Source: an uncultured Candidatus Saccharibacteria bacterium (GTDB lineage: Bacteria; Patescibacteriota; Minisyncoccia; Phycocordibacterales; UBA5272). Taken from it: 64,000 nt of DNA. The stretch spans positions 67,732 through 131,731 of the forward strand of contig CAYJED010000001.1 of assembly GCA_964369115.1 (NCBI GenBank), read 5' to 3'. A program made the position numbers and the translations under genes. This document shows positions 1-64,000 of the stretch, one piece after another (position 1 is the first letter of the stretch; every line of letters starts with the position of its first letter). The notes beneath the pieces were generated by a model. It saw only the letters and a program-made list of their open reading frames with translations, did not search any database and had not been told where the DNA came from.

Positions 1-1669
1 AAAACGCTTCATGGGGCACTCATATTCAGATAAGGAGGTACAGTCAGACCTTCCTCGTGTTCCGTATGCAATCAAGAAGGGTGATAATGACGGCGTACTT
101 ATCACGCTCGGCGGTAAAGACTCTCGCCCAGAAGAAATTTCTGCGATGATTCTTCAGAAAATTAAAGCAGACGTAGAGGCAAAGCTTGGAGAGACTATCA
201 CAGAAGCGGTGATCACTGTCCCTGCATACTTCAATGACACTCAGCGTCAAGCAACAGTGGATGCTGGTAAAATCGCAGGGCTTGATGTAAAGCGTATTAT
301 TCCAGAACCAACAGCAGCTGCACTTGCGTACGGTTTTAATTCACAGAAAAATGAAAAGCTTGCGGTGTACGATTTCGGAGGAGGAACATTTGATATCTCT
401 ATTCTTGAAGTGGGTGACGGCGTGGTAGAAGTAAAGTCCGTAGACGGAGACTCTCATCTTGGTGGACGTGACATTGATCAGAAATTTGTGCAGCATATTG
501 CAGCAGAATTTAAGAAGGATCAAGGTATTGATATTACGGGAGACGCTCTCGCCCTTCAGCGTCTTGATGAGGCTGCAGAAAAAGCAAAGCATGAGCTTTC
601 AAGTCAGATGGAAACAGAAATCAACCTCCCGTTCATCACTTCAGGAGTAGATGGTCCAAAGCACCTTGTGATGAAAGTGACACGTGCACAGCTTGAAGAA
701 ATTGCAAAAGAATTTGTTGAGCGTTCAATTGAAATTACTAAACGCGCTCTCGAAAGCTCTCCATTCAAAAAAGAAGAAATTCATCAAATCATTATGGTGG
801 GAGGTCAGACTCGTATGCCAATGATTGTTGAAGCTGTTAAGAATCTCTTCGGTAAGGAGCCTAATCGTTCTATTAACCCAGATGAAGTAGTAGCGCTCGG
901 TGCTGCAGTGCAAGCTGGAGTGCTTCAAGGGGATCTCGGTAAAGATATTCTTCTCCTTGACGTGATCCCACTTTCGCTTGGTATCGAAACTATGGGAGGA
1001 GTGGCTACAAAGCTCGTAGAAAAAAATACTACTATTCCAGCATCTAAGTCACAGATATTCTCAACTGCAGCCGACAACCAAACATCTGTAGAAATTCACA
1101 TTACTCAAGGTGAACGTCCGCTTGCAGCTGACAACAAGTCACTTGGTCGCTTTATTCTAGATGGTATTCCACCAGCACCACGTGGCGTTCCTCAAGTGGA
1201 AGTAACATTTGATGTTGATGCTAACGGTATCTTACAAGTAAAAGCAAAAGATAAGACTTCAGGTAAGGAGCAGTCTATTCGTATCGAAGCATCATCTGGT
1301 CTTTCTGATGAAGATATTAAACGTATGCAACAAGATGCTGAAGCTCACGCTGAAGATGATAAAAAGAAGATGGAACTTATCGAAACTAAGAATCTTGCAG
1401 ATCAGATGGTACACACTTCAGAAAAAGCACTTAAGGATGCTGGTGATAAGGTATCTGATGACCTTAAGAAGGAAATCAGTGATGCTATCGAAGAAGTAAA
1501 GAAAGCTCGCGGTGGTGATGATAAGACGGCTATCGAAAGTGCAACACAAAAACTTTCTGAGGCTACTATGAAGATCGGTGAAGCTATGAAAACAGCAAAT
1601 GACAATGCTCAACCTGCTTCAGGGACAGAAGGAGAAGCTTCTCCAGAAAAAGGTGAAACAACTGCATAA
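1..1669 (+). CDS. dnaK: Molecular chaperone DnaK (Hsp70), 5' end cut by window edge
   Basis: ORF 11..1669 translates to the Hsp70 ATPase C-lobe plus substrate-binding domain (e.g. [18 protein letters not shown]-like GGGTFDIS, and the acidic [12 protein letters not shown] tail). The frame is open to position 2. Confidence 0.95.
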
Positions 1670-1694
1670 ATAAAATAAAAAAGTATAGTAAAAA

Positions 1695-1730
1695 TACCAC
1701 TACACATGGTGGTATTTTTGTACTTATACA
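1695..1730 (+). terminator. Rho-independent terminator after dnaK
   Basis: Hairpin aaaataccac/ggtggtatttt followed by a T-run. Confidence 0.5.
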
Positions 1731-1734
1731 AAAA

Positions 1735-1775
1735 CAAAAAACGCAGAGCTTCTCACGAAGCCCTGCGTTGCAGGT
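1735..1775 (-). terminator. Terminator for the minus-strand ORF 1753..2508
   Basis: On the minus strand: acgcagggcttcgtgagaagctctgcgt hairpin followed by tttttgttttt. Confidence 0.4.
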
Positions 1776-2508
1776 CTGAATTCAGACAGCCAATCTCTTC
1801 AAGGTATTTTCTTGCGATGAGTTGTTCTCCGCGCAGGTGTGCAGCAAAGTTATAACTATTTACGTATGCTGCTGCTCGCCGTAGCGGTGCACTAAACCGT
1901 GCGCGCCCGTTGTAGACATCAAAGGAAGGTTGACGTGAAGCAGGGAGACGAAGAGTGGGGATGTGAAGCTTGTATGCAATACGACTCATTTCTTTGTTAA
2001 ACAGTTCTAATAACCCGAAAATGAGTTTACTGCACGGATTTACATCGTTGTTCCACACTCCTTCCGAAATCCTTGCTCGATATTTAAGGTCGATAAAAGG
2101 ATCCTGAAAGATGAGTTCTTGTAACCTGCTTTGAATACGTTTGAACTTTCTTGATTCACGCATAAATTCTTCGTAGGTATACGGAGTTGCTGTTGCTTCA
2201 GCTACACCAACTTCCGTAGTAACTTCATCACCTAAAAATCTGTAAGCAAGAAAGAGGGCAGCCTGAGGAGTTGTTCCGTTAAGAGACAGAGCTTCTCTTT
2301 CCTTTTGAGAAATGAAGTAGTGAGGGGATTTATCCCATGCTTCCTTCAAAAAGTTTTTAGGAAAGGCTTTTCTTTCAACGGTAACTCCCTCAGGGATTAC
2401 AGAAGCGATGATCACTCGAAAGTTCTGTGGGTTTTCATCGTCAAACTCCACCATGAATCCATCTTCTCGTATCCTTGTTTGAAGAGGGTCAACAGCATAC
2501 AGTTTCAT
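1753..2508 (-). CDS. Hypothetical protein (251 aa) encoded antisense between dnaK and dnaJ
   Basis: Long ORF. The preferred start is MKLYAVDP at 2508, with a GGAGG Shine-Dalgarno (SD) about 7 nt upstream (minus-strand cggagg at 2515-2520). No recognisable family. Confidence 0.5.
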   Translation of the reverse strand: MKLYAVDPLQTRIREDGFMVEFDDENPQNFRVIIASVIPEGVTVERKAFPKNFLKEAWDKSPHYFISQKEREALSLNGTTPQAALFLAYRFLGDEVTTEVGVAEATATPYTYEEFMRESRKFKRIQSRLQELIFQDPFIDLKYRARISEGVWNNDVNPCSKLIFGLLELFNKEMSRIAYKLHIPTLRLPASRQPSFDVYNGRARFSAPLRRAAAYVNSYNFAAHLRGEQLIARKYLEEIGCLNSDLQRRAS

Positions 2509-2634
2509 CTCTTGCCTCCGAAGGTGTAAATTGGAAAGATCAACAGGGTTATATATAAATATACAATATATTTTACAAGTAGTCAATTTTAACTCTTTTA
2601 TTCTTAAAGTAAGTATGTTATAACATGTATATCT

Positions 2635-3720
2635 ATGACGAAAAATTATTATGATACGCTTGGTGTTAAAAAAGATGCCTCAAAAGACGAAATTAAGAAG
2701 GCCTTCTATAAACTTGCTGCAAAATATCATCCTGATAAAAAAGATGGAGATGAGGCGAAGTTTAAAGAAATCAATGAAGCTTATCAAACGCTTTCTGACG
2801 ATAAGAAACGTAAAGAATATGATACCTACGGACAAACCTTTAATGGACAAGGTCCGTTTGGTAATGGTTCTGGTTTCGGAGGTTTTGGAGGATTTAATCA
2901 AGGAGATTTCCAAGATATGCAATTTGATTTTGGTGATCTTGGTGACATCTTTGGTGATATGTTTGGGGGAGGTTTTGGTGGCTCACGTCCTAAACGTGGT
3001 CGCGATATTTCACTTGAAATCGATGTTCCGTTTACTGAGGCTGTATTTGGTACTGAGCGTAATGTGCTTATTTCAAAAGTTGCAACATGTGACACCTGTT
3101 CTGGAAAAGGGGCTCGTCCTGGAACTAAGATGAAGACATGTTCAACATGTAATGGTCAAGGAAAAGTTCATGATGTAAAACGAACATTCATGGGTAACTT
3201 CCAAACAGTAAACACCTGTAGTGCGTGTTACGGGGTAGGGCAAGTTCCTGAAGAGAAATGTTCTTCATGTAAAGGTCATGGCGTACTCAATAAGCGTGAA
3301 GAAATAAATATTGCAGTTCCTGCTGGTATTTCAAACGGTGAAATGATTCGTATGACTGGTATGGGTGAAGCTGTGCAGGGTGGTACAACAGGAGATCTTT
3401 ACGTTAAGATTAACGTTATCCCTCATAAGCTTTGGAAACGTGAAGGGAATGATCTTGTTATTACTCACGAAATTAAGCTTACTGATGCGCTTCTTGGAGC
3501 AAAGCATTCTATTGTGGGCCTTGATGGAGATATTTCATTTGAAATTACAGAAGGTGCTTCGACAGGAGAAGTGTTGCGTGTAAAAGGTCGCGGCGTGCCA
3601 CATCTTCATGAAAAAGGTAAACGAGGTGATGTGCTCATTAAGCTCCACATCAGGATGCCTAAAAAACTTTCGAAGAAGGCTGTTGCGTTTATCGAAGGAC
3701 TTAAAGAAGAAGGTCTCTAG
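2635..3720 (+). CDS. dnaJ: Molecular chaperone DnaJ (Hsp40)
   Basis: J-domain with HPD (KYHPDKK), a G/F-rich linker, and four CxxCxGxG zinc-finger repeats ([32 protein letters not shown]). Confidence 0.95.
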
Positions 3721-3721
3721 A

Positions 3722-3760
3722 ATATAAAAATCAGCACAATATGTGCTGATTTTTATATTT
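3722..3760 (+). terminator. Rho-independent terminator after dnaJ
   Basis: aaaaatcagcaca/gtgctgattttt hairpin plus T-run. Confidence 0.5.
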
Positions 3761-3822
3761 AGGAAAATTTGATAGTATACTTTTTAAAGTAGATCTTTAC
3801 AGTAAAGATAAGGAGACTTCTC

Positions 3823-4437
3823 ATGTCTGAAAGTCATTACGTTGGCAGGCAAAGTGAAATTGCAGAAAGTATTTTTAACAGAGAACGCCATGTCACAGAC
3901 CACCTTTCCCCGTCAGAGTTTGCTCAACTCCTAAGAATTAAAACTTCTTCATTAAGAACATTTGCCGTAGAAAGTGGAAGACTAAAACCTTACACTTACT
4001 ACATTGTACCTCCAGGACCTGAAATACACCCAGAGTTTGCTTTGTATCCAGCTGAAGACTTTTTGCATTTTTCTGTTTCTTTCCCCACAAAAGAAGAAAT
4101 GAAAAAGCTTGCTCAGTGTGAACACAAGAAAGCTAACAAAAGTCTAAGTTTTGCTTTTATTCTTGATAAGGTTTTTGAAAGAGAAATAGAGCGAGCATGT
4201 AACAACGTAAAACGTTATGAGTTTTGTCTTCGTCATCTTGACCTTCTTTGCAATATCAGCTATTCGGTTATCTTTGGAATGCTTCGGGATACCAATCAGA
4301 AAATGAGGTATTACAAAAAAGAAGCCGAGTGTTCACATAGTGCTGGTGGGGCAAGATTTTTTTGGACACTTTACCGCATTGCGCAAAGAGAAGTTTCTGT
4401 ACTTTTTAGTGAATTAGCCAAAAGAGGTTCCTTGTGA
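3823..4437 (+). CDS. Hypothetical protein (204 aa)
   Basis: ORF with AAGGAGA SD 8 nt upstream. No recognisable motifs. A terminator hairpin (aaaagaggttcc/gaacctctttttt) overlaps its 3' end. Confidence 0.5.
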   Translation: MSESHYVGRQSEIAESIFNRERHVTDHLSPSEFAQLLRIKTSSLRTFAVESGRLKPYTYYIVPPGPEIHPEFALYPAEDFLHFSVSFPTKEEMKKLAQCEHKKANKSLSFAFILDKVFEREIERACNNVKRYEFCLRHLDLLCNISYSVIFGMLRDTNQKMRYYKKEAECSHSAGGARFFWTLYRIAQREVSVLFSELAKRGSL

Positions 4438-4496
4438 ACCTCTTTTTTCTTGTGTAGAATACAAACATTTATATATAATTTAGATCTAAACAGCTT

Positions 4497-5909
4497 ATGC
4501 TTCCAGTTGCCATTCTTCTTTATACGCTTGTTATGGTTGCTATTGGTATCTATGCTGCACGTAAGGTAAAAAATTCTGAAGACTATGTGCTTGCAGGTCG
4601 CTCACTTCCTTTTTATATGGCGCTTGCTACTGTGTTTGCAACATGGTTTGGAAGTGAAAGTATTATGGGGGTAGGGAGTAAGTTTGCAGAAGGAGGTTTT
4701 TCAAACATCCTGGAAGATCCGTTTGGTGCCGCGCTATGTCTTATCATCGCCGGTATTTTTTTTAACAGAAAGTTATATCGACTTAAATTTCTTACAATTG
4801 GAGATTATTTTAAACATCGTTACAACTCAACAATTGCTATCTTTCTCTCGTCAGTTATCATCGTGAGTTATTTTGGATGGGTGGCTGCGCAATTCTTGGC
4901 GCTTGGTGTAGTGCTTCACACTATTATTCCAGCGCTTTCTGTGAGCTTATGGGTAGTGATTGCAGCAGGGGTGGTATCTCTCTATACCATTTTAGGTGGA
5001 ATGATTTCTGTTGCGCTTCATGACACGATACAGTCTGTCATTATTATTATTGGTCTTATTGCGGTGCTTGTTGCAGTGCTTCCGCTTGTTGGTGGCATTG
5101 AAGGATTTTCTTCTATTATTCCAGAAGGACATCTCAATATTCTTCCGACAGAAGCTGGGTTCTTGCCGTGGATTATGCTCTTTACTGCACTCATGACACA
5201 GGGATTTGGAAGTATTCCTCAACAGGATATTTATCAGCGTGCCATGAGTGCTCGTAATGAACGTGAAAGTATGTGGGCGTCAGTCTTAGGAGGAATCTTT
5301 TATTTCTGTATGGTAATGATTCCTATCTCAATTGCAATGATTGCGGCACATTTGTATCCAAATCTTTTACGTGAAGATTCTCAGCTTCTTATTACCACAC
5401 TTATTACAGAGCACACCAGTCCACTCCTTCAGATATTCTTCTTTGGGGCGCTTATCTCTGCGATTTTATCTACCGCCTCAGCTGCACTGTTGGCTCCCGC
5501 AACACTCCTTGCAGAAAATGTGATTAAACCGTTCTTTAGTGAGATGAACGATAAGGTACGCATGATACTTATTAAAGTTGGTATTGTTCTTGTGGCATTA
5601 GGTGCGGTCTTTCTTGCGTATAATCCAGACGCACACATTTATGAGCTTGTAGGGTCAGCGTACTCAGTGACACTTGTTGCAGGATTTATTCCGCTTGCAT
5701 TCGGGCTCTATGCTAAATGGGTCACAAGCTTTGGAGCATTTTTCTCTATTGTTTCTGGTATAACTTCCTGGCGTATTGCGGAAATGATAGGCACTGAAAT
5801 TCCTCCTACGTTTATTGGGTTTGTGGCATCGTTTATAGGCATTGTTCTTGGGACATATCTTGGTAAGTGGATTGATTACCTTGATACAAAGTACAAACGT
5901 GCAGCCTAA
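4497..5909 (+). CDS. Sodium:solute symporter family (SSF) transporter
   Basis: About 13 predicted TM segments. The N-terminal DYVLAGRSLPFYMALATVFATWFGSESIMGV motif is typical of SSF (PutP/OpuE/choline-type) transporters. Confidence 0.8.
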   Translation: MLPVAILLYTLVMVAIGIYAARKVKNSEDYVLAGRSLPFYMALATVFATWFGSESIMGVGSKFAEGGFSNILEDPFGAALCLIIAGIFFNRKLYRLKFLTIGDYFKHRYNSTIAIFLSSVIIVSYFGWVAAQFLALGVVLHTIIPALSVSLWVVIAAGVVSLYTILGGMISVALHDTIQSVIIIIGLIAVLVAVLPLVGGIEGFSSIIPEGHLNILPTEAGFLPWIMLFTALMTQGFGSIPQQDIYQRAMSARNERESMWASVLGGIFYFCMVMIPISIAMIAAHLYPNLLREDSQLLITTLITEHTSPLLQIFFFGALISAILSTASAALLAPATLLAENVIKPFFSEMNDKVRMILIKVGIVLVALGAVFLAYNPDAHIYELVGSAYSVTLVAGFIPLAFGLYAKWVTSFGAFFSIVSGITSWRIAEMIGTEIPPTFIGFVASFIGIVLGTYLGKWIDYLDTKYKRAA

Positions 5910-5937
5910 TACAGGTGTGCTATAATGATCCACTCAT

Positions 5938-6834
5938 ATGTCTAGTGGATCATTATTTTCATCGCTTCTCTCTGCAACATCTACCTCGATTACAGAGTCT
6001 GTACCACACGGGAAAGTACTTTTTGTGTGTATTTTGGTTGTAGCTATTTTTGAAACTATTCTTTATAGGTATAAGCTTGGAGTTCAAAAAGAATACTCAA
6101 AAAGAAAAACAGATATTCTTTCGTCTGAAGAAGCAGAAAAAGCTTCCCTCCAGTATTTTTCAAAACTTCATATTGTTGGTGTGGTTAGAGCGTGTTACTT
6201 CTTTGCGATTAGTATGACACTTATCAGTGCGTACAATATTCGTGCTTTTAGTTTCTTTGCGCTTGCATTTGGTGCGATTATTATTGCACTTCGTGATGTC
6301 ATCATTTCACTCCTTGCATATCCTCACGTGGTGCTTGGATACGATATCGGGGATGATATTTATGTAAACGGCGTGCTCGGTGAAATTGTGCGCATTAAAC
6401 CACTTTCTACACAGCTTGCCGGTAAAAATAAAAAAGGGGATTTTAATGGACGGCTTCATAATATTCCTAACTCAAGATTCCTTCTTGATATGGTAGAGCG
6501 TCAAGAAATTAAAAATTTAAGTTACAGAAAAAGTGAACTTGAAGTGCTCTTTGTTCCAGAGCAGTATAAGCATACATTTACGGCATGGCTGGAAGAACTT
6601 AAAGAAAAGTTAGACAGCATGTTGCGCAAACGTTCTCTTAAAGAAGTTGGTAACTTTAAAAGTCATGCTGGAATGCGCTATAAGCTTGACTACGACTACA
6701 ACGAAGATGGTTTTCTTATTGTTACTATTTCGTTTATTACAAGTGTAAAAAATGCCGCACTTAAAAAAGAAGAAATTGTATCATATGTCGAGTCTACAAA
6801 AATAAAACAAGAAGGGTTTAGTTTTAAAAAGTAA
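5938..6834 (+). CDS. Mechanosensitive ion channel, MscS family
   Basis: N-terminal TM helices followed by GDDIYVNGVLGEIVRIKPLSTQL...IPNSRFL, matching the MscS beta-domain signature (GDxIxVxGxxGxVxxIxLRxT...IPN). Confidence 0.7.
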   Translation: MSSGSLFSSLLSATSTSITESVPHGKVLFVCILVVAIFETILYRYKLGVQKEYSKRKTDILSSEEAEKASLQYFSKLHIVGVVRACYFFAISMTLISAYNIRAFSFFALAFGAIIIALRDVIISLLAYPHVVLGYDIGDDIYVNGVLGEIVRIKPLSTQLAGKNKKGDFNGRLHNIPNSRFLLDMVERQEIKNLSYRKSELEVLFVPEQYKHTFTAWLEELKEKLDSMLRKRSLKEVGNFKSHAGMRYKLDYDYNEDGFLIVTISFITSVKNAALKKEEIVSYVESTKIKQEGFSFKK

Positions 6835-6865
6835 CCATCTTCACTGTGATATACTTTGATTATCT

Positions 6866-7840
6866 ATGAAAAAAGTTCTCGTTTCAGGTATTCAATCAAG
6901 CGGTCGCATTCATATTGGAAATTACTTTGGTGCGATGCGCCAGAATATAGTGCTCTCACAATCGGATGAATTTGATGCGCATATTTTTATTGCGGATTAT
7001 CATTCGATGACTAGTCTTACTGATGCAGAAGCGCGTCGTAAAAGTAGTTTTGATCTTGCGTGTGCCTACCTTGCATGTGGTCTTGATTCATCTTCAGTCA
7101 CTTTTTTTAGACAATCAGATGTTCCTTCTCATACGGAGCTTGCTTGGATTCTTAACACAGTTACTCCAATGCCAATGCTCGAACTTGCGCATTCCTTTAA
7201 AGATAAACAGGCTCGTGGCCTTGAAGCAAATGTGGGACTCTTTACGTACCCGGTCCTTATGGCGGCAGACATTCTCATGTATAACGCTTCTGTTGTGCCT
7301 GTTGGAAAGGACCAGATTCAGCATATTGAAATGACACGTGAGATCGCGGGAAAGTTTAATCGAGCATATAACACTGAGGCATTCACTGTGCCACAGGAAT
7401 ATGTCATGACTGATGTAGCAATTGTTCCAGGAACTGATGGACAAAAGATGAGTAAGAGTTACGGTAACGTTATTCCACTTTTTGGAACTGACGAAGAAAT
7501 TAAACGTGCTGTTATAGGGGTAGTAACTGATAGTTCTCGTCCAGAGGATAAGAAGAGTCCAGACAGTAATAATATCTACAGAATTCATAAACTCTTTTTA
7601 AATGAAGAAGAAGATAAAGCGCTTCGCGCTCGTTATGAGGAAGGTGGTCTTTCATACAAAGAAGCAAAAGAAGCTTTGCTCGCGTCTATACTTACTTTTA
7701 TTGCTCCTATGCGAGAGAAGTATGAATACTATCAAAGTAATCCAGCCGAAGTAGAAGCTATTTTAGAAGAAGGGGGTAAAAAAGCTCGCGCAAAAGCAGA
7801 TGAAATGATGAAGCGGATTCGTCAGGTGGTAGGGCTATAA
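6866..7840 (+). CDS. trpS: Tryptophanyl-tRNA synthetase
   Basis: Class I aaRS with HIGH-like SGRIHIGNYFG and KMSKS (GQKMSKS). Length 324 aa fits TrpS. Confidence 0.9.
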   Translation: MKKVLVSGIQSSGRIHIGNYFGAMRQNIVLSQSDEFDAHIFIADYHSMTSLTDAEARRKSSFDLACAYLACGLDSSSVTFFRQSDVPSHTELAWILNTVTPMPMLELAHSFKDKQARGLEANVGLFTYPVLMAADILMYNASVVPVGKDQIQHIEMTREIAGKFNRAYNTEAFTVPQEYVMTDVAIVPGTDGQKMSKSYGNVIPLFGTDEEIKRAVIGVVTDSSRPEDKKSPDSNNIYRIHKLFLNEEEDKALRARYEEGGLSYKEAKEALLASILTFIAPMREKYEYYQSNPAEVEAILEEGGKKARAKADEMMKRIRQVVGL

Positions 7841-7881
7841 AATTTTGAATCTCTTTATGTTTTCTGGTATAGTGAGAAGAT

Positions 7882-9291
7882 ATGCGTACCTATACTAAAG
7901 ATATTTCACAATCTGTTGGACAAACTGTTACCCTAAAAACCTGGGTAGATGTTCGTCGTGATCAGGGGAAAATGGTATTTCTTGATCTTCGTGATGTTAC
8001 TGGGCGTGTGCAAGCCGTTGTACTTCCAAATCATACTGAAGCATTAGAAGTAGCTCAAAAGCTTCGCACTGAATGGGTGGTAGAAGTAGAAGGAATTGTG
8101 AACAAGCGCCCAGAAAGAAATATTAAGCAAGGGGTGCTTAATGGAGATGTGGAGCTTGAAGTAACTAAGATTACTGTGCTTAATGAAGCATCAACTCCAG
8201 CGTTTGATCTCTCCACTTCAGGATACGAAGTAGGGGAAGAAGTTCGTCTCGAGAAAAAGTACTTAGATCTTCGTCGTGCGCGTTTGCAGCGAAATATCAT
8301 CATGCGTCACAAGGTGATTAAGGTGGTACGTGATGAACTTGATGCGCAAAACTTTTTTGAAATAGAAACTCCACTTCTTACTAACCCAACACCAGAAGGA
8401 TCTCGTTCATACCTTGTGCCGTCACGTTTATGGCAAGGATCTTTCTATGCACTTCCACAGTCACCACAGCAGTATAAGCAGCTTCTCATGTCTGCTGGAT
8501 TTGAACGCTACTTCCAAATCGCTAAGTGTATGCGTGACGAAGACACTCGTGGAGATCGTCAGCCTGAGTTTACACAGATGGATCTTGAAATGAGTTTTGT
8601 AACTCGCGCGGAAGTGATGAAGATAAACGAAGAGCTTCTCATTAAGCTTGTAACAACCCTTTTCCCAGAGAAGAAAATTCAACAAGTGCCATTCCCTGTG
8701 CTTACCTATAAGGAAGCGATGGAAAAATATAATTCTGATAAGCCAGACCTTCGCGAAGATAAGAATGATCCAGATACCTTAGCATTTTGTTGGGTGGTAG
8801 ATTTTCCATTTTTTGAAAAAACTGGTGAAGATAACGTAGATGATACTGGTGAGTGGACATTTACTCATAATCCATTTTCTCGGCCAACAGATGAACACAT
8901 GACTAATCTCATGGAGAAGAAAAATATTGGAGACATTCTTACAACGCAATATGACGTAGCGCTTAACGGCTATGAAATAGGGGGTGGATCTATTCGTAAC
9001 CATAACCCAGAGGCACTCCGCAGAGTATTTGAAATTATGGGATACAGTCCGGAGCGTATCGAAAAAAACTTTGGTCACATGTTAGAAGCGCTCGGGTCAG
9101 GCACACCTCCTCACGGGGGTATCGCTTGGGGGCTTGATCGTCTCCTTATGATACTTCTTAATGAGCCGAACATTCGTGAAGTAATGGCGTTTCCAAAGAC
9201 AGGGGAAGGAAAAGATCTTCTCATGCAAGCTCCAGCTGAAGCATCACCAAAAACACTTCGTGAGCTCGGTATTGAAGTAAAGAAAAAGTAA
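7882..9291 (+). CDS. aspS: Aspartyl-tRNA synthetase (short form without GAD insertion)
   Basis: N-terminal OB fold, class II motifs QSPQQYKQLLMSAGFERYFQIAKCMRDEDTRGDRQPEFTQMDLEMSF, GGGSIRNH and GTPPHGGIAWGLDRL. At 469 aa it is shorter than typical bacterial AspRS. Confidence 0.9.
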   Translation: MRTYTKDISQSVGQTVTLKTWVDVRRDQGKMVFLDLRDVTGRVQAVVLPNHTEALEVAQKLRTEWVVEVEGIVNKRPERNIKQGVLNGDVELEVTKITVLNEASTPAFDLSTSGYEVGEEVRLEKKYLDLRRARLQRNIIMRHKVIKVVRDELDAQNFFEIETPLLTNPTPEGSRSYLVPSRLWQGSFYALPQSPQQYKQLLMSAGFERYFQIAKCMRDEDTRGDRQPEFTQMDLEMSFVTRAEVMKINEELLIKLVTTLFPEKKIQQVPFPVLTYKEAMEKYNSDKPDLREDKNDPDTLAFCWVVDFPFFEKTGEDNVDDTGEWTFTHNPFSRPTDEHMTNLMEKKNIGDILTTQYDVALNGYEIGGGSIRNHNPEALRRVFEIMGYSPERIEKNFGHMLEALGSGTPPHGGIAWGLDRLLMILLNEPNIREVMAFPKTGEGKDLLMQAPAEASPKTLRELGIEVKKK

Positions 9292-9307
9292 TTGTAATGA
9301 TTAAAAA

Positions 9308-9336
9308 GGTCCGCCAAAAGCGGGCTTTTTTAAGGT
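9308..9336 (+). terminator. Rho-independent terminator after aspS
   Basis: ccgcc-aaaa-gcggg hairpin followed by tttttt. Confidence 0.45.
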
Positions 9337-9362
9337 GTGTAAGTATTGCTTTTTTATAGAAT

Positions 9363-9749
9363 ATGTGGTATAATAATTTCATACCGTTCTCTCATTACAC
9401 CTTCCAAAAAGAGGAGATTCCTGTGACTATTGCTCGAATTGCACAGCTTGTTGTCGAAGATGGTGTTGGAACCATTTTCTGGGCTGACGGCACAAGCACT
9501 TCACTGATCAATACGAAAGAGCTTGGGCAGCACATTGTCCGAACTGCGCTTCAGGAAAAGAAAATTCATTCGGTCGAAGCTGAATATCTGCTCGCTGCGA
9601 TCAAAGAATCTTCCATTCTCACAGAAGCTGAACTACTGCTTGTCGAGGAGGGGCTGTCGGTGCTTAAAAAAATGGCAGAAGAGGGTGTTGTACTTCTTCC
9701 TAACTTCATTCCCGTAGGTGCTGTGCCTGACAAGAAAATGCTTCATTAA
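9363..9749 (+). CDS. Hypothetical protein (about 108-128 aa)
   Basis: ORF. An alternative GTG start at 9424 is preceded by AAGAGGAG. Local GC is higher than the surroundings. Flanked by terminators. Confidence 0.45.
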   Translation: MWYNNFIPFSHYTFQKEEIPVTIARIAQLVVEDGVGTIFWADGTSTSLINTKELGQHIVRTALQEKKIHSVEAEYLLAAIKESSILTEAELLLVEEGLSVLKKMAEEGVVLLPNFIPVGAVPDKKMLH

Positions 9750-9756
9750 AAGAATA

Positions 9757-9797
9757 AAGATCACATCGGCCGCCTCGAAGAGGCGGCCTGTATTTTT
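9757..9797 (+). terminator. Rho-independent terminator
   Basis: ggccgcctcgaagaggcggcc perfect hairpin followed by tgtattttta. Confidence 0.55.
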
Positions 9798-9842
9798 ATA
9801 AACCTGGTTGTTCTTTGCCTATATCTCTGGTATATATAGAGT

Positions 9843-10982
9843 ATGAAGAATATTCTCATTAAAAGCTTTTTGACGCTAATTGTTACTGCGCTTATTTCTA
9901 CAAGTGCACCGGTTTTTGCTTTTGAGAAAGCTGTATGGATTCCATATTGGAGAAAGACAGATGGAGCAAGTAGTACGCTTCAAAACATTAAGTCTGTTAC
10001 TCAGATTAGTCCTTTTGCTTATGAGCTACAAAATGACGGCACTATTACAAATGCCCTTAAAATAGAAAGTGCTCCATGGCCAGATCTTATTAAAGAGGCA
10101 AAAAAGAATAAGGTAAAAATATATCCAAGTATTTTGTCATACCCAAACAATGAAACAGGTAAAAAAGCGGTACTTACACTTCTCTCTGACAAGAAAAAGC
10201 GACAAGCTCATGTGAAAGAAATTGCCGCACTTGTTAAGAAAAATAATTTTGATGGTATCGATATTGATTACGAGGCAAAGCTTGCAGAGACAAAGCCTTA
10301 CTTCGCATCTTTTTTAAGCGAACTTTCTACTGCTCTTAAAAAAGACAAGAAGAAACTTATTTGTACGATTGAGCCACGCACTCCACCAGATAGTCGTTAT
10401 GCAACCACTTCAAAAGAAGTGCTCTCTAAAGTTGAATATGCAAATGATTATAAAGCTATAGGTAAAGCTTGTGATGAGGTCCGTATTATGGCGTATGATC
10501 AGTCAACCGATGACGCAAAACTTGTAAACCAAAATAAGTTACAAGGTAAGCTCTATGCGCCTGTTGCTGATATTGAGTGGGTAAAGAAAGTGGTAACTGT
10601 TGCGCTTTGGGATATTCCAGCAAAGAAAATTTTAATTGGCGTGCCAACTTATGGGTATAAGTATGAAGTTATTAGAGGAACTTCAACAATTCAGTATAGG
10701 AGAATTGGTACAATGAATTATGAGTTTGCTGAAGAGCTTGCGCAAAGCCTTAAGATTACACCAACACGTAACAGTGCAGGAGAGCTTAGTTTTAGTTATT
10801 CATCAAATACAGATAGAGCGTATCCAAATGATACGAAGTTACGCGAGTACTTAGTGTGGTACTCAGATGCGGAAGCGATTAAAGATAAAGTAAAGCTTGC
10901 AAAGCTATATAAACTTGGAGGTGTCTCTGTGTTTCGTGTAGACGGAAGTCATGATCCAAGATTATTTGAGGTGCTGAAATAA
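9843..10982 (+). CDS. Secreted glycoside hydrolase family 18 (chitinase-like / peptidoglycan hydrolase-like)
   Basis: Signal peptide (MKNILIKSFLTLIVTALISTSAPVFA) and the GH18 catalytic motif DGIDIDYE. Confidence 0.75.
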   Translation: MKNILIKSFLTLIVTALISTSAPVFAFEKAVWIPYWRKTDGASSTLQNIKSVTQISPFAYELQNDGTITNALKIESAPWPDLIKEAKKNKVKIYPSILSYPNNETGKKAVLTLLSDKKKRQAHVKEIAALVKKNNFDGIDIDYEAKLAETKPYFASFLSELSTALKKDKKKLICTIEPRTPPDSRYATTSKEVLSKVEYANDYKAIGKACDEVRIMAYDQSTDDAKLVNQNKLQGKLYAPVADIEWVKKVVTVALWDIPAKKILIGVPTYGYKYEVIRGTSTIQYRRIGTMNYEFAEELAQSLKITPTRNSAGELSFSYSSNTDRAYPNDTKLREYLVWYSDAEAIKDKVKLAKLYKLGGVSVFRVDGSHDPRLFEVLK

Positions 10983-11051
10983 TTATTTTTTGTTAACACG
11001 TATTTTATTTTTTTGAGTATTCCAGTCATTAAGGTGTATACTATAAAATAC

Positions 11052-11622
11052 ATGTTAAGAAAAATACCTCACTTATTAGTCGTTACTTTTATTTTTTCAT
11101 TTGTACAAATTGCATATGCTGGAGCGTGTCCTTTTGTTACTCCTGAGGTACCGATTTGTCCAGAGTCCGGTCACATTTATGAGTGCGGAAACCCTCCACA
11201 AGCAGAGGCTGCCTTTTTCGATTTTATGGGTCAAGAAACATGGGTATGCGGTCAGTGTGTGGATGGTGATCTTGGAATGGGGGGGGTTTGATAATCAAAG
11301 TGATTGCTGTGGTAGTGGTTGTCCTATTCAAAATACTGGAACGGTCAATATTTCAACAAATATTACGTCTTCGTGGACGGTAACAGGTCCAAATAATTTT
11401 TCTGGTTCTGGGGTATCTCAATCTGAGCAAGGGTCTCCGGTAGGAAGTTACACTATTACATATGGATCGGTAGATGGATACGTAACACCAGTAAGTGAAA
11501 CATTCACTCTTACTGATCAAGGTACTATTACTTTTTCAGGAACATATGTAGCAAAACCAGTAGTTAATCTTAATTTTAGTTATCAGGAAAAAATTAAGTT
11601 TTTTTTTGCAACTCTCTTTTAA
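11052..11622 (+). CDS. Secreted cysteine-rich protein, interrupted by a frameshift at a G8 tract (two track ORFs fused)
   Basis: Signal peptide MLRKIPHLLVVTFIFSFVQIAYA; many Cys (CPFV, CPESGHIYEC, CGQC, CCGSGC). Frame 0 (ORF 11013..11291) stops 2 codons after the G-run. Frame +1 (ORF 11101..11622) continues as GGFDNQSDCCGSGC... Confidence 0.5.
11279..11286. repeat. Homopolymeric G8 tract
   Basis: gg (11279-11280) plus gggggg (11281-11286). It sits exactly at the frame switch between ORF 11013..11291 and ORF 11101..11622. Confidence 0.9.
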
Positions 11623-11630
11623 AATAATTT

Positions 11631-12185
11631 ATGTCAGAAATAATTACCCCTCAAGAAGAAAATAACAAAGAAGTTACTCCTTCTTTCTTTGCTATATATA
11701 AGAAGACAATTCTTATAACAGTTGGTGTTTTGGTTATCGTAGGTGCTTCAGTGTTTGCTGCAGATTTTATCAACAAGCAAGCAAAAGCAAAAAAACAAGC
11801 CGCTGAAATCACGCAAAAAAAAGCGGACCCTAAAAAAGATTTTGGTAAAGAGATACCTCCGACTCTCCTTGCGACAAGTACACTTATACGAACTACAATT
11901 AATACCCCTGAACAAAGTTACACTATCGCTTATGGTGAAAAGACTCAGTCAACAGTTGTTTTTAGTTCAACCCGATCAGCTAAAGAAAATTATCGTCTAT
12001 ACCGTGAATTTCTTGGGAAAGAAGGTTGGTATGTGGTAAAGATTTATGAAAATGCAGGTGTATATGGAATCTATGCGATAACAAAAATGGAAAAAGAAAC
12101 CGTAAATATTACGATAAGTCGCACATCAACTTCCACAGACGCACTTACTAACAAATCTTCAGTAAGTATCACTCACCTTAAATAA
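11631..12185 (+). CDS. Hypothetical membrane-anchored protein (184 aa)
   Basis: Single N-terminal TM (ILITVGVLVIVGASVFAADFI) followed by a Lys-rich linker. No known motif. Confidence 0.5.
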   Translation: MSEIITPQEENNKEVTPSFFAIYKKTILITVGVLVIVGASVFAADFINKQAKAKKQAAEITQKKADPKKDFGKEIPPTLLATSTLIRTTINTPEQSYTIAYGEKTQSTVVFSSTRSAKENYRLYREFLGKEGWYVVKIYENAGVYGIYAITKMEKETVNITISRTSTSTDALTNKSSVSITHLK

Positions 12186-12233
12186 GGTATAAACAGATAA
12201 CAGCACTCTTTCAGAAAAGAGTGCTGTATACTT

Positions 12234-13061
12234 ATGGGTATGGATTTTACTGTTAAACTTGATCGTTTTGAAGGACCATATACAAAGCTTTTGGAAATGA
12301 TTGAAGGGCGAAAACTTTCTATCACCGAAGTAACACTTGCATCCTTGGCGGATGAGTATATTGCTTATATTAAAACTCTTAAGGAGAACAACCTTGTTGA
12401 TGTTTCTCAGTTTATTGTTGTTGCATCGACTTTGATGCTCATGAAGGCAAAATCTCTTCTTCCTTCGCTTACTTATACAGGTGAAGAAGAAAAACAGGTA
12501 CACGATCTCGAATACAAGCTTGAGTTATATGCGCTTCTCTCTAAAGGGGTTGGAACAATAGCTTCTTTGTACGGCAGTAAACCTCTTTATGGAAGAGATC
12601 ACGGTATTCCTTTTAAAGAAGGGTTATTTGTTCCGGATAGTCGTATAACTCCAGTCTTTTTACAATCAATAGCAGAATTAACGCTCCTTTCTTTTGCTCC
12701 ACCTAAACCTCTTCCTTCTGTACAAGTAGATCAGTCTCTTCGCATTGAAAAAGTAATAGAAGGATTAATGCAACGCATTACTTCACTTGAAGTGGTTAGT
12801 TTGCAGAGTGTTGCAGAAGGGACTGGAACTAAAGAGGAGCAAAAGAAAGTGCTTATCGTTACGTTTATGGCTCTTCTTGAACTTCTTAAGAATGGCATGG
12901 TTCATGCAGAGCAAACAGAAGATGGGGGAGATATTACCATTCTTCCAAAACAAGAAAATAAAAAAGAAGAAAAAATTGAGGTGAAGTCGCTTGGAGACAC
13001 TGCCCCTATTGCTCCACAAGAAGAAGTCTCTTTATCAGAACAACCCGTGGTACAATCATAA
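12234..13061 (+). CDS. scpA: Segregation and condensation protein A
   Basis: FEGPYTKLLEMIEGRKLSITEVTLASLADEYIAYI... and VASTLMLMKAKSLLP match the ScpA N-terminal signature. Immediately upstream of scpB. Confidence 0.8.
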   Translation: MGMDFTVKLDRFEGPYTKLLEMIEGRKLSITEVTLASLADEYIAYIKTLKENNLVDVSQFIVVASTLMLMKAKSLLPSLTYTGEEEKQVHDLEYKLELYALLSKGVGTIASLYGSKPLYGRDHGIPFKEGLFVPDSRITPVFLQSIAELTLLSFAPPKPLPSVQVDQSLRIEKVIEGLMQRITSLEVVSLQSVAEGTGTKEEQKKVLIVTFMALLELLKNGMVHAEQTEDGGDITILPKQENKKEEKIEVKSLGDTAPIAPQEEVSLSEQPVVQS

Positions 13062-13075
13062 GTATCTAAAAAAGT

Positions 13076-13582
13076 ATGCTCGAAAAAGTTATTACACTTC
13101 TCTTTCTTTCCGGTGAACCAATTCCACTTAAAAAGCTTGGAGACTTTTTGGGAATCTCAAAAGAAGAAATCGTTGAGAATGCACCTTTTCTAAAAAGTAA
13201 GCTTGAAGAAATGGGGCTTACGCTTATGATGAGTAATGACGGAATCGGTATTGTGACTCAAAGCTCTCAAGCAGAAATGATTAAAAGCTGGTCAGAAAAA
13301 GAACTTGAAGGTGAGCTTACACCAGCTCAGCTCCAGGTGCTTACGCTTGTTGCCTACCTGGGATACCCTACACGAGAACAGATCTCATATATTCGTGGTG
13401 TGCAATCCTCACAATCAATTCGCACTCTTACTGTAAGAGGTCTTATTACCCGTGTTGGAGAAGTATGTTCTCTTACTGGTGCATCTTTAAAGCAGTTAGG
13501 TATCACTAAAGTTGAAGAATTACCTGAGTATGAAAAAATGCACAATGACCTTCTTGAAAAACTCAAAGCTCGTGAGCTGTAA
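13076..13582 (+). CDS. scpB: Segregation and condensation protein B
   Basis: About 168 aa winged-helix protein (LSGEPIPLKKLGDFLGISKEEI; second wHTH TREQISYIRGVQSSQSIRTLTVRGLI) directly downstream of scpA. Confidence 0.75.
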   Translation: MLEKVITLLFLSGEPIPLKKLGDFLGISKEEIVENAPFLKSKLEEMGLTLMMSNDGIGIVTQSSQAEMIKSWSEKELEGELTPAQLQVLTLVAYLGYPTREQISYIRGVQSSQSIRTLTVRGLITRVGEVCSLTGASLKQLGITKVEELPEYEKMHNDLLEKLKAREL

Positions 13583-13593
13583 TTGTACAGCCT

Positions 13594-14544
13594 ATGAAAA
13601 AACTTTCGTTTTCTAAAAAAGAATACGTTGAGCCATTTTTTATTTACAGTCTTTCTGTGCTTAGCATTGTTTTTCTTTCATTTTTGCATGTAGCTCCAAT
13701 TTCAAAACAAACAGAAAATTATGAGCAAAAAATTTTGAACGAACTTGCTCAACCTACACATATTTTTAGTTCTGGTTCTTTTAATGATGTAGAAATAGAA
13801 GCAAAAGCATATGTTGTATACGATCTTGTTGAAGGTCGTGTGATTGCAGGTAGAAATGAAAACGAAACTCTTCCTCTTGCAAGTATTACTAAAGTTATGA
13901 CAGCTGTAACAGCTTTGCTTCATTTACCTAAAAATCAATCTGTAGTAATTACTCCTGATATTATTGATGGTAGTTATGATCTTGGTTTAAAAAATAAACA
14001 AGTATGGGAGCTTGGAGAGCTCCTTAAGTACGTTCTTATTTTTTCTTCAAACGATGGAGCTGAAGCTATTGCAAAAGTATATGGAGGGAGGGATAAATTT
14101 GTAGATCAGATGAATGCTGACGCTGAAGCGTTAGGGTTTAAGTTTATCTTTACTGACCCTTCGGGACTTGATCATGGTAATTCTCTTGGAGGTAAAGGTT
14201 CAGCCCTTGATGCTGCTAAACTTCTTGGAATTGCAAAAAGAGAATTTCCAGATATTTTGGATGCCACTACAAAAAAGAGACAGAGTGTGTACGCTGGAAA
14301 TACAAAACTTACGGGAGTTCCAAACACCAATCAGTCGATAGAAGAATTATTTGGGGCTGAGGGGTCAAAAACGGGCTTTACAGACCTTGCTGGGGGAAAT
14401 CTTGGGGTAATTGTCGATGTGAGCCTTGGAAGACCTGTGGCAATTGTTGTGCTCGGCTCTTCTAGAGAGGGAAGATTTAAGGATGTGAAAACACTTTACG
14501 AAACCCTTAAAAAGAGCCTTAATGTACCCACAGAAGCAAATTAA
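13594..14544 (+). CDS. D-alanyl-D-alanine carboxypeptidase (peptidase S11, PBP5/6-like)
   Basis: Signal anchor. SxxK (SITK), SxN (SSND) and KTG (KTGFT) motifs in the correct order. Confidence 0.85.
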   Translation: MKKLSFSKKEYVEPFFIYSLSVLSIVFLSFLHVAPISKQTENYEQKILNELAQPTHIFSSGSFNDVEIEAKAYVVYDLVEGRVIAGRNENETLPLASITKVMTAVTALLHLPKNQSVVITPDIIDGSYDLGLKNKQVWELGELLKYVLIFSSNDGAEAIAKVYGGRDKFVDQMNADAEALGFKFIFTDPSGLDHGNSLGGKGSALDAAKLLGIAKREFPDILDATTKKRQSVYAGNTKLTGVPNTNQSIEELFGAEGSKTGFTDLAGGNLGVIVDVSLGRPVAIVVLGSSREGRFKDVKTLYETLKKSLNVPTEAN

Positions 14545-14567
14545 CTTCATGCTATACTTTAGTTTAT

Positions 14568-15644
14568 ATGATGATGTTTGCGCTTGATCCGTTTAAGGTA
14601 CTTCTTCCAGCCGTTGTTTCTTTTCTTATTGGACTTTTTATTGCTCCGTCGATTATTGGTTTTTTAAATAAACGACAACTTTGGAAGAAAAAAAATGTTA
14701 CAAAGACAATAGATGGAAAAGAGGCAACTATTACTGCAACGCTTCACAATGATGAAAAAGCACCGGTCCCGCGACTTGGTGGCCTTGTGGTGTGGATTTC
14801 GGTAACGCTTACCGCGCTTTTGTTTTGGATTGTTTCAAAAGTATATCCAACAGTTTTTACTGAAAAGTTAGATTTTATTTCTCGTAACCAAACATGGCTT
14901 CCTCTTTTTGCTATGATTGTCGGTGCTTTTGTGGGTGCGCTTGATGACCTTCTTGTTGTTGAAGCTTTTAAAGGGAGATTAAATAGTTATATAGGTGGAG
15001 GGCTTTCTTTCCCTGTGCGACTTATAGCTGTTTCATCTCTTGGGATTTTTGCGGGGTGGTGGTTTTTTGCAAAACTAGGAGTTAATCATGTCTACGTTCC
15101 TTTTCACGGCGATGTTGCTCTCGGAGGGCTTCTTTTCATTTTATTCTTTGTAGTGGTAACGCTGGCAACTTTTTCAACGGGCGTTATAGACGGAATTGAT
15201 GGTCTCTCAGGCGGGGTAATGTCTGCCGTGTTTACAGCTTACGGGATGATTGCTTATAGTCAGGGTCAGGTAAATATCGCTTCATTTTGTTTTGTTGTTG
15301 TAGGGGCTATCCTTGCATTTCTTTGGTTTAATATACCTCCGGCATCTTTTTATTTAAGTGAAACAGGGATGTTGGCACTTTCACTTTCACTTTCAGTGGT
15401 TGCTTTTCTTACTGATGCTGTTCTTTATCTTCCTATCATTGCACTTCCGCTTATGGTGACAACTCTTTCGGTAATCTTGCAATTAAGTTGGAAAAAGTTT
15501 TTTAAACGCAAACTCTTTTTGGTTGCGCCACTTCATCATCATTTCCAAGCTCTTGGATGGGCTTCATCTAAAGTAACAATGCGTTACTGGATAGTATCAT
15601 ATATGTGTGCAATGCTTGGAGTAATTACAGCTCTTGTAAGCTAG
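14568..15644 (+). CDS. mraY: Phospho-N-acetylmuramoyl-pentapeptide transferase
   Basis: Polytopic membrane protein with the MraY-type GVIDGIDGLSGG (NxxDGxDGL) motif. Sits upstream of ftsW and murG. Confidence 0.85.
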   Translation: MMMFALDPFKVLLPAVVSFLIGLFIAPSIIGFLNKRQLWKKKNVTKTIDGKEATITATLHNDEKAPVPRLGGLVVWISVTLTALLFWIVSKVYPTVFTEKLDFISRNQTWLPLFAMIVGAFVGALDDLLVVEAFKGRLNSYIGGGLSFPVRLIAVSSLGIFAGWWFFAKLGVNHVYVPFHGDVALGGLLFILFFVVVTLATFSTGVIDGIDGLSGGVMSAVFTAYGMIAYSQGQVNIASFCFVVVGAILAFLWFNIPPASFYLSETGMLALSLSLSVVAFLTDAVLYLPIIALPLMVTTLSVILQLSWKKFFKRKLFLVAPLHHHFQALGWASSKVTMRYWIVSYMCAMLGVITALVS

Positions 15645-15658
15645 TTAAACATACTTTT

Positions 15659-16759
15659 ATGTTTAAGAACGTTGATAAAATATTATTTTTTTCAGTACTC
15701 CTTCTACTCTTGAGTGGTCTTGTTATTTTTGGATCAGCTGCACTTGGTGTGCTTGCTGTTAACGAGGTAAAGTTTTTTGCTGTTGTAAAAACACAGCTTA
15801 TTTATGCTCTTTTGGGTGGAACTGTTGCTTTATGTATCGGAGCTTCTATTCCTTACTCTTTCTATAAGAAGTATACATTCATTATTTTTACAACTTCAAT
15901 TCTCTTAACTTTATGTGTTTTTGTTCCTGGTCTTTCTGTGTATCACGGTGGAGCACATCGATGGATTGATATTGGACCTTTTTCGCTTCAGCCAAGCGAG
16001 ACACTAAAGTTTGCTTTTGTCATTATTATTGCATATTGGTGCAGTATGTATCGAAATCTATTTAAAGATTGGCGATACGGTTTTCTTGCGTATATGATAG
16101 GTCTTGGAATTGTTACCATTGTCCTTCTTGCTCAACCTGACTTTGGGACCTATATGGTGATAGCTGGAGCATCATTTGCTGTTTATTTTGTTGGAGGTGC
16201 TCGTAAGCGCCACATTCAATACCTTATCTCTTGTACTGTTGTAGGGTTTATTCTTCTTGTGCTTGCTCGTCCATACATGCTTGAGCGTGTAAAAACTTTT
16301 TTTAATAGCGCACACGATCCAAGAGGCTCTTCTTGGCAATTAAATCAGTCACTTATTGCACTTGGAAGTGGAGGTCTAACAGGACGAGGATTTGGACAAA
16401 GTGTTCAGAAATTTAACTACCTTCCAGAGCCAATCGGAGACTCTGTATTTGCTGTTTTAGGGGAGGAGGTTGGTTTTTTGGGGGCGCTGTATCTTGTTCT
16501 ACTTTATGCTATAGTGACAGTACGTGGGTATATTATTGCAAAGGTTTCAGAGGATCAATTTGCTCGCCTTTTAGCAGTAGGAATTTCAACAATTGTACTT
16601 ATTCAAGTGACTCTTAATATGGGGTCAATGCTTGGAATATTGCCACTTACGGGAGTACCTCTACCACTTGTTTCTCATGGTGGTACAGCGCTCCTTGTGA
16701 CACTTTTCCAATTTGGAGTACTTCTTAATATTTCAAAATACTCAAAACATTATTTATGA
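15659..16759 (+). CDS. ftsW: SEDS-family peptidoglycan glycosyltransferase FtsW/RodA
   Basis: GSGGLTGRGFGQSVQKF..LPEPIGDSVFAVLGEEVGFLGALYL is the SEDS signature. Start chosen at ATG 15659 (MFKNVDK), after the mraY stop. Confidence 0.85.
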   Translation: MFKNVDKILFFSVLLLLLSGLVIFGSAALGVLAVNEVKFFAVVKTQLIYALLGGTVALCIGASIPYSFYKKYTFIIFTTSILLTLCVFVPGLSVYHGGAHRWIDIGPFSLQPSETLKFAFVIIIAYWCSMYRNLFKDWRYGFLAYMIGLGIVTIVLLAQPDFGTYMVIAGASFAVYFVGGARKRHIQYLISCTVVGFILLVLARPYMLERVKTFFNSAHDPRGSSWQLNQSLIALGSGGLTGRGFGQSVQKFNYLPEPIGDSVFAVLGEEVGFLGALYLVLLYAIVTVRGYIIAKVSEDQFARLLAVGISTIVLIQVTLNMGSMLGILPLTGVPLPLVSHGGTALLVTLFQFGVLLNISKYSKHYL

Positions 16760-17865
16760 AAATTGTAATTACAGGAGCAGGGGGAGGGCATTTTTATCCG
16801 CTTATTGCCGTAACGGAACGTGTCAGAAAGCAAGCTTTTATACAAAAAATTCTTCAACCAGAAGTATATTTTTTTTCTGATAAATCATATGATGACGAGG
16901 CTTTGTTTATTGCTGGTGTAAAGTTTATTGAAATTCCTGCAGGTAAGTTACGAGTATACCCATCGCTTGAAACTATTACTGATTTTTTTAAGACTGTGTA
17001 TGGATGTTTTGTTGCGCTCTTTAAATTGTACTCAGTTTACCCGGATGTTGTTTTTGCAAAAGGCGGGTATGCAAGTTTCCCAACACTGCTCGCTGCCCGT
17101 CTTCTTTCAATTCCTGTTATCGTGCATGAGAGTGACACTGTTCCTGGACGCACAACTGTTTGGGCGGGGAAGTTTGCTACACGAGTTGCTCTTTCTTATC
17201 AAGAAGCAGCTCATGCATACCCAAAAGAAAAAGTAGCTCTCACGGGGCAACCTATTCGTGATGCGATTCTTCCACAAGAGGGGTACAAAAGAGTTTATGA
17301 CAAGAAGGAGCGACCAACCATTCTTATTCTTGGTGGATCTCAGGGGAGCGAAACTATTAATAATACAGTACTTAACATTCTTCCTGCGTTACTTGAGAAT
17401 TATGATGTTGTACATCAGACTGGTGTTGAAAAATTTGATGCTGTAAGCAAGAGAGCTTTAGCTCTTCTCGCTTCTCATTCGTTTAAGGAACATTATTTTG
17501 CTCAAGGGTTTATAGATACTGCACTTTTTTATGGTAAGGTTGATCTCGTGATTACACGTGCCGGCTCTTCAATGTTTGAGATGGGGTTATGGCAATTACC
17601 GATGATTGTGGTCCCTATTCCAGAATCAGTGAGTAGAGATCAAAGAAGTAATGCTTATGCCATGGCTTCTCGGGGTGTCGCTTCTGTTCTTGAAGAAAAT
17701 AACCTTGGCCCAAATATTCTTATGTCAGCTATTACAAGAATATTGGATTCGGAAGAGATTTATTCTAAGATGTCTGAGAGTGGTGAAAAGTTTTCAGATA
17801 GTAGAAATGCCGCGGATACAATTGCCAGGGAACTTATTCGCATAGGTATGAGTCACATTAATTAA
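16756..17865 (+). CDS. murG: UDP-GlcNAc:undecaprenyl-PP-MurNAc-pentapeptide GlcNAc transferase
   Basis: N-terminal ITGAGGGHFYPLIAV (GGTGGH-type) and C-terminal GT28 domain. Conserved mraY-ftsW-murG gene order. Confidence 0.9.
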   Translation: MKIVITGAGGGHFYPLIAVTERVRKQAFIQKILQPEVYFFSDKSYDDEALFIAGVKFIEIPAGKLRVYPSLETITDFFKTVYGCFVALFKLYSVYPDVVFAKGGYASFPTLLAARLLSIPVIVHESDTVPGRTTVWAGKFATRVALSYQEAAHAYPKEKVALTGQPIRDAILPQEGYKRVYDKKERPTILILGGSQGSETINNTVLNILPALLENYDVVHQTGVEKFDAVSKRALALLASHSFKEHYFAQGFIDTALFYGKVDLVITRAGSSMFEMGLWQLPMIVVPIPESVSRDQRSNAYAMASRGVASVLEENNLGPNILMSAITRILDSEEIYSKMSESGEKFSDSRNAADTIARELIRIGMSHIN

Positions 17866-17871
17866 TTTTTT

Positions 17872-19305
17872 ATGGATAAAAAGATTGTCACACGTTTTGC
17901 TCCAAGTCCTACAGGTTTTATGCATGTGGGAGGTGTTCGTACTGCGCTCTACGCATATTTGTTTGCACGTCGACACAACGGAACATTTATTCTTCGTATT
18001 GAAGATACTGATAAAGGAAGAGAGGTAGAAGGTTCTATTCCGCACATTATTGAATCTTTGAAGTGGCTTGGCATTAACTGGGATGAAGGAGTTGATATTG
18101 GAGGTCCCTCTGCTCCTTACTTACAGTCAGAGCGTTTGGAGTCTTACCGAAAGTACGCCAAAATCCTTATTGAAAAAGGGTTTGCTTACCCAGATCCTTA
18201 TACAGAAGAAGAGGTTGCTCTGTTTCGTAAAAAAGCAGAAGAAGAGAAGCGGGTTTTTCTTTTTAGAGATCATCGCCCAGAGCATTTTGGAGTATGGAAT
18301 GGTACAAAACCACTTCGCTTTAAAGTTCCTCAAATTAAGACTTTTGTTTGGAATGATGCAGTTCGTGGAGATTTAACAGCAGGGGAGGAGGCGCTTGATG
18401 ATTTTATCCTTATCAAAGGAGACGGGTATCCTACCTATAACTTTGCCCACATCATTGACGACCTCGAGATGGGGGTAACACATATTATGCGAGCAGATGA
18501 ATTTATAGCATCTACACCGAAGTTCCTTTCTCTTTATGAGGCACTTGAAATTACTCCGCCTATTTTTGTGACGCTTCCACCGATTCTTGCACCAGACGGA
18601 AATAAGAAGCTCGGTAAACGAGATGGTGCGAAAGATATTTTAGAATACAGAGAAGAGGGGTATTTACCTTCTGCGATGGTTAATTTTTTAGCCTTTCTTG
18701 GATGGAATCCTGGAGGGGAGAAAGAGGTAATGACAATGGGTGAACTTATTCAACATTTTAGCATTGAAAGAATTCATAAGTCTGGCGCAATGTTAAGTGA
18801 AGAAAAACTTCTCTGGCTTAATAAAGAACATATAAAAATGCAATCACGTGAAGTTCAAAAGAATTCTGTTCTTACGTATTTACATGGATATGAAGAGGGG
18901 GTTATAGAGAGACTTTTGCCATCAATCATCGATAGAATTTCTTTTTACGGTGAACTTACATCAGTTGAGTCCTCAGAGCTTTCTTTCTTTAAAGAACGTC
19001 CTCTTTTTACTGATGAAACCATTGAACGTGTTACTTGGAAAGATTCTGGTATATCTGAGGCTGGGATGCATTTAACTAAAGTAGCTTCCATTCTTGAAAC
19101 TACTGATTTTTCTTCACCTGAATCACTTAAGGCTTCTATTATGCCGTATGCTGACGAAGTTGGAAGAGGAAATGTGTTGTGGCCACTTCGTATGACATTA
19201 TCTGGTCAGGAAAAGTCTATTGATCCGTTTACAATACTTTACGTGCTTCAAAAAGAAGAGTCCCTAGCTCGTATTTCATCAACTTGTACATTACTCCTTA
19301 GATAG
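17872..19305 (+). CDS. gltX: Glutamyl-tRNA synthetase
   Basis: RFAPSPTGFMHVGGVRTALYAYLFAR...FILRIEDTD (HIGH region) and KLGKRDG (KMSKS-equivalent). Confidence 0.9.
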   Translation: MDKKIVTRFAPSPTGFMHVGGVRTALYAYLFARRHNGTFILRIEDTDKGREVEGSIPHIIESLKWLGINWDEGVDIGGPSAPYLQSERLESYRKYAKILIEKGFAYPDPYTEEEVALFRKKAEEEKRVFLFRDHRPEHFGVWNGTKPLRFKVPQIKTFVWNDAVRGDLTAGEEALDDFILIKGDGYPTYNFAHIIDDLEMGVTHIMRADEFIASTPKFLSLYEALEITPPIFVTLPPILAPDGNKKLGKRDGAKDILEYREEGYLPSAMVNFLAFLGWNPGGEKEVMTMGELIQHFSIERIHKSGAMLSEEKLLWLNKEHIKMQSREVQKNSVLTYLHGYEEGVIERLLPSIIDRISFYGELTSVESSELSFFKERPLFTDETIERVTWKDSGISEAGMHLTKVASILETTDFSSPESLKASIMPYADEVGRGNVLWPLRMTLSGQEKSIDPFTILYVLQKEESLARISSTCTLLLR

Positions 19306-19319
19306 TACACTAAGGTAAT

Positions 19320-20621
19320 ATGGTGAAGTATCGGTACATAGTTGTAACCTTTATCCTTGTAGGGTTTTTCTTTCTCTCTGAAACAGGAAAAGATGTTTCT
19401 TTTACACTTCACGCACAAACAGCTGAACAGTTAAAAGGAGATCTCGATGAGCTTTCTCAAAAAATTAAAGCACTTGATGATGAAATTAAGGCATATAATA
19501 AAAAAATAAGTGAAACTCAAGGTGAAGCAAAAACATTAAAGCAAGCTCTTGCTCAGCTTGAGACAAGAAGGACAGCTCTTAATAAAGATATTGATTACAC
19601 TAAGCTTCGTATACAAAAAGCAGAAGAAAATATTTCTTTTACTGAAGAAAAGATTGAGTCTACAGAAGACACATTAAACAGAACCAAAGCTGCGCTCTCA
19701 GAATCCTTTAGAGCTCTTAAACATAATGAAGAGTCTGTGCCACGTTTTGTGCGTCTTCTTGCGCCAAATGCAAAACTTTCAGATGTGGTTGATATCACCA
19801 AGCGTGAAATGGATGTTAACAAAGCTATAACAGAAAAAGCTGATGCGTTGTCAGATACTAAAGATGTTCTTGCTGTTCAAAAAGCTTCGTACGAGTCACA
19901 TAAGAAAAATCTTCTTTCTCTTAACCAGACACTAAGTAATCAGCGTCAGCTTGTGGATCAAACATCTAAAGATAAAAACTCTCTTCTTGAGAAAACTAAA
20001 AATCAAGAAACAGCATATCAGAAACTTCTTGCTGACAGAAAGAAAAAGAAAAATGACCTCGAAGCAGAAATGTTGGACGTTGAAGCAAAACTTAAGACAG
20101 TTGTTGATGTAAGTAAACTCCCTAAGTATGGAAAAGGGGTTTTGCGGTATCCGGTTGAAAAAGTGGTAATTACCCAATATTTTGGAAACACTCCATTTTC
20201 GAGTAAAAATCCACAGGTATACAACGGATCAGGTCACAATGGTCTTGATTTTGGTGTTCGTGTAGGTACGCCAATCCTTTCAGCAGCTTCTGGTGTGGTT
20301 GTGGGAAGTGGAGATACGGATGCTTCCTGTAATGGTGTCTCTTATGGTAAATGGGTACTTGTTAAGCATCAGAACGGACTTTCTACTCTCTACGCTCATC
20401 TTTCAGTTATAGGAGTAAAGACAGGACAGGAAGTAAAAGAAAGAGAGCAGTTAGGTCTTTCAGGAAATACCGGCTATAGCACCGGTCCACATCTTCACTT
20501 TACTGTATATGCATCAGATGCTGTTCAGGTTCAAAGCTATAGAAGTAAGGTGTGTGGCACCAATATGACTATGCCTGTTGCTCCACGTGCAGGATATCTT
20601 AATCCTCTCAGTTATTTGTAA
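19320..20621 (+). CDS. M23-family metallopeptidase with N-terminal coiled coil (EnvC/LytM-like murein hydrolase)
   Basis: Signal anchor, long coiled coil, and C-terminal M23 motifs HNGLDFG...YAHLS...GNTGYSTGPHLHF. Confidence 0.85.
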   Translation: MVKYRYIVVTFILVGFFFLSETGKDVSFTLHAQTAEQLKGDLDELSQKIKALDDEIKAYNKKISETQGEAKTLKQALAQLETRRTALNKDIDYTKLRIQKAEENISFTEEKIESTEDTLNRTKAALSESFRALKHNEESVPRFVRLLAPNAKLSDVVDITKREMDVNKAITEKADALSDTKDVLAVQKASYESHKKNLLSLNQTLSNQRQLVDQTSKDKNSLLEKTKNQETAYQKLLADRKKKKNDLEAEMLDVEAKLKTVVDVSKLPKYGKGVLRYPVEKVVITQYFGNTPFSSKNPQVYNGSGHNGLDFGVRVGTPILSAASGVVVGSGDTDASCNGVSYGKWVLVKHQNGLSTLYAHLSVIGVKTGQEVKEREQLGLSGNTGYSTGPHLHFTVYASDAVQVQSYRSKVCGTNMTMPVAPRAGYLNPLSYL

Positions 20622-20633
20622 TATACTGTTCTT

Positions 20634-20735
20634 ATGATTACTTTTACTATTCCAGCATTCATTCTTATATTGTTTACTACGTTTTTGGCTGGTGTAGCTT
20701 TTGGGGTGTATTTGATTTTAAATAAGATTAAATAA
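20634..20735 (+). CDS. Possible small hydrophobic peptide (33 aa)
   Basis: MITFTIPAFILILFTTFLAGVAFGVYLILNKIK: one TM helix, 12 nt after the M23 stop. Below the ORF-track cutoff and speculative. Confidence 0.25.
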   Translation: MITFTIPAFILILFTTFLAGVAFGVYLILNKIK

Positions 20736-20767
20736 AATTTTTTTCTGTCTCTTTTTATTTACTAAAG

Positions 20768-20795
20768 ACCCGCAACATCGAGGGTGTTTTTTAAA
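20768..20795 (+). terminator. Possible terminator
   Basis: accc...gggt short stem followed by gtttttt. Confidence 0.3.
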
Positions 20796-21771
20796 GTAAA
20801 TAAAAGGGGAGAAGGGGGTAGGGTTAAACTGAGCTAATCTCTAACTTAATAGGTGCAATTTTCAGAATATAAAGCCCCTATCAAAAAAAGAGAAATTAGA
20901 CTTTGCTTAAAACGGAGTGTTATTAAAAAGTAATTTCAACATGAGATCCATTTATGTTATGAGAAGTATATTAAAAATATTTTTTACACTTTTTATTTTT
21001 TCTAGATTAAGCCAAGTATCTGGTTAAAGAGAAAATCAAACAAGAGTTCCTTAAAGTGTTTATATAAGACTTATTCTGGAGTTTATAGTCGTAAAAGATA
21101 TATTGTGCGACATTAAGCATATAATAAAACCCTGCCTTATATTCCTTTATATATAAGGATTTTTTGAATTGTCTTTTATATCTTTAAAATAAGGAATATT
21201 TTTTTGAGATTAGTACGCCCTACTCTTTTAATTTGAGAAATTGTCCTTACTTACTATCTTTGAGTTGGTTCTGGTTTATGTATACATTAATTAAATATTC
21301 ATTTTTGTTTAGCTTAAAACCTGAAGTTAGTTAATCAAGCTCTACAAAAGCCTCTAAAATGACCGCTAGTAACCCTTAGATAGTAATTAGTGATCTTTCC
21401 TATGTCTAGCCGGTCTTTTAAAGATGTCTTTATATGTACAGATTAATTTACCAATTTATGTAAAGGCTTATGTGATGCCTGTCTTTTACTAATCTTAGTC
21501 TAAGTTTTTCGGTATTAAATAAAAATATTTTTATTTTTTACTAGATAAATTTATATTTGAATGCTTGCAGATGATCATTATGATTAGAGATATTCTAAAA
21601 TAAGAGTATCTATTTTACCCCTTTAATTTAAAGCCCTTTTTAACTATTAGATTAAACAGAATATTATTATATGTGGATAAATAGATATGATTAAGATAGT
21701 GTCCTTGTTAAAAAAACACTCACCTGAATATATTTTAGTGAGTGATTTTTTGTTACATTCATTAACTTTTA

Positions 21772-23040
21772 TTAGTCGCAGTTTGGAGTAAAGGTTGCAA
21801 GGAGTTCTTCTTTGGTGATGATTGTTGCTACATCTGATGTTCTCTCTTTTAGTTCAACCCCTCCCTTTTCAAGCGACTTATCTGAAACAACGATTCGCAT
21901 AGGAATACCTAAGAGATCACTGTCCGCAAACTTTTCTCCAGGACTTGCGCTCTCTCTGTCGTCAAAAAGCACTTCAACTCCACGAGATGTTAAGGTTGTG
22001 TAAAGTTCTTCAGCAAGTTTGTAACTTTCACTTTCTGTATCTTTTGAAAGGCTTACAAGATGAAGTGAGAATGGTGCAATCACTTCTGGCCATACGAGAC
22101 CTTTTTCATCAGCGAGAGTTTCTACAATAACCCCCATAACACGTGCTGGACCTATACCGTATGAACCCATCCATACTGGTTGCTTTTCTCCTTGTTCATT
22201 TGTGTAATGAAGGTCAAGTGCATCTGAAAAGCGAGTTCCAAGATTAAATATATTTCCTACTTCAGATGCTCTTACTATACGAAGTTCATCTTCTTTAACT
22301 CCTAGCTCAGCAAGCACTTCAGGAAGCATAACTTCTTTATTAATTGCTATACGCTTACCATCGTGAATATAAATGTCATCTTCACCCGCTTTACATACAG
22401 TTTGAAATTCATGTGAAAACTTAGAGAACATTCCACCTGAAGCAAAGGTTACATAAGTTAAATCTCCTATACCAAGACGATTAAAGATACGCACATAAGT
22501 CTCTTTTACGGTTTCGTAGTACTTTTCTTGAGCTTGTTTAGAAGTACAGAAAGAGTAAAGATCTTTCATAATAAATTCTCGTGTACGCATGATGCCACTT
22601 TTTGCGCGTGTTTCATTTCTAAATTTTGTTTGAAACTGATAGACGTATTTTGGAAGATCCCGGTAACTTCGAGTAAATTCCTTCACCATTCTTGTCATAG
22701 GTTCTTCATGAGTTACCCCAAGACCAAGCTCGGTATCGTTTTTAAGTTTTGTCTTAAACCATACATCAACTTTATCATCATCCCATCTGTCTGTGCTCTG
22801 CCAAAGTTGCTTATCCTGAAGAGCTGCAAGACTTACTTCATTTCCTCCAATTGCATTCATTTCTTCACGAATGATGTGCATAATATTTTCCAACACCCGT
22901 TTTCCTAATGGGAGAAAAGCATAAACACCTGCCATTTCTTTATGAATATAGCCAGCCTTTAAAAGAAGTTGAGCATTGAGAGATGTTTCGTCGCTTGGAA
23001 TTTCTTTACGTGTTTTTGTGAAAAGATGTGATTGTCGCAT
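21772..23040 (-). CDS. proS: Prolyl-tRNA synthetase (short form lacking INS editing domain)
   Basis: MRQSHLFTKTRKEIPSDETSLNAQLLLKAGYI at the N-terminus, class II core, and C-terminal anticodon-binding domain. 422 aa. Confidence 0.9.
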   Translation of the reverse strand: MRQSHLFTKTRKEIPSDETSLNAQLLLKAGYIHKEMAGVYAFLPLGKRVLENIMHIIREEMNAIGGNEVSLAALQDKQLWQSTDRWDDDKVDVWFKTKLKNDTELGLGVTHEEPMTRMVKEFTRSYRDLPKYVYQFQTKFRNETRAKSGIMRTREFIMKDLYSFCTSKQAQEKYYETVKETYVRIFNRLGIGDLTYVTFASGGMFSKFSHEFQTVCKAGEDDIYIHDGKRIAINKEVMLPEVLAELGVKEDELRIVRASEVGNIFNLGTRFSDALDLHYTNEQGEKQPVWMGSYGIGPARVMGVIVETLADEKGLVWPEVIAPFSLHLVSLSKDTESESYKLAEELYTTLTSRGVEVLFDDRESASPGEKFADSDLLGIPMRIVVSDKSLEKGGVELKERTSDVATIITKEELLATFTPNCD

Positions 23041-23057
23041 ATATCTAAATAGTATAA

Positions 23058-24164
23058 TTATCCCTTAATGTCATTTATGGTGACAATAATAAGAAGGAAA
23101 ATAAGAAGGAAAAATCCAATAATGTTTACCCAAGAATAGTACTTAAACGGAACTTTTCTTCGGATAACACTTTCGATTACCACAACTACAATTCTTCCAC
23201 CGTCAAGAGCTGGGAGTGGGAGAATATTAAAGATTGCTAAGTTAATTGAAAGCACTGCAATGAGTGTAAGGATTGCTGTATACCCATAATCACTTGTCTC
23301 CCCTACAACTTTAGCAATACCAACAGGACCAGAGAGTGAGTCGATAACACTTTCACCTTTAATTGCAGAAGAAAGAACACTTGTAAGACCTTCAACAGTC
23401 ATAACTGTTATCATGTAGGTTCTTTCGACTCCAAGAGCTATAGATTCAAAAAAGTTTACATCAACAGTCCCGATATTATCAAGAGCTATTCCAAGAGCTT
23501 TCTTATCTTTAACAATTCCATACACTGCTGCAACTGTGGTTGTTTTTTCTTGTCCATCAGGAGTAACATGCGTAATGGTAAACGGTGTGTTTTGGTGTAC
23601 ACCAATAAACGTAACTGCAGATGTTGCAGATGAAAGATCTGCTTTTTTGTTTCCGCTTACAACACTTACAAGTGCTGATCCTGGTGCGATACCTGCTTTA
23701 TACGCAGGGCTTTCTTCCGAGACTTCTGTCACAATAAGTTGCGCATTTTTTACGCGTGTACCATATTCTGGGTCGTCGACACTTAAGCGTACTCCGTTAA
23801 AAGAGATACCAATAAAAATAATAACAGCCAAAAGCATGTTCATTGTTACTCCTGCAATAAGTACAAGGAGTTGAGCCCATGCGGGACGGTTACCAAAAGC
23901 ACGAGGATCATCCACCTTCTTTTCTCCCTCACCACCATTCTCACCTAGTATGGATACATACCCTCCAAGAGGAAGTGCGTTTACCGCATAGGTTGTCTCT
24001 CCGACTTTCTTTGAAAATAATCTTGGAGGAAAACCAAAAGCAAATTCATCAACTCTCATGCCGACAAGTTTCGCAACAATGAAATGACCGAATTCGTGCA
24101 CAATAACTAATACCAATAAAATAAGAATAAATAAAAGGATCGCAGATATCGACATAATATACAA
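23058..24164 (-). CDS. rseP: Site-2 protease RseP-like (M50 zinc metalloprotease with PDZ)
   Basis: HEFGHFIVAK (HExxH) within the first TM, a central PDZ-like region, and C-terminal TM segments. Confidence 0.85.
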   Translation of the reverse strand: MYIMSISAILLFILILLVLVIVHEFGHFIVAKLVGMRVDEFAFGFPPRLFSKKVGETTYAVNALPLGGYVSILGENGGEGEKKVDDPRAFGNRPAWAQLLVLIAGVTMNMLLAVIIFIGISFNGVRLSVDDPEYGTRVKNAQLIVTEVSEESPAYKAGIAPGSALVSVVSGNKKADLSSATSAVTFIGVHQNTPFTITHVTPDGQEKTTTVAAVYGIVKDKKALGIALDNIGTVDVNFFESIALGVERTYMITVMTVEGLTSVLSSAIKGESVIDSLSGPVGIAKVVGETSDYGYTAILTLIAVLSINLAIFNILPLPALDGGRIVVVVIESVIRRKVPFKYYSWVNIIGFFLLIFLLIIVTINDIKG

Positions 24165-24298
24165 AGTATACCATATTTAAAGCTTTTTCTTATTTGCGCA
24201 CGTTGACATCTTTTAAGTAACATAGTAGTTTTCTTAGGTGGACAACTTTCGTTCTTTCTGTAACTTTATATCGTTTTTAGAAAAAGGAGTATGACATC

Positions 24299-24838
24299 AT
24301 GTCTTTCAAAATAAAAGCTTCCCTTCTCTTTCTTCTTGCTTTGCACCCTCTTGTTTCTTTTGCTGAAAATTCCAAAGAAGATTTTTCTGTTAATGGTTTT
24401 TTTGTAGAAGCGACAAAAGGGCTCACTACCTGCGTAGCGGTTAAGGTTTCTCGTTTTCCTATCTATATACAAGTAAGAACAAATAGACCAGAAGTATTTT
24501 TTGAAGAAATAAAAGAAGCGAGGCGCTGTGTTCGTGAGGTGCTTAAAATTGCACAAAGTAGTAAGCATACCTCTCGACGTATTTTCTTTGAAGGTTCGCT
24601 TTCTGTAATGGAGGGTGTTTTTCATTTCGGAGAACAACACTCTCTTGTTTGCAAAAAGTACGTAACGGGAAATGGAAGAGAATTGGCCTATGAGTTTTCT
24701 TTCCCTTTTATGTATCAAAAAGAAGTTGACTACTTTGTTCATGAAACACCAATGACAATGTGTTTAAACGAATCTCGTCCCCTTGTGTCACCTCGAGAAG
24801 AAAATAACTTGCAGCACCCTTCAATGCTTCCTGCTTAA
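24299..24838 (+). CDS. Hypothetical secreted protein (179 aa)
   Basis: AAGGAG SD; signal peptide MSFKIKASLLFLLALHPLVSFA. The overlapping antisense ORF 24266..24742 is low-complexity and was rejected. Confidence 0.5.
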   Translation: MSFKIKASLLFLLALHPLVSFAENSKEDFSVNGFFVEATKGLTTCVAVKVSRFPIYIQVRTNRPEVFFEEIKEARRCVREVLKIAQSSKHTSRRIFFEGSLSVMEGVFHFGEQHSLVCKKYVTGNGRELAYEFSFPFMYQKEVDYFVHETPMTMCLNESRPLVSPREENNLQHPSMLPA

Positions 24839-24847
24839 AAACAAAAC

Positions 24848-24888
24848 CCCGCAACCGTCTTTTACGTTGCGGGGTTTTATTGTGTGAG
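24848..24888. terminator. Bidirectional terminator between convergent genes
   Basis: ccccgcaac...gttgcgggg hairpin with flanking A/T runs on both sides. Confidence 0.6.
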
Positions 24889-24905
24889 GTATCTTTAGTG
24901 AGCGA

Positions 24906-25460
24906 CTATTCACCCATTACTTCCTTTTCTTTTTTATTAAAAAGATCTTCTAGTTCTTGGTTTGCTGCATCAACAATTTTCTGCATTTCTTCTCTGTACT
25001 TTCTCTGTTCGTCTTCTCCATAAAGTCCTTCCTTTGCTTCTCTGTCAATGGCTTTGTTATTTTCTTCACGCATTCCACGAATTTTAACGCGAGCATCTTC
25101 AAGTCTGTCTTTGAGAAGCTTTACAAGCTTTGCTCTTGTTTCTGTGGTAAGTGCCGGGAAGTGTACACGAAGCCCTTCTGCATCAGATGAAACCGAAAGC
25201 CCAAGATCTGCTTCATTGATAGCTCTTTCCATTTGTCCTATCACTGATTTATCCCACGGTGCAACGCGAAGCGTGCGAGGATCTTCTACGGTAATACTTC
25301 CGGTATGAGCAATTGGAGTGCGAGATCCATAAAGATCTATGTTAACTAGATCAAGAACAGAAGGTGTTGCTCTCCCTGTTTGAATTGTCTTGTATTCACT
25401 TTTAAGCCATTCTGTAATTGAGGTTTTTTGGGTGACAGCAGAAGAAAAATCGTACGCCAT
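24906..25460 (-). CDS. frr: Ribosome recycling factor
   Basis: MAYDFSSAVTQKTSITEWLKSEYKTIQTGRATPSVLD... is typical RRF. Start taken at the internal ATG 25460 rather than the track's extended 25574. Confidence 0.9.
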   Translation of the reverse strand: MAYDFSSAVTQKTSITEWLKSEYKTIQTGRATPSVLDLVNIDLYGSRTPIAHTGSITVEDPRTLRVAPWDKSVIGQMERAINEADLGLSVSSDAEGLRVHFPALTTETRAKLVKLLKDRLEDARVKIRGMREENNKAIDREAKEGLYGEDEQRKYREEMQKIVDAANQELEDLFNKKEKEVMGE

Positions 25461-25509
25461 AATAATTGTATAAGGTAAATTTAGTAAGAATGTAAAATAT
25501 TGTAGCCCA

Positions 25510-26154
25510 CTATTTGCTTTGTGGCAATAAAAGAGCTGTATACTCCAGAAGCTGTTTTCCTGAGGAAGAAACATCTCCAGCGTATGAAGCTATAGTAATC
25601 ATTCTCTCAAGATAAGGAAACATTTCTTCTTTTTCTTTGCTAGCAGCAACAATGTCAAGCAGAAAAAGTCTCACCCCTTCTCTATTTTTTCTACCCTCCT
25701 CATCAACCTCCTTAAGAAGTTTTTCTATAAAAGGTAACTTCATCCTTTCTGTCGGTGTAGTTATGAGAAATGTTGTACTCAGTGTAAAGCCTTTAGGCTC
25801 TTTTGCGGATGTTACATCAAAGAGACGTGAATAAAGTGTAGGAAGTAGCCCTTCTTTATTTGAAGTGAGAAGTATAAAACGTACACCTGTTTTTGGTTCT
25901 TCAATTATTTTAAGAAAGGCATTTTGCGCTGGGTGAGTGATTGAATGAAAGGAGATGAGTATGGTTTTATTATCATTACTTCCGTTAGCAAAAGTAATGA
26001 TATCTTTTACTGTTTCTATATCAAGAACCGTTTTTTCGTAGAGGCGGTTTGTATGACTTTGTTGTAAAATTTCCCACAGTTCAATTACTTTTTGTTTACG
26101 GTTATCTGAGGTGTGTAAAATTGCGTGATGTTGTATAGTGAGTAAGGAAGACAT
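25510..26154 (-). CDS. DNA polymerase III delta'-like subunit (degenerate AAA+ clamp-loader subunit)
   Basis: AQNAFLKIIEEP (cf. AxNALLKxLEEP) and TLYSRL (cf. TIxSRC). No intact Walker A. 214 aa. Confidence 0.5.
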   Translation of the reverse strand: MSSLLTIQHHAILHTSDNRKQKVIELWEILQQSHTNRLYEKTVLDIETVKDIITFANGSNDNKTILISFHSITHPAQNAFLKIIEEPKTGVRFILLTSNKEGLLPTLYSRLFDVTSAKEPKGFTLSTTFLITTPTERMKLPFIEKLLKEVDEEGRKNREGVRLFLLDIVAASKEKEEMFPYLERMITIASYAGDVSSSGKQLLEYTALLLPQSK

Positions 26155-26191
26155 AGTGGTGTGAGTATATCAAAATGCCACAAAGTATATC

Positions 26192-27205
26192 TTAACGTTT
26201 TGCAAAGATGCTACGTTTATACGTATCTAAATGTTCAAGAGCAATACCTGTTCCTTTTGCCACACAATAAAAAGCATCTGGTGCAAGTACTGCTTTTACT
26301 CCGGTGCGACGTTCTACGAGATCTGGAAAATGTCTAAGCATCGAAGAGCCTCCTGACATGATAATGCCGTTATCGATAATGTCAGATGCGAGTTCAGGAG
26401 GTGTCTCTTGAAGAACATCACGAATTGCTTTAATCATAAGCTTAAGTTCCTTGTCGATGGCTTTTACTATTTCGTTAGTTCTAATTTCAACGGTGCGAGG
26501 GAGTCCTGCAATAAAGTCTCTTCCTTTTACTTTGATTACAAGTTCTTCTTCTACAGGAAGCGCTGAGCCAATTTTAATTTTTATTTCTTCTGCGGTCTGA
26601 TCTCCAATTGCAAGATTGTAAGTCTTTTTTACATAATCAATAATCGCTTGATCTGTTTTTGTGCCAGCACATTTAACTGAAGTACTGCAAACAATTCCTC
26701 CAAGCGAGATAACTGCAACGTCAGTTGTTCCACCTCCAATGTCTACAATCATTCTTCCTTGTGCTTCATGAATTGGGATGCCTGCCCCAATTGCAGCTAG
26801 GATCGGCTCTTTTACAACGTAAGCATTTCTCGCTCCCGCTTTAAGTGCGGCTTCAATAACAGCACGCCTCTCAGTAGAAGTAACTCCAGCAGGAACAGAA
26901 ACCATTACGTCTGGCTTAAAGAGATTAAATCCCCCAAGAGCTTTGTTGATGTAATAACGAAGCATTGCTTCAGTTACACGATAGTCAGCGATCACTCCAT
27001 CACGCATCGGTCTATAGGCAATAATATTGTCTGGAGTCTTTCCAATCATTTCTTTTGCCTCTGTTCCAACGGCCAAAATTTTATTTCCACTTTCTGAAAT
27101 AGCTACAACCGACGGCTCAACAAGCACTACCCCCTTTCCTGGAACATATACAAGCGTGTTTGCGGTCCCTAAGTCAATACCGAGCTTCTTGAAGAAAAAT
27201 CCCAT
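26192..27205 (-). CDS. mreB: Rod shape-determining protein MreB
   Basis: IDLGTANTLVYV...DIGGGTTDVAV actin-fold motifs. 337 aa. Confidence 0.9.
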   Translation of the reverse strand: MGFFFKKLGIDLGTANTLVYVPGKGVVLVEPSVVAISESGNKILAVGTEAKEMIGKTPDNIIAYRPMRDGVIADYRVTEAMLRYYINKALGGFNLFKPDVMVSVPAGVTSTERRAVIEAALKAGARNAYVVKEPILAAIGAGIPIHEAQGRMIVDIGGGTTDVAVISLGGIVCSTSVKCAGTKTDQAIIDYVKKTYNLAIGDQTAEEIKIKIGSALPVEEELVIKVKGRDFIAGLPRTVEIRTNEIVKAIDKELKLMIKAIRDVLQETPPELASDIIDNGIIMSGGSSMLRHFPDLVERRTGVKAVLAPDAFYCVAKGTGIALEHLDTYKRSIFAKR

Positions 27206-27309
27206 AATTTCTTAATTATATCATAGATTTGAAATACAAAACATTTAAAAAAATACTAAATAAAAAGGGTTTTAAGGCACTTTTGATCTATCTTTGATAT
27301 ACTTTTAGT

Positions 27310-29172
27310 ATGTATATCCTCTCGGTTTCACCCTTTGTTGATGGTATCCCTTATGAGGAGCTTTCTTATTTCTCAAAACAAGAAGTTCAGCCGGGTGCTC
27401 TTGTTGAGGTGCTTATACGTAAACGAGTATGTCGGGCGCTTGTTGTAGAAAGCACTCCTCTTCATAAAGAAAAACAATCAATCAAGCAAGCTTCTTTTGT
27501 AACAAAAAAAATTATTAAAGTTATTAAAGATGACTTTCTTCCTCCTCTACTATGGAATGCAATTGCATACAATGCATCATGTGCTCTACGAAAACCTGGC
27601 ACCGTGGCGTATGATCTTATTTCAGAAAAAGCGTTCGCAACACTTTCTCATTTTCCTTTGCCAACATCAGGTAAAGGTTTTGAACTTCTTTTACTTGAAC
27701 AGAGTTATGAGTACAGAATATTGCGCTTCAAAACAACTATTCGAGAAATGTTTTCAAAGAAAAAATCTCTTGCAATCTTTTTTCCGACAGTGGTTGATTT
27801 AGAAAATGCTGTTCATTCAATTTCTAAAGGTATCGACGAGTATGTTGTAGCTCTTCACGGAGGGTTAACAGAAAAACAATACACGACAGCGCTCACTAAA
27901 CTTACCACCACAGAACATCCTGTAGTAATTCTTAGCACCCCTTCACTATTACCATGGCTACGTGAAGATCTTGGTGCAATTATTGTTGAACGTGAACATA
28001 GTCACTATTACTATACTCACGGTGATAATAGTTACGACATGCGACCTTTTCTTGAAGGGTTGGCAAAAGCTGTAAACATCCCATGTGTTCTTTCGTCTCA
28101 CATGATGTCTTTACGCGCTCATATGCTTCATCAAAGAAAGGATGCTCACGAAGTGATGCCCCTTCAGTTTCGTAATGATACTAATCTTACTGTCGTTTCA
28201 ATGACAGAAGAAAATCGAACAAGTAGCCCCTACTTATCTCGTCAGGCACTTTCTATTTTGCATGCAATAAAAAAATATAAACAAGGGCACTATTTTTTGT
28301 ATGCTCATCGTAAAGGCATGTATCCAACCACCGTGTGTAGTGATTGTGGTGAGCTGTTTACGTGTACAGCATGTAAACGCCCTTACGTTCTTCATAAAAT
28401 TGGTGGAGTACGAACCTATGTATGTCATGGGTGTGAATCTATTGTTCAAATTACAGAAGAGACGTCTCTTAACTGCAGGTACTGTGGAGGGTGGCGTATG
28501 GCAACACTTGGCATCGCAACGACAGGTATTGAAGAAGAGCTTTCTCGATTAGGGCTTCCCCTCTTTGTAATTGACGGAGAGCGTACACCAACAAAAGCAA
28601 AAGTGAAGAAGGTTCATAAAGAATGGCTAGATGCGCCGTACGGGATATTGATTGGTACTGAAATGGCACACAATATTGTAACCAAGTGTGACGGTATTAT
28701 TATCCTCTCTTTGGACTCTCTCTTTTCGCTTCCTGAGTACCGTACTGACGAAAAAATAATTAGTTTGGTTACTGAGATGTCTGAAAAAGTAGAACATGAT
28801 GAACATAATGATTCAGCTATCCTTCTTCAAACACGACTTAAACAAAGTCCTGTTATTAAGCACTTAACTACACCATCTTTTCGTGAGGTGTATGCTACGT
28901 TACTTAAAGAGCGTGAACAATTTATGCTACCCCCTTACTTTACGGTTGTTCGGGCATCATATGAAAATCTTTCAGATGATTTACGAAAACGTTTTCAGGA
29001 AGAACTTGAACCACATACTACCGTGTGGTTTGAGCAAGGGAAAGGTGTAACCCTTCTTTTTATTCATATAAAACAAACTGAATGGCACACTAATGATGAA
29101 GCAAGAGAAAAAGTTAAAAGAGTTACAGAGGGTGCCCACCCAACTGTAAATCCTCTTCATTTTTTCATGTAA
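27310..29172 (+). CDS. priA: Primosomal protein N' (PriA)-like, with degenerate helicase motifs
   Basis: N-terminal 3' DNA-binding-like region and a Cys-rich zinc-binding region (CSDCGELFTCTACKRP...CHGCES...CRYCGG). The Walker A position reads PTSGKGF and the DExH position reads IVEREHS. Confidence 0.55.
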   Translation: MYILSVSPFVDGIPYEELSYFSKQEVQPGALVEVLIRKRVCRALVVESTPLHKEKQSIKQASFVTKKIIKVIKDDFLPPLLWNAIAYNASCALRKPGTVAYDLISEKAFATLSHFPLPTSGKGFELLLLEQSYEYRILRFKTTIREMFSKKKSLAIFFPTVVDLENAVHSISKGIDEYVVALHGGLTEKQYTTALTKLTTTEHPVVILSTPSLLPWLREDLGAIIVEREHSHYYYTHGDNSYDMRPFLEGLAKAVNIPCVLSSHMMSLRAHMLHQRKDAHEVMPLQFRNDTNLTVVSMTEENRTSSPYLSRQALSILHAIKKYKQGHYFLYAHRKGMYPTTVCSDCGELFTCTACKRPYVLHKIGGVRTYVCHGCESIVQITEETSLNCRYCGGWRMATLGIATTGIEEELSRLGLPLFVIDGERTPTKAKVKKVHKEWLDAPYGILIGTEMAHNIVTKCDGIIILSLDSLFSLPEYRTDEKIISLVTEMSEKVEHDEHNDSAILLQTRLKQSPVIKHLTTPSFREVYATLLKEREQFMLPPYFTVVRASYENLSDDLRKRFQEELEPHTTVWFEQGKGVTLLFIHIKQTEWHTNDEAREKVKRVTEGAHPTVNPLHFFM

Positions 29173-29214
29173 GTCTTTACAAGACTGTTATTGTAGTGTT
29201 TTTTGTGATAGATT

Positions 29215-29766
29215 ATGTTCATGAAAGTTTCTGATACGGTTGTGCAAATTGATGAAAGTGCACATAATCCTCTTCGTGCTAATGCTCGAGAAGTAACACA
29301 GGAAGAGTTTTCTTCTGTATATCTTAAAGATGTTTTACAAGCGATGAAAAAAGCGCTTATGAGAGAACATGACGGTGTAGCAATTGCTGCGCCTCAAATT
29401 GGTGTTTCGCTTCGTATTTTTGTGGTGGCAGAAAACGCATACAACGAAACCGCAAAGCATAAGCCTCTTGTTTTTATAAATCCTAAAATAGTTAAGCGTT
29501 CGAAAAAGACTGCAATTATGCAAGAAGGATGCCTTTCGGTGAGATGGGTGTACGGCAAGACACGCAGGTCAATTTCTGCAACAGTTGAAGCATACGATGA
29601 AGAAGGTAAGAAATTTACTTTCGGTGCATCTGGTCTCATTGCTCATATATTTCAACACGAGACAGATCATCTAAATGGAGTGTTATTTATTGATCATGGT
29701 TTTGATCTTCAGGAATATACTGAAGAAGAAATAAAAAACGCCGCAAAAGAAAATCATGGAAAATAA
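29215..29766 (+). CDS. def: Peptide deformylase
   Basis: Motifs GIAAPQIG, EGCLS and QHETDHL (HExxH). Confidence 0.9.
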   Translation: MFMKVSDTVVQIDESAHNPLRANAREVTQEEFSSVYLKDVLQAMKKALMREHDGVAIAAPQIGVSLRIFVVAENAYNETAKHKPLVFINPKIVKRSKKTAIMQEGCLSVRWVYGKTRRSISATVEAYDEEGKKFTFGASGLIAHIFQHETDHLNGVLFIDHGFDLQEYTEEEIKNAAKENHGK

Positions 29767-30646
29767 CCCACCTCTCTCTTCTCTTCGTTATGCATTTTTT
29801 GGAACAGGAGCGCTTGCTGAAAGTGTGCTTGCTGCTCTTGTAAAAGCAGGTTATGCCCCTGCTCTTCTTGTGACAAAGCCAGACAGTCTTTCTGGGCGTC
29901 ATATGCAGCTCACTGCACCACATATTAAGGTGTGGGCGGAAATGAAAGGGATTCCTGTATTTCAGCCTGAGTCGCTTAAAAATCTTCCAGAAGATTCCCC
30001 TCTTCATCAGACCTTTGATTGCTTCATTGTGGCATCATATGGAAAAATTATTCCAAAAGATATTTTAGATATCCCTACTCATGGAGTCTTAAACGTACAC
30101 CCATCGCTTCTGCCTCTTTATCGTGGACCATCCCCTATAGAAAGTTTTCTTCTCTCTGGAGAGCTCACTACTGGTGTGACTATTATGAAATTAGATGAGC
30201 TTATGGACCACGGCCCCCTCCTTGCTCAGGTGCCGTTTACAGTTCATGCGCATACAACATCTGGCACTCTTGAGGTAGAATCAGGTCAGCGAGGAGGAGA
30301 GCTTCTTGTATCTGTGCTTCCTCATTATCTAGAAGGAACATTACTTCCAAAAGAGCAAAATCATGCTCGTGCTACGGTATGTAAAAAAATTACCAAAGAT
30401 ATGGGGCAAGTAGCTCTTACTGATGATATCGACGTAGTACGCCGTAAGTATAGAGCGCTTACTCCGTGGCCAGGATTATATTTTTTTATGAAGCATCATG
30501 ATAGAGATATTCGTGTAAAAATAAATGCTATCGAAATGGTGGAAGAAAAAGAGTCACGTATGTTACAGGACTACATCATTGCTGTAACTCCAGAAGGAAA
30601 AAAAGAAATGGACTTTGAAAGTTTTAAACGAGGGTATTTGAAATAA
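29756..30646 (+). CDS. fmt: Methionyl-tRNA formyltransferase
   Basis: Formyltransferase N-domain with NVHPSLLPLYRGPSPI, and the C-terminal Fmt domain. Overlaps the def stop (def-fmt operon). Confidence 0.9.
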   Translation: MENNPPLSSLRYAFFGTGALAESVLAALVKAGYAPALLVTKPDSLSGRHMQLTAPHIKVWAEMKGIPVFQPESLKNLPEDSPLHQTFDCFIVASYGKIIPKDILDIPTHGVLNVHPSLLPLYRGPSPIESFLLSGELTTGVTIMKLDELMDHGPLLAQVPFTVHAHTTSGTLEVESGQRGGELLVSVLPHYLEGTLLPKEQNHARATVCKKITKDMGQVALTDDIDVVRRKYRALTPWPGLYFFMKHHDRDIRVKINAIEMVEEKESRMLQDYIIAVTPEGKKEMDFESFKRGYLK

Positions 30647-30657
30647 AAGATATGAAC

Positions 30658-30692
30658 AAAGAGCGACGCCTACGGCGTCGCTCTTTGTTATT
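30658..30692. terminator. Bidirectional terminator
   Basis: agagcgacgcc-tac-ggcgtcgctct perfect hairpin between convergent fmt and the PPIase gene. Confidence 0.6.
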
Positions 30693-30711
30693 CATCATTT
30701 CCGTCTATCGC

Positions 30712-31377
30712 TTAACGAACAACGATCTCTTGAATGATAACGTCTTCAAGTGGGCGATCATTTGCATTTGTTTTTACATTTTCAATTGCGAGAGCAATAT
30801 CTAATCCTTTTGTTACTTTACCAAAGACTGTATACGCAGGAGGAAGTGGAACACCTGGATTTGCTGTTACGATAAAGAACTGACTTCCATTTGTATTTGG
30901 TCCAGCATTTGCCATAGCGAGTGTCCCTTGCGGGTACTGCTCTTTTCCTGTAAGTTCGTCATTAAACTTATATCCTGGACCCCCTGTCCCCCAAGCAGCT
31001 TGCTGTGCAGGATCTTTACTAAGAGGGTCTCCTGCCTGAATCATAAATCCTTTGATAACTCGATGGAAGCGCACCCCATCATAAAAATCTTTTGAAGCAA
31101 GGGTTCCGAAGTTTTTTACTGTGTTTGGAGTTATTGTTCCAAACTCAACTTCGATTGTTCCTTTGTTGGTAATGATACTTGCACCTGTATATACTTTTTC
31201 TTCCATAGGTTTCTGTGAGACTTGATTAGTAGTTGTAGATGTTGTTGTTTCTTGCTGAACTGGAGCGGTAGTTGTGTTTTCTTTTTCTTCTACAGGTTTA
31301 AGCATGTATGCAAGTCCTGCAAGAAAAATAATAATAACGAGAACCACCCCATAGGTTACCTTGGTGTCGTTTGACAT
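30712..31377 (-). CDS. Cyclophilin-type peptidyl-prolyl cis-trans isomerase, membrane-anchored
   Basis: N-terminal TM, low-complexity T/Q-rich linker, then a cyclophilin core (FHRVIKGFMIQAGDP, GGPGYKFNDE, MANAGPNTNGSQFFI). Confidence 0.85.
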   Translation of the reverse strand: MSNDTKVTYGVVLVIIIFLAGLAYMLKPVEEKENTTTAPVQQETTTSTTTNQVSQKPMEEKVYTGASIITNKGTIEVEFGTITPNTVKNFGTLASKDFYDGVRFHRVIKGFMIQAGDPLSKDPAQQAAWGTGGPGYKFNDELTGKEQYPQGTLAMANAGPNTNGSQFFIVTANPGVPLPPAYTVFGKVTKGLDIALAIENVKTNANDRPLEDVIIQEIVVR

Positions 31378-31395
31378 ATTTCTCAGATTCTCTTT

Positions 31396-31758
31396 TTAAA
31401 TAAGTTTTTTAAATAACGCCTTTACCTTGTGAGCACTCCTTCTCATAATAGATCGTTCTTTATCTTTATGTGAAGAAAGCTCTCTTAGAAGCATGTCTTT
31501 CAATGTGTCGATTGATTTATAGAGATCATCTTGAGTTGTTCTCAGTGATGAGTCCTTTCCTCTTATATGAAGAAGAGCTTCTGCTTGAAATACTTGTCCA
31601 TGAGTATGATGATTTGTTGTTTTTGAAAGTTCAACACTAAGTTTTGCACTTGTGTCATCAGATACAACAAGTTTTTCAAGTGAACGCATCTTTTCAAGTG
31701 TATACGCACGAATCGAATCAGTAATTTCCATATGGACACCAGTGATTATGATATGCAT
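31396..31758 (-). CDS. hpf: Ribosome hibernation promoting factor / RaiA family
   Basis: MHIIITGVHMEITDSIRAYTLEKMRSLEKL... and ...DLYKSIDTLKDMLLRELSSHKDK match the HPF short form. Start taken at ATG 31758. Confidence 0.75.
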   Translation of the reverse strand: MHIIITGVHMEITDSIRAYTLEKMRSLEKLVVSDDTSAKLSVELSKTTNHHTHGQVFQAEALLHIRGKDSSLRTTQDDLYKSIDTLKDMLLRELSSHKDKERSIMRRSAHKVKALFKKLI

Positions 31759-31906
31759 AGATCGTTGAAATATATTTAGCTTACTAATACCTTTAGTATA
31801 TAACAACTACAAAAAGTTACTAACAACTTTTTCTTTATACGTTTATGCACAGTTTTTTGTCTTTATATAGATTCTGATACAGCCTTTATTGGTATAATAA
31901 ACACAT

Positions 31907-32563
31907 ATGACAAAGCAACAAGTATCACAAAAAGAAATCTTTAAGTTTGGTTGGTCAAAGACCCGTCAGCACGCATGGTTTGTTGTTCTTGCAGGTCTTA
32001 TTACACTTATTGCAAGTGGTGCCGTAAGTTCACTGCCAGTTATTAATGTTATTGTTAGTGTTTTTGTTGGAGTAGCAATTACTTCTATTTCTCTTCTCGT
32101 TGTAAGAGATCATCATTTTGACTTTTCAAGTCTTTTTACTCCTCTTCTCTCGTATAAAAGAGTGCTTAAGTTTGCTGTAATGCATGCGTTTTATTCACTA
32201 CCAGTAATTATTGGTATAGTTCCTTTTATGCTTGGAGTGACGATGCAACATCGCCCACTCGCTATCGTTGGAGCGCTTCTCCTTATTCCTCTCTTCTACT
32301 TTATAGTTCGTTTCACTTTCTACCCATTTGTGGCAGTAGAGAACGAAAATATGTCGATTGCAAACCTTATCGAAACTTCGTTTAAGGTAACAAAAGGATA
32401 TTTTGGAAGTATTGTTCTTTTTATTGTGCTCGCTATCCTTCTTAATATTCTCGGTGCTATTTTCTTTGGGGTTGGTATCTTTATTACTATCCCTGTTACT
32501 CTCTTTGCTTGTGCTCATCTGTATACAAAGATTGCAGGTCATCACGAAGCACACACCTCTTAA
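31907..32563 (+). CDS. Hypothetical polytopic membrane protein (DUF975-like architecture)
   Basis: Six hydrophobic segments. No catalytic motif recognised. Confidence 0.45.
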   Translation: MTKQQVSQKEIFKFGWSKTRQHAWFVVLAGLITLIASGAVSSLPVINVIVSVFVGVAITSISLLVVRDHHFDFSSLFTPLLSYKRVLKFAVMHAFYSLPVIIGIVPFMLGVTMQHRPLAIVGALLLIPLFYFIVRFTFYPFVAVENENMSIANLIETSFKVTKGYFGSIVLFIVLAILLNILGAIFFGVGIFITIPVTLFACAHLYTKIAGHHEAHTS

Positions 32564-32580
32564 GCTTAGTTAAGCTTAAA

Positions 32581-32620
32581 GAAAAAACCACAAATTTTCG
32601 TTTGTGGTTTTTTCTTTTAT
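32581..32620 (+). terminator. Rho-independent terminator
   Basis: aaaaccacaaa-ttttcg-tttgtggtttttt hairpin plus T-run. Confidence 0.55.
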
Positions 32621-32821
32621 GTATACATGTTCACACATGCACTTCTTGCAGAAAAGTATATTTTTGTGTATGATTATAAATACCAGATTTAATTTATCTG
32701 GATGTTTTTAACTGGTAATAGATAGATTCTTGCGTAAATTAGCAGTAAAAAATATAGTAAAGGCCTTCTGCTTATTATATGTAAACAAAAATCTGTTAAT
32801 ATTTTTTGCAAAAAACAATAT

Positions 32822-32893
32822 TCCGCGATAGCTCAGCGGTAGAGCAGCGCGCTGTTAACGCGTTGGTCGTAGGTTCGATCCCTACTCGCGGAG
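32822..32893 (+). tRNA. tRNA-Asn (anticodon GTT)
   Basis: Cloverleaf read by hand: acceptor tccgcga/tcgcgga, D arm gctc-agcggta-gagc, anticodon stem gcgcg/cgcgt with loop ctGTTaa, T arm gtagg-ttcgatc-cctac, discriminator G. No encoded CCA. Confidence 0.85.
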
Positions 32894-32895
32894 CA
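32877..32895 (+). repeat. 19-nt tRNA 3'-end core (gatccctactcgcggagca), copy 1 of a direct repeat (att-like)
   Basis: Identical 19-mers recur at 46886-46904 and 48309-48327. Degenerate copies lie at 49547-49560 and about 46727-46745. Confidence 0.8.
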
Positions 32896-34570
32896 TAGTA
32901 GAAAAAACATCTCTTTTAAGGGATGTTTTTTCATTTAACCCTTGTGTATCAAAGTTTAATTTAGGTTCGAACTCTGGAAAATTCACTCTCATACCTTTTA
33001 CTCCATCAATGAGTGCTTGTGTTGCTTTTGACCAAGTAATACAAAGGTTTTCTTCGTCCCAAACTAGGTTCGAACCCAGTGCAAAAAGCACCTTCCTTTT
33101 GTGATCTAATGACCCATTTTTAAGCACTTCTGCAATTGATTCAGAGAAACCGACAATCTCGTTTAACTTAGACATCCAGTCAATATCATCTGCATTTTTC
33201 TTCTTTGAGACATGCTTGTAACGCTGTTCAATATCAGCAAGGTCGGCATTGTATTCGTCGTTAGTTATTTGTTGATTACGAAGCATTGCACGTGCGTGAA
33301 GTTTCTCTTCGTTGTACTTCTTTTTATCTTCTTCAATATTTATTTCTGCAGTAAGAGCATCCTGAAAATCACCATCTTTAAGTTGATATAAATTCGCCTT
33401 TGACCAATCAGCAAGATCAGAGGATATAGGAAAGTCAGAAATCGCAACAGAAATCAGTTCCTTAGTTATGTTTTTCTCAGTAATAGACTTATACGACTGA
33501 CGAGACTTCTTCTTACGATTGTCGTAGTGATATGAATACTCAAGAAGTTTAGGAGAAACCATTTGAGGTATATCAGTGCCACATGTAGGACAAATGGTAG
33601 ACAGAGTACAAGAAAACTTACGCTTACAGTCACATATGACCTGTAATTTAACGTCCTGAGCCAAAACATGTCCCAGTGGAGACCTTACGAGACCAGAATA
33701 CAGAGTCTTGTGATCCTGAACTTTAGGAAGCGAATGCTGACCAAGTAGACGTAGAATCTTCACATGTTCAGACTCGGTTATAATACGAGGTAGAGATTTG
33801 TGAAGTTCGTAACGCTCACCACCATAAAAGAAGAAACCTGCATAAATAGGATCCTTGAGAATCTCATAGATACGAGACCTCATGATAGGCATACCACCAC
33901 TTCTACCTCGTGCGACAGTAGTAAGGCCAAGTTCACCAACTGCGTAGTCGTACAACTTACCACCAGTAAAACCTCCTTCAAGAAACTTTCTTAATAAAAG
34001 ATTTATTTTATTCAAACGAACCTTATCAACCTTCCATTTACGATTACCTTTCTCTTCAGACTTATCATTAAGAAAACCAAGAGTAGCAACACCGTGAGGA
34101 AAACCCAAAGATGCTTTCTTAGTCTGACCTCTTTTAACATTCACAGAAAGATCACGAACGAATTGATTAGCAGAACCAAACTCAACCGACATCAAAATAG
34201 TGTTCTCACTACTGTGATAAATCTTGTTGGGAGTAATAATGCACTTAATGGTCCCACGCTGTAGCATGTCCATTATAACCCCACCATCAATCATGTTACG
34301 GGCCAAGCGATCAATTTTCCAACATACAATGCTGTCATATTTACCATTCTTAATATCTTTAATCATTTGAGTAAAAACAGGTCTCTTGTTGGACATCTTA
34401 CCTGACTTAGACTCTTTGAGGACATCAAGAATCTTAATACCAAACTGACTCGCTATCTTTTTATTTTCATCAACTTGAGAGTCGATAGATAACATTTGCC
34501 TTTCTTCTGACTCAGAAGACTTACGATTGTAATTCACTGCTTTCAACTCACCATAATTTATTTCATACAT
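32882..34570 (-). CDS. Large serine recombinase (integrase)
   Basis: N-terminal resolvase catalytic domain (AVNYNRKSSESEERQMLSIDSQ; WKIDRLARN), recombinase domain, Cys-rich zinc ribbon (CDCKRKFSC...CPTCG) and coiled coil. The last codons overlap the tRNA 3' end. Confidence 0.85.
   Translation of the reverse strand: MYEINYGELKAVNYNRKSSESEERQMLSIDSQVDENKKIASQFGIKILDVLKESKSGKMSNKRPVFTQMIKDIKNGKYDSIVCWKIDRLARNMIDGGVIMDMLQRGTIKCIITPNKIYHSSENTILMSVEFGSANQFVRDLSVNVKRGQTKKASLGFPHGVATLGFLNDKSEEKGNRKWKVDKVRLNKINLLLRKFLEGGFTGGKLYDYAVGELGLTTVARGRSGGMPIMRSRIYEILKDPIYAGFFFYGGERYELHKSLPRIITESEHVKILRLLGQHSLPKVQDHKTLYSGLVRSPLGHVLAQDVKLQVICDCKRKFSCTLSTICPTCGTDIPQMVSPKLLEYSYHYDNRKKKSRQSYKSITEKNITKELISVAISDFPISSDLADWSKANLYQLKDGDFQDALTAEINIEEDKKKYNEEKLHARAMLRNQQITNDEYNADLADIEQRYKHVSKKKNADDIDWMSKLNEIVGFSESIAEVLKNGSLDHKRKVLFALGSNLVWDEENLCITWSKATQALIDGVKGMRVNFPEFEPKLNFDTQGLNEKTSLKRDVFSTMLRE
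32902..32931 (+). terminator. Terminator hairpin downstream of the tRNA
   Basis: aaaaaacatc / gatgtttttt perfect 10-bp stem with a 10-nt loop. Confidence 0.45.
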
Positions 34571-35407
34571 ATATTTTTCATATTAATTAGTTTGTAAACA
34601 AAAATGAGGTAACGACGTTTAACTTTAAGTTGCTACACCAAGTCGTCATTACCTCGTTTTTATCGACAAAATTTGAGTCATTTCCGCCCCACTTGTTCCG
34701 TTCTCTGTCTTCTTACGGTTCTTATGGTTCGTATCTGCTCAATCTTGTTACTTGGTGTAGCATTTGTATTTGTCACTTAACTCTCGAATCTTTGCAAGTA
34801 TTAAGTGATTCCAATTGATAGGAAAGGAGCACAGCCCCCCTTACCCCCCAAGGAAACTTTTAGTAATCTAGGGGGAGATGTTGAAACTTGTATCCGTTTT
34901 CTCTCGGAGTTTCTTAGTATCATTCTTTGCTACACATGTAGCATTGTTACTCCGCTATTCGTTGATACTTTTCCATCGGTACGAATAACTTATTTAGAGG
35001 CGATTCCACGTTGATGAGGGATCCTCGCACTCCGCAATTTAACCAAAGGGCCTTACTCGAAGGGTGGCTTGCGGAATTAGCCCGACCAGTCCTTCTCGTG
35101 TGAATAGAGTCAATTTCTTGACTCTGGTTTGATTACCAAAATTGATAATAAAACCAGAATTAAGAAGCAAGTACTTTTACTTTTAAGTGTTCTGCTGTTA
35201 CCACTAGTAATGCGTTACCAATCTCTTGAACATCGTCGTCAGACAATGGATCGCAAAAATTACAACCAAAGGATTTATTCAATGCTGTTCTGAGATCTTG
35301 AATTGATTTGATTGATAACTTCATAATAAAAACACCATAGTGTTACTATGGTTATATCAACATATGAAAAATGCCTACAGTCAGTTATCTGTAGACAGTT
35401 AAGTGAC

Positions 35408-36148
35408 TCAAGAATCTTTCCTGTATTTCTTCTGTCTGATTATTTTATCTACCCGAGTGTAGTCCCAGTCAAGATTAAATCTCTTGTTTATTTTCCCAGC
35501 AATCGCTTTAGTAGAAAGTCCAATGTTATTTTTAATAAGATTGTAAATTGAAAGAAGGTCTTCTTTGGTTTTTCTTATTGTTAACATTTTACTTTTAGGG
35601 TCTCGTAACTTTATCTGCATTGGTTCAATTGTATCTTTGTATCTCTTATCCAAAATATCCTTAAGTTCAGTCAGAGAAGTGTAAGGATCAATAAGTATTG
35701 CGATAGGATAAGTTTTAGAATACTCGTTTGATAATGAGAAATTCTTTTTAGAGTCGTTATTTATATTGTAGATTCCGTAAGATTTACCAAAATTAAAAGA
35801 ATCATATCCACCAAAGACAACGTACTCAGAAAACAAAGTAAGCCAAGTGTCTGAGTCAAAACCAAACTGATTACATAGTTTGGCAATAACATCAAAGAAT
35901 TTTGTAGTATCCAATCTCTCAGGTATATCAAAATTAGTATGAGCAAAAACTTCGTCTGAATCTTTTGAATCAGTAGATGTTGGGTATTCTTCAATTCCTT
36001 TTTCTGGTATATCAAATTCCTTTCTGATCTTCGTAACTTCAGACTGAAACTCGTCTGTATACACAACGTGCTCAAAATACGTAGCCATTCGATTGTCGGC
36101 CTGCACATCACTTCTATATCTAAAGTATTTCTTCTTATCGTTTTTCAT
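35408..36148 (-). CDS. Hypothetical protein (about 246 aa) on the island
   Basis: ORF with start taken at MKNDKKKYF (36148). No recognisable family. Its start region overlaps a GTTGCTACACC motif copy. Confidence 0.45.
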   Translation of the reverse strand: MKNDKKKYFRYRSDVQADNRMATYFEHVVYTDEFQSEVTKIRKEFDIPEKGIEEYPTSTDSKDSDEVFAHTNFDIPERLDTTKFFDVIAKLCNQFGFDSDTWLTLFSEYVVFGGYDSFNFGKSYGIYNINNDSKKNFSLSNEYSKTYPIAILIDPYTSLTELKDILDKRYKDTIEPMQIKLRDPKSKMLTIRKTKEDLLSIYNLIKNNIGLSTKAIAGKINKRFNLDWDYTRVDKIIRQKKYRKDS

Positions 36149-36188
36149 GGTGTAGCAACCGAAATAAAGTAAACACATTATAACATTT

Positions 36189-36222
36189 TTGACACTAAAA
36201 AATTACTCGAAAATGATATAAT
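36189..36222 (+). promoter_or_regulatory. Putative promoter (TTGACA ... TGATATAAT) directly abutting ORF 36229
   Basis: TTGACA at 36189-36194 and an extended -10 TGATATAAT at 36214-36222. The spacer is longer than optimal. Would give a leaderless transcript. Confidence 0.3.
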
Positions 36223-36228
36223 TTATAG

Positions 36229-36504
36229 ATGGAATTTAGCAACAAACCAATTGATGTGCTGAAAGAGATAAGTCTAGAACCCCTTAAAGAAACAAAGGTT
36301 CCTTTGGTGCGAGGTTACCGAGGAAGATTTGTAACTGGTAACCAAGAAAGTGTTGGCAATAAAGGTGGTCGTCCACGCAAACTCACACGTGCTGAACTGA
36401 TTGAAAATCCTGAGAAGTTACAAAGAATTATAGAGAGATCCGAAAATGGTGACACTGACGCACTGATCATACTAATAAACCTTATGGAGGGAAAAATAAA
36501 ATAA
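36229..36504 (+). CDS. Small basic protein with AT-hook-like GRPRK motif (possible DNA-binding regulator or recombination directionality factor)
   Basis: 91 aa; NKGGRPRKLTRAELIENPEKLQRIIE resembles an AT-hook plus HTH. No SD. Its first 20 nt are duplicated at 36505-36525. Confidence 0.4.
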   Translation: MEFSNKPIDVLKEISLEPLKETKVPLVRGYRGRFVTGNQESVGNKGGRPRKLTRAELIENPEKLQRIIERSENGDTDALIILINLMEGKIK

Positions 36505-36904
36505 TCCAATTGATGTGCTGAAAGTAGAGACTGATATAACAGTAAGAAACTCGGTGAAAACAGATTCAAAAAAATTGAATAGTAATTTCTGTACAGAAAT
36601 CGAGACCGTATAAACACGGATAAAACTCGGTGAAATTAATAGTGGCTCTAATTGATATACAGAAAGTGAGACCATCTAAACTTGGAATAAACTTGGTAAA
36701 AAATTACAGTAACCCAATTGATATAGTGAAAGTGAGCCCAGTTATAACAGGAGAAAACTCGGTGAAATACTGAAAGTTTAGATTGAAATAACAAATTAAA
36801 ACTCGACAAAAACAAATTCATAAATATAGTAGCCAGAATTTCAGTACTGAAATTGACACCGTTAGAATACGGTGAAAACTCGGTGAAAATTACTTCTGTG
36901 ATCC
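36505..36904. repeat. Non-coding tandem array of about 5 structured repeat units (64-144 nt)
   Basis: The constant 14-mer AAACTCGGTGAAA occurs at 36548, 36624, 36757 and 36876, with variants at 36690 and 36799. Each unit has an [A/T-rich palindromic arm]-GAAAG-TGAGNCC head, e.g. perfect palindromes tttctgtacagaaa (36585-36598) and aatttcagtactgaaatt (36838-36855). Each unit also has a short hairpin with compensatory stem changes (ccgt/acgg, caccgt/acggtg, actg/cagt, cca/tgg). No ORF. Confidence 0.8.
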
Positions 36905-37168
36905 AAGTAGAATGTACTTAGCCAAGAATTTTAGGCCTCCGATAAGTACAAGGTACCCGAGGAGAGCCAGAAAAAATTCATAGTGAAAACCGTCTGTGAT
37001 CCAAATGTAAATACTGAAAATTAGTCCAACCCAAAATGGTATTCCAAGTATAAAATAGATAACCTTAAAGGATCTATAAAGCGGTGTATTTTTTGTATCT
37101 GTAGTCATAATGATGAAATACAGAGTACCTACGTAAAAACAAAATAGGCACCCCATAGAGGTGCTCAC
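36890..37168 (-). CDS. Possible small membrane protein (about 70-92 aa)
   Basis: Hydrophobic ORF with 2-3 predicted TM helices. No SD identified. Confidence 0.3.
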   Translation of the reverse strand: MSTSMGCLFCFYVGTLYFIIMTTDTKNTPLYRSFKVIYFILGIPFWVGLIFSIYIWITDGFHYEFFLALLGYLVLIGGLKFLAKYILLGSQK

Positions 37169-37286
37169 ATATCAATAACTTTCGTTACCAATCATGTTTC
37201 CTCATAGGATGCCTATGCTGTGCACGATTGGTAACGAAATAAGCACATTAAAATGCTGATTTTGAAAAACTTATTGATATGTGAGC
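37163..37286. repeat. Long nested inverted repeat (imperfect hairpin/cruciform of about 124 nt)
   Basis: Outer 16-bp perfect IR gctcacatatcaataa (37163-37178) / ttattgatatgtgagc (37271-37286). Inner 14/15 IR ctttcgttaccaatc (37179-37193) / gattggtaacgaaa (37226-37239). Central catagg / cctatg (37203-37217). A 30-nt asymmetric insert lies in the right arm. Confidence 0.8.
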
Positions 37287-37364
37287 AAGTACATAATACC
37301 ACAAAACATTGATATCTCATAGGGTATTAGACGTAAGTTGTTCACAAGTGCCTTAACTTGGTGC

Positions 37365-37393
37365 TTGACAAAGTTAAAGTAAAGGTATATACT
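37365..37393 (+). promoter_or_regulatory. Putative sigma70-type promoter upstream of the fic gene
   Basis: TTGACA (37365-37370), 17-nt spacer, TATACT (37388-37393). Confidence 0.45.
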
Positions 37394-37422
37394 TTAACTA
37401 TAAAAATAAATAAGTAAAAGAA

Positions 37423-38586
37423 ATGAACTTCAAATCAGGTACAAAATATAAGGCAGAAACACCAAGCGGACAGAAATATACCGCCTTTTTACCTGAACTT
37501 ATAAATAAAGAATTCACTTGGAAAGATCCGCAGATAGACCTACTACTTGAACAGGCCCGAGGTTGGATTGGTGAACTTAATGCCTATTCTAAATTAGTCC
37601 CTAACGTTGAATATTTTATTCAATCTCACGTAGCAAAAGAAGCCGAACAATCTAGTAGAATTGAGGGCACTAAAACTACTCTCGAAGAACTGTACCTAGA
37701 TATTGCAGACCTTACAGACAGTGAAAAAGTAAATGACCAAGAAGAAGTTAAGAACTACATTAAAGCACTCAATGAATCTGTAAAAGAATTAACTAGTGAA
37801 AGTGGCCTACCTTTGTGTACGAGACTTGTATGTGACACACATAAAATACTTCTATCGGGTGTTCGTGGGTATTCTCGCAATCCAGGTAAAATAAGAAAAA
37901 TACAAAATAAGATCGGAGGCGGACACGGCACTTTTGAAGATGCCGTGTTTATTCCACCGTCACCAGATAAAGTAGACGACCTGCTAAAGGATCTAGAAAA
38001 CTTTTGGAATAACAATGACTTACATATACCAAACCTTATAAAGACTGCATTGTCACACTACCAGTTTGAAACCATTCACCCATTCGAAGATGGTAACGGT
38101 CGTACAGGTCGCTTGATAATCATTCTTCAACTTATCTCATATAAGATGCTCGAGAAACCAACTCTCTACCTATCAGACTATTTCGAAAAGAATCGTCCCG
38201 CATACTACGATGCCCTATCAAGGGTACGTGAGTCACACGACATAGAGCACTGGATTAAGTTTTTCTTGATCGGAGTGGCCGACACTGCAAAGAAAGGTAA
38301 AGAAACACTAGAGAAGATAATCGACTTACGAATTAAGTACGAAACACTTATTAGTGGAGGTATCGGAGCAAAGAGACAAAAACTTGCACGAGAACTCATT
38401 GTGGCCCTCTTCGAGAAACCAGTGGTAACCGCAAAAGATGTTGAAAGCATATTAAATATTACTAAACCAACTGCCCACTCCCTCGTCGATGATCTAGAGC
38501 GAGTCGGAATACTAAAAGAAAAAACAGGGTTGTCTCGTAACAGAATATTCACCCTACACGAGTACTTAGCATTATTTAATAACTAA
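37423..38586 (+). CDS. Fic/DOC family protein (putative AMPylating toxin) with N-terminal inhibitory motif
   Basis: Canonical Fic motif HPFEDGNGRTGR and an upstream SxxxEG-type inhibitory helix motif (SSRIEGT). The C-terminal part is HTH-like. Confidence 0.85.
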   Translation: MNFKSGTKYKAETPSGQKYTAFLPELINKEFTWKDPQIDLLLEQARGWIGELNAYSKLVPNVEYFIQSHVAKEAEQSSRIEGTKTTLEELYLDIADLTDSEKVNDQEEVKNYIKALNESVKELTSESGLPLCTRLVCDTHKILLSGVRGYSRNPGKIRKIQNKIGGGHGTFEDAVFIPPSPDKVDDLLKDLENFWNNNDLHIPNLIKTALSHYQFETIHPFEDGNGRTGRLIIILQLISYKMLEKPTLYLSDYFEKNRPAYYDALSRVRESHDIEHWIKFFLIGVADTAKKGKETLEKIIDLRIKYETLISGGIGAKRQKLARELIVALFEKPVVTAKDVESILNITKPTAHSLVDDLERVGILKEKTGLSRNRIFTLHEYLALFNN

Positions 38587-38592
38587 AAACAT

Positions 38593-40575
38593 ATGGAAAA
38601 CTTCAATCAAAAAACTTCAATGATCTGGAACGTAGCCGACATACTACGTGGTGGATGGAAACAACACGAATACCAAGATGTAATCTTGCCACTTGTGGTG
38701 CTTAAGAGACTGGACTCTATTCTTACAGATACCAAACAAGCAGTACTCAACAAAAACGATGAGTATCAAGGAAAAATCAATGATTTAGACCCAATCCTAA
38801 AACGTACTTCAAAAGTAGAGTTCTACAACATATCAGCATATGACTTCAAACTACTTCTTAGTGATCCAAAGAATATTGCAAAAAACTTCAGACTCTACAT
38901 AACTGGATTCAGTAAGAATATTCAAGATATATTCGAGAAATTCAACTTCAATGTGCAACTAGAAAGACTGGAGGGTGGTGACATGTTGTTCTTGGTAATT
39001 CAAGAGTTAAACAAGATAGACCTACACCCATCAAAAGTAGATAACTATCAAATGGGACACATCTTCGAAGAACTCCTTCGTAAGTTCTCTGAAATGTCTA
39101 ACGAGACCGCTGGAGAGCACTACACACCAAGAGATGTAATCAATACAATGGTTGAGATACTCTTGTCTCCAGATGCAAAGGAACTAAAAAAGCCACATGT
39201 TATCAAAAAAATATACGATCCTGCTTGTGGTACAGGTGGAATGCTTACAACTGCAAAAGATTACATTATCGACAAAGTAAACAAAGAAGCAGATATATTC
39301 CTGTACGGTCAAGAACTAAACTCAGTCACATACGCTATAGCAAAATCAGACATCCTTATAAAGGGTGAAAATCCAGACTTGATACGTGGAGGAGAAAAGG
39401 ATCACTCACTTGCAAGTACGCTTTCCAACGATCAATTCTTTGGAGAGGTATTTGACTATGGAATTTCAAATCCTCCATACGGAGTAGACTGGAAGAAAGA
39501 TAAAGATGCAGTAGATCGTGAAGCATCACGTGGATACGCAGGCAGATTCGGAGCAGGTACGCCTCGTATATCAGATGGTCAGTTGCTATTCATGGAGCAT
39601 CTTGTCTCAAAAATGAAACCAGAAAGTGATGGAGGTTCTCGTATTGCAGTAGTTCATAATGGGTCACCTCTCTTCACTGGTGATGCAGGTAGCGGAGAAA
39701 GTGAAATACGTAGATGGATACTTGAGAAAGATTTACTAGAAACAATAGTGGCACTCCCTGATCAACTTTTCTATAACACAGGTATCAATACATACCTTTG
39801 GTTCGTATCAAATAGAAAATCAAAAGAAAGAAAAGGTAAAGTACAACTCATAGATGCACGTAACTTCTACAAGAAGATGCGTAAGAGTCTCGGCAATAAA
39901 CGCCACGAGATAGATACAGATTCTCAAAAGAAAATATTTGATCTATACAATTCATTTGAAGAAAATGAGCATTCAAAGATATTCAATACTACCGACTTTG
40001 CATACCGACAAATACAAATTGAAAGACCTCTAAAACTTTCATTTGATTTCAACGATGAAAAAATAAAAGAACTGCTAGTGCTATTTTCTACAGATACAGA
40101 TAAATCAGGTATCAAGTCGTTCATAGAATCCTTCAAGGGAGAAACTTATAACGACAGAAAGAAACTTGAGGATATTATAACCAAGCGTTCAAAAGAGTTC
40201 ATCACTGGAAAACTTGGAGCGGGAGTAATAAAGAAGTTTATTTTACTCTCTGGGACCAAAGATGAGAATGCAGAAACCTGTGTGGACAAAGATGGTAACC
40301 CTGAAGCCGATGGTGACTTACGTGATCACGAGAATGTGCCCTACGGCACCGACGTGAAGGAATACTTCGACAAAGAAGTAAAACCTTATATTAGTGATGC
40401 ATGGATCAATGAATCGGTCCGAGACCACAAGGATAATCAGGTGGGTGTAGTTGGCTACGAAATACCCTTCACAAGATACTTCTATAAGTATGAAGCACCG
40501 AGAAGTCTTGAAGCAATAGAAAAAGATATTGAAGAGGTCGAAAATGAACTTCTAACCTTGCTTAAGCAATTATAA
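38593..40575 (+). CDS. hsdM: Type I restriction-modification system methyltransferase subunit
   Basis: HsdM N-terminal domain, SAM-binding region and NPPYG catalytic motif (ISNPPYGVDW). 660 aa with a C-terminal extension. Confidence 0.9.
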   Translation: MENFNQKTSMIWNVADILRGGWKQHEYQDVILPLVVLKRLDSILTDTKQAVLNKNDEYQGKINDLDPILKRTSKVEFYNISAYDFKLLLSDPKNIAKNFRLYITGFSKNIQDIFEKFNFNVQLERLEGGDMLFLVIQELNKIDLHPSKVDNYQMGHIFEELLRKFSEMSNETAGEHYTPRDVINTMVEILLSPDAKELKKPHVIKKIYDPACGTGGMLTTAKDYIIDKVNKEADIFLYGQELNSVTYAIAKSDILIKGENPDLIRGGEKDHSLASTLSNDQFFGEVFDYGISNPPYGVDWKKDKDAVDREASRGYAGRFGAGTPRISDGQLLFMEHLVSKMKPESDGGSRIAVVHNGSPLFTGDAGSGESEIRRWILEKDLLETIVALPDQLFYNTGINTYLWFVSNRKSKERKGKVQLIDARNFYKKMRKSLGNKRHEIDTDSQKKIFDLYNSFEENEHSKIFNTTDFAYRQIQIERPLKLSFDFNDEKIKELLVLFSTDTDKSGIKSFIESFKGETYNDRKKLEDIITKRSKEFITGKLGAGVIKKFILLSGTKDENAETCVDKDGNPEADGDLRDHENVPYGTDVKEYFDKEVKPYISDAWINESVRDHKDNQVGVVGYEIPFTRYFYKYEAPRSLEAIEKDIEEVENELLTLLKQL

Positions 40576-40579
40576 TTAT

Positions 40580-41782
40580 ATGAAAGAAGAAACAAAAAAT
40601 ATAATATGCCCTGAATGCGGAACATCAATATCAATCGATGATGCTTTAACGCACCAGATTGAAAACAAACTCAAGAAAGAATATGAGGACAAAGAAAAAT
40701 CAATAAGAGAATCTATTGAAAAAGAATCTTCAAAGAAACTTGAGCAAGATAAGGTAGAAATGGAAAAGAAATTAAAAGCACAGGTCCTAAAAGATACTGA
40801 GGCAGAAAAGGTAGCATCCAATGAAAAAAATAAACTCCTTGAAGAACAACTTGCTGATAAAGAGGCAAAACTAAAAGAAGCACGTCAGAATGAAGTTGCT
40901 CTCATAAAAGAGAAGCAGAAACTAAAGGATGATCAGGAGGCATTCGAATTAGAAAAGACACGCCAACTTGCAGAGGAAAGAAAGCAAATAGAAGAAGATG
41001 CTTCAAGGAAAGCCACTGATGCAAAGCAATCTGAAATCGATCAACTTAACAAGAAACTATCTGATGCTACAAAAGCAAAAGATGAATTAGCAAGAAAACT
41101 AGAACAAGGGTCACAGCAGACCCAAGGCGAGGTCCAAGAACTGGCCCTAGAAGAACTCCTTAAGGAGGCATTCATCTATGACGACGTATCTCCTGTTGGA
41201 AAAGGTGTTACTGGTGCAGACGTTATACAAACTGTCAAAACAAAGTCTGGTGTTGAATGCGGGAAAATAATCTGGGAATCAAAGAAAACTAAAACATGGA
41301 CCGAGGGATGGATACAGAAATTGAAAGATGACCAGAGACAGGTTAAAGCAGATCTTGCGGTTATTGTTACATCTGCTATGCCTCAAGGAACTAGTGGTAT
41401 CACCCAGAAAGATGGTGTATGGATTTGTGATATCAAATTGGCTCTATCAATAGCAACACTACTGAGACACTCACTTGAGACAGTAGCCAGAGAAAAGTCT
41501 ATGTCTGTAGGTAAGAATGAGAAAGTTGAAATCCTATACGCATACCTCACAGGCACAGAGTTCAAACAAAGAATCGAAGTGATAGTAGAGACATTTTCTA
41601 GTATGAAAACTTCTCTTGATAAAGAGAAACTTTACTTCACCAAAACTTGGGCAGAAAAAGAGAAACAAATAGATCGAGTTATACAAAATACTGTAGGCAT
41701 CTACGGTGATCTTAGCGGTGTCGTTCAATTGCAAAAAATTGAGTCACTTGAATTACCAAGCGGAGTAGATAAAGAAGAATAA
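40580..41782 (+). CDS. Zn-ribbon + long coiled-coil + C-terminal putative PD-(D/E)xK-like domain protein (DUF2130-like) embedded in the R-M operon
   Basis: CPECGTSI zinc ribbon, about 200 aa of K/E-rich coiled coil, and a C-terminal GADVIQTV...KIIWESKKTK segment compatible with D...ExK nuclease core motifs. Confidence 0.55.
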   Translation: MKEETKNIICPECGTSISIDDALTHQIENKLKKEYEDKEKSIRESIEKESSKKLEQDKVEMEKKLKAQVLKDTEAEKVASNEKNKLLEEQLADKEAKLKEARQNEVALIKEKQKLKDDQEAFELEKTRQLAEERKQIEEDASRKATDAKQSEIDQLNKKLSDATKAKDELARKLEQGSQQTQGEVQELALEELLKEAFIYDDVSPVGKGVTGADVIQTVKTKSGVECGKIIWESKKTKTWTEGWIQKLKDDQRQVKADLAVIVTSAMPQGTSGITQKDGVWICDIKLALSIATLLRHSLETVAREKSMSVGKNEKVEILYAYLTGTEFKQRIEVIVETFSSMKTSLDKEKLYFTKTWAEKEKQIDRVIQNTVGIYGDLSGVVQLQKIESLELPSGVDKEE

Positions 41783-41783
41783 T

Positions 41784-43070
41784 ATGCAAACACTCAAACT
41801 CACAAAAAAATATGAGACATACCCTGAATACAAAGATTCGGGTGTTGAGTGGTTGGGTATGATTCCGAAAGATTGGAAATACAAAAAACTAAAATCATTT
41901 TTCTCACTAAGTAATGAAAAAGTTGCTGAGAATCCAGAAATCACAACCATTCTTTCTGTCTCAGGTTACAGAGGTGTAGAAATTAGAAAAAATACTGAGA
42001 CTTTTGATGGACAAATGCCATCAGAAAATGTTGATGCATATAGAATTGTAAGAAAAAACCAACTAGTAGTTAATACTATGTGGCTTAACTTTACTGGACT
42101 GGGTGTATCAAATTATGAAGGGTACGTTAGTCCTGCATATAGGGCGTACAACATATCGAAAGAAATGCTCCCAGAATATGTAAATCATTTAATGAGATCT
42201 ACTGCTTATGTTCAAAAATATTCTAGTCTATTATACGGAATGCGACCAAATTCTCTTCAGGTGAAGCCGTATGATTTCGAAAAGATTGAAATATTGTATC
42301 CAGATATAAAAGAACAAAAACGTATTTCAATGTACCTTGATAAAAAAACTACTCTCATTGATCAGATAATAGAAAGAAAAGAAGCACTAATTGTTATCTT
42401 ACGGGAAAAAAGAAATGCTACGATAAGCAAGCAAATAGTTGAAAATACTGGAAAAGATTGGAAAGTTAAAAAAATTAAGCACCTAGTTAAATCAATTGAA
42501 TCTGGAATATGGGGAGACAATCCATTATCTAATAAAGATGACATTAAGTGTTTACGTATTGCTGATTTTGATTATGACAACTTCAGTTACTCTACAGTTG
42601 AAACAATAAGGAATAATTCAAACCTACAGGAAAGAAAGGTTCTCAGAAAAGGAGATATTCTTATGGAAAAATCTGGTGGCGGTGAAAAGACTCCAGTCGG
42701 TCGTGCGATATTGTTTTCCTCTGACGAAAGAATGGTTTGTGCAAACTTTATAGATAAAGTACGTGTTGATAAAGAAAAAATACTCCCAGAGTTCTTAGTC
42801 CTATACCTATCGGTGCTTTATGCAGGTAGAGTAAACACAAAATATATTAAACAAAACACTGGTATCCAGAATATGGATATTAAAGAATACTTTGGAGAGA
42901 ATATTTCCTACCCTGATATTAAAACCCAGAAAAATTTAACGGAATTTGTTAACGCTAAGATTAGTGCTTTTAACAAAGCAATTTCTGATGTAGAAAAAAC
43001 CATTGAAACATTAAAGGAGTTCAAGACTTCTCTTATTTCCAATGCAGTAACAGGAAAAATCAAAGTATAA
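41784..43070 (+). CDS. hsdS: Type I R-M specificity subunit
   Basis: Two target-recognition-domain halves separated and followed by conserved coiled-coil regions. 428 aa. Placed between hsdM and hsdR. Confidence 0.85.
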   Translation: MQTLKLTKKYETYPEYKDSGVEWLGMIPKDWKYKKLKSFFSLSNEKVAENPEITTILSVSGYRGVEIRKNTETFDGQMPSENVDAYRIVRKNQLVVNTMWLNFTGLGVSNYEGYVSPAYRAYNISKEMLPEYVNHLMRSTAYVQKYSSLLYGMRPNSLQVKPYDFEKIEILYPDIKEQKRISMYLDKKTTLIDQIIERKEALIVILREKRNATISKQIVENTGKDWKVKKIKHLVKSIESGIWGDNPLSNKDDIKCLRIADFDYDNFSYSTVETIRNNSNLQERKVLRKGDILMEKSGGGEKTPVGRAILFSSDERMVCANFIDKVRVDKEKILPEFLVLYLSVLYAGRVNTKYIKQNTGIQNMDIKEYFGENISYPDIKTQKNLTEFVNAKISAFNKAISDVEKTIETLKEFKTSLISNAVTGKIKV

Positions 43071-43074
43071 ATAT

Positions 43075-43707
43075 ATGGCAAAAATTGAGATAAACAAAAC
43101 ACACATAGACGCACTAAAGAAACAGAAAAGGACTGTGGGTCTTTTGCAATTTCAAAATAGAGACGATCAAAACTTTTCAAAATGGTATTCACTTACAGAA
43201 AACTTGATAATTAAATCTTTTGGACAAAAGTCTAATCAACTTGGGCAACTTACATCCCTATATCATAAAATGCCAAGAACCGAAGACTTAAAGTATGAAT
43301 TTGATAGAGGTAGATTGGATATAAAAGATTGTAAAGAAAAATTAAAAGACTTGCTTGAAAACTTAATAGCCGAACTGGAATTGGATCTTGCTTCTGAAAA
43401 TGAAGACACAAAAGATAAGCCAACCAAAAAAGGTACATCTATAAAGATCAAAAATAGTCAAACGCAAACGCAAACCATAAATATTACACTGACAATAGAT
43501 CAAATAATTAATAGAATTAAAGAAACAGAATCAGACCCACAAAGAGTCTCGGAAGCAGAAGTAAAATTAAAAGAATTAGATTCTGAATTAAAATCAAAAT
43601 CTCCAGTATGGTCGAAAGTAAAAGACGCTCTAATATGGTTACTGAATTTCGGAAGAGACACATTTTTACAGGTCTTACCCATTATCTTAGAAAGATACAA
43701 ACAGTAA
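43075..43707 (+). CDS. Hypothetical protein (210 aa) between hsdS and hsdR
   Basis: ORF with tight spacing to its neighbours (4-5 nt gaps). Predicted helical; no known motifs. Confidence 0.5.
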   Translation: MAKIEINKTHIDALKKQKRTVGLLQFQNRDDQNFSKWYSLTENLIIKSFGQKSNQLGQLTSLYHKMPRTEDLKYEFDRGRLDIKDCKEKLKDLLENLIAELELDLASENEDTKDKPTKKGTSIKIKNSQTQTQTINITLTIDQIINRIKETESDPQRVSEAEVKLKELDSELKSKSPVWSKVKDALIWLLNFGRDTFLQVLPIILERYKQ

Positions 43708-43708
43708 T

Positions 43709-46690
43709 ATGAAAACACTAACAAACACAAAAGAATCAGGATTCGAAGAGTTCATACAAAATGAACTTGAGAAGATGCATGGATACAAAATCCGCTCATC
43801 ACATCTCTATGACAAGAAACTCTGTATGGATACAGAACTTGTTATTGAGTTCATAGAAAAAACCCAACCTCAAGCATGGGAGAAACTTTCTGAACAGTAT
43901 GGAGAGAACGTAAAGGCAAAAGTTCTGCAGAGAATAGACGAGGAAGTAGACTCACGTGGGATACTCTCAGTATTTCGTGAGGGCATCACAGATAGAGGTG
44001 TGCGTTTCAAACTTGCATTCTTACAACCACAGAATGATTTGAATCCAGAACTAATGCAGGAATATGCTGGGAATATTTTGAGCGTGACTCGCCAAGTGAA
44101 GTACAGTGAGCAGAATGAGAACTCGCTCGACGTGGTCCTATTTATAAATGGATTACCAGTATTCACTCTCGAACTTAAGAATCAATTCACAGGTCAGAAT
44201 GTTATACACGCTATCCATCAATACAAAACAAGTCGAGACCAAAAGGAGAAACTTTTGTCGTTTAAGCGATGCATCACACACTTTGCAGTTGATACAGATC
44301 AAGTGTATATGACAACTCGTCTTACTGGACTCACTACGTACTTTTTACCTTTCAACAAAGGAGACAAAGGTTCATCTGGTAACCCGACAGCACCTGAGGG
44401 TAAATACAAAACTCATTACTTGTGGGAAGAGATTTTCTCAAAGGATATGGTGTTTGATTTGATTGGAAATTTCATACAAGATGTCACTGAAGAAAAAGTA
44501 GATAAGAATGGAAAGAAGCGAAAAGAAGAGAAACTTATCTTCCCTCGATATCATCAACTAGATACTGTGAACCGAATACTAACTCATGTAAAAGCAAATG
44601 GGACTGGTAATAACTACCTCATACAACACAGTGCAGGATCAGGGAAAAGTAATACTATCGCTTGGACCGCACACCGTTTGGCGGAATTACACGATCAAAG
44701 CAATAAACCGATTTTTGATGGGGTTATAGTGGTTACCGACCGAAGAGTGCTAGATAGCCAGTTGTCGGCCACTGTGGACAGTTTTAGCCAAGTTGGAGGG
44801 GTCGTAAAGCACGTAGAGAGTTCTGCTGACCTCAAAGGAGCACTTGAGGGTGGAGTTAAGATCATTACGAGTACTCTACAGAAATTCCCAGTTATCGTTA
44901 GTTCTATAGAAAAGACTGAGGGTAGAAAATTTGCTGTTATCGTTGATGAAGCACACTCGTCACAGTCAGGAGAAAGTTCAGCGGATTTGAGACAGGTGCT
45001 TACTCTTGATGATGCTGTAACGCAAGAAGAAAAAGAAGAGAAGTTATTTAAGACAGTCGAAGATCTTCTTAATGAAAGAATGAAATCAAGAAAGGTTACT
45101 TCACCGAACCTGAGTTTTTTTGCATTTACGGCTACACCAAAACAAAAGACAATTGAACTCTTTGGAACTCAAGATGTGGTTACAGGTAAATTCATCCCTT
45201 TTTCTCTTTATTCAATGAAACAAGCGATTGAAGAAAAGTTCATCTTAGATGTGCTTAAAAACTACACAACCTACGAAACATACTTCGGTCTCTTAAAGAA
45301 GATTGAAGATGACCCAGAGTTCAATAAGAAAAAGGCACAGAGACTACTAATTGGATATGTAGAAAGAAATGAACATGCGATCTTGAAAAAGGTAGCAATC
45401 ATGACTGAGCATTTCGAACAGAAGATCTCAAAACTAATTGGAGGTAAAGCCAAGGCAATGATAGTAACTAAATCACGTTTACATGCCGTGAGATATAAAC
45501 TTGCCTTCGATGCTTACTTAAAGGAAAAAGGTTATGAGCATAAATCCCTTGTTGCTTTCTCTGGTAGTGTTGTTGATCCTGATACAAAACTTGAATATAC
45601 AGAAACTCAAATGAATCATATTCCAGAAAGCCAAACTGCTGAAGAATTCAAGAAAGATGAGTACAAATTCTTAATTGTTGCAGAGAAGTTTCAGACTGGA
45701 TTTGATCAACCGTTACTATCTGCAATGTATGTAGATAAGAAATTAGGAGGCGTAAATGCTGTGCAGACTCTTTCTCGTTTGAACCGCACAACATACGGAA
45801 AAGAAGATACTTTTGTACTAGACTTCTTTAACAAGACAGACGATATCAAGGAAGCATTCCAACCGTACTATACTACTACCGTACTTTCTGAAGCGACAAA
45901 TCCTAACTTATTACATAACCTCGAAAGAGAAGTTCGTGGGTTCAAGTTGTTTACCGACTTTGAGTTGAATGGATTTGTGGAAGAACTCTTTGGAGGTGCA
46001 ACCCCAGACAAACTAAATCACATAATAGATGTGATAGTTGAAAGAGCATTATCCGAAAAAGATGCGGAAGAAATTGAAAGTTTCAAGTCAGTAATTTATG
46101 ACTACTTGAAGAAGTATTCATTTATCTCACAGATCGTAACCTTTGAGGACCCTCAACTAGAGAAGTTGTATATATTCCTAAAGTTCTTGATAAAGAAACT
46201 TCCAAGACGAGAAAACCCTCTGCCAGTAGAGGTCCTTGAGGCAATTGATATGGAAACATACAAGATAGATAAAAAAGGAGAAACTGATGTGATGCTTGAA
46301 AATAAAGATGGAGAACTAGACCCTATGACTGGTGGAGGTGGTAAAAAAACTGGAGGAGATGAAGAGGAAGATGCATTATCTAAGATAATTAAGGAGATAA
46401 ATGAACGATACGGAACAAACTTTAGCGATAATGACAAAGTTATACTTAATGACCTAAGTGCAAAACTACTAAAGAGTACAATTCTTCAAGGTTCAATACA
46501 AAACAACAGTAAGGATTCTGCGAAGTTGAAGTTCGATCAACTCTTCCAAGACGAACTAGTTGGGATGCTTGATAACCACTTTAACCTCTACCAGAAACTG
46601 GACCAAAGCCCAGAATTAAAGAAATTCGTACAGGAGAAAGTCTTTGAACATGTGGTAAAGAAGATGAACACCAATAAAACAAAGGATTAA
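43709..46690 (+). CDS. hsdR: Type I restriction enzyme R subunit
   Basis: N-terminal nuclease domain, SF2 helicase motifs (HSAGSGKSNT Walker A; VIVDEAHSSQ DEAH box), C-terminal domain. 993 aa. Confidence 0.9.
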   Translation: MKTLTNTKESGFEEFIQNELEKMHGYKIRSSHLYDKKLCMDTELVIEFIEKTQPQAWEKLSEQYGENVKAKVLQRIDEEVDSRGILSVFREGITDRGVRFKLAFLQPQNDLNPELMQEYAGNILSVTRQVKYSEQNENSLDVVLFINGLPVFTLELKNQFTGQNVIHAIHQYKTSRDQKEKLLSFKRCITHFAVDTDQVYMTTRLTGLTTYFLPFNKGDKGSSGNPTAPEGKYKTHYLWEEIFSKDMVFDLIGNFIQDVTEEKVDKNGKKRKEEKLIFPRYHQLDTVNRILTHVKANGTGNNYLIQHSAGSGKSNTIAWTAHRLAELHDQSNKPIFDGVIVVTDRRVLDSQLSATVDSFSQVGGVVKHVESSADLKGALEGGVKIITSTLQKFPVIVSSIEKTEGRKFAVIVDEAHSSQSGESSADLRQVLTLDDAVTQEEKEEKLFKTVEDLLNERMKSRKVTSPNLSFFAFTATPKQKTIELFGTQDVVTGKFIPFSLYSMKQAIEEKFILDVLKNYTTYETYFGLLKKIEDDPEFNKKKAQRLLIGYVERNEHAILKKVAIMTEHFEQKISKLIGGKAKAMIVTKSRLHAVRYKLAFDAYLKEKGYEHKSLVAFSGSVVDPDTKLEYTETQMNHIPESQTAEEFKKDEYKFLIVAEKFQTGFDQPLLSAMYVDKKLGGVNAVQTLSRLNRTTYGKEDTFVLDFFNKTDDIKEAFQPYYTTTVLSEATNPNLLHNLEREVRGFKLFTDFELNGFVEELFGGATPDKLNHIIDVIVERALSEKDAEEIESFKSVIYDYLKKYSFISQIVTFEDPQLEKLYIFLKFLIKKLPRRENPLPVEVLEAIDMETYKIDKKGETDVMLENKDGELDPMTGGGGKKTGGDEEEDALSKIIKEINERYGTNFSDNDKVILNDLSAKLLKSTILQGSIQNNSKDSAKLKFDQLFQDELVGMLDNHFNLYQKLDQSPELKKFVQEKVFEHVVKKMNTNKTKD

Positions 46691-46763
46691 AGACTATTTT
46701 CCTCTATCACAGCAATTCGCACATCGTCCCACACTCGGAGCAAAAAGTAAAATCCTCAGGTTT

Positions 46764-46808
46764 CATGCCTGAGGATTTTACTTTTTGTTTCAATCGAAGC
46801 AAGTGACC
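46764..46808 (+). terminator. Strong rho-independent terminator after hsdR
   Basis: aaagtaaaatcctcagg-tttcatg-cctgaggattttacttt perfect 17-bp stem followed by ttgtttc. Confidence 0.65.
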
Positions 46809-46904
46809 TGCGTCACTTGCGTGTAGGGTCGAATAGGGCTCGCGAATCTGCTTCGAGGAGTTTACGACGAGGCAGATTTGTGAGAGATCCCTACTCGCGG
46901 AGCA
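46809..46904 (+). repeat. Structured arm plus 19-nt tRNA-3' core, copy A (att-like junction)
   Basis: gcaagtgac-ctgc-gtcacttgc hairpin, then aatctgcttcg...cgaggcagatt hairpin, ending in gatccctactcgcggagca (46886-46904). Confidence 0.7.
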
Positions 46905-46908
46905 AAGG

Positions 46909-46937
46909 TTGACAATAACCAAATTATAATGTATAAT
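46909..46937 (+). promoter_or_regulatory. Consensus sigma70-type promoter
   Basis: TTGACA (46909-46914), 17 nt, TATAAT (46932-46937). Confidence 0.5.
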
Positions 46938-46967
46938 ATGGTTATTGTTCTATTTTAGGAGTTTCGT

Positions 46968-47180
46968 ATGTATATGGGAAAGTTTGTTTGCGGAAATCCT
47001 GTTTGCAAAAAAGTTTTTGCTGGCAGTGACGATGGATTCTCTGTGAGTGAGTGTCCGCACTGTGGTGCTGGCGCAAACTCTGTTCACCCTGAACCGGAAC
47101 GCACTGACCGAGGTATTGAGCAAGTTGACTACGATGCTCGTAAGGAGCTGTACCAACAGCAACGTTTCGCTGGTTGGTAA
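46968..47180 (+). CDS. Small zinc-ribbon protein (70 aa)
   Basis: AGGAG SD. CGNPVCKK ... CPHCG two CxxC pairs. Confidence 0.5.
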   Translation: MYMGKFVCGNPVCKKVFAGSDDGFSVSECPHCGAGANSVHPEPERTDRGIEQVDYDARKELYQQQRFAGW

Positions 47181-47183
47181 ATT

Positions 47184-47220
47184 ACCGCCCGAGCAAAAAA
47201 ACTGCTTCGGTGGTTTTTTT
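47184..47220 (+). terminator. Terminator hairpin (paralogous to 48664-48702)
   Basis: accgcccgagca-aaaaaac-tgcttcggtgg followed by ttttttt. Confidence 0.5.
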
Positions 47221-47500
47221 GCTTTTATACTCCACTTTCTTCAATAATCGCCTGTCGAACATCTTCCCAGGTTCGGAGCCAAGAGAGACGAGACGCCATG
47301 AAAATGGCGTTTTGTCCTTTTATACCAAGGTAATTAGTAGGTTCTAACCTTTTCATTATCTCCTTTTGCGCTTTTAATTCGTTTTCAATCAAAATAAATG
47401 GATGCGCCTTCTCAATTATGAGCTTTTTATCTTTTAAAGTTAGGTTCGAGCCAATTGTTGAAAATATCGTTCGCTTCTTTTTGAGGTCTCCTGTATTGAA

Positions 47501-48115
47501 ATGATGGAAAGCAAAGGCACAAAAATTAAAGGCCCTCTCTGTAGGGTTGTCTACGGTTCTCTTGCTATCATGGTCATTTCAGTTATTTACAAGATATTTT
47601 TTGATCCAAACTGGCAAGTTCTTTTCTCTGCATCTGTCGCATACGCAAGTTTATTTAATAGGACTATTACTCAACATCTCCCGAAACTCTTCTCTAAGAG
47701 TGATGGTAAAGTTGCCACGACTGAATATTTAATTGATAAAGTTGTACTAGAAAGTATAAATGTATGTAACGCAAATGGTTTATTCTTTAATCAGGCAGTA
47801 TTGGTGTCTGAAGATTCATCACAAATAATTACAATCCCGAACGAGAGAATAAACGATATAGACTCATATCTTAATGAGTTAAAATTAAGCGATTTTAAAC
47901 ATAACAACATTGCTATCGCTATGGCAGGCTCATATGATTGGAAACAATTCTTGTGGAGTGGTGTAAAGCATTACGAGGCATTAATAATTGAAGTCTACTT
48001 ATCTAAAGGAGTGAAAAAGTATAGTTTTTGCCAAACTATTGATAATGATTCGGGCTTATACAAGCCAAGTGAACGAGGGTTAATATATCAAGGTTCTGTA
48101 GCAATCAAAGGGTAA
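47501..48115 (+). CDS. Hypothetical protein (204 aa)
   Basis: ORF with an N-terminal hydrophobic segment. No family recognised. Weak SD. Confidence 0.4.
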   Translation: MMESKGTKIKGPLCRVVYGSLAIMVISVIYKIFFDPNWQVLFSASVAYASLFNRTITQHLPKLFSKSDGKVATTEYLIDKVVLESINVCNANGLFFNQAVLVSEDSSQIITIPNERINDIDSYLNELKLSDFKHNNIAIAMAGSYDWKQFLWSGVKHYEALIIEVYLSKGVKKYSFCQTIDNDSGLYKPSERGLIYQGSVAIKG

Positions 48116-48219
48116 GTGAAAGATTTGCTCCAATCAAAAGTTCTGAACCTGTGTACCGTTCGGAGCATTAATACAAAAAGCCACAAGTTCATTCTTGTGG
48201 CTTTTTGTATTAACTTTTC

Positions 48220-48327
48220 AACGAAGCAAGTGACCTACTTCACTTGCATGTAAGATCGAATACGGGGTCGAGGTTCTACTTCGAGCAAAGCGAGGTAGAA
48301 TCGTGACCGATCCCTACTCGCGGAGCA
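48220..48327 (+). repeat. Structured arm plus 19-nt tRNA-3' core, copy B
   Basis: gcaagtga-cctact-tcacttgc hairpin, ctacttcg...cgaggtag hairpin, ggggtcg...cgatccc pairing, ending in gatccctactcgcggagca (48309-48327). Confidence 0.7.
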
Positions 48328-48330
48328 CTA

Positions 48331-48359
48331 TTGACAAAAGCATTATATATTGTTATACT
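48331..48359 (+). promoter_or_regulatory. Consensus sigma70-type promoter (paralogue of 46909-46937)
   Basis: TTGACA (48331-48336), 17 nt, TATACT (48354-48359). The downstream 5'UTR is similar to the one at 46938-46967. Confidence 0.5.
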
Positions 48360-48395
48360 GCTTTTGTTCTTTCATCAGTATACAGGAGTTACAAA

Positions 48396-48665
48396 ATGTT
48401 TCGTTTCAGTTCGAAGGTCAAACCGCCTTACAACAACAGAAAAGAACATGCAAAATGGAAGAAAAAGTTCGCTTTCTTTCCGGTCGTTATCAGCAGAACA
48501 GGAACCACAGAAACTAAGGTCCTATTTTGCTTCTACGAGGAGCGTGTCTACTGCGACCCCATGGGTGCTTCTGTGTATGGTGGTGATACGGTAACCGAAC
48601 GTCGTCTGCCGGGTTCAACAGAAGTCTGTGAAGTTGATCGACATGATGGTGACCCATTGCTCTAA
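48396..48665 (+). CDS. Small hypothetical protein (about 89 aa)
   Basis: AGGAG SD 7 nt upstream of ATG 48396. Lys-rich N-terminus, C-terminal Cys residues. Confidence 0.45.
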   Translation: MFRFSSKVKPPYNNRKEHAKWKKKFAFFPVVISRTGTTETKVLFCFYEERVYCDPMGASVYGGDTVTERRLPGSTEVCEVDRHDGDPLL

Positions 48666-48702
48666 CCGCCAAGCAAGAAACTGCTTCGGCGGTTTCTTGT
48701 TT
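48664..48702 (+). terminator. Terminator hairpin (paralogous to 47184-47220)
   Basis: accgccaagca-agaaac-tgcttcggcgg followed by tttcttgtttt. Confidence 0.5.
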
Positions 48703-48810
48703 TACACTTCATCCCTCAAACTTTTCATATTCATCATCCCCACCCTCATACCCGAGTACTCCCTCATCAGTTCGGTAAAGAAGGTTTGTGGGGAGCACAT
48801 AAAATCTTAA

Positions 48811-48839
48811 GTCCACCATTTCGGTGGACTTTTGATTTT
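48811..48839 (+). terminator. Hairpin plus T-run
   Basis: gtccacc-atttc-ggtggac followed by ttttgatttt. Confidence 0.4.
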
Positions 48840-48897
48840 AGTGCTCAGTGAGAGTAAAGCCAACTGCTTGGCTTTTCTTTTTGATATACTTATATAA

Positions 48898-49429
48898 TGA
48901 ATACTTACGTGGCTCTACTCCGTGGAATAAATGTAGGAGGTAATAACAAAATTGAAATGACAAAACTCAAAGTCCTTTTTGAGTCACTCGGCTACACGAA
49001 TGTTGTTACTTACATCAATTCAGGCAACGTAATATTTGAGACAAGAAAAAAGATGTCAGTCGGCTGACAAGTGAAATTGAAAAAGGTATAAAAAAGAAAT
49101 TCAAGCTAGATATTCCAGTTGTACTACGTACACAACAAAGTATTGAGAAAGTGTGTAAGAACATCCCACCAGATTGGGTAAATGATAAAGATAATAAAAC
49201 TGATGTAATGTTTCTGTGTGATGAGTTTGCAAGTAAGAAAACTCTAAAAATAATTTCTACTAACCCAAAAATTGATTCGTTACTGTATGTTGATGGGGCT
49301 ATTGTTTGGCATCTAAAAAAGAAGGATTACGAAAAGAGTAAAATGAATGACATTATCGGTACAGAAGTATACAAAAATATGACTATACGAAACATCAATA
49401 CTGTTCGGAAACTTGCAACATTGATGTAA
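48898..49429 (+). pseudogene. DUF1697-family gene disrupted by a -1 frameshift in an A6 run
   Basis: N-terminal part MNTYVALLRGINVGGNNKIEMTKLKVLFESLGYTNVVTYINSGNVIFETRKK stops at TGA 49065-49067. The downstream frame (track ORF 49151..49429, open from about 49063) continues LTSEIEKGIKKKFKLDIPVVLRTQQSIEK... One extra A in aaaaaa (49046-49051) would fuse them. Confidence 0.7.
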
Positions 49430-49440
49430 AAGAAACTATC

Positions 49441-49560
49441 TCTTTTTCTGTACTCACCCAGTCCAAAGTTCTGAACTCGTCCACTAGAGGGATCGAATAC
49501 GGGGTCGAGATTATACTTCGAGCGAAGCGAGGTAGAATCATGACCCGACCCCTACTCGTA
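49441..49560 (+). repeat. Structured arm plus degenerate tRNA-3' core, copy C
   Basis: gggatcgaatacggggtcgag...cgaggtagaatcatgacccgacccctactcgta. ggggtcg/cgacccc pairing. The core is degenerate at 3 positions. Confidence 0.55.
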
Positions 49561-49976
49561 GAAATGAGCGATCATTGTCCTTACAAACCATTCAAGCTGA
49601 TGCTTGCCTCGATCTGTAAGCACCTCGGCGAGTTTGTCGATCTGTGGATGCAACAGAAGATTGTCATGCTCCAAAAAACTGTCGCAACGCATTGCCGTAG
49701 CAACCCGATGTGAAGAAACTCGCCAAGCATTGCAAGAATCTCAATCATGCCTTGGTCAGCGAAGAGGACATCATGATCCCCGATGAAAAGTAACCAATAC
49801 TGTGTGGTTAGATTTCACATTTAAATAAGACTTTTGGTCAAGATTTGTCTTGTGACATAAGAGGCTCGGTACATGATGTCATAAACCATAAGACCAAAGG
49901 AGTAGCTTTAGTCTATAGTCATCCAAATACCAGTGAACACAACCCGGGCCCCGTTTCGACGGGTGCTTTTTCTTTT

Positions 49977-50228
49977 TTAGCGATGTGTGCACCCAGCCCA
50001 ACAGCAAGGTCTCTTTTTTCCTTGTAATAAATCATTGTGCAATCTTTCTATTCGACCCTTCCTCGTATCTTCTTTCTTTGCGGAGTCTATAAAACAGAGC
50101 CATTCATTTCTAGCAAGTGGAGTAATGTTTTCCCAGGAAGTGTACATTTTTTCAGAAGAGAGAAGTCTTTCTTTTACATCTGTTGGAATTTTGTGAACAA
50201 CTCCATCCGAAAGAGGTCTTTTTATCAT
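49977..50228 (-). CDS. YdeI/OmpD-associated family-like small protein (83 aa)
   Basis: The C-terminal NEWLCFIDSAKKEDTRKGRIERLHNDLLQGKK resembles the conserved YdeI C-terminal motif (..W...AK..eTR.rRi...). Only the C-terminal domain is present. Confidence 0.45.
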   Translation of the reverse strand: MIKRPLSDGVVHKIPTDVKERLLSSEKMYTSWENITPLARNEWLCFIDSAKKEDTRKGRIERLHNDLLQGKKRPCCWAGCTHR

Positions 50229-50291
50229 ACTGTAAGTGTAACAGATTCTTGATATACTTTTTGTATTATTAGTTAATCATATAAATAACCT

Positions 50292-51038
50292 ATGCTTTAT
50301 TTTCTACTTAGTGCACTCGTTGTTATTATTGTAAGTATTCGTCAAATAAATCAGTATGAACGTGGAGTTAAGTTTACTCTCGGAAAGTTTTCTTCTGTAA
50401 TGGAACCAGGATGGAGGATTGTCGTTCCTGTCTTTCAGTCGTATCAAAAAATTGATATTCGCATTAAGGCGGTAGATGTTCCAGACCAGAATGCGATCAC
50501 GAAAGATAATGTTTCCGTAAAAGTAAATGCAGTTATTTACTACAAGGTTAGCGACGCACAAAAATCAATCATTGAAGTAGAAGATTTTAGATATGCTATT
50601 TCGCAATATGCCCAGACCACAATGAGAAACATTGTAGGAGAAGTAACGCTCGACGAGCTTCTTTCAAGTCGAGATAAAATTGCAGATAGAATCAGAGAAA
50701 TTGTTGATAAGGAGACAGATGCCTGGGGTCTTGTGGTTCAGAATGTTGAACTTAAAGATGTAAGTCTTCCTCCTGATATGGAAAGAACCATTGGTAAACA
50801 AGCGGAAGCTGAAAGAGAAAAAAGGGCTGTAATCATTAATTCTGAAGGAGAATTGGCAGCATCGGAAAATCTTGCAAAAGCAGCGGAGATGCTTGCAAGT
50901 ACTCCTGGAGCACTCCACCTTCGAACTTTGCAGTCTATCAATGATATGTCTTCTGATCAGTCAAATACAGTGGTGTACATGGTTCCAGTGGAAGCTCTTA
51001 AAGCTCTTGAAGGTTTTACAAAACTTGGCAAAGCCTAA
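50292..51038 (+). CDS. SPFH/band-7 (stomatin-like) protein
   Basis: N-terminal TM, SPFH domain (ERGVKFTLGKF...AITKDNVSVKVNAVIYYKV), then an EA-rich coiled coil. Confidence 0.85.
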   Translation: MLYFLLSALVVIIVSIRQINQYERGVKFTLGKFSSVMEPGWRIVVPVFQSYQKIDIRIKAVDVPDQNAITKDNVSVKVNAVIYYKVSDAQKSIIEVEDFRYAISQYAQTTMRNIVGEVTLDELLSSRDKIADRIREIVDKETDAWGLVVQNVELKDVSLPPDMERTIGKQAEAEREKRAVIINSEGELAASENLAKAAEMLASTPGALHLRTLQSINDMSSDQSNTVVYMVPVEALKALEGFTKLGKA

Positions 51039-51220
51039 AAAAATTAACATAAAAACAATCGCACGATCGTGTGTTTGTTTTACTTTGTAGGTATACTTAA
51101 ACATAATGATAAAAATTGTTGCTGTAATAATGATTGTGCCAATTCTAATTATTATAAGCGCGCTTTCTATGTCTTACAATGCAAAAAAACAAAATGCAGG
51201 AAAGGATACAACAAGCTCTC

Positions 51221-51955
51221 TTAAGGTTTTAGAGAAGGAAGGTGTGGTTCAATAAGTTTTGAAAACCAAAGTTTGTATCCTTTATCGTTAGGATGTGTCT
51301 TGTCAGTTGCGTAAAGTCCTCCCTCAGAAAGAAGCCCTTCATCTTTTTCATCCTGGTATAGTGAAATAAAAGTTACAGAATGAGTATTGCTTATTTCTTT
51401 TGCTATAGCTTGAAATTTCTGAGAGCGTTTTTTATATATATAAGATAAAGGAAAAGGGAAAATCGGAGAATTTCCAACATTAGGGGGTGTAATGTAGACA
51501 AGTTTTTCCGCACGATGTTTTGCTTCTTTAAATAAATCAGTAAGACATCTTTTAATGTGAGTAAAACTTCGCATAGTAACGATATCCATCCCTCCACAAA
51601 AAATAATAATAAGATTGTACTTATTTGTGTCTTCTTTCAGAATACGAGAACATTCAGAAATTCCAATAGCATCTTTTCCTTGAAGTGTAAAAGAATCGGT
51701 GCGATAGTGTTGTTTAATTTGTCTCCCTAGTGTTGTTTCTTGAGACCTTGCGCCAACACCACGAACAATACTGTCACCTATAAAAAGTATTGAAATTGAA
51801 GTAGTTTTGGAAAATCTCGGATACTCCTCTTTTTGTAAAAGTGTTGTTAATTTACTTTCTTTTTTTGTTTTAAGTGAAAAATAAGTTACCCATACTGTTA
51901 CCCATAGAACATAGGTAAAAATATAAATTATTAAAAAAATAATTACTTGTTCCAT
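51221..51955 (-). CDS. SGNH/GDSL-family hydrolase, membrane-anchored
   Basis: N-terminal TM, block I GDSIVRG, and a C-terminal DxxH-like segment (DKTHPND). Confidence 0.7.
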   Translation of the reverse strand: MEQVIIFLIIYIFTYVLWVTVWVTYFSLKTKKESKLTTLLQKEEYPRFSKTTSISILFIGDSIVRGVGARSQETTLGRQIKQHYRTDSFTLQGKDAIGISECSRILKEDTNKYNLIIIFCGGMDIVTMRSFTHIKRCLTDLFKEAKHRAEKLVYITPPNVGNSPIFPFPLSYIYKKRSQKFQAIAKEISNTHSVTFISLYQDEKDEGLLSEGGLYATDKTHPNDKGYKLWFSKLIEPHLPSLKP

Positions 51956-52542
51956 GACTGTATAGCTGTTAAGAAAATGTTTTTAGTGAATGTTTTCTTC
52001 TTCATGTCAAAATAAAGAGCTACAGCTGGAGCGCTCACTTTTGGATAATGCTTTTCTTTTCCAAAAACGGTAAAGCCTAACATCGTATAGAAACGAACGT
52101 GTTTTGGGTTAACTGAGATACAAAGATAACGCACGTTCTCTTCTGTGGCTTCTTTAAAAACTTTACCAAAAAGAGGTACTTGAGCAAAAAGTGACTCTTT
52201 AGCACTCATTACACTACATACGATATCTTTATCGATCGCAAGTTGAACAACTTCAGCAACTAACCCCCCTTGTCTCAATGGAATAATTTCTTCTTTGTAT
52301 AACTCCTCCATCGGAAGCGAATCATCATTTTTACTTAGAATAAGACTCACGGTTCCATACATTATCTCTTTGTGTAGTGCAATAAAACGAAAAGCGTTTT
52401 CATTTTCAAAAAAAGAAACTATTGATGACGCTTCGATCTCTTTAATATATCCTTCCCCTTCATATACTTTTGTTACAAGTGTTGCTGCTTGTTTTTTTTC
52501 ATTCAAGGTTACCGCCTGTCTACAAAAAAATGATTCAAACAT
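51943..52542 (-). CDS. GNAT-fold acyltransferase (possible acyl-ACP-dependent N-acyltransferase)
   Basis: 199 aa with an LRQGGLVAEVVQLAI motif (GNAT motif A-like). Lies directly downstream of an ACP gene on the same strand. Confidence 0.45.
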   Translation of the reverse strand: MFESFFCRQAVTLNEKKQAATLVTKVYEGEGYIKEIEASSIVSFFENENAFRFIALHKEIMYGTVSLILSKNDDSLPMEELYKEEIIPLRQGGLVAEVVQLAIDKDIVCSVMSAKESLFAQVPLFGKVFKEATEENVRYLCISVNPKHVRFYTMLGFTVFGKEKHYPKVSAPAVALYFDMKKKTFTKNIFLTAIQSWNK

Positions 52543-52547
52543 ATAAA

Positions 52548-52844
52548 CTATTGATAATTCTTAGTAAGAAAAAAATGTGAAAGAAAATTAGGATTTTTCT
52601 CAAATTTTTTCATTGCAAGATCAACTATGTCGCCAACTGTATCAAGCAATACAACATCCTCGTAATCAATTTCATGATCAAGCTCCTTTTCAAAAGTAAC
52701 TAAAAGTTCAAAAAGAATAATGGAATCACCGTGTAGCTGTAAGATTTTTGTCGAAGTGTCAAGATTTTCGACATTTGGAATAACTGAACGAATTATTGAT
52801 AAAACTTTTTCCTCAGTAAACTTTTTTAATTGAGATGCTTCCAT
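52548..52844 (-). CDS. Acyl carrier protein-like
   Basis: 98 aa acidic protein with LHGDSIILFELLVTFEKEL (GxDS(L/I) phosphopantetheine-attachment-like motif). Confidence 0.6.
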   Translation of the reverse strand: MEASQLKKFTEEKVLSIIRSVIPNVENLDTSTKILQLHGDSIILFELLVTFEKELDHEIDYEDVVLLDTVGDIVDLAMKKFEKNPNFLSHFFLTKNYQ

Positions 52845-52867
52845 GAAATATATCTTAAAGTGTAGGC

Positions 52868-53398
52868 TTATTTTTTTGGAATTGCAACAAAACTAACCAC
52901 ATAACCTTCTATTTTATAGGTTTTTATAAAGGCAGGGACAGGTTTTCCGCTCCTTTCTATCGTTATGCATTCTCTCCTAAAGAGTGTCTTTTTGGGGTGA
53001 ATAAGCAAACCTTCACCGTACGACTTCCCTACCGCTTCTTTTACACTCCAATAGAGAGTAGCGAGCGCTTCTTTATCTTCATTATTTTCTATGTCCAAGA
53101 CTTCTTCGTTCACACAAAATTTTTTAGAAAGAGATAGGGTTTTTATATCTATCTTTTCTATATCTATACCAAGATTAAAGTTACCTTTTGAAAATGCTAT
53201 ACATATATATTCGTCTTTATGAGAAATGCTTAACGAATAGATATTTTTTTTTACTGATAGAAATGGCTTATTATTTTTATTTTTTACGATATAGCAATCT
53301 TTCAAATCAGGATGCTTTTTTGTTAGATAGTTTTGAATTAAAGAATGAGAATAGATGTTCTTATCTTTCAGACGTAGTACGTAAATATAACACTTCAT
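52868..53398 (-). CDS. 4'-phosphopantetheinyl transferase (Sfp/AcpS superfamily)
   Basis: NKPFLS...SISHKDEYICIAFSKGNFNLGIDIEKI and WSVKEAVGK match PPTase motifs (GKPxL, ..SHS.., GxDxE, WxxKEA). Confidence 0.6.
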   Translation of the reverse strand: MKCYIYVLRLKDKNIYSHSLIQNYLTKKHPDLKDCYIVKNKNNKPFLSVKKNIYSLSISHKDEYICIAFSKGNFNLGIDIEKIDIKTLSLSKKFCVNEEVLDIENNEDKEALATLYWSVKEAVGKSYGEGLLIHPKKTLFRRECITIERSGKPVPAFIKTYKIEGYVVSFVAIPKK

Positions 53399-53492
53399 TA
53401 AGTAAAGTATACACTTCTGTGGTTTGTTGTATGAAATTTTTTATACACATGAAATATTTACTTTTTTTAATAACCTGACCTATACTCTGAGT

Positions 53493-54212
53493 ATGCTCAC
53501 AGTGCATAATCTCAAAAAATATTTTGGAACTAAAAAAGCCGTAGATGGCGTAAGTTTTTCTATTAAATCAGGTGAAATATTTTCTCTTATTGGGCCAAAC
53601 AGTGCCGGTAAATCAACAATCGTTAAAACTATTATCGGTCTTCTTGAACCAACAAATGGGTCGGTAACTATAGATGGTCATGATGTTATTAAGAAACCAG
53701 AGGTTACAAAGGCTTTAGTTGGATATATTCCAGATGAACCTTCTGTGTGGAGCTATATGACAGGAGAAGAGTTTTTACACCTCACACAGGCGCTTTTCGG
53801 TATTAAAGAAAGTGAAAGAAAGAAAGAAATCCCTAAGCTTCTCGAAACCTTTTCTTTGACAGGAATTGAAAAGCAGTCATTTGATGAATATTCAAGAGGA
53901 AATAAGCAAAAGTTTAGTATTCTCTCCGCCCTCTCTCATTCCCCTAAACTTCTTGTGGTGGATGAACCGATTGTAGGTCTTGATCCAATAAGTGCTGATA
54001 TTGCAAAAAAGCTTTTTAAGGAATATGCGGAGCAAGGAGGTGCTGTGCTTCTCGTAACTCATACACTTTCAGTGGCTGAAGAAATTTCTACACACATTGG
54101 TTTTCTTAAAAATGGACAACTTGTTGCAACTGGCACCCTTGAAGGGTTGCGTAAAACAGCTGAAGTAGAAGATGATGCTTCTCTTGAAACTATTTATAAG
54201 ACGCTTGCCTAA
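53493..54212 (+). CDS. ABC transporter ATP-binding protein
   Basis: Walker A GPNSAGKST, signature LSGGNKQKF-like, Walker B LLVVDEP. Start chosen at MLTVHNLKKYFG. Confidence 0.85.
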   Translation: MLTVHNLKKYFGTKKAVDGVSFSIKSGEIFSLIGPNSAGKSTIVKTIIGLLEPTNGSVTIDGHDVIKKPEVTKALVGYIPDEPSVWSYMTGEEFLHLTQALFGIKESERKKEIPKLLETFSLTGIEKQSFDEYSRGNKQKFSILSALSHSPKLLVVDEPIVGLDPISADIAKKLFKEYAEQGGAVLLVTHTLSVAEEISTHIGFLKNGQLVATGTLEGLRKTAEVEDDASLETIYKTLA

Positions 54213-54225
54213 TGTACTCTTATAT

Positions 54226-55896
54226 ATGTTCTGTCAACTTTTAGCATTTGAACTACAGAGAATTGGTAAATTCTTTAAAGAGAGAACTCTTGCAAAGACT
54301 ATTACTTCTCTTTTATTTGTTCTTGTTTTCTTTTTTGTTGGCTCTACGTTGTATTTCTTTTTCTGGGCAGCTTTTAAGTATATTTCTATTGAAGCGGTTA
54401 TAGATATACGACATGCACTTACATTATTTATGTATGAAGCGTTACTCCTAGCTCTTCTTTTTTTAGGAATTGTAAGTGCAGCAATTTCGCTTTTGTTTAA
54501 TTTATTTAAAGGTGGATCTAATACGTGGATTATTTCTTCACCTTCATATAATGTGTTTCCAAAACTCCTCTTTGTTCGAAGTGTTGCGACGTCCTTTGTC
54601 CCTCTCTTTGTTGTATTTCTTCCAGCAATGCTTGCTTTTGTTAAAGTTAATAAAATCTCCCTTGTTGCTCTTCCTTCTATAATTCTTAGCTTGCTTCTTT
54701 TTATTGTTACGGTGAACGCTTTAACATTTATCTTTATAATTACGCTTAGCACCTTATATTACAAGGTTTTGAAGCATTTCTACCTCACCACAACACTTCC
54801 TGGTATTGTGACTCTCTTTGTTCTTTTTGTGATCGGTGTCACTGTTACTGTCTGGAAGTCTGTTGCCTCACTTGATTTTGTGACTCTCTTTAAGGCAGAC
54901 ACCTATACTGATATCTTGCCTACGGTTATGGTAAGTAAAGAATTCTTTTTCCTTCCAACACATCCACTCGCTCTTCATATAACAAGCTGGCAAACAGGTA
55001 ACACACAAAGCATGGTGCTTAGCTTCTTAACGCTCGCTCTTCTTACTGTGACAAGTCTCTTCCTTATGTTAAAAATTTCTCCACGTTTTTTCCAGTTATG
55101 GAAAGTCTTGCAAGAAGGACGAGGTCGTAGTACTAAAGTAAATTCTTCGCTTTTTTCTTCATATACATTTAGCGGAAGTCAGAATAGTATTTTATTTAAA
55201 AAAGAAATGCTTGTGTTTAGTCGTGATATGAGGGGGTTGCTTTGGTTCCTTTTCCTTCTTTTTATTTGGGTGCTTCAAATAGGTGCAAATCTTGTTATTG
55301 GAAATAATATAGGGAGGTATCAGCCAGATCTTATAAGTAAAATTGCGATACTACAGACCATACAGTTTATTATCGCTATTTACTTTATTAGCTCCTTTAC
55401 ACTTCGTTTCCCCTTCCCTTCCTTTAGTGTTGAGAAAAGAACCGGATGGATATTTGGAACCGCTCCACTTAATATGCGTACCATTTTCCTTGGGAAATAT
55501 ATCTTTTACACTACTTTTTTTGTAGCAATAGGATTTCTCATGAGTAACTTAAATAGTATTGTTCTTTCTCTTACGGCCATACAGGCAACTGCTGCTACAA
55601 CGCTTCTTGTTGTAAGTACACTATTTATTGTTACTGTGGGGCTTTGTGCAGGTTTTATTTGGAAGAGTAAAGAAAGTGATGACCCAGAAACTGTCACCAC
55701 AAGTATGCCAGGTCTTTTCTTTACAGCTTTCTCTCTTTTGTACGGGGCAGTTGGCTCTTACACTCTTTATCTTTTTACAAAAGATGGAGCAGTCTCACAC
55801 ATTTCATTCTTTCTCTTTGGAAGTCTCACTCTTGGATCTGCTCTTCTTCTCTTTGTAATAAGAAAAATTACAAAAGTAAAATTTTTGGAAGCCTAA
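54226..55896 (+). CDS. ABC transporter permease-like polytopic membrane protein
   Basis: More than 12 hydrophobic segments. Immediately downstream of the ATPase gene. No specific family recognised. Confidence 0.55.
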   Translation: MFCQLLAFELQRIGKFFKERTLAKTITSLLFVLVFFFVGSTLYFFFWAAFKYISIEAVIDIRHALTLFMYEALLLALLFLGIVSAAISLLFNLFKGGSNTWIISSPSYNVFPKLLFVRSVATSFVPLFVVFLPAMLAFVKVNKISLVALPSIILSLLLFIVTVNALTFIFIITLSTLYYKVLKHFYLTTTLPGIVTLFVLFVIGVTVTVWKSVASLDFVTLFKADTYTDILPTVMVSKEFFFLPTHPLALHITSWQTGNTQSMVLSFLTLALLTVTSLFLMLKISPRFFQLWKVLQEGRGRSTKVNSSLFSSYTFSGSQNSILFKKEMLVFSRDMRGLLWFLFLLFIWVLQIGANLVIGNNIGRYQPDLISKIAILQTIQFIIAIYFISSFTLRFPFPSFSVEKRTGWIFGTAPLNMRTIFLGKYIFYTTFFVAIGFLMSNLNSIVLSLTAIQATAATTLLVVSTLFIVTVGLCAGFIWKSKESDDPETVTTSMPGLFFTAFSLLYGAVGSYTLYLFTKDGAVSHISFFLFGSLTLGSALLLFVIRKITKVKFLEA

Positions 55897-55951
55897 TAAA
55901 CAAATAGAACAAAAGCTTGATTGATTTTTCTTAGCATGCTAAGATTTCGAC

Positions 55952-56425
55952 ATGAAATCGTCTGATGAAGCTCACAGTGTGTGCAAAAAAGACTCCTTTG
56001 ATGGGAGTCTTATGCATACCGTACATACGCTTTATTTTCTTGTACAAAAAAGACTTCAAGAAAAACTTTCGTCTTCCCCTATTTCTTTTTCACAGTTTCT
56101 TGTTCTTGCGGGTTTTTCTTGTTATGGAGATACGCCTGTAAAACAGGTGTCTCTTGCTGAAAGCTTGCTCCTTACTGAAGCAACATTAAGTAGACACATT
56201 AAAGTTTTAAGTGAAAAAGGCCTTCTCATTAAAAGAAAAGATGAAGACAATAAAAAGCTTTCGATGCTTAAATTAAGCGAAAAAGGAAAACGTATTTTTG
56301 AAAAAACTCTTAGTATTGTTAATAAAGAGCTGGAACACTACTTCTCACCTCTTTCACAAGAAGAAAAAGAAAAAGTGATACTGCTTTTCTCCACCACAAT
56401 AATTTTTCTCCATAAGAAAGAATGA
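55952..56425 (+). CDS. MarR-family transcriptional regulator
   Basis: Winged HTH region LAESLLLTEATLSRHIKVLSEKGLLIKRKDEDNKKLSMLKLSEKG. Confidence 0.75.
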   Translation: MKSSDEAHSVCKKDSFDGSLMHTVHTLYFLVQKRLQEKLSSSPISFSQFLVLAGFSCYGDTPVKQVSLAESLLLTEATLSRHIKVLSEKGLLIKRKDEDNKKLSMLKLSEKGKRIFEKTLSIVNKELEHYFSPLSQEEKEKVILLFSTTIIFLHKKE

Positions 56426-58125
56426 TCCGGTTATGGAAGATTGTGCTGCATTACTTACTAATTACTACCACCATGAATCAACACTTTAAAAAAAGTATTA
56501 CTCTTATTAAAGAAATTTATACTAGGCTTAAAAAAATTATTCACGAATATAGTGTCTGGTACAAAGAACAGTCACGTAAAAAGCAAAGTATCATCGTTCT
56601 ACTTGCTTTAGTTGTGTTTATCATTATTTTAAAAATGTTATTTGGTGGATCTTCAGAAGTAAAAGAAGAAGAAAAAACTGTTCGAGAGGTAGAAGTTGCG
56701 TCACTTACATCTCTTTCTGGTAATGAAAATAGTCTTCTACTTGTTGGTAATGTTACTTCTCTTAGTGAAGCGACAATTCGTGCAGAAACAAGTGGTCGCC
56801 TTACTCGGGTATATAGAAAGCTTGGTGACACTGTAGTTGCTGGTCAAACTATTGCTGAGTTTGAAAACAGTGGTGAACGCGCTTCAGTGCTTCAAGCGGA
56901 AGGTGCATACGAACAAGTAAAAGCAGGAAGAGATATCGCTCTCCTTAATAGTGGTCAAGCGGGAAGCAGTCTCTCAGAAATAAAAAACCAAGCACTGAGT
57001 GCTATCTCGGGCTCATACAGTACGCTTGATGATGCTATACGAGGAAAGACTGATCAGGCATACTCTGACCCAACATTTGAACAGCTAAAGCTTCTTCTTT
57101 TTGTTCCTGACGCAACACTCTCTATCTCTCTTGAATCAAAACGTAAAGCAATTGAGATGCTTCTTAAAAAGCGTGCAGAAAAAAATAAAACTCTCACCGA
57201 ATCAAGCGATTTTGTGTCTGAGCTTACCTTAGTACAAAATGAACTTGAGACTGTTAAAGTATACCTTGATGATCTTTTTAGTGCATATAGTAAAGCTCTT
57301 CCAAATAATAATTTTACACAAAGTACGTTAGATACTAATAAGCTTAGTGTTCAAGCTGCTCGACAAGCAGTTATTGGAAGTCTTAATTCTATTGCTTCTA
57401 CTCGTCTATCTCTCTCTCAAAGCATTACAGCAAGTAAGGTTGCTGGAAGCGGTCAAACAGAAAAATCTGGATCTATACTTTCTGCTGAAGCTCAAGTAAA
57501 ACAAGCTTTGGGAGCATATAATGCAGCACTTTCTCGTCTTGAAAAAACAATTATTCGAAGCCCGATTACAGGAACACTTAATTCTCTTAGTATTCAAACA
57601 GGTGATTATGTAAGTAGTTTTACACAAGTTGCAGTTGTCTCTAATAACGGATCACTTGAAATTGTTTCTTTTGTTACAGAAGATGACGCTCGTCGTATTA
57701 AGCCATTTAATGAAGTGCTTATTAATGGTACCTATCCTGGTGTTGTGTCGCGTATTGCGTCAGCACTCGATCCTGTTACAAAGAAAATAGAAGTTCGTGT
57801 TTCTCTTAAAGAAAGAACTTCTACGCTTGTAAACGGCCAGTCAGTGCGAGTAAAAATTATTGGTTCAAAAAATGAAAACATAGCAGGTATTAAAAAAGAT
57901 ACCCCTCTTATTATTCCAATTGCTGCTCTTAAGCTTACCCCACGTGGAGCAAATGTATTTACAGTAAGCACCACAAGCACTCTTATTGCTGTTCCAGTTA
58001 AAGAAGGTGCTATTTTGGGTGACCAAATTCAAATCCTTGAAGGACTGGCTGGTGATGAAATTCTTGTAAAAGATGCCCGCGGCCTTAAGGAAGGAATGCA
58101 GGTTTCTGTTAAGGAAGAAAAATAA
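56422..58125 (+). CDS. Efflux RND periplasmic adaptor (membrane fusion protein, HlyD family)
   Basis: N-terminal TM, coiled-coil hairpin region, lipoyl/beta-barrel motifs (RSPITGTLNSLSIQTGDYVS). Overlaps the marR stop and precedes the RND pump. Confidence 0.8.
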   Translation: MIRLWKIVLHYLLITTTMNQHFKKSITLIKEIYTRLKKIIHEYSVWYKEQSRKKQSIIVLLALVVFIIILKMLFGGSSEVKEEEKTVREVEVASLTSLSGNENSLLLVGNVTSLSEATIRAETSGRLTRVYRKLGDTVVAGQTIAEFENSGERASVLQAEGAYEQVKAGRDIALLNSGQAGSSLSEIKNQALSAISGSYSTLDDAIRGKTDQAYSDPTFEQLKLLLFVPDATLSISLESKRKAIEMLLKKRAEKNKTLTESSDFVSELTLVQNELETVKVYLDDLFSAYSKALPNNNFTQSTLDTNKLSVQAARQAVIGSLNSIASTRLSLSQSITASKVAGSGQTEKSGSILSAEAQVKQALGAYNAALSRLEKTIIRSPITGTLNSLSIQTGDYVSSFTQVAVVSNNGSLEIVSFVTEDDARRIKPFNEVLINGTYPGVVSRIASALDPVTKKIEVRVSLKERTSTLVNGQSVRVKIIGSKNENIAGIKKDTPLIIPIAALKLTPRGANVFTVSTTSTLIAVPVKEGAILGDQIQILEGLAGDEILVKDARGLKEGMQVSVKEEK

Positions 58126-58140
58126 TTTAACTTACCTCGT

Positions 58141-61100
58141 ATGCAATCATTTTGGATTTTCTTTCTTAAAAAAAGAGCCTTTACCTATATGGTTATGGTG
58201 TCACTTATTGTGACTGGTTTTTATTCACTTCTTGCTATTCCAAAAGAGTCTGCACCTGAAGTGATTGTCCCTGTTGGAATTGTGACCACAGTTCTTCGTG
58301 GTGGAAGTGGTGAAGATGTTGAAAAGCTTGTTACAAATAAACTTGAACAAGAAATTATAAATGCAGAAAATATCGATAAAGTTACTTCATCTTCTCAGGA
58401 AGGTGTGTCGGTTATTACAGCTCAATTTAATGCATCAGCTGATATAGATGAGTCAATTCAAGCACTTAAAGACGCGGTCGATAAAGCAAAAGGTGAGCTT
58501 CCAGCTGACGCTGAAGAACCTTTTGTAACAAAGATTAATTTCTCAGAACAACCAATTCTTGTTCTTTCTATTTCCTCAGATATTTCACCAAAAGGGCTTA
58601 CTATTTTAGGTGATGATCTTGAAAAAGAACTAAAGAAAGTTAAAGGAGCAAGCGATGTTTCTATCTCTGGGGTACGTAAACGTGAAGCGCAGGTAGTTAT
58701 TAGAAAAGACAAGCTTGCAAATTATGGCCTGTCCCTTAATCAAGTAATTGGGGCTCTTCAGTCTGCAAATGCATCCTTCCCTATCGGAAACATTACTGTA
58801 AGCAACATTGATTACCCTATTAAGTTTTCTGGATCAATTGAGGATCCGATAGAAATACCTGAAATAAGTCTTACTGCACAAAATGGAACACTTGTATACT
58901 TGCGTGATATTGCATTTATTACAGATGGTCTTGAAGCACCTAAAACCTTTTCTCGCATTTCAGTCGATTCAGAACCTTCGGAAAACGCTCTCACCTTAAA
59001 CATTTTTAAAAAATCAGGAAGCGATATTACAGAAGTTGGAAAAGAAGTTAAGGCAAAAATAGAAGAACTTAAAGGTTCACTTCTTCTTGGGGCTAATGTT
59101 GTTGTTTCTTTTGATGGAGCAAGTGATGTAGAAAAAGATTTAAAGAAACTTACTCGTGTTGGCATGGAAACAGTGCTTCTTGTGATGCTTGTACTTTTCC
59201 TTACTATTGGGTGGCGTGAATCTATTGTAGCCGGACTCTCTATTCCGCTCTCATTTGTAATTGCATTTATTGGGCTTTATATTTCTGGAAATACAATTAA
59301 CTTCATTTCGCTCTTCTCACTTATTTTAGCTATTGGAATTCTTGTTGATTCGGGAATTGTGGTAGCTGAAGCAATTCATACGCGATTTAAAAAATACGGA
59401 GATATTGAAGAGGCAGCAAGAGCTTCTCTTAAGGAGTATGCTTGGCCTCTTATTGCAGGAACAATGACTACGGTAGCCGTGTTTGCTCCCCTCTTTTTCC
59501 TTTCTGGTGTTACGGGGCAATTTATTTCTTCTATTCCATTTACAATTATCTTTGTTCTCATCGCTTCAATTTTCGTAGCTCTTGGTATGGTGCCTCTCTT
59601 AGCAATTCTCTTAAGTAAAAGAGAAGAAAAAGAAAGTAAATTTACAGAGCTCCAGGAGCACTGGTTTATGAAATCACAAATATGGTACAAGACATTTTTG
59701 AGTGGAATGCTTAAAAGTAAAAAGAAACAGGATCGCTTTTTAAACAGTCTTGCTGTCGGGTTTATTATCTCCATACTTCTCCCTGTAACAGGACTTCTTA
59801 AAGTACAGTTCTTCCCTCAGGATGATCAGTCGTTTGTGTATGTAAGTATTGAGAAGCCTCAAGGTACACCTCTTACAGAAACAGATAAATCTGTTCGTGA
59901 AGTAGAGGAGCTTCTTTATGAAGAAGAGTATGTCACTTCTTTTGTAACTACTGTTGGAGCATCATCTGCATTCTCTGGAAACGGTTCAAGTGGTGGAGGT
60001 AAGCTTGCAAATATTACTGTTCTACTTACTGATGAGCGAGAAAAAACCTCTTCAGAGATTATGGATGATTTAAGAAAGAAGTTATCTGTAGTAAAAAGTG
60101 CTACGGTAAAAGTTGAGCAAGGAAACAGTGGACCACCAACTGGTGCACCGGTGGTTATCACCTTTAAAGGGGATGACATGGAAGCGCTTTCTCTCCTTGC
60201 CGATCAGGCAGAAAGAATACTCACAAGTATTCCTCTTGCGCGAGATGTGGAAACATCTCTTCGTGATAATGGTACTCAGTTTGAGCTCATTATCGACAGA
60301 GCAAAAGCGTCTCAGTATGGAATTACCGCTGCTCAAGTTGCACAAACTCTTCGTATTGCGGTTTCTGGAAGTATTGCTACTACCATTAAAAAACAAGGTG
60401 AAGACATCGATATCTTGGTTAAAACAGATCTTAATCCAAACTTCATAAATCCAGAAGATACCATCAAGACAACAATTGATGCGCTTAACCAGCTCACTAT
60501 TGAAACCCCTTCTGGGTCTGTGCTCCTTGGGTCTCTTGTAAAAGTAAAACTTTCAGAAAGTAGAGCTGTTATAGAGCATGAGGAAGGTAAACGTATCGCA
60601 CGAGTAACTTCTCAGCTTTCTCTTGGTGCAACCGCAATTGAAGTTGTTCAAGAGTTCAAGAAAAGAGAAAAAGAGCTCACTATCCCGTCCGGAGTTGAAA
60701 TTAAGTATGGTGGAGAAAATGAAGAAGTAGAAAAGACATTTAAAGAAATGTTCCTTGCTCTCATTGTCGGAATGGTGGGCATGCTTGCAATTCTTGTACT
60801 TGAATTTAATTCATTTAGATTCTCATTCTACCTCCTCTTTACTATTCCTCTCTCACTTATTGGAGTGCTCAGCGGTCTTACTATCACTGGTCAGGCGTTG
60901 TCATTTTCTTCCATGCTCGGACTTATTGCTCTTGCTGGTGTGATTATTAATCACGCTATTATTCTTCTCGACTCAATACTGCGTCGCCTTGAAGAAGAGA
61001 AAACAAAAGACGTGCATGCTGATCTTCATGATGTGATTGTGGAATCATCGGCAATTCGACTTCGTCCAATTGCGCTTACTACAATTACTACTGTTGTAGG

Positions 61101-61272
61101 TATGATTCCGCTCGCTGGAGTATCAGCACTATGGGGACCACTTGCATTTGCTATTATGTTTGGACTAACGTTTGCAATGATTCTTACTCTTGTACTTATC
61201 CCTATGTTTTTCTACAGGTACCCAGGTAAATATAAGCATTTGAAACAACCAGAAGATCTTACTCAATTCTAA
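58141..61272 (+). CDS. RND efflux transporter (AcrB/HAE1-like permease)
   Basis: 1043 aa, 12 TM helices with two large periplasmic loops, and the typical N-terminal MxxFFIxRPxFAxVLxL-like start (FFLKKRAFTYMVMVSLIVTGF). Confidence 0.9.
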   Translation: MQSFWIFFLKKRAFTYMVMVSLIVTGFYSLLAIPKESAPEVIVPVGIVTTVLRGGSGEDVEKLVTNKLEQEIINAENIDKVTSSSQEGVSVITAQFNASADIDESIQALKDAVDKAKGELPADAEEPFVTKINFSEQPILVLSISSDISPKGLTILGDDLEKELKKVKGASDVSISGVRKREAQVVIRKDKLANYGLSLNQVIGALQSANASFPIGNITVSNIDYPIKFSGSIEDPIEIPEISLTAQNGTLVYLRDIAFITDGLEAPKTFSRISVDSEPSENALTLNIFKKSGSDITEVGKEVKAKIEELKGSLLLGANVVVSFDGASDVEKDLKKLTRVGMETVLLVMLVLFLTIGWRESIVAGLSIPLSFVIAFIGLYISGNTINFISLFSLILAIGILVDSGIVVAEAIHTRFKKYGDIEEAARASLKEYAWPLIAGTMTTVAVFAPLFFLSGVTGQFISSIPFTIIFVLIASIFVALGMVPLLAILLSKREEKESKFTELQEHWFMKSQIWYKTFLSGMLKSKKKQDRFLNSLAVGFIISILLPVTGLLKVQFFPQDDQSFVYVSIEKPQGTPLTETDKSVREVEELLYEEEYVTSFVTTVGASSAFSGNGSSGGGKLANITVLLTDEREKTSSEIMDDLRKKLSVVKSATVKVEQGNSGPPTGAPVVITFKGDDMEALSLLADQAERILTSIPLARDVETSLRDNGTQFELIIDRAKASQYGITAAQVAQTLRIAVSGSIATTIKKQGEDIDILVKTDLNPNFINPEDTIKTTIDALNQLTIETPSGSVLLGSLVKVKLSESRAVIEHEEGKRIARVTSQLSLGATAIEVVQEFKKREKELTIPSGVEIKYGGENEEVEKTFKEMFLALIVGMVGMLAILVLEFNSFRFSFYLLFTIPLSLIGVLSGLTITGQALSFSSMLGLIALAGVIINHAIILLDSILRRLEEEKTKDVHADLHDVIVESSAIRLRPIALTTITTVVGMIPLAGVSALWGPLAFAIMFGLTFAMILTLVLIPMFFYRYPGKYKHLKQPEDLTQF

Positions 61273-61274
61273 AA

Positions 61275-61312
61275 ACAAAAAGACCGTAGATATCTACGGT
61301 CTTTTTGTTTTT
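61275..61312 (+). terminator. Rho-independent terminator after the RND operon
   Basis: aaaagaccgtagat-atc-tacggtcttttt hairpin followed by gttttt. Confidence 0.6.
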
Positions 61313-61360
61313 AGATGATTAAACTTACGTTATACTATCTTCAAATCTAGTAAGCATTTT

Positions 61361-62017
61361 ATGCAAAAAGAAAATACTTTCTTATCTTCTAAAAATCTTT
61401 TCAGGTGCGGTGCACTCATTTTTGTTCTTCTTATAAGCTATTCTTATTTTGCAGATATACGTTCCGAATATAACAGCATAAACTCTTTTGAAGAATGTAA
61501 AAAGGGAGGTTACCCCATTATGGAAAGTTATCCTGAGGTATGTAAAATGCCCGGAAAGCAGTTTGTGAATGAAGAGCAAGTAAAGCATATAGAAAAAGAA
61601 AATAGGCAGGCTCGTTTACATGAAGACACTTCTTTTATTTCTGGAAACTATTTTTTGGATGGAGAACGTATTTACTTTCATGGCGGTGTAGCAACAACTT
61701 CTTTAAAAAGTATTGAAAAATTAATTATCGCAACATCCTCATACAAAAAAGCAGACATTACAAAAGATACTACTCTTGATACAGTTTTCTTGGTTAAGGC
61801 TTATGATAAGCGGGAGATTGTAACAGGTCTATATCTAGGTGTTGCTATAGGTCTTTCAGAAGGACAAACAGGATTAAGTCTTCGCTTCCTTTCAAAAGAT
61901 GCTTCGTACTCTCTTTCTTCTATTACTCGTGATACTATTACTCTTACAAATACTCTAAGCAGTTCTACATTACGAAAATTTACTATCATTAATAACGCTA
62001 TAGAAGAAATCAAATAA
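61361..62017 (+). CDS. Hypothetical membrane-anchored/secreted protein (218 aa)
   Basis: N-terminal hydrophobic anchor (CGALIFVLLISYSYF). No known motif. Confidence 0.45.
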   Translation: MQKENTFLSSKNLFRCGALIFVLLISYSYFADIRSEYNSINSFEECKKGGYPIMESYPEVCKMPGKQFVNEEQVKHIEKENRQARLHEDTSFISGNYFLDGERIYFHGGVATTSLKSIEKLIIATSSYKKADITKDTTLDTVFLVKAYDKREIVTGLYLGVAIGLSEGQTGLSLRFLSKDASYSLSSITRDTITLTNTLSSSTLRKFTIINNAIEEIK

Positions 62018-62034
62018 TTACTTTTAATTACTTT

Positions 62035-62283
62035 ATGCACGCAGCTCGTAAAATTCTCCACATTATTGCAGCAATTATACTTCTTACCCTTGGTCTTTTT
62101 GGGCTTGTACTTCCTATTTTAAATGGAATAGTACTTCTTATCCTCGGACTTATTCTTCTTTCATTTGAAAGTAGGTATGTAGAGCGAAAGCTTTTTTTAC
62201 TTACACAAAAGAATGCTCTTCTTCATAAGTGGCATGTATATTTAGAAAAAAAGATGCGAGAAGTTTTTAGAGTAGAGAAATAA
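62035..62283 (+). CDS. Small inner-membrane protein (YbaN/DUF454-like)
   Basis: 82 aa with two TM helices (ILHIIAAIILLTLGLFGLVLPILNGIVLLILGLILL), resembling the PGPGW/YbaN family. Confidence 0.45.
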   Translation: MHAARKILHIIAAIILLTLGLFGLVLPILNGIVLLILGLILLSFESRYVERKLFLLTQKNALLHKWHVYLEKKMREVFRVEK

Positions 62284-62285
62284 AA

Positions 62286-62846
62286 CTACTCAAGAGGTGC
62301 TTCAGATTCATTTCCAATATTTACTTGAGCTTCCTCAGAAAGATCATTCTCTACAGAAGTACCCGAAGATGAAGTTGATTCATCTGTTTTTTCTGAAGAA
62401 CGTATAAAGAGTGGATCTTCCATTCCTTTAAATAGATTTTTCTGATTAGAAAATCCAGTGATTTGCATACTGCTTATTTTCTTTGCGGTAAGCGATCTTG
62501 GATAACCGCCAAGTTCTGGATCTGTCTTTTGTAGAATAAACACAATAGCACCGTCTTTTCCTATACCCCAAGTACCCTGCCCCAAGCTTACATCTTGACC
62601 GTTAATGGTCGCACTAAAATCAAGAGTCGTATCTTCTTCAAGAATAAGGCGTGTCGTATACTCGCACCCCTTTTTACATTCATAGTATCCAGAAAAAACT
62701 GAAAGAGCAGAAACTCCGAAGCTTTTACCCTTTGCTCCTTGAGAAATTCCTTGTGCTACAAGGTCAGTTGCTCCTGCGTTTTTAAAATAATACCCCGCTC
62801 CACCAATGAGGAGCAAGGTAACAAATATAATGAGACCTTTATACAT
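62286..62846 (-). CDS. Hypothetical membrane-anchored secreted protein
   Basis: ORF with start taken at MYKGLIIFVTLLLIGGAGYYF (signal anchor). Acidic S/T-rich C-terminus. Confidence 0.45.
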   Translation of the reverse strand: MYKGLIIFVTLLLIGGAGYYFKNAGATDLVAQGISQGAKGKSFGVSALSVFSGYYECKKGCEYTTRLILEEDTTLDFSATINGQDVSLGQGTWGIGKDGAIVFILQKTDPELGGYPRSLTAKKISSMQITGFSNQKNLFKGMEDPLFIRSSEKTDESTSSSGTSVENDLSEEAQVNIGNESEAPLE

Positions 62847-63024
62847 AACTGTAGGTAAGTATACTCCATAGCCCCCTCCTTTCTCTAGTGGAAAAGCTCT
62901 TTCTCTCAAAGTAAGGTATATGCATTTTGCCTTAGGTGTGGTATAATATACGTATCTACAAAGGCCTCGCTGGCCATTTATTGTTTCTATTTTTATTGTC
63001 TTTTTAAGTTTAAACGTATTTTAT

Positions 63025-64000
63025 ATGGCATTTGAAAAACAAATTCCTCAAGCCGGTGAAGCTGTTCTTCGTTTCGAAGATGTGTGTTTTAATTACGGTG
63101 AAAATAAGCCGATCTTATTTGAAACCAACTTTGTGGTGCGTCGTGGTGCAAAGCTTACCTTGATGGGTCAGAATGGTGCTGGTAAATCAACGCTTTTTTC
63201 TATGATTATGGGGGAGCTTCAAATAGAAGAAGGTCGTATTATTTTAGGGCAAGGACTTAAAGTTGCGATTGCAAAGCAGTTTATACCACACACTAAATGG
63301 TCTCTTGCTGTAAGAGATTTTCTTCAAGAAGGGTTTAAAGAAAAGGTGTACGATATCGACAAACGTGCAGTAAGTGTTTTTGAGCAAGTTGCACTTAACG
63401 TTCCTCTTGATCGTCCTATAAAAGACCTCTCTGGAGGCCAGAAAGGGCGTCTCCTTATTGCGCAAGCACTCATTCAGGAACCAGACATCCTCCTTCTTGA
63501 TGAACCTACCAACAATCTCGATAAAGCGGGTATTCAACTTCTTACAGATTTTATGAAGGAGTATACAAAGACAGTAATTGTGATTTCTCACGACGCTGAC
63601 TTCCTTAATGCCTTCACTCATGGGGTTCTCTATGTAAACACCCAAACCTACCAGGTAGAACAGTATGTAGGTAACTACTTTAAGGTAGTAGAAGAAATTA
63701 AGCGCGCTGTAGAAAAAGCAGAACGTGCAAATGCTCAACTTGAAAAAGAAATTCAAAACAATAAAGACAAAGTAAACTTCTTTGCGCTTAAAGGAGGAAA
63801 AATGCGTAAACTTGCAGCTAAACTTAAAGATGAAGTTGAGGAGCTTGAGGAAAGTAAGGTGGAAGTACGTAAAGAAGATCGCACCATTAGACCCTTTACT
63901 ATCCCCTGCCAAGAAGATATCGGAAGTGTGATTGTGGAATTTTCTTCAGTTGAAGTGCTTCATGATGGCAAACCTGTTAAGCGTAACGTTTCAGTTGAGC
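63025..64000 (+). CDS. ABC-F family ATPase (two-ABC-domain translation factor-like), 3' end cut by window
   Basis: Manual translation from ATG 63025: Walker A GQNGAGKST, signature LSGGQKGRL, Walker B LLLDEPTNNLD, H-loop SHD, then a charged linker (KAERANAQLEKE...). The antisense track ORF 63244..63912 was rejected. Confidence 0.8.
   Translation, partial: MAFEKQIPQAGEAVLRFEDVCFNYGENKPILFETNFVVRRGAKLTLMGQNGAGKSTLFSMIMGELQIEEGRIILGQGLKVAIAKQFIPHTKWSLAVRDFLQEGFKEKVYDIDKRAVSVFEQVALNVPLDRPIKDLSGGQKGRLLIAQALIQEPDILLLDEPTNNLDKAGIQLLTDFMKEYTKTVIVISHDADFLNAFTHGVLYVNTQTYQVEQYVGNYFKVVEEIKRAVEKAERANAQLEKEIQNNKDKVNFFALKGGKMRKLAAKLKDEVEELEESKVEVRKEDRTIRPFTIPCQEDIGSVIVEFSSVEVLHDGKPVKRNVSVE

Follow-up and report, generated by a model that had tools for sequence, protein, structure and literature searches.

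How does a bacterium with a tiny genome come to carry, side by side, small genes that are unrelated to one another yet are enclosed by the same flanking sequences? The question is raised by the stretch of DNA analysed here (64 kb, hereafter referred to as the window), which comes from the Patescibacteria (Candidate Phyla Radiation, CPR), a group whose genomes are tiny and whose routes of gene gain are little known. The initial annotation of this DNA had described a cassette-like array with conserved ends and unrelated payloads, a description that has stood up well: all the features that it listed are present, at the places proposed or a few bases away, and beyond chance expectation.

The tRNA-Asn anchor, its recombinase and island 1

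The anchor of the array is a tRNA-Asn(GTT) gene (32822–32894, plus strand; ARAGORN and Rfam), the last six nucleotides of which, GGAGCA (32889–32894), constitute the recombination core. The 19-nt sequence GATCCCTACTCGCGGAGCA, originally singled out as a special att core, is simply an exact match to the 3′ end of this tRNA; further exact copies are found at 46886–46904 and 48309–48327 and a decayed one at 49547–49563, each preceded on its 5′ side by a homologous structured arm. Because the att core is the tRNA-Asn 3′ end, the locus is a case of integration targeted to a tRNA gene and marked by partial-tRNA repeats, a class that is well known, and the window displays both an intact tRNA at one border and displaced partial copies of it, as island arrays do.

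Between 32894 and 48797 all unit boundaries fall on the single 6-nt core GGAGC(A/C), to the left of which there is either a tRNA-type half-site (the tRNA or an arm) or a “tail”, i.e., the attP arm (P arm) of an element that encodes a large serine recombinase (LSR), while the right-hand flanks are heterogeneous and share at most a weak A-rich motif. When the junctions were compared (tRNA, arm or tail on the left versus terminator, promoter or LSR on the right), they were found on GGAGC(A/C), in many combinations, in the window and in the related loci L131, L081, L014, L116, L109, L144, L146 and L148. Since the homology breakpoints all lie on GGAGC(A/C), a crossover in the middle of the palindromes of arm or terminator was rejected.

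The gene at 32885–34570 (minus strand), whose stop codon lies within the 3′ end of tRNA-Asn, had been reported as a nearby serine recombinase at 32882–34570, and the Pfam and PDB comparisons bear this out: judging from its sequence, the 562-aa product is a large serine recombinase, with a catalytic domain followed by a large C-terminal region. Residues 12–149 match the Resolvase family (PF00239, E=2.7e-18; Pfam) and residues 9–250 match the SPbeta YokA and TP901-1 integrases (PDB); a CxC..CxxC motif is visible in the sequence, and the Pfam zinc-ribbon model gave no score on this protein. The family, for which 539 homologues were collected, many of them containing PF07508, is widespread in Patescibacteria; the close homologues all adjoin tRNA-Asn, and the layout in which the LSR gene overlaps the tRNA 3′ end is repeated at four homologous loci. 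The island ORFs that were scanned include no tyrosine recombinase, the sole recombinase being of the PF00239 type.

The reading frame of the LSR crosses the core, the same GGAGC(A/C) bases lying inside the coding 3′ end (..FSTML..) of the family; in the integrated state the protein ends with ..STMLR(E/G) followed by the stop, whereas the un-integrated form runs 10–30 residues further into the P arm. Phages in which attP lies within a gene, so that integration alters the 3′ end of that gene, are known, examples being Mx8 intP and the integration-dependent immunity of mycobacteriophages; the present case resembles them in that the frame crosses the core and the 3′ end changes upon integration, and differs from them in that the gene concerned encodes an LSR and not a tyrosine integrase or a repressor.

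The LSR is part of island 1 (32895–46742), which also carries SoFic, a type I restriction-modification system (HsdM, DUF2130, HsdS and HsdR) and other genes (Pfam and PADLOC). Island 1 is an LSR defence island and the newest insertion at tRNA-Asn. Its close relatives (65–90% LSR identity) always adjoin tRNA-Asn and end in tail 1, and in L131, a distant relative in which a flanking orthologous protein is 41% identical, an identical tRNA-Asn is followed directly by the terminator hairpin T1 and arm A with no island in between, so that this locus represents the unoccupied site. The defence cargo of the islands of this LSR family comprises SoFic, type I and type III restriction-modification systems, Pycsar, AbiE and OLD/AAA_15. 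In L150, a contig with replication genes and no tRNA, tail 1, core and LSR are contiguous; L151–L154, likewise without a tRNA, have a replication gene as well as an LSR of the extended form, the tail-core-LSR junction having been seen only for L150. Terminal overlap was found in none of the LSR contigs L150–L154, and two LSR attP/P′ patterns had 0 matches in viral contigs.

Mini-units, tails and a fossil recombinase

Each mini-unit is placed after an arm and consists of a promoter, a small orphan ORF, a terminator and a tail. The two consensus promoters were correctly identified from the start: promoter A (TTGACA-17-TATAAT; 46909–46948, plus strand) has 12/12 matches at 46909–46937 and promoter B (TTGACA-17-TATACT; 48331–48367, plus strand) 11/12 at 48331–48359. 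They are the two best promoter-like sites within 46600–49700, and TTGACA-N16-18-TATAMT occurs three times in the 64 kb versus 0.07 times expected. Both are embedded in palindromes, of 37 bp in the case of promoter A (46912–46948) and at 48334–48367 in the case of promoter B; the similarity seen between the two 5′UTRs is genuine and corresponds to the right arm of these palindromes, the shared “ttgttc”. TTGACAA-N22-36-TTGTTC is found in the window at these two sites only.

The coding sequences, which had been called unrelated, are so. The first, orf70 (46968–47180, plus strand; ORF list), specifies a Zn-ribbon-like protein of 70 aa with a CxxC...CxxC motif, for which a single cluster of relatives (88% identity) was found among 1.8 billion representatives. 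The second, orf89 (48396–48665, plus strand; its start is at 48396, not 48397), specifies a small orphan protein of 89 aa with one homologue, P0136 (53% identical), which in L149 is located behind a promoter-A-type module and has the same terminator family as orf89. Neither orf70 nor orf89 has a match in Pfam or PADLOC.

The terminators of the orf70 unit (47184–47220) and of the orf89 unit (48664–48702), both on the plus strand, belong to one and the same CCGCC..CTTCGGYGG family, and the near-identity attributed to them holds, in that the pattern CCGCC...CTTCGGYGG occurs in the window only at 47185–47213 and 48666–48692, with 0 occurrences expected. The family of the orf89-unit terminator is found also in L081, L116, L109 and L149; within the 64-kb window the promoter and terminator modules are present in the array and nowhere else. 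Two further hairpins on the plus strand, each built on a 20-bp perfect inverted repeat, are the bidirectional terminator T1 (46741–46787; repeat I4) and the terminator hairpin of the arm B module (48168–48213; repeat I3). No Rfam family for the terminators or UTRs was found at gathering thresholds or at E up to 10.

The sequences downstream of the two unit terminators, thought initially to be similar, are both tails, but of different types (1 and 3) and only weakly alike. The tails are the attP arms of LSR elements, their minus strand coding for the C-terminal extension of the LSR. Tail 1a (46691–46742, plus strand), the P arm of the island 1 attP, ends with GGAGCA and on its minus strand codes for LLRVWDDVRIAVIEENSL followed by a stop, the C-terminal extension of the un-integrated LSR; tail 1b (47221–47282, plus strand) is a P-arm copy that ends with GGAGCC and whose minus strand reads ..LRTWEDVRQAIIEESGV followed by a stop. 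Tail 2 (48123–48167, plus strand) is the P arm of another LSR sub-lineage and ends with GGAGCA; its coding relic (minus strand MLRTVHRFRTFDW...) compares with ..LVHKFRTFDW of P0087, and the tail is 96% identical to the end of L131. Tail 3 (48703–48797, plus strand), from a third LSR sub-lineage, also ends with GGAGCA and has a minus strand reading VLPTNLLYRTDEGV... up to a stop; together with its terminator it is 76% identical (79% by blastn) to L081. The extensions encoded by the minus strands of the tails, TW[DE]DVR.., [DH][EK]FRT..W.. and PT..Y.T.., are found in about one quarter of the listed LSR homologues.

Tail 1b is, furthermore, joined to the 3′ end of a fossil LSR (47283–47518, minus strand; translation and hmmsearch with the LSR family profile, E=4e-10, profile positions 477–547), which runs straight into it as in an attP configuration. 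This fossil and orf204, a cargo gene for a protein of 204 aa (47501–48115, plus strand; ORF list, searched with Pfam and PADLOC), occupy the space between the orf70 unit and the next arm; the earlier claim that an arm and an att core come after each unit is thus right as to their presence and needs correction for the first unit, from which these two genes separate the arm.

A structured arm behind tRNA genes

The arms are elements of about 100–130 nt, two of which carry exact tRNA 3′ ends in the array. Arm A with its 19-nt tRNA 3′-end copy (46799–46904, plus strand) consists of hairpin 1 (46799–46820) followed by a long T-arm-like hairpin; its score with the covariance model R1 is 113.7 bits and its fold has an energy of -52.2 kcal/mol (z = -5.4). 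Arm B with its own 19-nt copy (48226–48327, plus strand) scores 106.8 bits (fold z = -3.75). Arm C is split by a frameshifted DUF1697 gene (48897–49429, plus strand; Pfam E=2.3e-24, first fragment). Its 5′ part lies with a terminator hairpin at 48800–48875 (plus strand; acceptor-complement 48841–48853, hairpin 1 48856–48875), gives a weak R1 match at 48837–48903 and shows similarity to the 5′ half of the arm in L132; its long hairpin and decayed core (49483–49563, plus strand) score 70.9 bits and are preceded on the 5′ side by a tail-2-type remnant (minus strand ..PLVDEFRTLDW..).

In the alignment of the arms 91% of the cells are paired and 19 pairs are changed on both sides; R1 scores range from 70 to 133 bits in the forward direction and are about 20 in reverse. 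Three G.U pairs are kept across the arms, so that only the tRNA-sense strand fits the fold; the unpaired TCGAATA is invariant and a CUGC loop nearly so. Among the fetched Patescibacteria loci arms are located 3′ of about 20/25 tRNAs of many specificities, the basal stem matching the local tRNA (a first pattern scan of genome contigs was loose, only 7/120 loci being true arm homologues), and L148 has a second arm type. The arms had no match in Rfam at gathering thresholds or at E up to 10, ARAGORN called only the genuine tRNA and no arm, the arm pattern had 0 matches in viral contigs, and neither the arm nor an array of this type was found to be described in the literature; a preprint on group I introns in Patescibacteria tRNAs proved to be unrelated. 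The arm is, as far as can be predicted, an undescribed covarying fold, strongly structured and without an Rfam family, and its absence from Rfam and from the searchable literature makes it a candidate for a new class of RNA or DNA structure.

The arm had been taken as a part of the cassettes; it is, instead, a chromosome-side element, and un-integrated LSR elements have none. That the LSR island might end on the right in the arm, as its attP arm, was likewise rejected, on three grounds: tail 1 forms the right end of island 1 and of its relatives, in L131 the arm follows the tRNA and T1 although no island is present, and the un-integrated elements lack the arm. Recombination by the serine recombinase on a folded single strand was set aside on mechanistic grounds, since double-strand cleavage of a hairpin yields no productive integrant.

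The two-sided pair changes, the retained G.U pairs, the invariant unpaired nucleotides, the position behind so many tRNAs with a fitting basal stem and the lack of arms in un-integrated elements might all be accounted for if the arm served in the first place as a non-coding RNA, transcribed together with tRNAs or made beside them, that imitates the 3′ half of a tRNA and acts in tRNA/RNA metabolism, its use as integration site and its presence between cassettes being incidental. We regard this as quite possible, even though the balance tips against it: no promoter for the arm was identified, the arm lies downstream of a strong bidirectional terminator, no Rfam family or literature record corresponds to it, and the related Saccharibacteria L143 and L144 have no arm at tRNA-Asn. 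Furthermore, arms occur also in tandem and as discrete 160-nt indels with core borders, which is the behaviour of mobile elements, and the acceptor-like closing stem is intact in few copies (L116, L123 and L132), being decayed in most, those of the window included; the idea that all arms form a complete tRNA-like three-way junction was for this reason retained only in part.

The arm may alternatively be a structured “docking” element that offers reusable attB sites to one LSR family and that, together with cargo-only units bearing P arms, would make up a serine-recombinase cassette platform. The arm would then be an RNA or single-strand fold copying the T-stem and the acceptor 3′ strand of the local tRNA, present as one copy or several in tandem downstream of tRNA genes across the Patescibacteria. 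This is a tentative proposal to which we give rather little credence.

Reshuffling at the core and the history of the array

In contigs of Saccharibacteria and other Patescibacteria the same modules are present with different partners, joined exactly at the core; the comparison set consists of about ten loci that were found by similarity and is therefore open to ascertainment bias. The initial annotation had called for a search for further units, and these are found in L081, L131, L116, L109, L014, L148 and L149. In L081 terminator plus tail 3 and promoter B meet on the core, whereas in the window they are ~470 nt apart and in reversed order. Between the window and L131 identity is 96.9% over the 162-nt module of T1 and arm A and falls to 69% immediately past the core. 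The layout in which promoter or terminator, one gene, an optional terminator and a tail stand between two cores was seen at least six times (twice in the window, twice in L081, once each in L131 and L148).

It is this presence of the same modules with other partners exactly at the core that led us to reject a simple local tandem duplication of a promoter-ORF-terminator-arm unit with subsequent replacement of the coding sequence. Although the units are adjacent and have a common layout, and arms B and C (90% identical) may well be local duplicates, arm A is 99% identical to the arm of L131, 93% to that of L081 and only 81% to arm B; promoter B is 93.8% identical to its L081 copy, which stands after tail 3 and not after an arm, and promoter A is closest to the modules of L149 and L131. 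With two tails from different LSR sub-lineages, and a fossil LSR and orf204 between the units, such a duplication, the null hypothesis of the initial annotation, is very improbable.

We incline, if with limited assurance, to the reading that the 46.7–49.6 kb region is the older, outer part of a tRNA-Asn integration hot spot, in which the mini-units are cargo-only derivatives of LSR elements docked at the arms. There would be two types of half-sites, namely B-type ones (the tRNA and the arms, chromosome-side structured copies of T-stem and acceptor 3′ strand) and P-type ones (the tails, i.e., attP arms of LSR elements). A mini-unit would consist of a promoter palindrome, one small ORF, a terminator and a P arm, and would have docked at the attB-like site offered by an arm, most likely by insertion in trans through an LSR such as that encoded at 32885–34570. 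Both the mobility of the small units through the LSR and the service of the arms as docking sites are what we infer from this arrangement. Known LSRs need defined half-sites on both sides and normally do not recombine attL-/attR-like sites in the absence of a directionality factor; the heterogeneous right flanks, set against these half-site needs, speak against this reading, as does the RNA-like conservation of the arm, which a role as attB copy leaves unexplained.

The ORFs, on the other hand, are shuffled relative to the promoter modules, which means that some process besides recombination at the core has been at work. Homology between genomes stops also where the promoter and terminator modules begin or end, and in the same reading these modules provide a second layer, acting as patches of homology through which ORFs are exchanged. 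Such exchange is known from the PeSLs, promoter/stem-loop motifs engaged in modular shuffling in T4-type phages (PMC2839356, PMC4122927). Like them, the array has repeated composite promoter/terminator motifs around unrelated small orphan ORFs, with homology breaking at the motifs; the claim that the layout is without described precedent cannot be upheld, small ORFs being swapped between conserved flanks in those phages (PMC2839356). Unlike PeSLs, which belong to the hyperplastic region of T4-type phages, the array is chromosomal, in Patescibacteria, and without matches in viral contigs; it has a second, sharper class of breakpoints on the recombinase core, and the motif families are unrelated.

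Homologous recombination of this kind between regulatory repeats, rather than cassette capture by the recombinase, may have supplied the shared modules to units that were never self-mobile. On this view successive full-size LSR islands decayed by deletion, and the mini-units are what remains of their right ends, namely the last cargo gene, the terminator and the P arm. The fossil LSR 3′ end and the pseudogenised DUF1697 gene testify to decay within the array, the tails plainly derive from LSR elements, the orf89 homologue of L149 sits behind the other promoter module, and tandem accretion followed by decay is documented for tRNA islands (bioRxiv 10.1101/2020.12.28.424599). Nevertheless, we consider this origin rather unlikely: it demands repeated deletions, each fusing the core precisely to the start of a promoter or terminator, for an architecture that recurs as often as stated above, and in two genomes promoter B adjoins a core whose left partner differs between them.

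Whichever the origin of the mini-units, the array is not an integron, in spite of the integron-like logic first ascribed to it. Its recombinase is of the PF00239 serine type and not an IntI-type tyrosine recombinase; its boundaries are tRNA-Asn 3′-end copies or P-arm tails ending with GGAGC(A/C) and not attC sites, which are imperfect palindromes with conserved R/L boxes placed at cassette 3′ ends; its cassettes are not promoterless units read from a shared Pc promoter, each mini-unit having its own 11–12/12 promoter; and the folded element belongs to the chromosome and not to the cassette. What it shares with integrons is that small cassettes are lined up in order at a single anchor, that boundary elements are conserved in structure and that a site-specific recombinase lies nearby.

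The closest kind is tandem accretion at tRNA genes in the style of tycheposons or SCCmec. In SCCmec the large serine recombinases CcrAB/CcrC act at the 3′ end of rlmH and the elements are several kb or longer; common to both cases are the serine recombinase, integration at the very tip, on the 3′ side, of a conserved gene, arrays of elements separated by short direct repeats and the presence in the array of recombinase-less elements, thought to have moved in trans, whereas recombinase lineage, target and host phylum are different and no structured arm is known from SCCmec. Among the tycheposons of Prochlorococcus some use large serine recombinases (bioRxiv 10.1101/2020.12.28.424599). Like the present locus, Islander/tycheposon islands are bordered on one side by a complete tRNA and have elements delimited by partial tRNA repeats; their recombinase gene adjoins the tRNA, newer elements push older ones outwards, degraded integrases and extra partial tRNAs are scattered among them, and the cargo consists of defence and niche genes. 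The differences are that the units described here are of 160–900 bp, with a single gene, their own consensus promoter and a terminator, that there are two kinds of repeats, tRNA-type arms and P-arm tails, and that the tRNA-type repeats are contained in a conserved folded element of ~100 nt.

The locus represents a compact and repeatable route of gene gain, in which the final bases of tRNA genes are the target of a single LSR family, which seems to load or leave behind, in ordered arrays, units of one gene that drive their own expression. Were the small units mobilised in trans, this would be a serine-recombinase counterpart of cassette capture by integrons, and, if the docking reading were true, the platform would do the integron's job in the genome-reduced CPR bacteria. 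With its short defined core and tolerant flanks the LSR family may interest the developers of integrase tools, and covariance model R1 and the defined junctions provide an experimental handle on the arm.

For the mini-units themselves neither a circular junction nor an empty site was seen, nor did their presence or absence vary between genomes in any case observed. The junctions predicted (a slash marks the joint) are tail1b-GGAGCC/aaggTTGACAATAACC for the circular orf70 unit and tail3-GGAGCA/ctaTTGACAAAAGC for the circular orf89 unit, armA-GGAGCA/ttaatacaaaaagcc and armB-GGAGCA/cataaaatctt for the empty sites, and tail1a-GGAGCA/tagtagaaaaaac for the excised island 1. The source samples of the strain include the runs ERR4405439-41 and SRR34217545.

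A tRNA 3'-end core at the module borders

A single 6-nt core, GGAGC(A/C), marks all module borders of the array, as seen when every match having a tRNA-like left flank is listed. At 32889-32894 this core separates tRNA-Asn from the SoFic-bearing island 1; at 46737-46742, tail 1a from the terminator hairpin T1 and arm A, the first of the structured elements ending in a copy of a tRNA 3' end; at 46899-46904, arm A from mini-unit A (promoter A, orf70, terminator and tail 1b); at 47277-47282, tail 1b from a fossil LSR (large serine recombinase), the 204-aa orf204 and tail 2; at 48162-48167, tail 2 from a terminator and arm B; at 48322-48327, arm B from mini-unit B (promoter B, orf89, terminator and tail 3); and at 48792-48797, tail 3 from a terminator and the split arm C. 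The array terminates at a decayed core (49547-49563), where there is no GGAGC(A/C) match, and is followed by flanking genes, one of the OmdA family and one Band_7. Arm C (48841-49563) is in two parts, the 5' one comprising the acceptor-complement and hairpin 1 and the other the long hairpin; between them lie a DUF1697 gene with a frameshift and a remnant of tail-2 type, and the right junction resembles a join at a common AGGGA.

The core coincides with the end of tRNA-Asn(GTT) (32822-32894), whose last 19 nt, GATCCCTACTCGCGGAGCA, have exact copies at 46886-46904 and 48309-48327 and a decayed one at 49547-49563; the repeats designated "att core" in the initial annotation are therefore real, their identity being that of the tRNA-Asn 3' end. 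Upstream of the tRNA, the sequence CCCTACTCATGGAG (30073-30086), part of a coding region, differs from the tRNA core at two positions, a resemblance probably due to chance.

The two consensus promoters already recognized by the initial annotation are found at 46909-46937 (12/12 matches) and 48331-48359 (11/12), each embedded in a palindrome (46912-46948 and 48334-48367) whose right arm is the "ttgttc" common to the 5'UTRs of both units. The arrangement TTGACAA-N22-36-TTGTTC is confined to these two sites within the 64 kb. Likewise, the near-identical terminators constitute a single family, CCGCC..CTTCGGYGG, present only at 47185-47213 and 48666-48692 with a chance expectation of none. The small ORFs, orf70 (46968-47180, 70 aa) and orf89 (48396-48665, 89 aa, starting one base earlier than initially implied), are indeed devoid of mutual similarity and have no family match in Pfam or PADLOC. 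In a pairwise alignment of the two units the parts that are kept are arm plus core, promoter and terminator. The window has only one other perfect-class consensus promoter, TTGACA-17-TATACT at 37365-37393, which immediately precedes the SoFic gene of island 1.

Tails and the recombinase C-terminus

The ORF at 32885-34570 (minus strand), previously proposed to encode a serine recombinase, is an LSR by its Pfam Resolvase match (E=2.7e-18) and its closest solved relatives, SPbeta YokA and the TP901-1 integrase; it adjoins tRNA-Asn, within which its stop codon falls, and among the genes between it and 46742 are SoFic and a type I restriction-modification system. The family comprises 539 homologues (E below 1e-20, ~50% identical) in Parcubacteria, Paceibacterota and Nomurabacteria, and the homologues 65-90% identical to the LSR of the window all abut tRNA-Asn with the same overlap.

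The LSR reading frame crosses the core (32885-32900 and 46687-46743), which lies within the codons for the conserved C-terminal ..FSTML... The products of LSR genes abutting a tRNA end at ~562 aa with ..STMLR(E/G)* within the tRNA, and about one-quarter of the homologues listed (P0015-P0134) have 10-30 additional C-terminal residues, recurring in three forms: ..TW[DE]DVR.., ..[DH][EK]FRT..W.. and ..PT..Y.T... Exactly these extensions are encoded on the minus strands of tails 1a, 1b, 2 and 3, by which the tails are identified as attP arms of LSR elements. Contig L150, which has replication genes and no tRNA, contains tail 1, core and LSR contiguously, this being the un-integrated (attP) configuration. 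Since the extra residues are encoded by the attP arm and are absent upon integration, integration alters the C-terminus of the LSR. Furthermore, the far end of the island is tail 1, terminating in GGAGC(A/C), also in L144 and L146, and an LSR 3' end contiguous with tail 1b was detected at 47283-47518 (minus strand; family profile E=4e-10, plus translation). orf204 is predicted to begin within this fossil, the remnant of a second LSR gene.

The structured arm

Arm copies occur in the window at 46799-46894, 48226-48317 and 48841-48875 with 49483-49555, and outside it in L001, L009, L014, L067, L081, L109, L116 and L121-L132. These homologues, obtained from a metagenome pattern scan and from the few true matches of an over-loose first genome scan, came from Patescibacteria only. 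They are covarying elements of ~100-130 nt located just 3' of tRNAs for Asn, Lys, Arg (four isoacceptors), Val, Trp, Met, Cys, Leu, Gly, Pro and Phe, always in tRNA sense and at times in tandem; an arm follows ~20/25 tRNAs of the fetched loci, a fraction biased upwards, these loci having been picked for their arms. The layout begins with a bidirectional terminator hairpin, which in several loci is lengthened into a long palindrome by sequence complementary to the tRNA acceptor 3' strand, and continues with hairpin 1 (8-10 bp, closed by a CUGC loop). Next comes a long hairpin that at its base matches the T-stem of the local tRNA and in its interior contains the conserved TCGAATAGGGGTCGCGAAWCTRCTTCGAGCAAAGCGAGGYAGWTTTGTGACCGA; the copy of the tRNA 3' strand is last.

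In a MAFFT alignment of 23 copies, pairing is found in 91.4% of cells vs 38-43% with the partners slid, both sides being changed in 19 of the 36 pairs and three G.U pairs being kept. The covariance model (R1) scores 70-133 bits on the forward and ~20 bits on the reverse strand, and RNA folding recovers the structure (z = -3.8 to -9.7). No Rfam family matches the arm and no description of it was found in the searchable literature, so that it is possibly a new structured element. The arm may work as a non-coding RNA, since a pure double-stranded DNA attB role leaves the RNA-like conservation unexplained. Un-integrated LSR elements are without arm, as is tRNA-Asn of some related Saccharibacteria (L143, L144).

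In L143 (10520-10590), L126, L124, L122, L132 and L109 the terminator following the tRNA forms a long, perfect palindrome that takes in both the tRNA acceptor 3' strand and the sequence complementary to it, the loop TGTAATC being conserved in the Paceibacterota-type copies; in loci of this type GCAAKTAGTAACTCGTGAYCA is conserved just 3' of the arms (L067 1230-1270, L125, L126). A second, unrelated arm type, to which R1 gives no match, ends in a copy of the tRNA-Asn 3' end of its genome (L148, reverse strand, ~1270-1410). At ~760-850 of L122, where ARAGORN calls no tRNA, an extra hairpin separates a T-loop and T-stem from a downstream acceptor-like 3' strand, an arrangement that may represent an interrupted tRNA gene.

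Exchange of modules and origin of the array

Further core-bounded modules with different partners do exist elsewhere. L131, having a tRNA-Asn identical to that of the window and a 41%-identical orthologue of the upstream protein, has the tRNA joined at the core to T1-arm A, and this in turn to a unit in which a promoter-A-like module precedes a different ORF (170 aa) and tail 2; identity with the window is 96.9% across the 162-nt T1 plus arm A module, 69% directly past the core and at background beyond the promoter module. In L081 terminator plus tail 3 abuts on the core a promoter B that in the window follows arm B, the two promoters being 93.8% identical and the ORFs behind them unrelated. 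In L148 the modules succeeding the tRNA are, first, a terminator with a different arm type, second, a unit of terminator, promoter, His_Phos_1 gene and tail 1, and third, the LSR. L014 and L116 have a tail, then terminator-arm, then the next module. In L149 a 53%-identical homologue of orf89 is found behind a promoter-A-type module with a terminator of the same family; thus, ORFs also swap between regulatory modules. A simple local tandem duplication of the units is ruled out by the arms, since arm A is 99% and 93% identical to arms of other genomes and 81% to arm B (arms B and C share 90% identity).

The most likely model of the array is that LSR elements would insert at the last bases of the tRNA, that the arms, as copies of the tRNA-side half-site, would supply further attB-like positions downstream, and that these would be occupied by cargo-only units retaining the LSR P arm and beginning with a promoter or terminator palindrome. 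We infer that these units were placed by an LSR acting in trans, because the architecture recurs and the breakpoints fall exactly on the core. Known LSRs are more exacting in their half-site requirements, and the right-hand flanks of the cores have in common a weak A-rich motif and nothing more. A serious alternative is that the array is a graveyard, in which full-size islands have decayed into the present units and homologous recombination among the regulatory repeats has reshaped them.

The initial annotation likened the array to integron logic; it is not an integron, as its recombinase is of the serine class, attC sites are lacking and the cassettes are self-promoted. It falls in the same class as the tycheposons, tRNA-targeted islands with tandem accretion, and may by analogy be likened to SCCmec composite arrays, which employ serine recombinases; the promoter/stem-loop motifs (PeSLs) of T4-type phages offer a parallel in their conserved promoter/terminator flanks around orphan ORFs. 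The arrangement, initially deemed undescribed, is thus fitted in part by tRNA-targeted tandem-accretion islands and PeSLs; what is new here is the very small size of the self-expressed units, a boundary system of two classes and the family of structured arms.

In related Saccharibacteria the tRNA-Asn site (L137 10801-18337, L140 8744-18563, L144-L146) harbors islands whose LSRs belong to other lineages and whose cargo is diverse, namely Prim-Pol/AAA_25, a MmeI-like methyltransferase with SNF2/PLD, type III restriction-modification, Pycsar, AbiEii and AAA_15; in view of this varied defence cargo, the site is a defence-island hot spot.

Follow-up and report, generated by a model that had tools for sequence, protein, structure and literature searches.

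Probable ACP-dependent N-acylation of amino acids by a compact operon related to a larger Patescibacteria gene cluster

A compact four-gene operon, carried on a 64-kb stretch of DNA analysed as a whole (hereafter the window) from a small-genome bacterium, most likely a member of the Patescibacteria, probably couples fatty acids to amino acids in an acyl carrier protein (ACP)-dependent manner, ends at a plain N-acyl amino acid and represents a reduced form of a cluster conserved in Patescibacteria. At its centre is a 199-aa protein that belongs to the FeeM family of N-acyl amino acid synthases (NAS), accompanied by a phosphopantetheinyl transferase (PPTase), a stand-alone ACP and a membrane-anchored SGNH/GDSL-fold enzyme (GDSL). 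Patescibacteria (CPR) account for a large share of bacterial diversity and are believed to have no lipid biosynthesis of their own and to depend on lipids from their hosts. The conserved cluster, with its PPTase, acyltransferases, putative flippase and exporter, would imply an investment in making and exporting specialised acyl-amino-acid lipids, which could function in the membrane, act as surfactants or carry signals at the interface with the host. The four-gene version found in the window is the smallest natural form of this system.

The sequence-only reading had described four tightly packed same-strand genes, and this description is borne out by the open reading frames, all of which lie on the minus strand within positions 51221–53398 (Table 1). 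The PPTase and ACP genes are separated by 23 nt and the ACP and NAS genes by 5 nt, and the last 13 nt of the NAS gene are shared with the start of the GDSL gene (ATGGAACAAGTAA); of the spacers of 3–23 nt or overlaps proposed earlier, the upper value and the overlap stand, and the smallest spacer is 5 nt rather than 3 nt. Pfam gathering thresholds were used as the criterion for family calls and were passed by all four proteins, in agreement with the initial assignments as Sfp-type PPTase, ACP, GNAT-fold protein and SGNH/GDSL protein. The matches were to ACPS (PF01648; 42.2 bits, E = 9.6e-11), PP-binding (PF00550; 27.9 bits against a cut-off of 20.8, E = 2.8e-6), FeeM (PF21926; 102.7 bits against a cut-off of 27, E = 2.2e-29, profile positions 1–156 of 158) and Lipase_GDSL_2 (54.9 bits, E = 2e-14). 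Independent metagenome contigs carry all four genes in identical order, and the arrangement is repeated in relatives with only 30–45% identity, so that it is no chance juxtaposition. The geometry of the NAS/GDSL overlap is the same in one related locus (L077), and a 77%-identical relative (L084) shows an overlap of about 10 nt between its NAS and GDSL matches. The operon has a type I R-M/Fic island nearby; despite this island, a defence-system reading was dropped, as none of the four proteins had a match in PADLOC.

Table 1. Positions of the operon genes and adjacent features in the window.
Feature	Position	Strand	Length, family or remark
SGNH/GDSL-fold enzyme, membrane-anchored	51955..51221	-	244 aa; Lipase_GDSL_2; N-terminal TM helix
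FeeM-family N-acyl amino acid synthase (NAS)	52542..51943	-	199 aa; GNAT-like fold; PF21926
Acyl carrier protein (ACP), stand-alone	52844..52548	-	98 aa; Pfam PP-binding
Sfp-type 4'-phosphopantetheinyl transferase (PPTase), short	53398..52868	-	176 aa; Pfam ACPS
Divergent intergenic region, PPTase gene / ABC ATPase gene	53399..53492	.	putative shared control region
ABC ATPase and PF16949 ABC_tran_2 membrane protein	53493..55896	+	Pfam; divergent from operon
MarR-family regulator	55952..56425	+	Pfam MarR
HlyD-type membrane fusion protein (MFP)	56422..58125	+	Pfam HlyD_3
RND transporter	58141..61272	+	Pfam ACR_tran

Both PF21926 and comparison with the solved structure of FeeM place the 199-aa protein in the FeeM family of NAS, and not with an unrelated acetyltransferase. 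A profile search of the PDB (profile A1) retrieved FeeM (2g0b) at E = 4e-41, and the AF2 model of the protein (pLDDT 86.3) matched the same structure with a TM score of 0.81–0.85, E = 1.5e-16 and 35–38% identity. The next structural matches were ordinary GNAT acetyltransferases (E = 5e-8), and LasI and MesI were merely distant matches (E of about 1e-6 to 3e-7). An identity as an AHL synthase or a member of the OlsB family was ruled out, since no Pfam match to Autoind_synth/LuxI (PF00765) or Acetyltransf_5/OlsB (PF13444) was obtained at E <= 1. The motifs PMDxxY, AEVVQ and NPKHxxFY are common to the window protein and FeeM; within them, E97 (AEVVQLA) is aligned to the FeeM Glu in AEVVQFA and does not vary across alignments A1 and A4. 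This residue corresponds to the proposed general base of FeeM, Glu95 in the numbering of that protein. FeeM works together with its ACP, FeeL, in the transfer of an acyl chain to an amino acid, and Tyr or Phe is preferred by both FeeM and TyzA. In a rough NJ tree, the window protein groups with ACP-dependent FeeM and an ACP-linked clade; this placement, together with the gene linkage, lends indirect support to a predicted dependence of the enzyme on acyl-ACP, which has been reported as a substrate of NAS enzymes (PMC11631085).

The best PDB matches of the PPTase were to Bacillus subtilis Sfp (1qr0/4mrt, E = 3e-7), aligned only to Sfp residues 62–203. Ten homologues conserve the motifs KP45, SISH60, GID79IE81 and W117..K120E121...K125. 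Two of these, GID79IE81 and W117SVK120E121AVGK125, can be aligned with Sfp and correspond to the Mg/CoA-binding motifs G-x-D-x-E and W-x-x-K-E-x-x-x-K. Sfp-type PPTases are monomers of about 220–240 aa composed of two pseudo-symmetric halves, and AcpS has about 120 aa. With 176 aa, against 191–238 aa in its relatives, the window protein has a shorter N-terminus, and a weak match to AASDHPPT_N (E = 0.01) lies below the cut-off. From its family and its conserved motifs, the enzyme is expected to turn apo-ACP into holo-ACP. The ACP itself matched solved ACPs at E values down to 1e-4, and its conserved serine was found: the attachment residue Ser41, in GDS41I, is aligned to the DSL serine of 2ehs, and the D-S pair shows no variation among 10 cluster-linked homologues. 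Altogether, the FeeM-family match, the adjacent ACP with its serine and the Sfp-like PPTase support the original proposal of an acyl-ACP-dependent NAS locus.

The nearest relatives of the NAS are encoded in Patescibacteria MAGs, where a recurrent cluster has the core ThiF-PlsC-PPTase-ACP-NAS and is often extended by a GDSL gene or a pair of them, a nitroreductase, a VTT/DedA protein and an exporter of the MFP/FtsX/ABC type. The PlsC-family gene, with its HX4D motif, adjoins PPTase-ACP-NAS in these relatives. Co-occurrence of PPTase, ACP, NAS and GDSL extends over Paceibacterota, Gracilibacteria (code 25), Doudnabacteria, Moraniibacteriota and metagenome contigs. Outside this Patescibacteria-type group, about 126 other NAS loci are stand-alone or associated with ThiF and nitroreductase (Tyz/Oxz-type), with no PPTase, ACP or GDSL gene near any of them. 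A dedicated ACP with its own PPTase, proposed earlier as the hallmark of NAS loci in general, is thus characteristic of the Patescibacteria-type group and does not apply to most of the FeeM-family genes retrieved. In the 64-kb window, tblastn detected no homologue of ThiF or nitroreductase (E <= 1e-2) and none of PlsC or VTT. Judged from gene content, the window operon is a reduced variant of the bigger conserved Patescibacteria cluster that has dispensed with ThiF, nitroreductase and PlsC, a relationship that the sequence-only reading had not recognised. Because these three are absent, biosynthesis is predicted to stop at a plain N-acyl amino acid with a single chain. Another locus, L079, carries a ThiF remnant and encodes a 314-aa protein between PPTase and ACP, which does not resemble the GDSL profile (hhalign probability 0.05–0.1%) and belongs to no Pfam family.

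The annotated genes of the 64-kb window include none for fatty-acid synthesis (FAS), which upholds the earlier remark that such genes are not visible in this region. PMC12455944, citing Probst 2020, reports Patescibacteria to be without fatty-acid synthesis and to recycle lipids; in the literature searched, no link between NAS enzymes and Patescibacteria was found. A motif-level search of the window and 14 related loci likewise detected no AMP-binding signature of an adenylating enzyme. The rest of the genome, beyond the 64 kb, could still encode FAS enzymes, an acyl-ACP synthetase, ThiF, nitroreductase or PlsC.

The fourth protein was modelled by AF2 with a pLDDT of 88.8 as a helix spanning residues 2–41 followed by an SGNH fold. 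Its invariant residues are S62 in the GDS of block I, G66/G68 in block II, and D218 and H221 in block V. Block III reads GGM123D, in which the canonical Asn of GGND, part of the oxyanion hole, is replaced by Met. A block III motif is recognisable in 17 cluster-linked members, of which 12 have GGMD or GGID; in the wider family these variants occur in 36 of 144 members and GGND or GAND in 87 of 144. Asn-to-Met replacement was therefore rejected as a hallmark of the whole family and is confined, as Met or Ile, to the sub-branch nearest the window protein. Foldseek searches with the model returned generic SGNH esterases, TesA (1u8u), the acyltransferase SsfX3 (3skv), and carbohydrate and sialate O-acetylesterases. 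Identity to solved SGNH proteins is only 13–20%, and these neighbours do not separate a hydrolase from a transferase; one homologue is annotated in one source as a lysophospholipase L1-like esterase. Lys and Arg residues around the TM helix are found exclusively after it in the window protein, and across 133 family members the flanks contain on average 0.7 K+R before the helix and 3.0 after. By the positive-inside rule, the predicted topology is N-out/C-in, with the catalytic domain facing the cytoplasm. The subfamily had appeared rare in a k-mer-based search (about 10 clusters), a view that was dropped when an exhaustive HMM search gave 688 representatives at E <= 1e-30. The GDSL gene adjoins NAS in 6 of 8 PPTase/ACP-linked genome loci and in 0 of 60 other NAS loci (Fisher p = 2.6e-7), and the reverse look-up, starting from GDSL homologues, led to NAS/ACP/PPTase clusters in two of three cases.

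Taken together, these features suggest a pathway in which the Sfp-like PPTase would load phosphopantetheine onto Ser41 of the dedicated ACP. A fatty acyl chain would be carried on this ACP as acyl-S-ACP; it is presumably scavenged, since the window shows no FAS genes and CPR bacteria are reported to be without them. By analogy with FeeM, the NAS would then move the acyl chain onto the alpha-amino group of a free amino acid, yielding an N-acyl amino acid and holo-ACP. The SGNH enzyme, tethered to the membrane, predicted to face the cytoplasm and translationally coupled to the NAS, would probably act on an acyl (thio)ester at the surface of the membrane. Its most likely roles would be to mobilise acyl chains from glycerolipids or lysolipids that have been scavenged, or to hydrolyse acyl-ACP or lysolipid by-products; the remodelling or release of the product suggested earlier is hypothetical. 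The amphiphilic product would probably be handed to the neighbouring MFP-dependent transporters. Without ThiF, nitroreductase and PlsC, neither an acyl-oxazolone nor a two-chain aminolipid is expected as the end of the pathway.

Comparison with characterised systems clarifies what is distinctive about this arrangement. The FeeM/FeeL pair of the fee cluster from soil eDNA, an N-acyl tyrosine synthase and its ACP, has the same NAS fold and motifs and a dedicated ACP next door; in contrast to it, the window operon also encodes an Sfp-type PPTase for its ACP and an SGNH enzyme anchored in the membrane, and its host, judged from the closest homologues, is most likely a FAS-lacking member of the Patescibacteria. 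The other tailoring genes of the fee cluster are absent from the window operon. In TyzABC/TrzAS of Mycobacterium tuberculosis and OxzAB of Pseudoalteromonas rubra, the first enzyme is likewise a FeeM-fold NAS. The Tyz system employs a ThiF cyclase and a nitroreductase-family desaturase of the kinds encoded beside relatives of the window NAS (PMC10404671), whereas the window lacks both. TyzA takes acyl-CoA as its donor (PMC10404671) and has no ACP or PPTase, both of which are present in the window operon, and no SGNH, PlsC, VTT or MacB-type exporter has been described for Tyz/Oxz. Furthermore, OlsB/OlsA and GlsB/GlsA combine an acyl-ACP N-acyltransferase with a subsequent PlsC-family O-acyltransferase (PMC11631085), a logic shared by the clusters of the relatives. 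However, the N-acyltransferase in the window belongs to PF21926 and not PF13444, the window has no PlsC gene, and OlsB/OlsA and GlsB/GlsA need 3-hydroxyacyl-ACP from FASII, which is not expected in a FAS-less organism. The window GDSL protein has the SGNH fold and the Ser-Asp-His residues of blocks I and V in common with E. coli TesA (thioesterase I/lysophospholipase L1) and SsfX3, and differs from them in its N-terminal anchor, its predicted cytoplasmic side, the Met replacing the block III Asn and its coupling to NAS.

Several other readings of the operon were weighed. One holds that ACP, PPTase and GDSL form a general salvage or remodelling set for membrane phospholipids, with NAS as a side branch and GDSL acting as a lysophospholipase or thioesterase on bulk lipids. 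The large size of the GDSL family, the TesA-like folds among its structural matches, the presence of PlsC-family acyltransferases alongside ACP and PPTase in nearly all relatives, and the recycling of host lipids attributed to Patescibacteria (PMC12455944) all fit this idea. In addition, one locus (L082) has a GDSL gene with VTT/DedA and an MFP-FtsX-ABC exporter and no NAS, and no GDSL gene was found within 8 kb of L085–L088, L090, L095, L043 and L079; the enzyme may thus have a role in general lipid handling that is not specific to NAS. The 13-nt overlap of GDSL and NAS, the lack of PlsC in the window and the constant association of ACP and PPTase with NAS in the retrieved loci (a biased set, nearly all found via NAS searches) nevertheless make the salvage reading as a whole rather unlikely. 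An acyl-oxazolone pathway like Tyz/Oxz, with a nitroreductase-family oxidase for desaturation and a ThiF-like enzyme for cyclisation both encoded elsewhere in the genome, is considered quite improbable. ThiF stands beside PlsC-PPTase-ACP-NAS in most relatives, often joined by nitroreductase, and the NAS, ThiF and nitroreductase triad has been experimentally linked to tyrazolone synthesis (PMC10404671; PMC12856293). Yet in these relatives ThiF and nitroreductase always lie a few kb or less from NAS, the 64-kb window has a homologue of neither, and the ThiF remnant in L079 suggests loss of the module in some lineages.

Placing the SGNH protein outside the cytoplasm, where it would act on the envelope like DltD or PatB-type esterases and transferases and be tied to the NAS genes by position only, appears highly improbable. 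DltD of the Dlt pathway, a membrane-anchored SGNH-like protein that serves a carrier-protein system outside the cell, provides a precedent, and carbohydrate and sialate O-acetylesterases are among the structural matches. Against it stand the charge distribution around the TM helix, the significant co-localisation and overlap of the GDSL and NAS genes, and the fact that no locus contains an MBOAT/DltB-like partner.

Within the favoured reading of ACP-dependent N-acylation, the operon poses the question of how the ACP is acylated in a cell without FAS and without a cluster-encoded acyl-ACP synthetase. A speculative answer, regarded as doubtful, is charging without ATP, in which the SGNH enzyme would move acyl chains from scavenged host glycerolipids directly to the ACP thiol; if true, it would be a novel means of supplying an ACP-dependent pathway. 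Irreversible amide formation by NAS would pull the reaction forward, with lysolipids as the by-product, and in the fuller clusters a PlsC-family enzyme working in reverse could also load the ACP. Such a mechanism would account for the lack of an adenylating enzyme in these clusters and for the replaced oxyanion-hole Asn in the sub-branch, and a lysolipid by-product would fit the lysolipid enrichment reported in CPR.

The region upstream of the PPTase gene offers leads on control and export. The intergenic region between the two divergent transcription units is likely a control region common to both, and is put forward as a lead only. It contains a promoter-like TTCATA-18-TATACT at 53435..53406, with 7 nt between its end and the PPTase ATG, which is also only a lead; the promoter/terminator scan did not exceed shuffle expectation (15 promoter-like sites against 10.8 +/- 3.0 expected). 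The gene call for the ABC ATPase starts at 53493 and its longest ORF at 53424. From their adjacency, the ABC ATPase and the ABC_tran_2 protein are a possible exporter of the operon product; they also adjoin the operon in strain-level contigs (L001–L006), and the exporter type in more distant relatives differs, being FtsX/MacB plus ABC. The MarR regulator, the HlyD-type MFP and the RND transporter may likewise be tied to the operon for regulation and export, and the window MFP is homologous to MFPs within related NAS clusters, namely L012 (29% identity over 402 aa, E = 2e-17) and L023.

The 199-aa protein of the four-gene operon belongs to the FeeM family of N-acyl amino acid synthases (NAS); every defining feature that could be tested was found in it. 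It matched Pfam FeeM PF21926 over nearly its full length (E 2.2e-29), and a profile built from it and nine homologues matched FeeM (2g0b) at E 4e-41, the next PDB match lying at E 0.22. Its AlphaFold model (pLDDT 86.3) superposed on FeeM with TM 0.81-0.85 and 35-38% identity, followed by ordinary GNATs as the next structural matches (E 5e-8). Residue E97, which is invariant, was found to be the counterpart of the glutamate in FeeM AEVVQFA, the proposed base of that enzyme, and the Pfam scan gave no match to the OlsB (PF13444) or LuxI families. The sequence-only reading, which had proposed acyl-ACP-dependent N-acyl amino acid or lipoamino-acid synthesis, would have been undone by assignment to an unrelated acetyltransferase class; the FeeM assignment removes that objection.

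Features of the window in and around the operon
Feature	Coordinates	Strand	Length or content
Glycoside hydrolase family 18 (chitinase-like) protein	9843-10982		
tRNA-Asn	32822-32894		
Serine recombinase (Pfam Resolvase)	32882..34570	-	562 aa
Fic protein and type I R-M locus	37423-46690		HsdM, DUF2130, HsdS, 993-aa HsdR
Short broken ORFs only	48100-50250		e.g. split gene 48897..49067 / 49151..49429
Band_7/SPFH gene	50292..51038		
Small ORF, MIKIVAVIMIVPILIIISALSMSYNAKKQNAGKDTTSSLKVLEKEGVVQ	51106-51255	+	49 aa, one TM helix
Whole operon	51221-53398	-	four genes
SGNH/GDSL protein (GDSL)	51955..51221	-	244 aa
NAS	52542..51943	-	199 aa
Acyl carrier protein (ACP)	52844..52548	-	98 aa
Phosphopantetheinyl transferase (PPTase)	53398..52868	-	176 aa
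Promoter-like segment	53398-53435	-	-10 box TATACT
PF16949 'ABC_tran_2' membrane protein, paired with ABC ATPase	54172-55896		
RND pump	58141-61272		

The close packing of the operon described earlier was borne out, as the four ORFs are present and were also called, in unchanged order, on independent metagenome assemblies. PPTase and ACP are separated by 23 nt and ACP and NAS by 5 nt, while the GDSL ATG falls within the final NAS codons, so that these two genes share 13 nt. All four proteins passed Pfam gathering thresholds. The promoter-like -10 box ends 7 nt upstream of the PPTase ATG, and no obvious Shine-Dalgarno sequence was seen at any of the four genes; the PPTase may be made from an mRNA without a leader. 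The small ORF, downstream of the Band_7/SPFH gene, runs towards the GDSL gene and shares ~35 nt with the 3' end of the latter; it was called as a gene in five strain-level metagenome contigs (L001, L003, L004, L005 and L006).

The PPTase (Pfam ACPS, E 9.6e-11) aligned to residues 62-203 of B. subtilis Sfp and keeps the KP, S-x-S-H, G-x-D-x-E and W-x-x-K-E-x-x-x-K motifs, all conserved across ten homologues. The label 'Sfp-type' thus holds at the motif level, with an N-terminal half that appears reduced, given 176 aa against 191-238 aa in relatives. In the ACP (Pfam PP-binding, E 2.8e-6), Ser41 (GDS41I) falls on the DSL serine when aligned to ACPs of solved structure and is invariant in homologues, so the conserved serine on which the original proposal depended is in place.

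In a confident model of the GDSL protein (Pfam Lipase_GDSL_2, E 2e-14; pLDDT 88.8), residues 2-41 form a long helix at the N-terminus, and an SGNH fold makes up the rest. The structures closest to it are those of generic SGNH esterases, of TesA and of the acyltransferase SsfX3, a set that does not discriminate between hydrolase and transferase. With S62, G68, D218 and H221 present, blocks I, II and V are complete; block III carries Met in place of Asn (GGM123D). Among 144 full-length relatives, GGND/GAND occurred in 87 and GGMD/GGID in 36, and the Asn to Met/Ile change is characteristic of the sub-branch closest to the window protein and does not extend to the family as a whole. Across 133 members, the mean K+R count around the TM helix was 0.7 before and 3.0 after it, which by the positive-inside rule would place the catalytic domain in the cytoplasm, on the same side as the ACP.

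The closest NAS homologues (36-42% identity) belong to MAGs named Candidatus Paceibacterota, Gracilibacteria, Doudnabacteria, Moraniibacteriota and 'Patescibacteria group', on which ground the window host is probably itself a Patescibacteria/CPR member that uses the standard code. In a tblastn survey of 68 genome loci with FeeM-family genes, PPTase, ACP and GDSL homologues were found only beside Patescibacteria-type NAS (L007-L012, L023, L043), and none at the ~60 NAS loci of Desulfobacterota, Omnitrophota and other phyla; GDSL occurred at 6/8 of the former versus 0/60 of the latter (p = 2.6e-7). At those other loci, Pfam-confirmed ThiF-family and nitroreductase-family genes typically follow straight after NAS. 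The Patescibacteria loci, on closer inspection, share a bigger cluster that recurs from one to the next.

Gene content of related Patescibacteria-type loci (PlsC, O-acyltransferase family; VTT, VTT/DedA membrane protein; MFP-FtsX-ABC, exporter)
Locus	Genes
L007	ThiF-PlsC-PPTase-ACP-NAS-GDSL
L009 (Gracilibacteria MAG, code 25)	PlsC-PPTase-ACP-NAS-GDSL
L011	two NAS, two GDSL, ThiF, PlsC, nitroreductase, a methyltransferase
L012	GDSL x2, VTT, FtsX, ABC, MFP, NAS, PlsC, PPTase, ACP
L023	nitroreductase, GDSL, FtsX, ABC, MFP, NAS, PlsC, ThiF, PPTase, ACP
L077	VTT, NAS-GDSL, PyrG, ACP-NAS-GDSL-ThiF-PlsC-PPTase-MFP-FtsX-ABC, nitroreductase, VTT

A metagenome scan added 14 loci of the Patescibacteria cluster type, in which ThiF-PlsC-PPTase-ACP-NAS was the most constant block; PPTase, ACP, GDSL, PlsC and VTT were found in 0/66 other NAS loci. 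GDSL is adjacent in L084, L091, L096 and L131, and none was found within 8 kb in L085-L088, L090 and L095. L084, related to the window at 77% identity, shows an overlap of ~10 nt between its NAS and GDSL matches. In the reverse test from GDSL homologues, two clusters (L081, L083) held NAS, PPTase, PlsC, ThiF and the exporter, to which L083 adds an ACP and L081 a nitroreductase, and a third (L082) held GDSL x2, VTT and MFP-FtsX-ABC with no NAS within 7 kb. As GDSL occurs without NAS and NAS clusters without GDSL, the enzyme may have a general role at the membrane, in mobilising acyl groups or in clean-up, instead of one confined to the NAS pathway.

No ThiF, nitroreductase, PlsC or VTT homologue was found within the window, which is the only complete locus of this cluster type seen without PlsC, and its PPTase-ACP-NAS-GDSL operon is therefore a reduced variant. 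Several related loci have peculiarities of their own. The L009 NAS, PPTase and GDSL look broken under code 11 and are readable only with code 25 (UGA = Gly). In L079/L080 (4741-9081), PlsC-PPTase-(314-aa unknown)-ACP-NAS and a ThiF remnant form an insertion that separates secY from adk where the ribosomal-protein operon ends, an unusual site for accessory genes. The L023 cluster, from a record titled 'uncultured Bdellovibrionales', is syntenic with that of Moraniibacteriota L012 (FtsX permease 51% identical); mis-binning of the contig or horizontal transfer of the cluster may account for this.

FeeM/FeeL perform acyl-ACP-dependent amide formation with an amino acid, and the window operon would work alike, adding its own PPTase and SGNH enzyme. 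Sequence and structure show a PPTase that looks competent, an ACP that has kept its serine, a FeeM-type synthase whose core is conserved and an SGNH enzyme bearing a Ser-Asp-His triad. An NJ tree, rough and lacking bootstraps or other support values, put ACP-linked NAS and FeeM on one side and ThiF/nitroreductase-linked NAS on the other. The dedicated ACP would be the acyl donor, because ACP, PPTase and NAS travel together (an association biased by mostly NAS-seeded sampling) and the synthase groups with FeeM; FeeM-type NAS and AHL synthases use acyl-ACP to form the amide with an amino acid (PMC11631085). Experiments have demonstrated acyl-oxazolone production by the TyzA-TyzB-TyzC (NAS-ThiF-nitroreductase) set, whose architecture is typical of the ~60 non-Patescibacteria-type loci (PMC10404671; also PMC12856293). 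ThiF and nitroreductase were tested for and are absent from the window, so the operon is no Tyz/Oxz cluster; nor is it an OlsB/OlsA pathway, given an N-acyltransferase of another family and a window with no PlsC. With the oxazolone enzymes and O-acyltransferase missing, the product would be a single-chain N-acyl amino acid, possibly exported by the adjoining transporters. The enzyme chemistry is already known; as far as could be found, there is no earlier description of ACP and PPTase associated with an SGNH enzyme, of the super-cluster conserved in Patescibacteria or of the setting without fatty-acid synthesis. No link between NAS and Patescibacteria was found in the literature searched.

Patescibacteria have been reported to lack fatty-acid synthesis and to recycle lipids (PMC12455944). 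The annotated genes of the 64-kb window include none for fatty-acid synthesis, in agreement with the sequence-only reading. The AMP-binding signature was absent from the window and related loci searched, and their Pfam listings held no adenylating enzyme. For acylation of the ACP there remain a loader encoded elsewhere and direct transfer of acyl-phosphopantetheine from acyl-CoA by the PPTase, a reaction that Sfp carries out in vitro; a third option, which would be the novel one and is rather unlikely, has the SGNH and/or PlsC enzymes move acyl chains from glycerolipids.

Divergent from the operon lie an ABC ATPase, the PF16949 membrane protein and then a MarR, HlyD-type MFP and RND set. The MFP is homologous to those within related NAS clusters, and its partner transporter is of a different type from theirs. 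MFP/RND tripartite-type pumps are unexpected in an apparent CPR genome if the cell has no outer membrane.

On the other side, the tRNA-Asn abuts or overlaps the 3' end of the serine recombinase gene. This arrangement resembles the boundary of an integrated element, which may reach across the Fic and type I R-M genes to ~50 kb, just short of the operon. L001 (13837-20345) has a split HsdR, separated from HsdS fragments by a reverse transcriptase of 455 aa (RVT_1), which suggests a strain-specific retroelement insertion. The broken ORFs adjoin the operon, and beyond the OmdA gene related strains differ completely, with a DUF3800 protein in L003 and, in L002 and L005, another large serine recombinase together with a PG_binding_1 protein and two ATPases, AAA_15 and AAA_25. 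The region next to the operon is therefore hypervariable. Elsewhere, window genes include DnaK/DnaJ, tRNA synthetases, MraY/FtsW/MurG, MreB and the type I R-M system, and the glycoside hydrolase family 18 protein lies among housekeeping genes.
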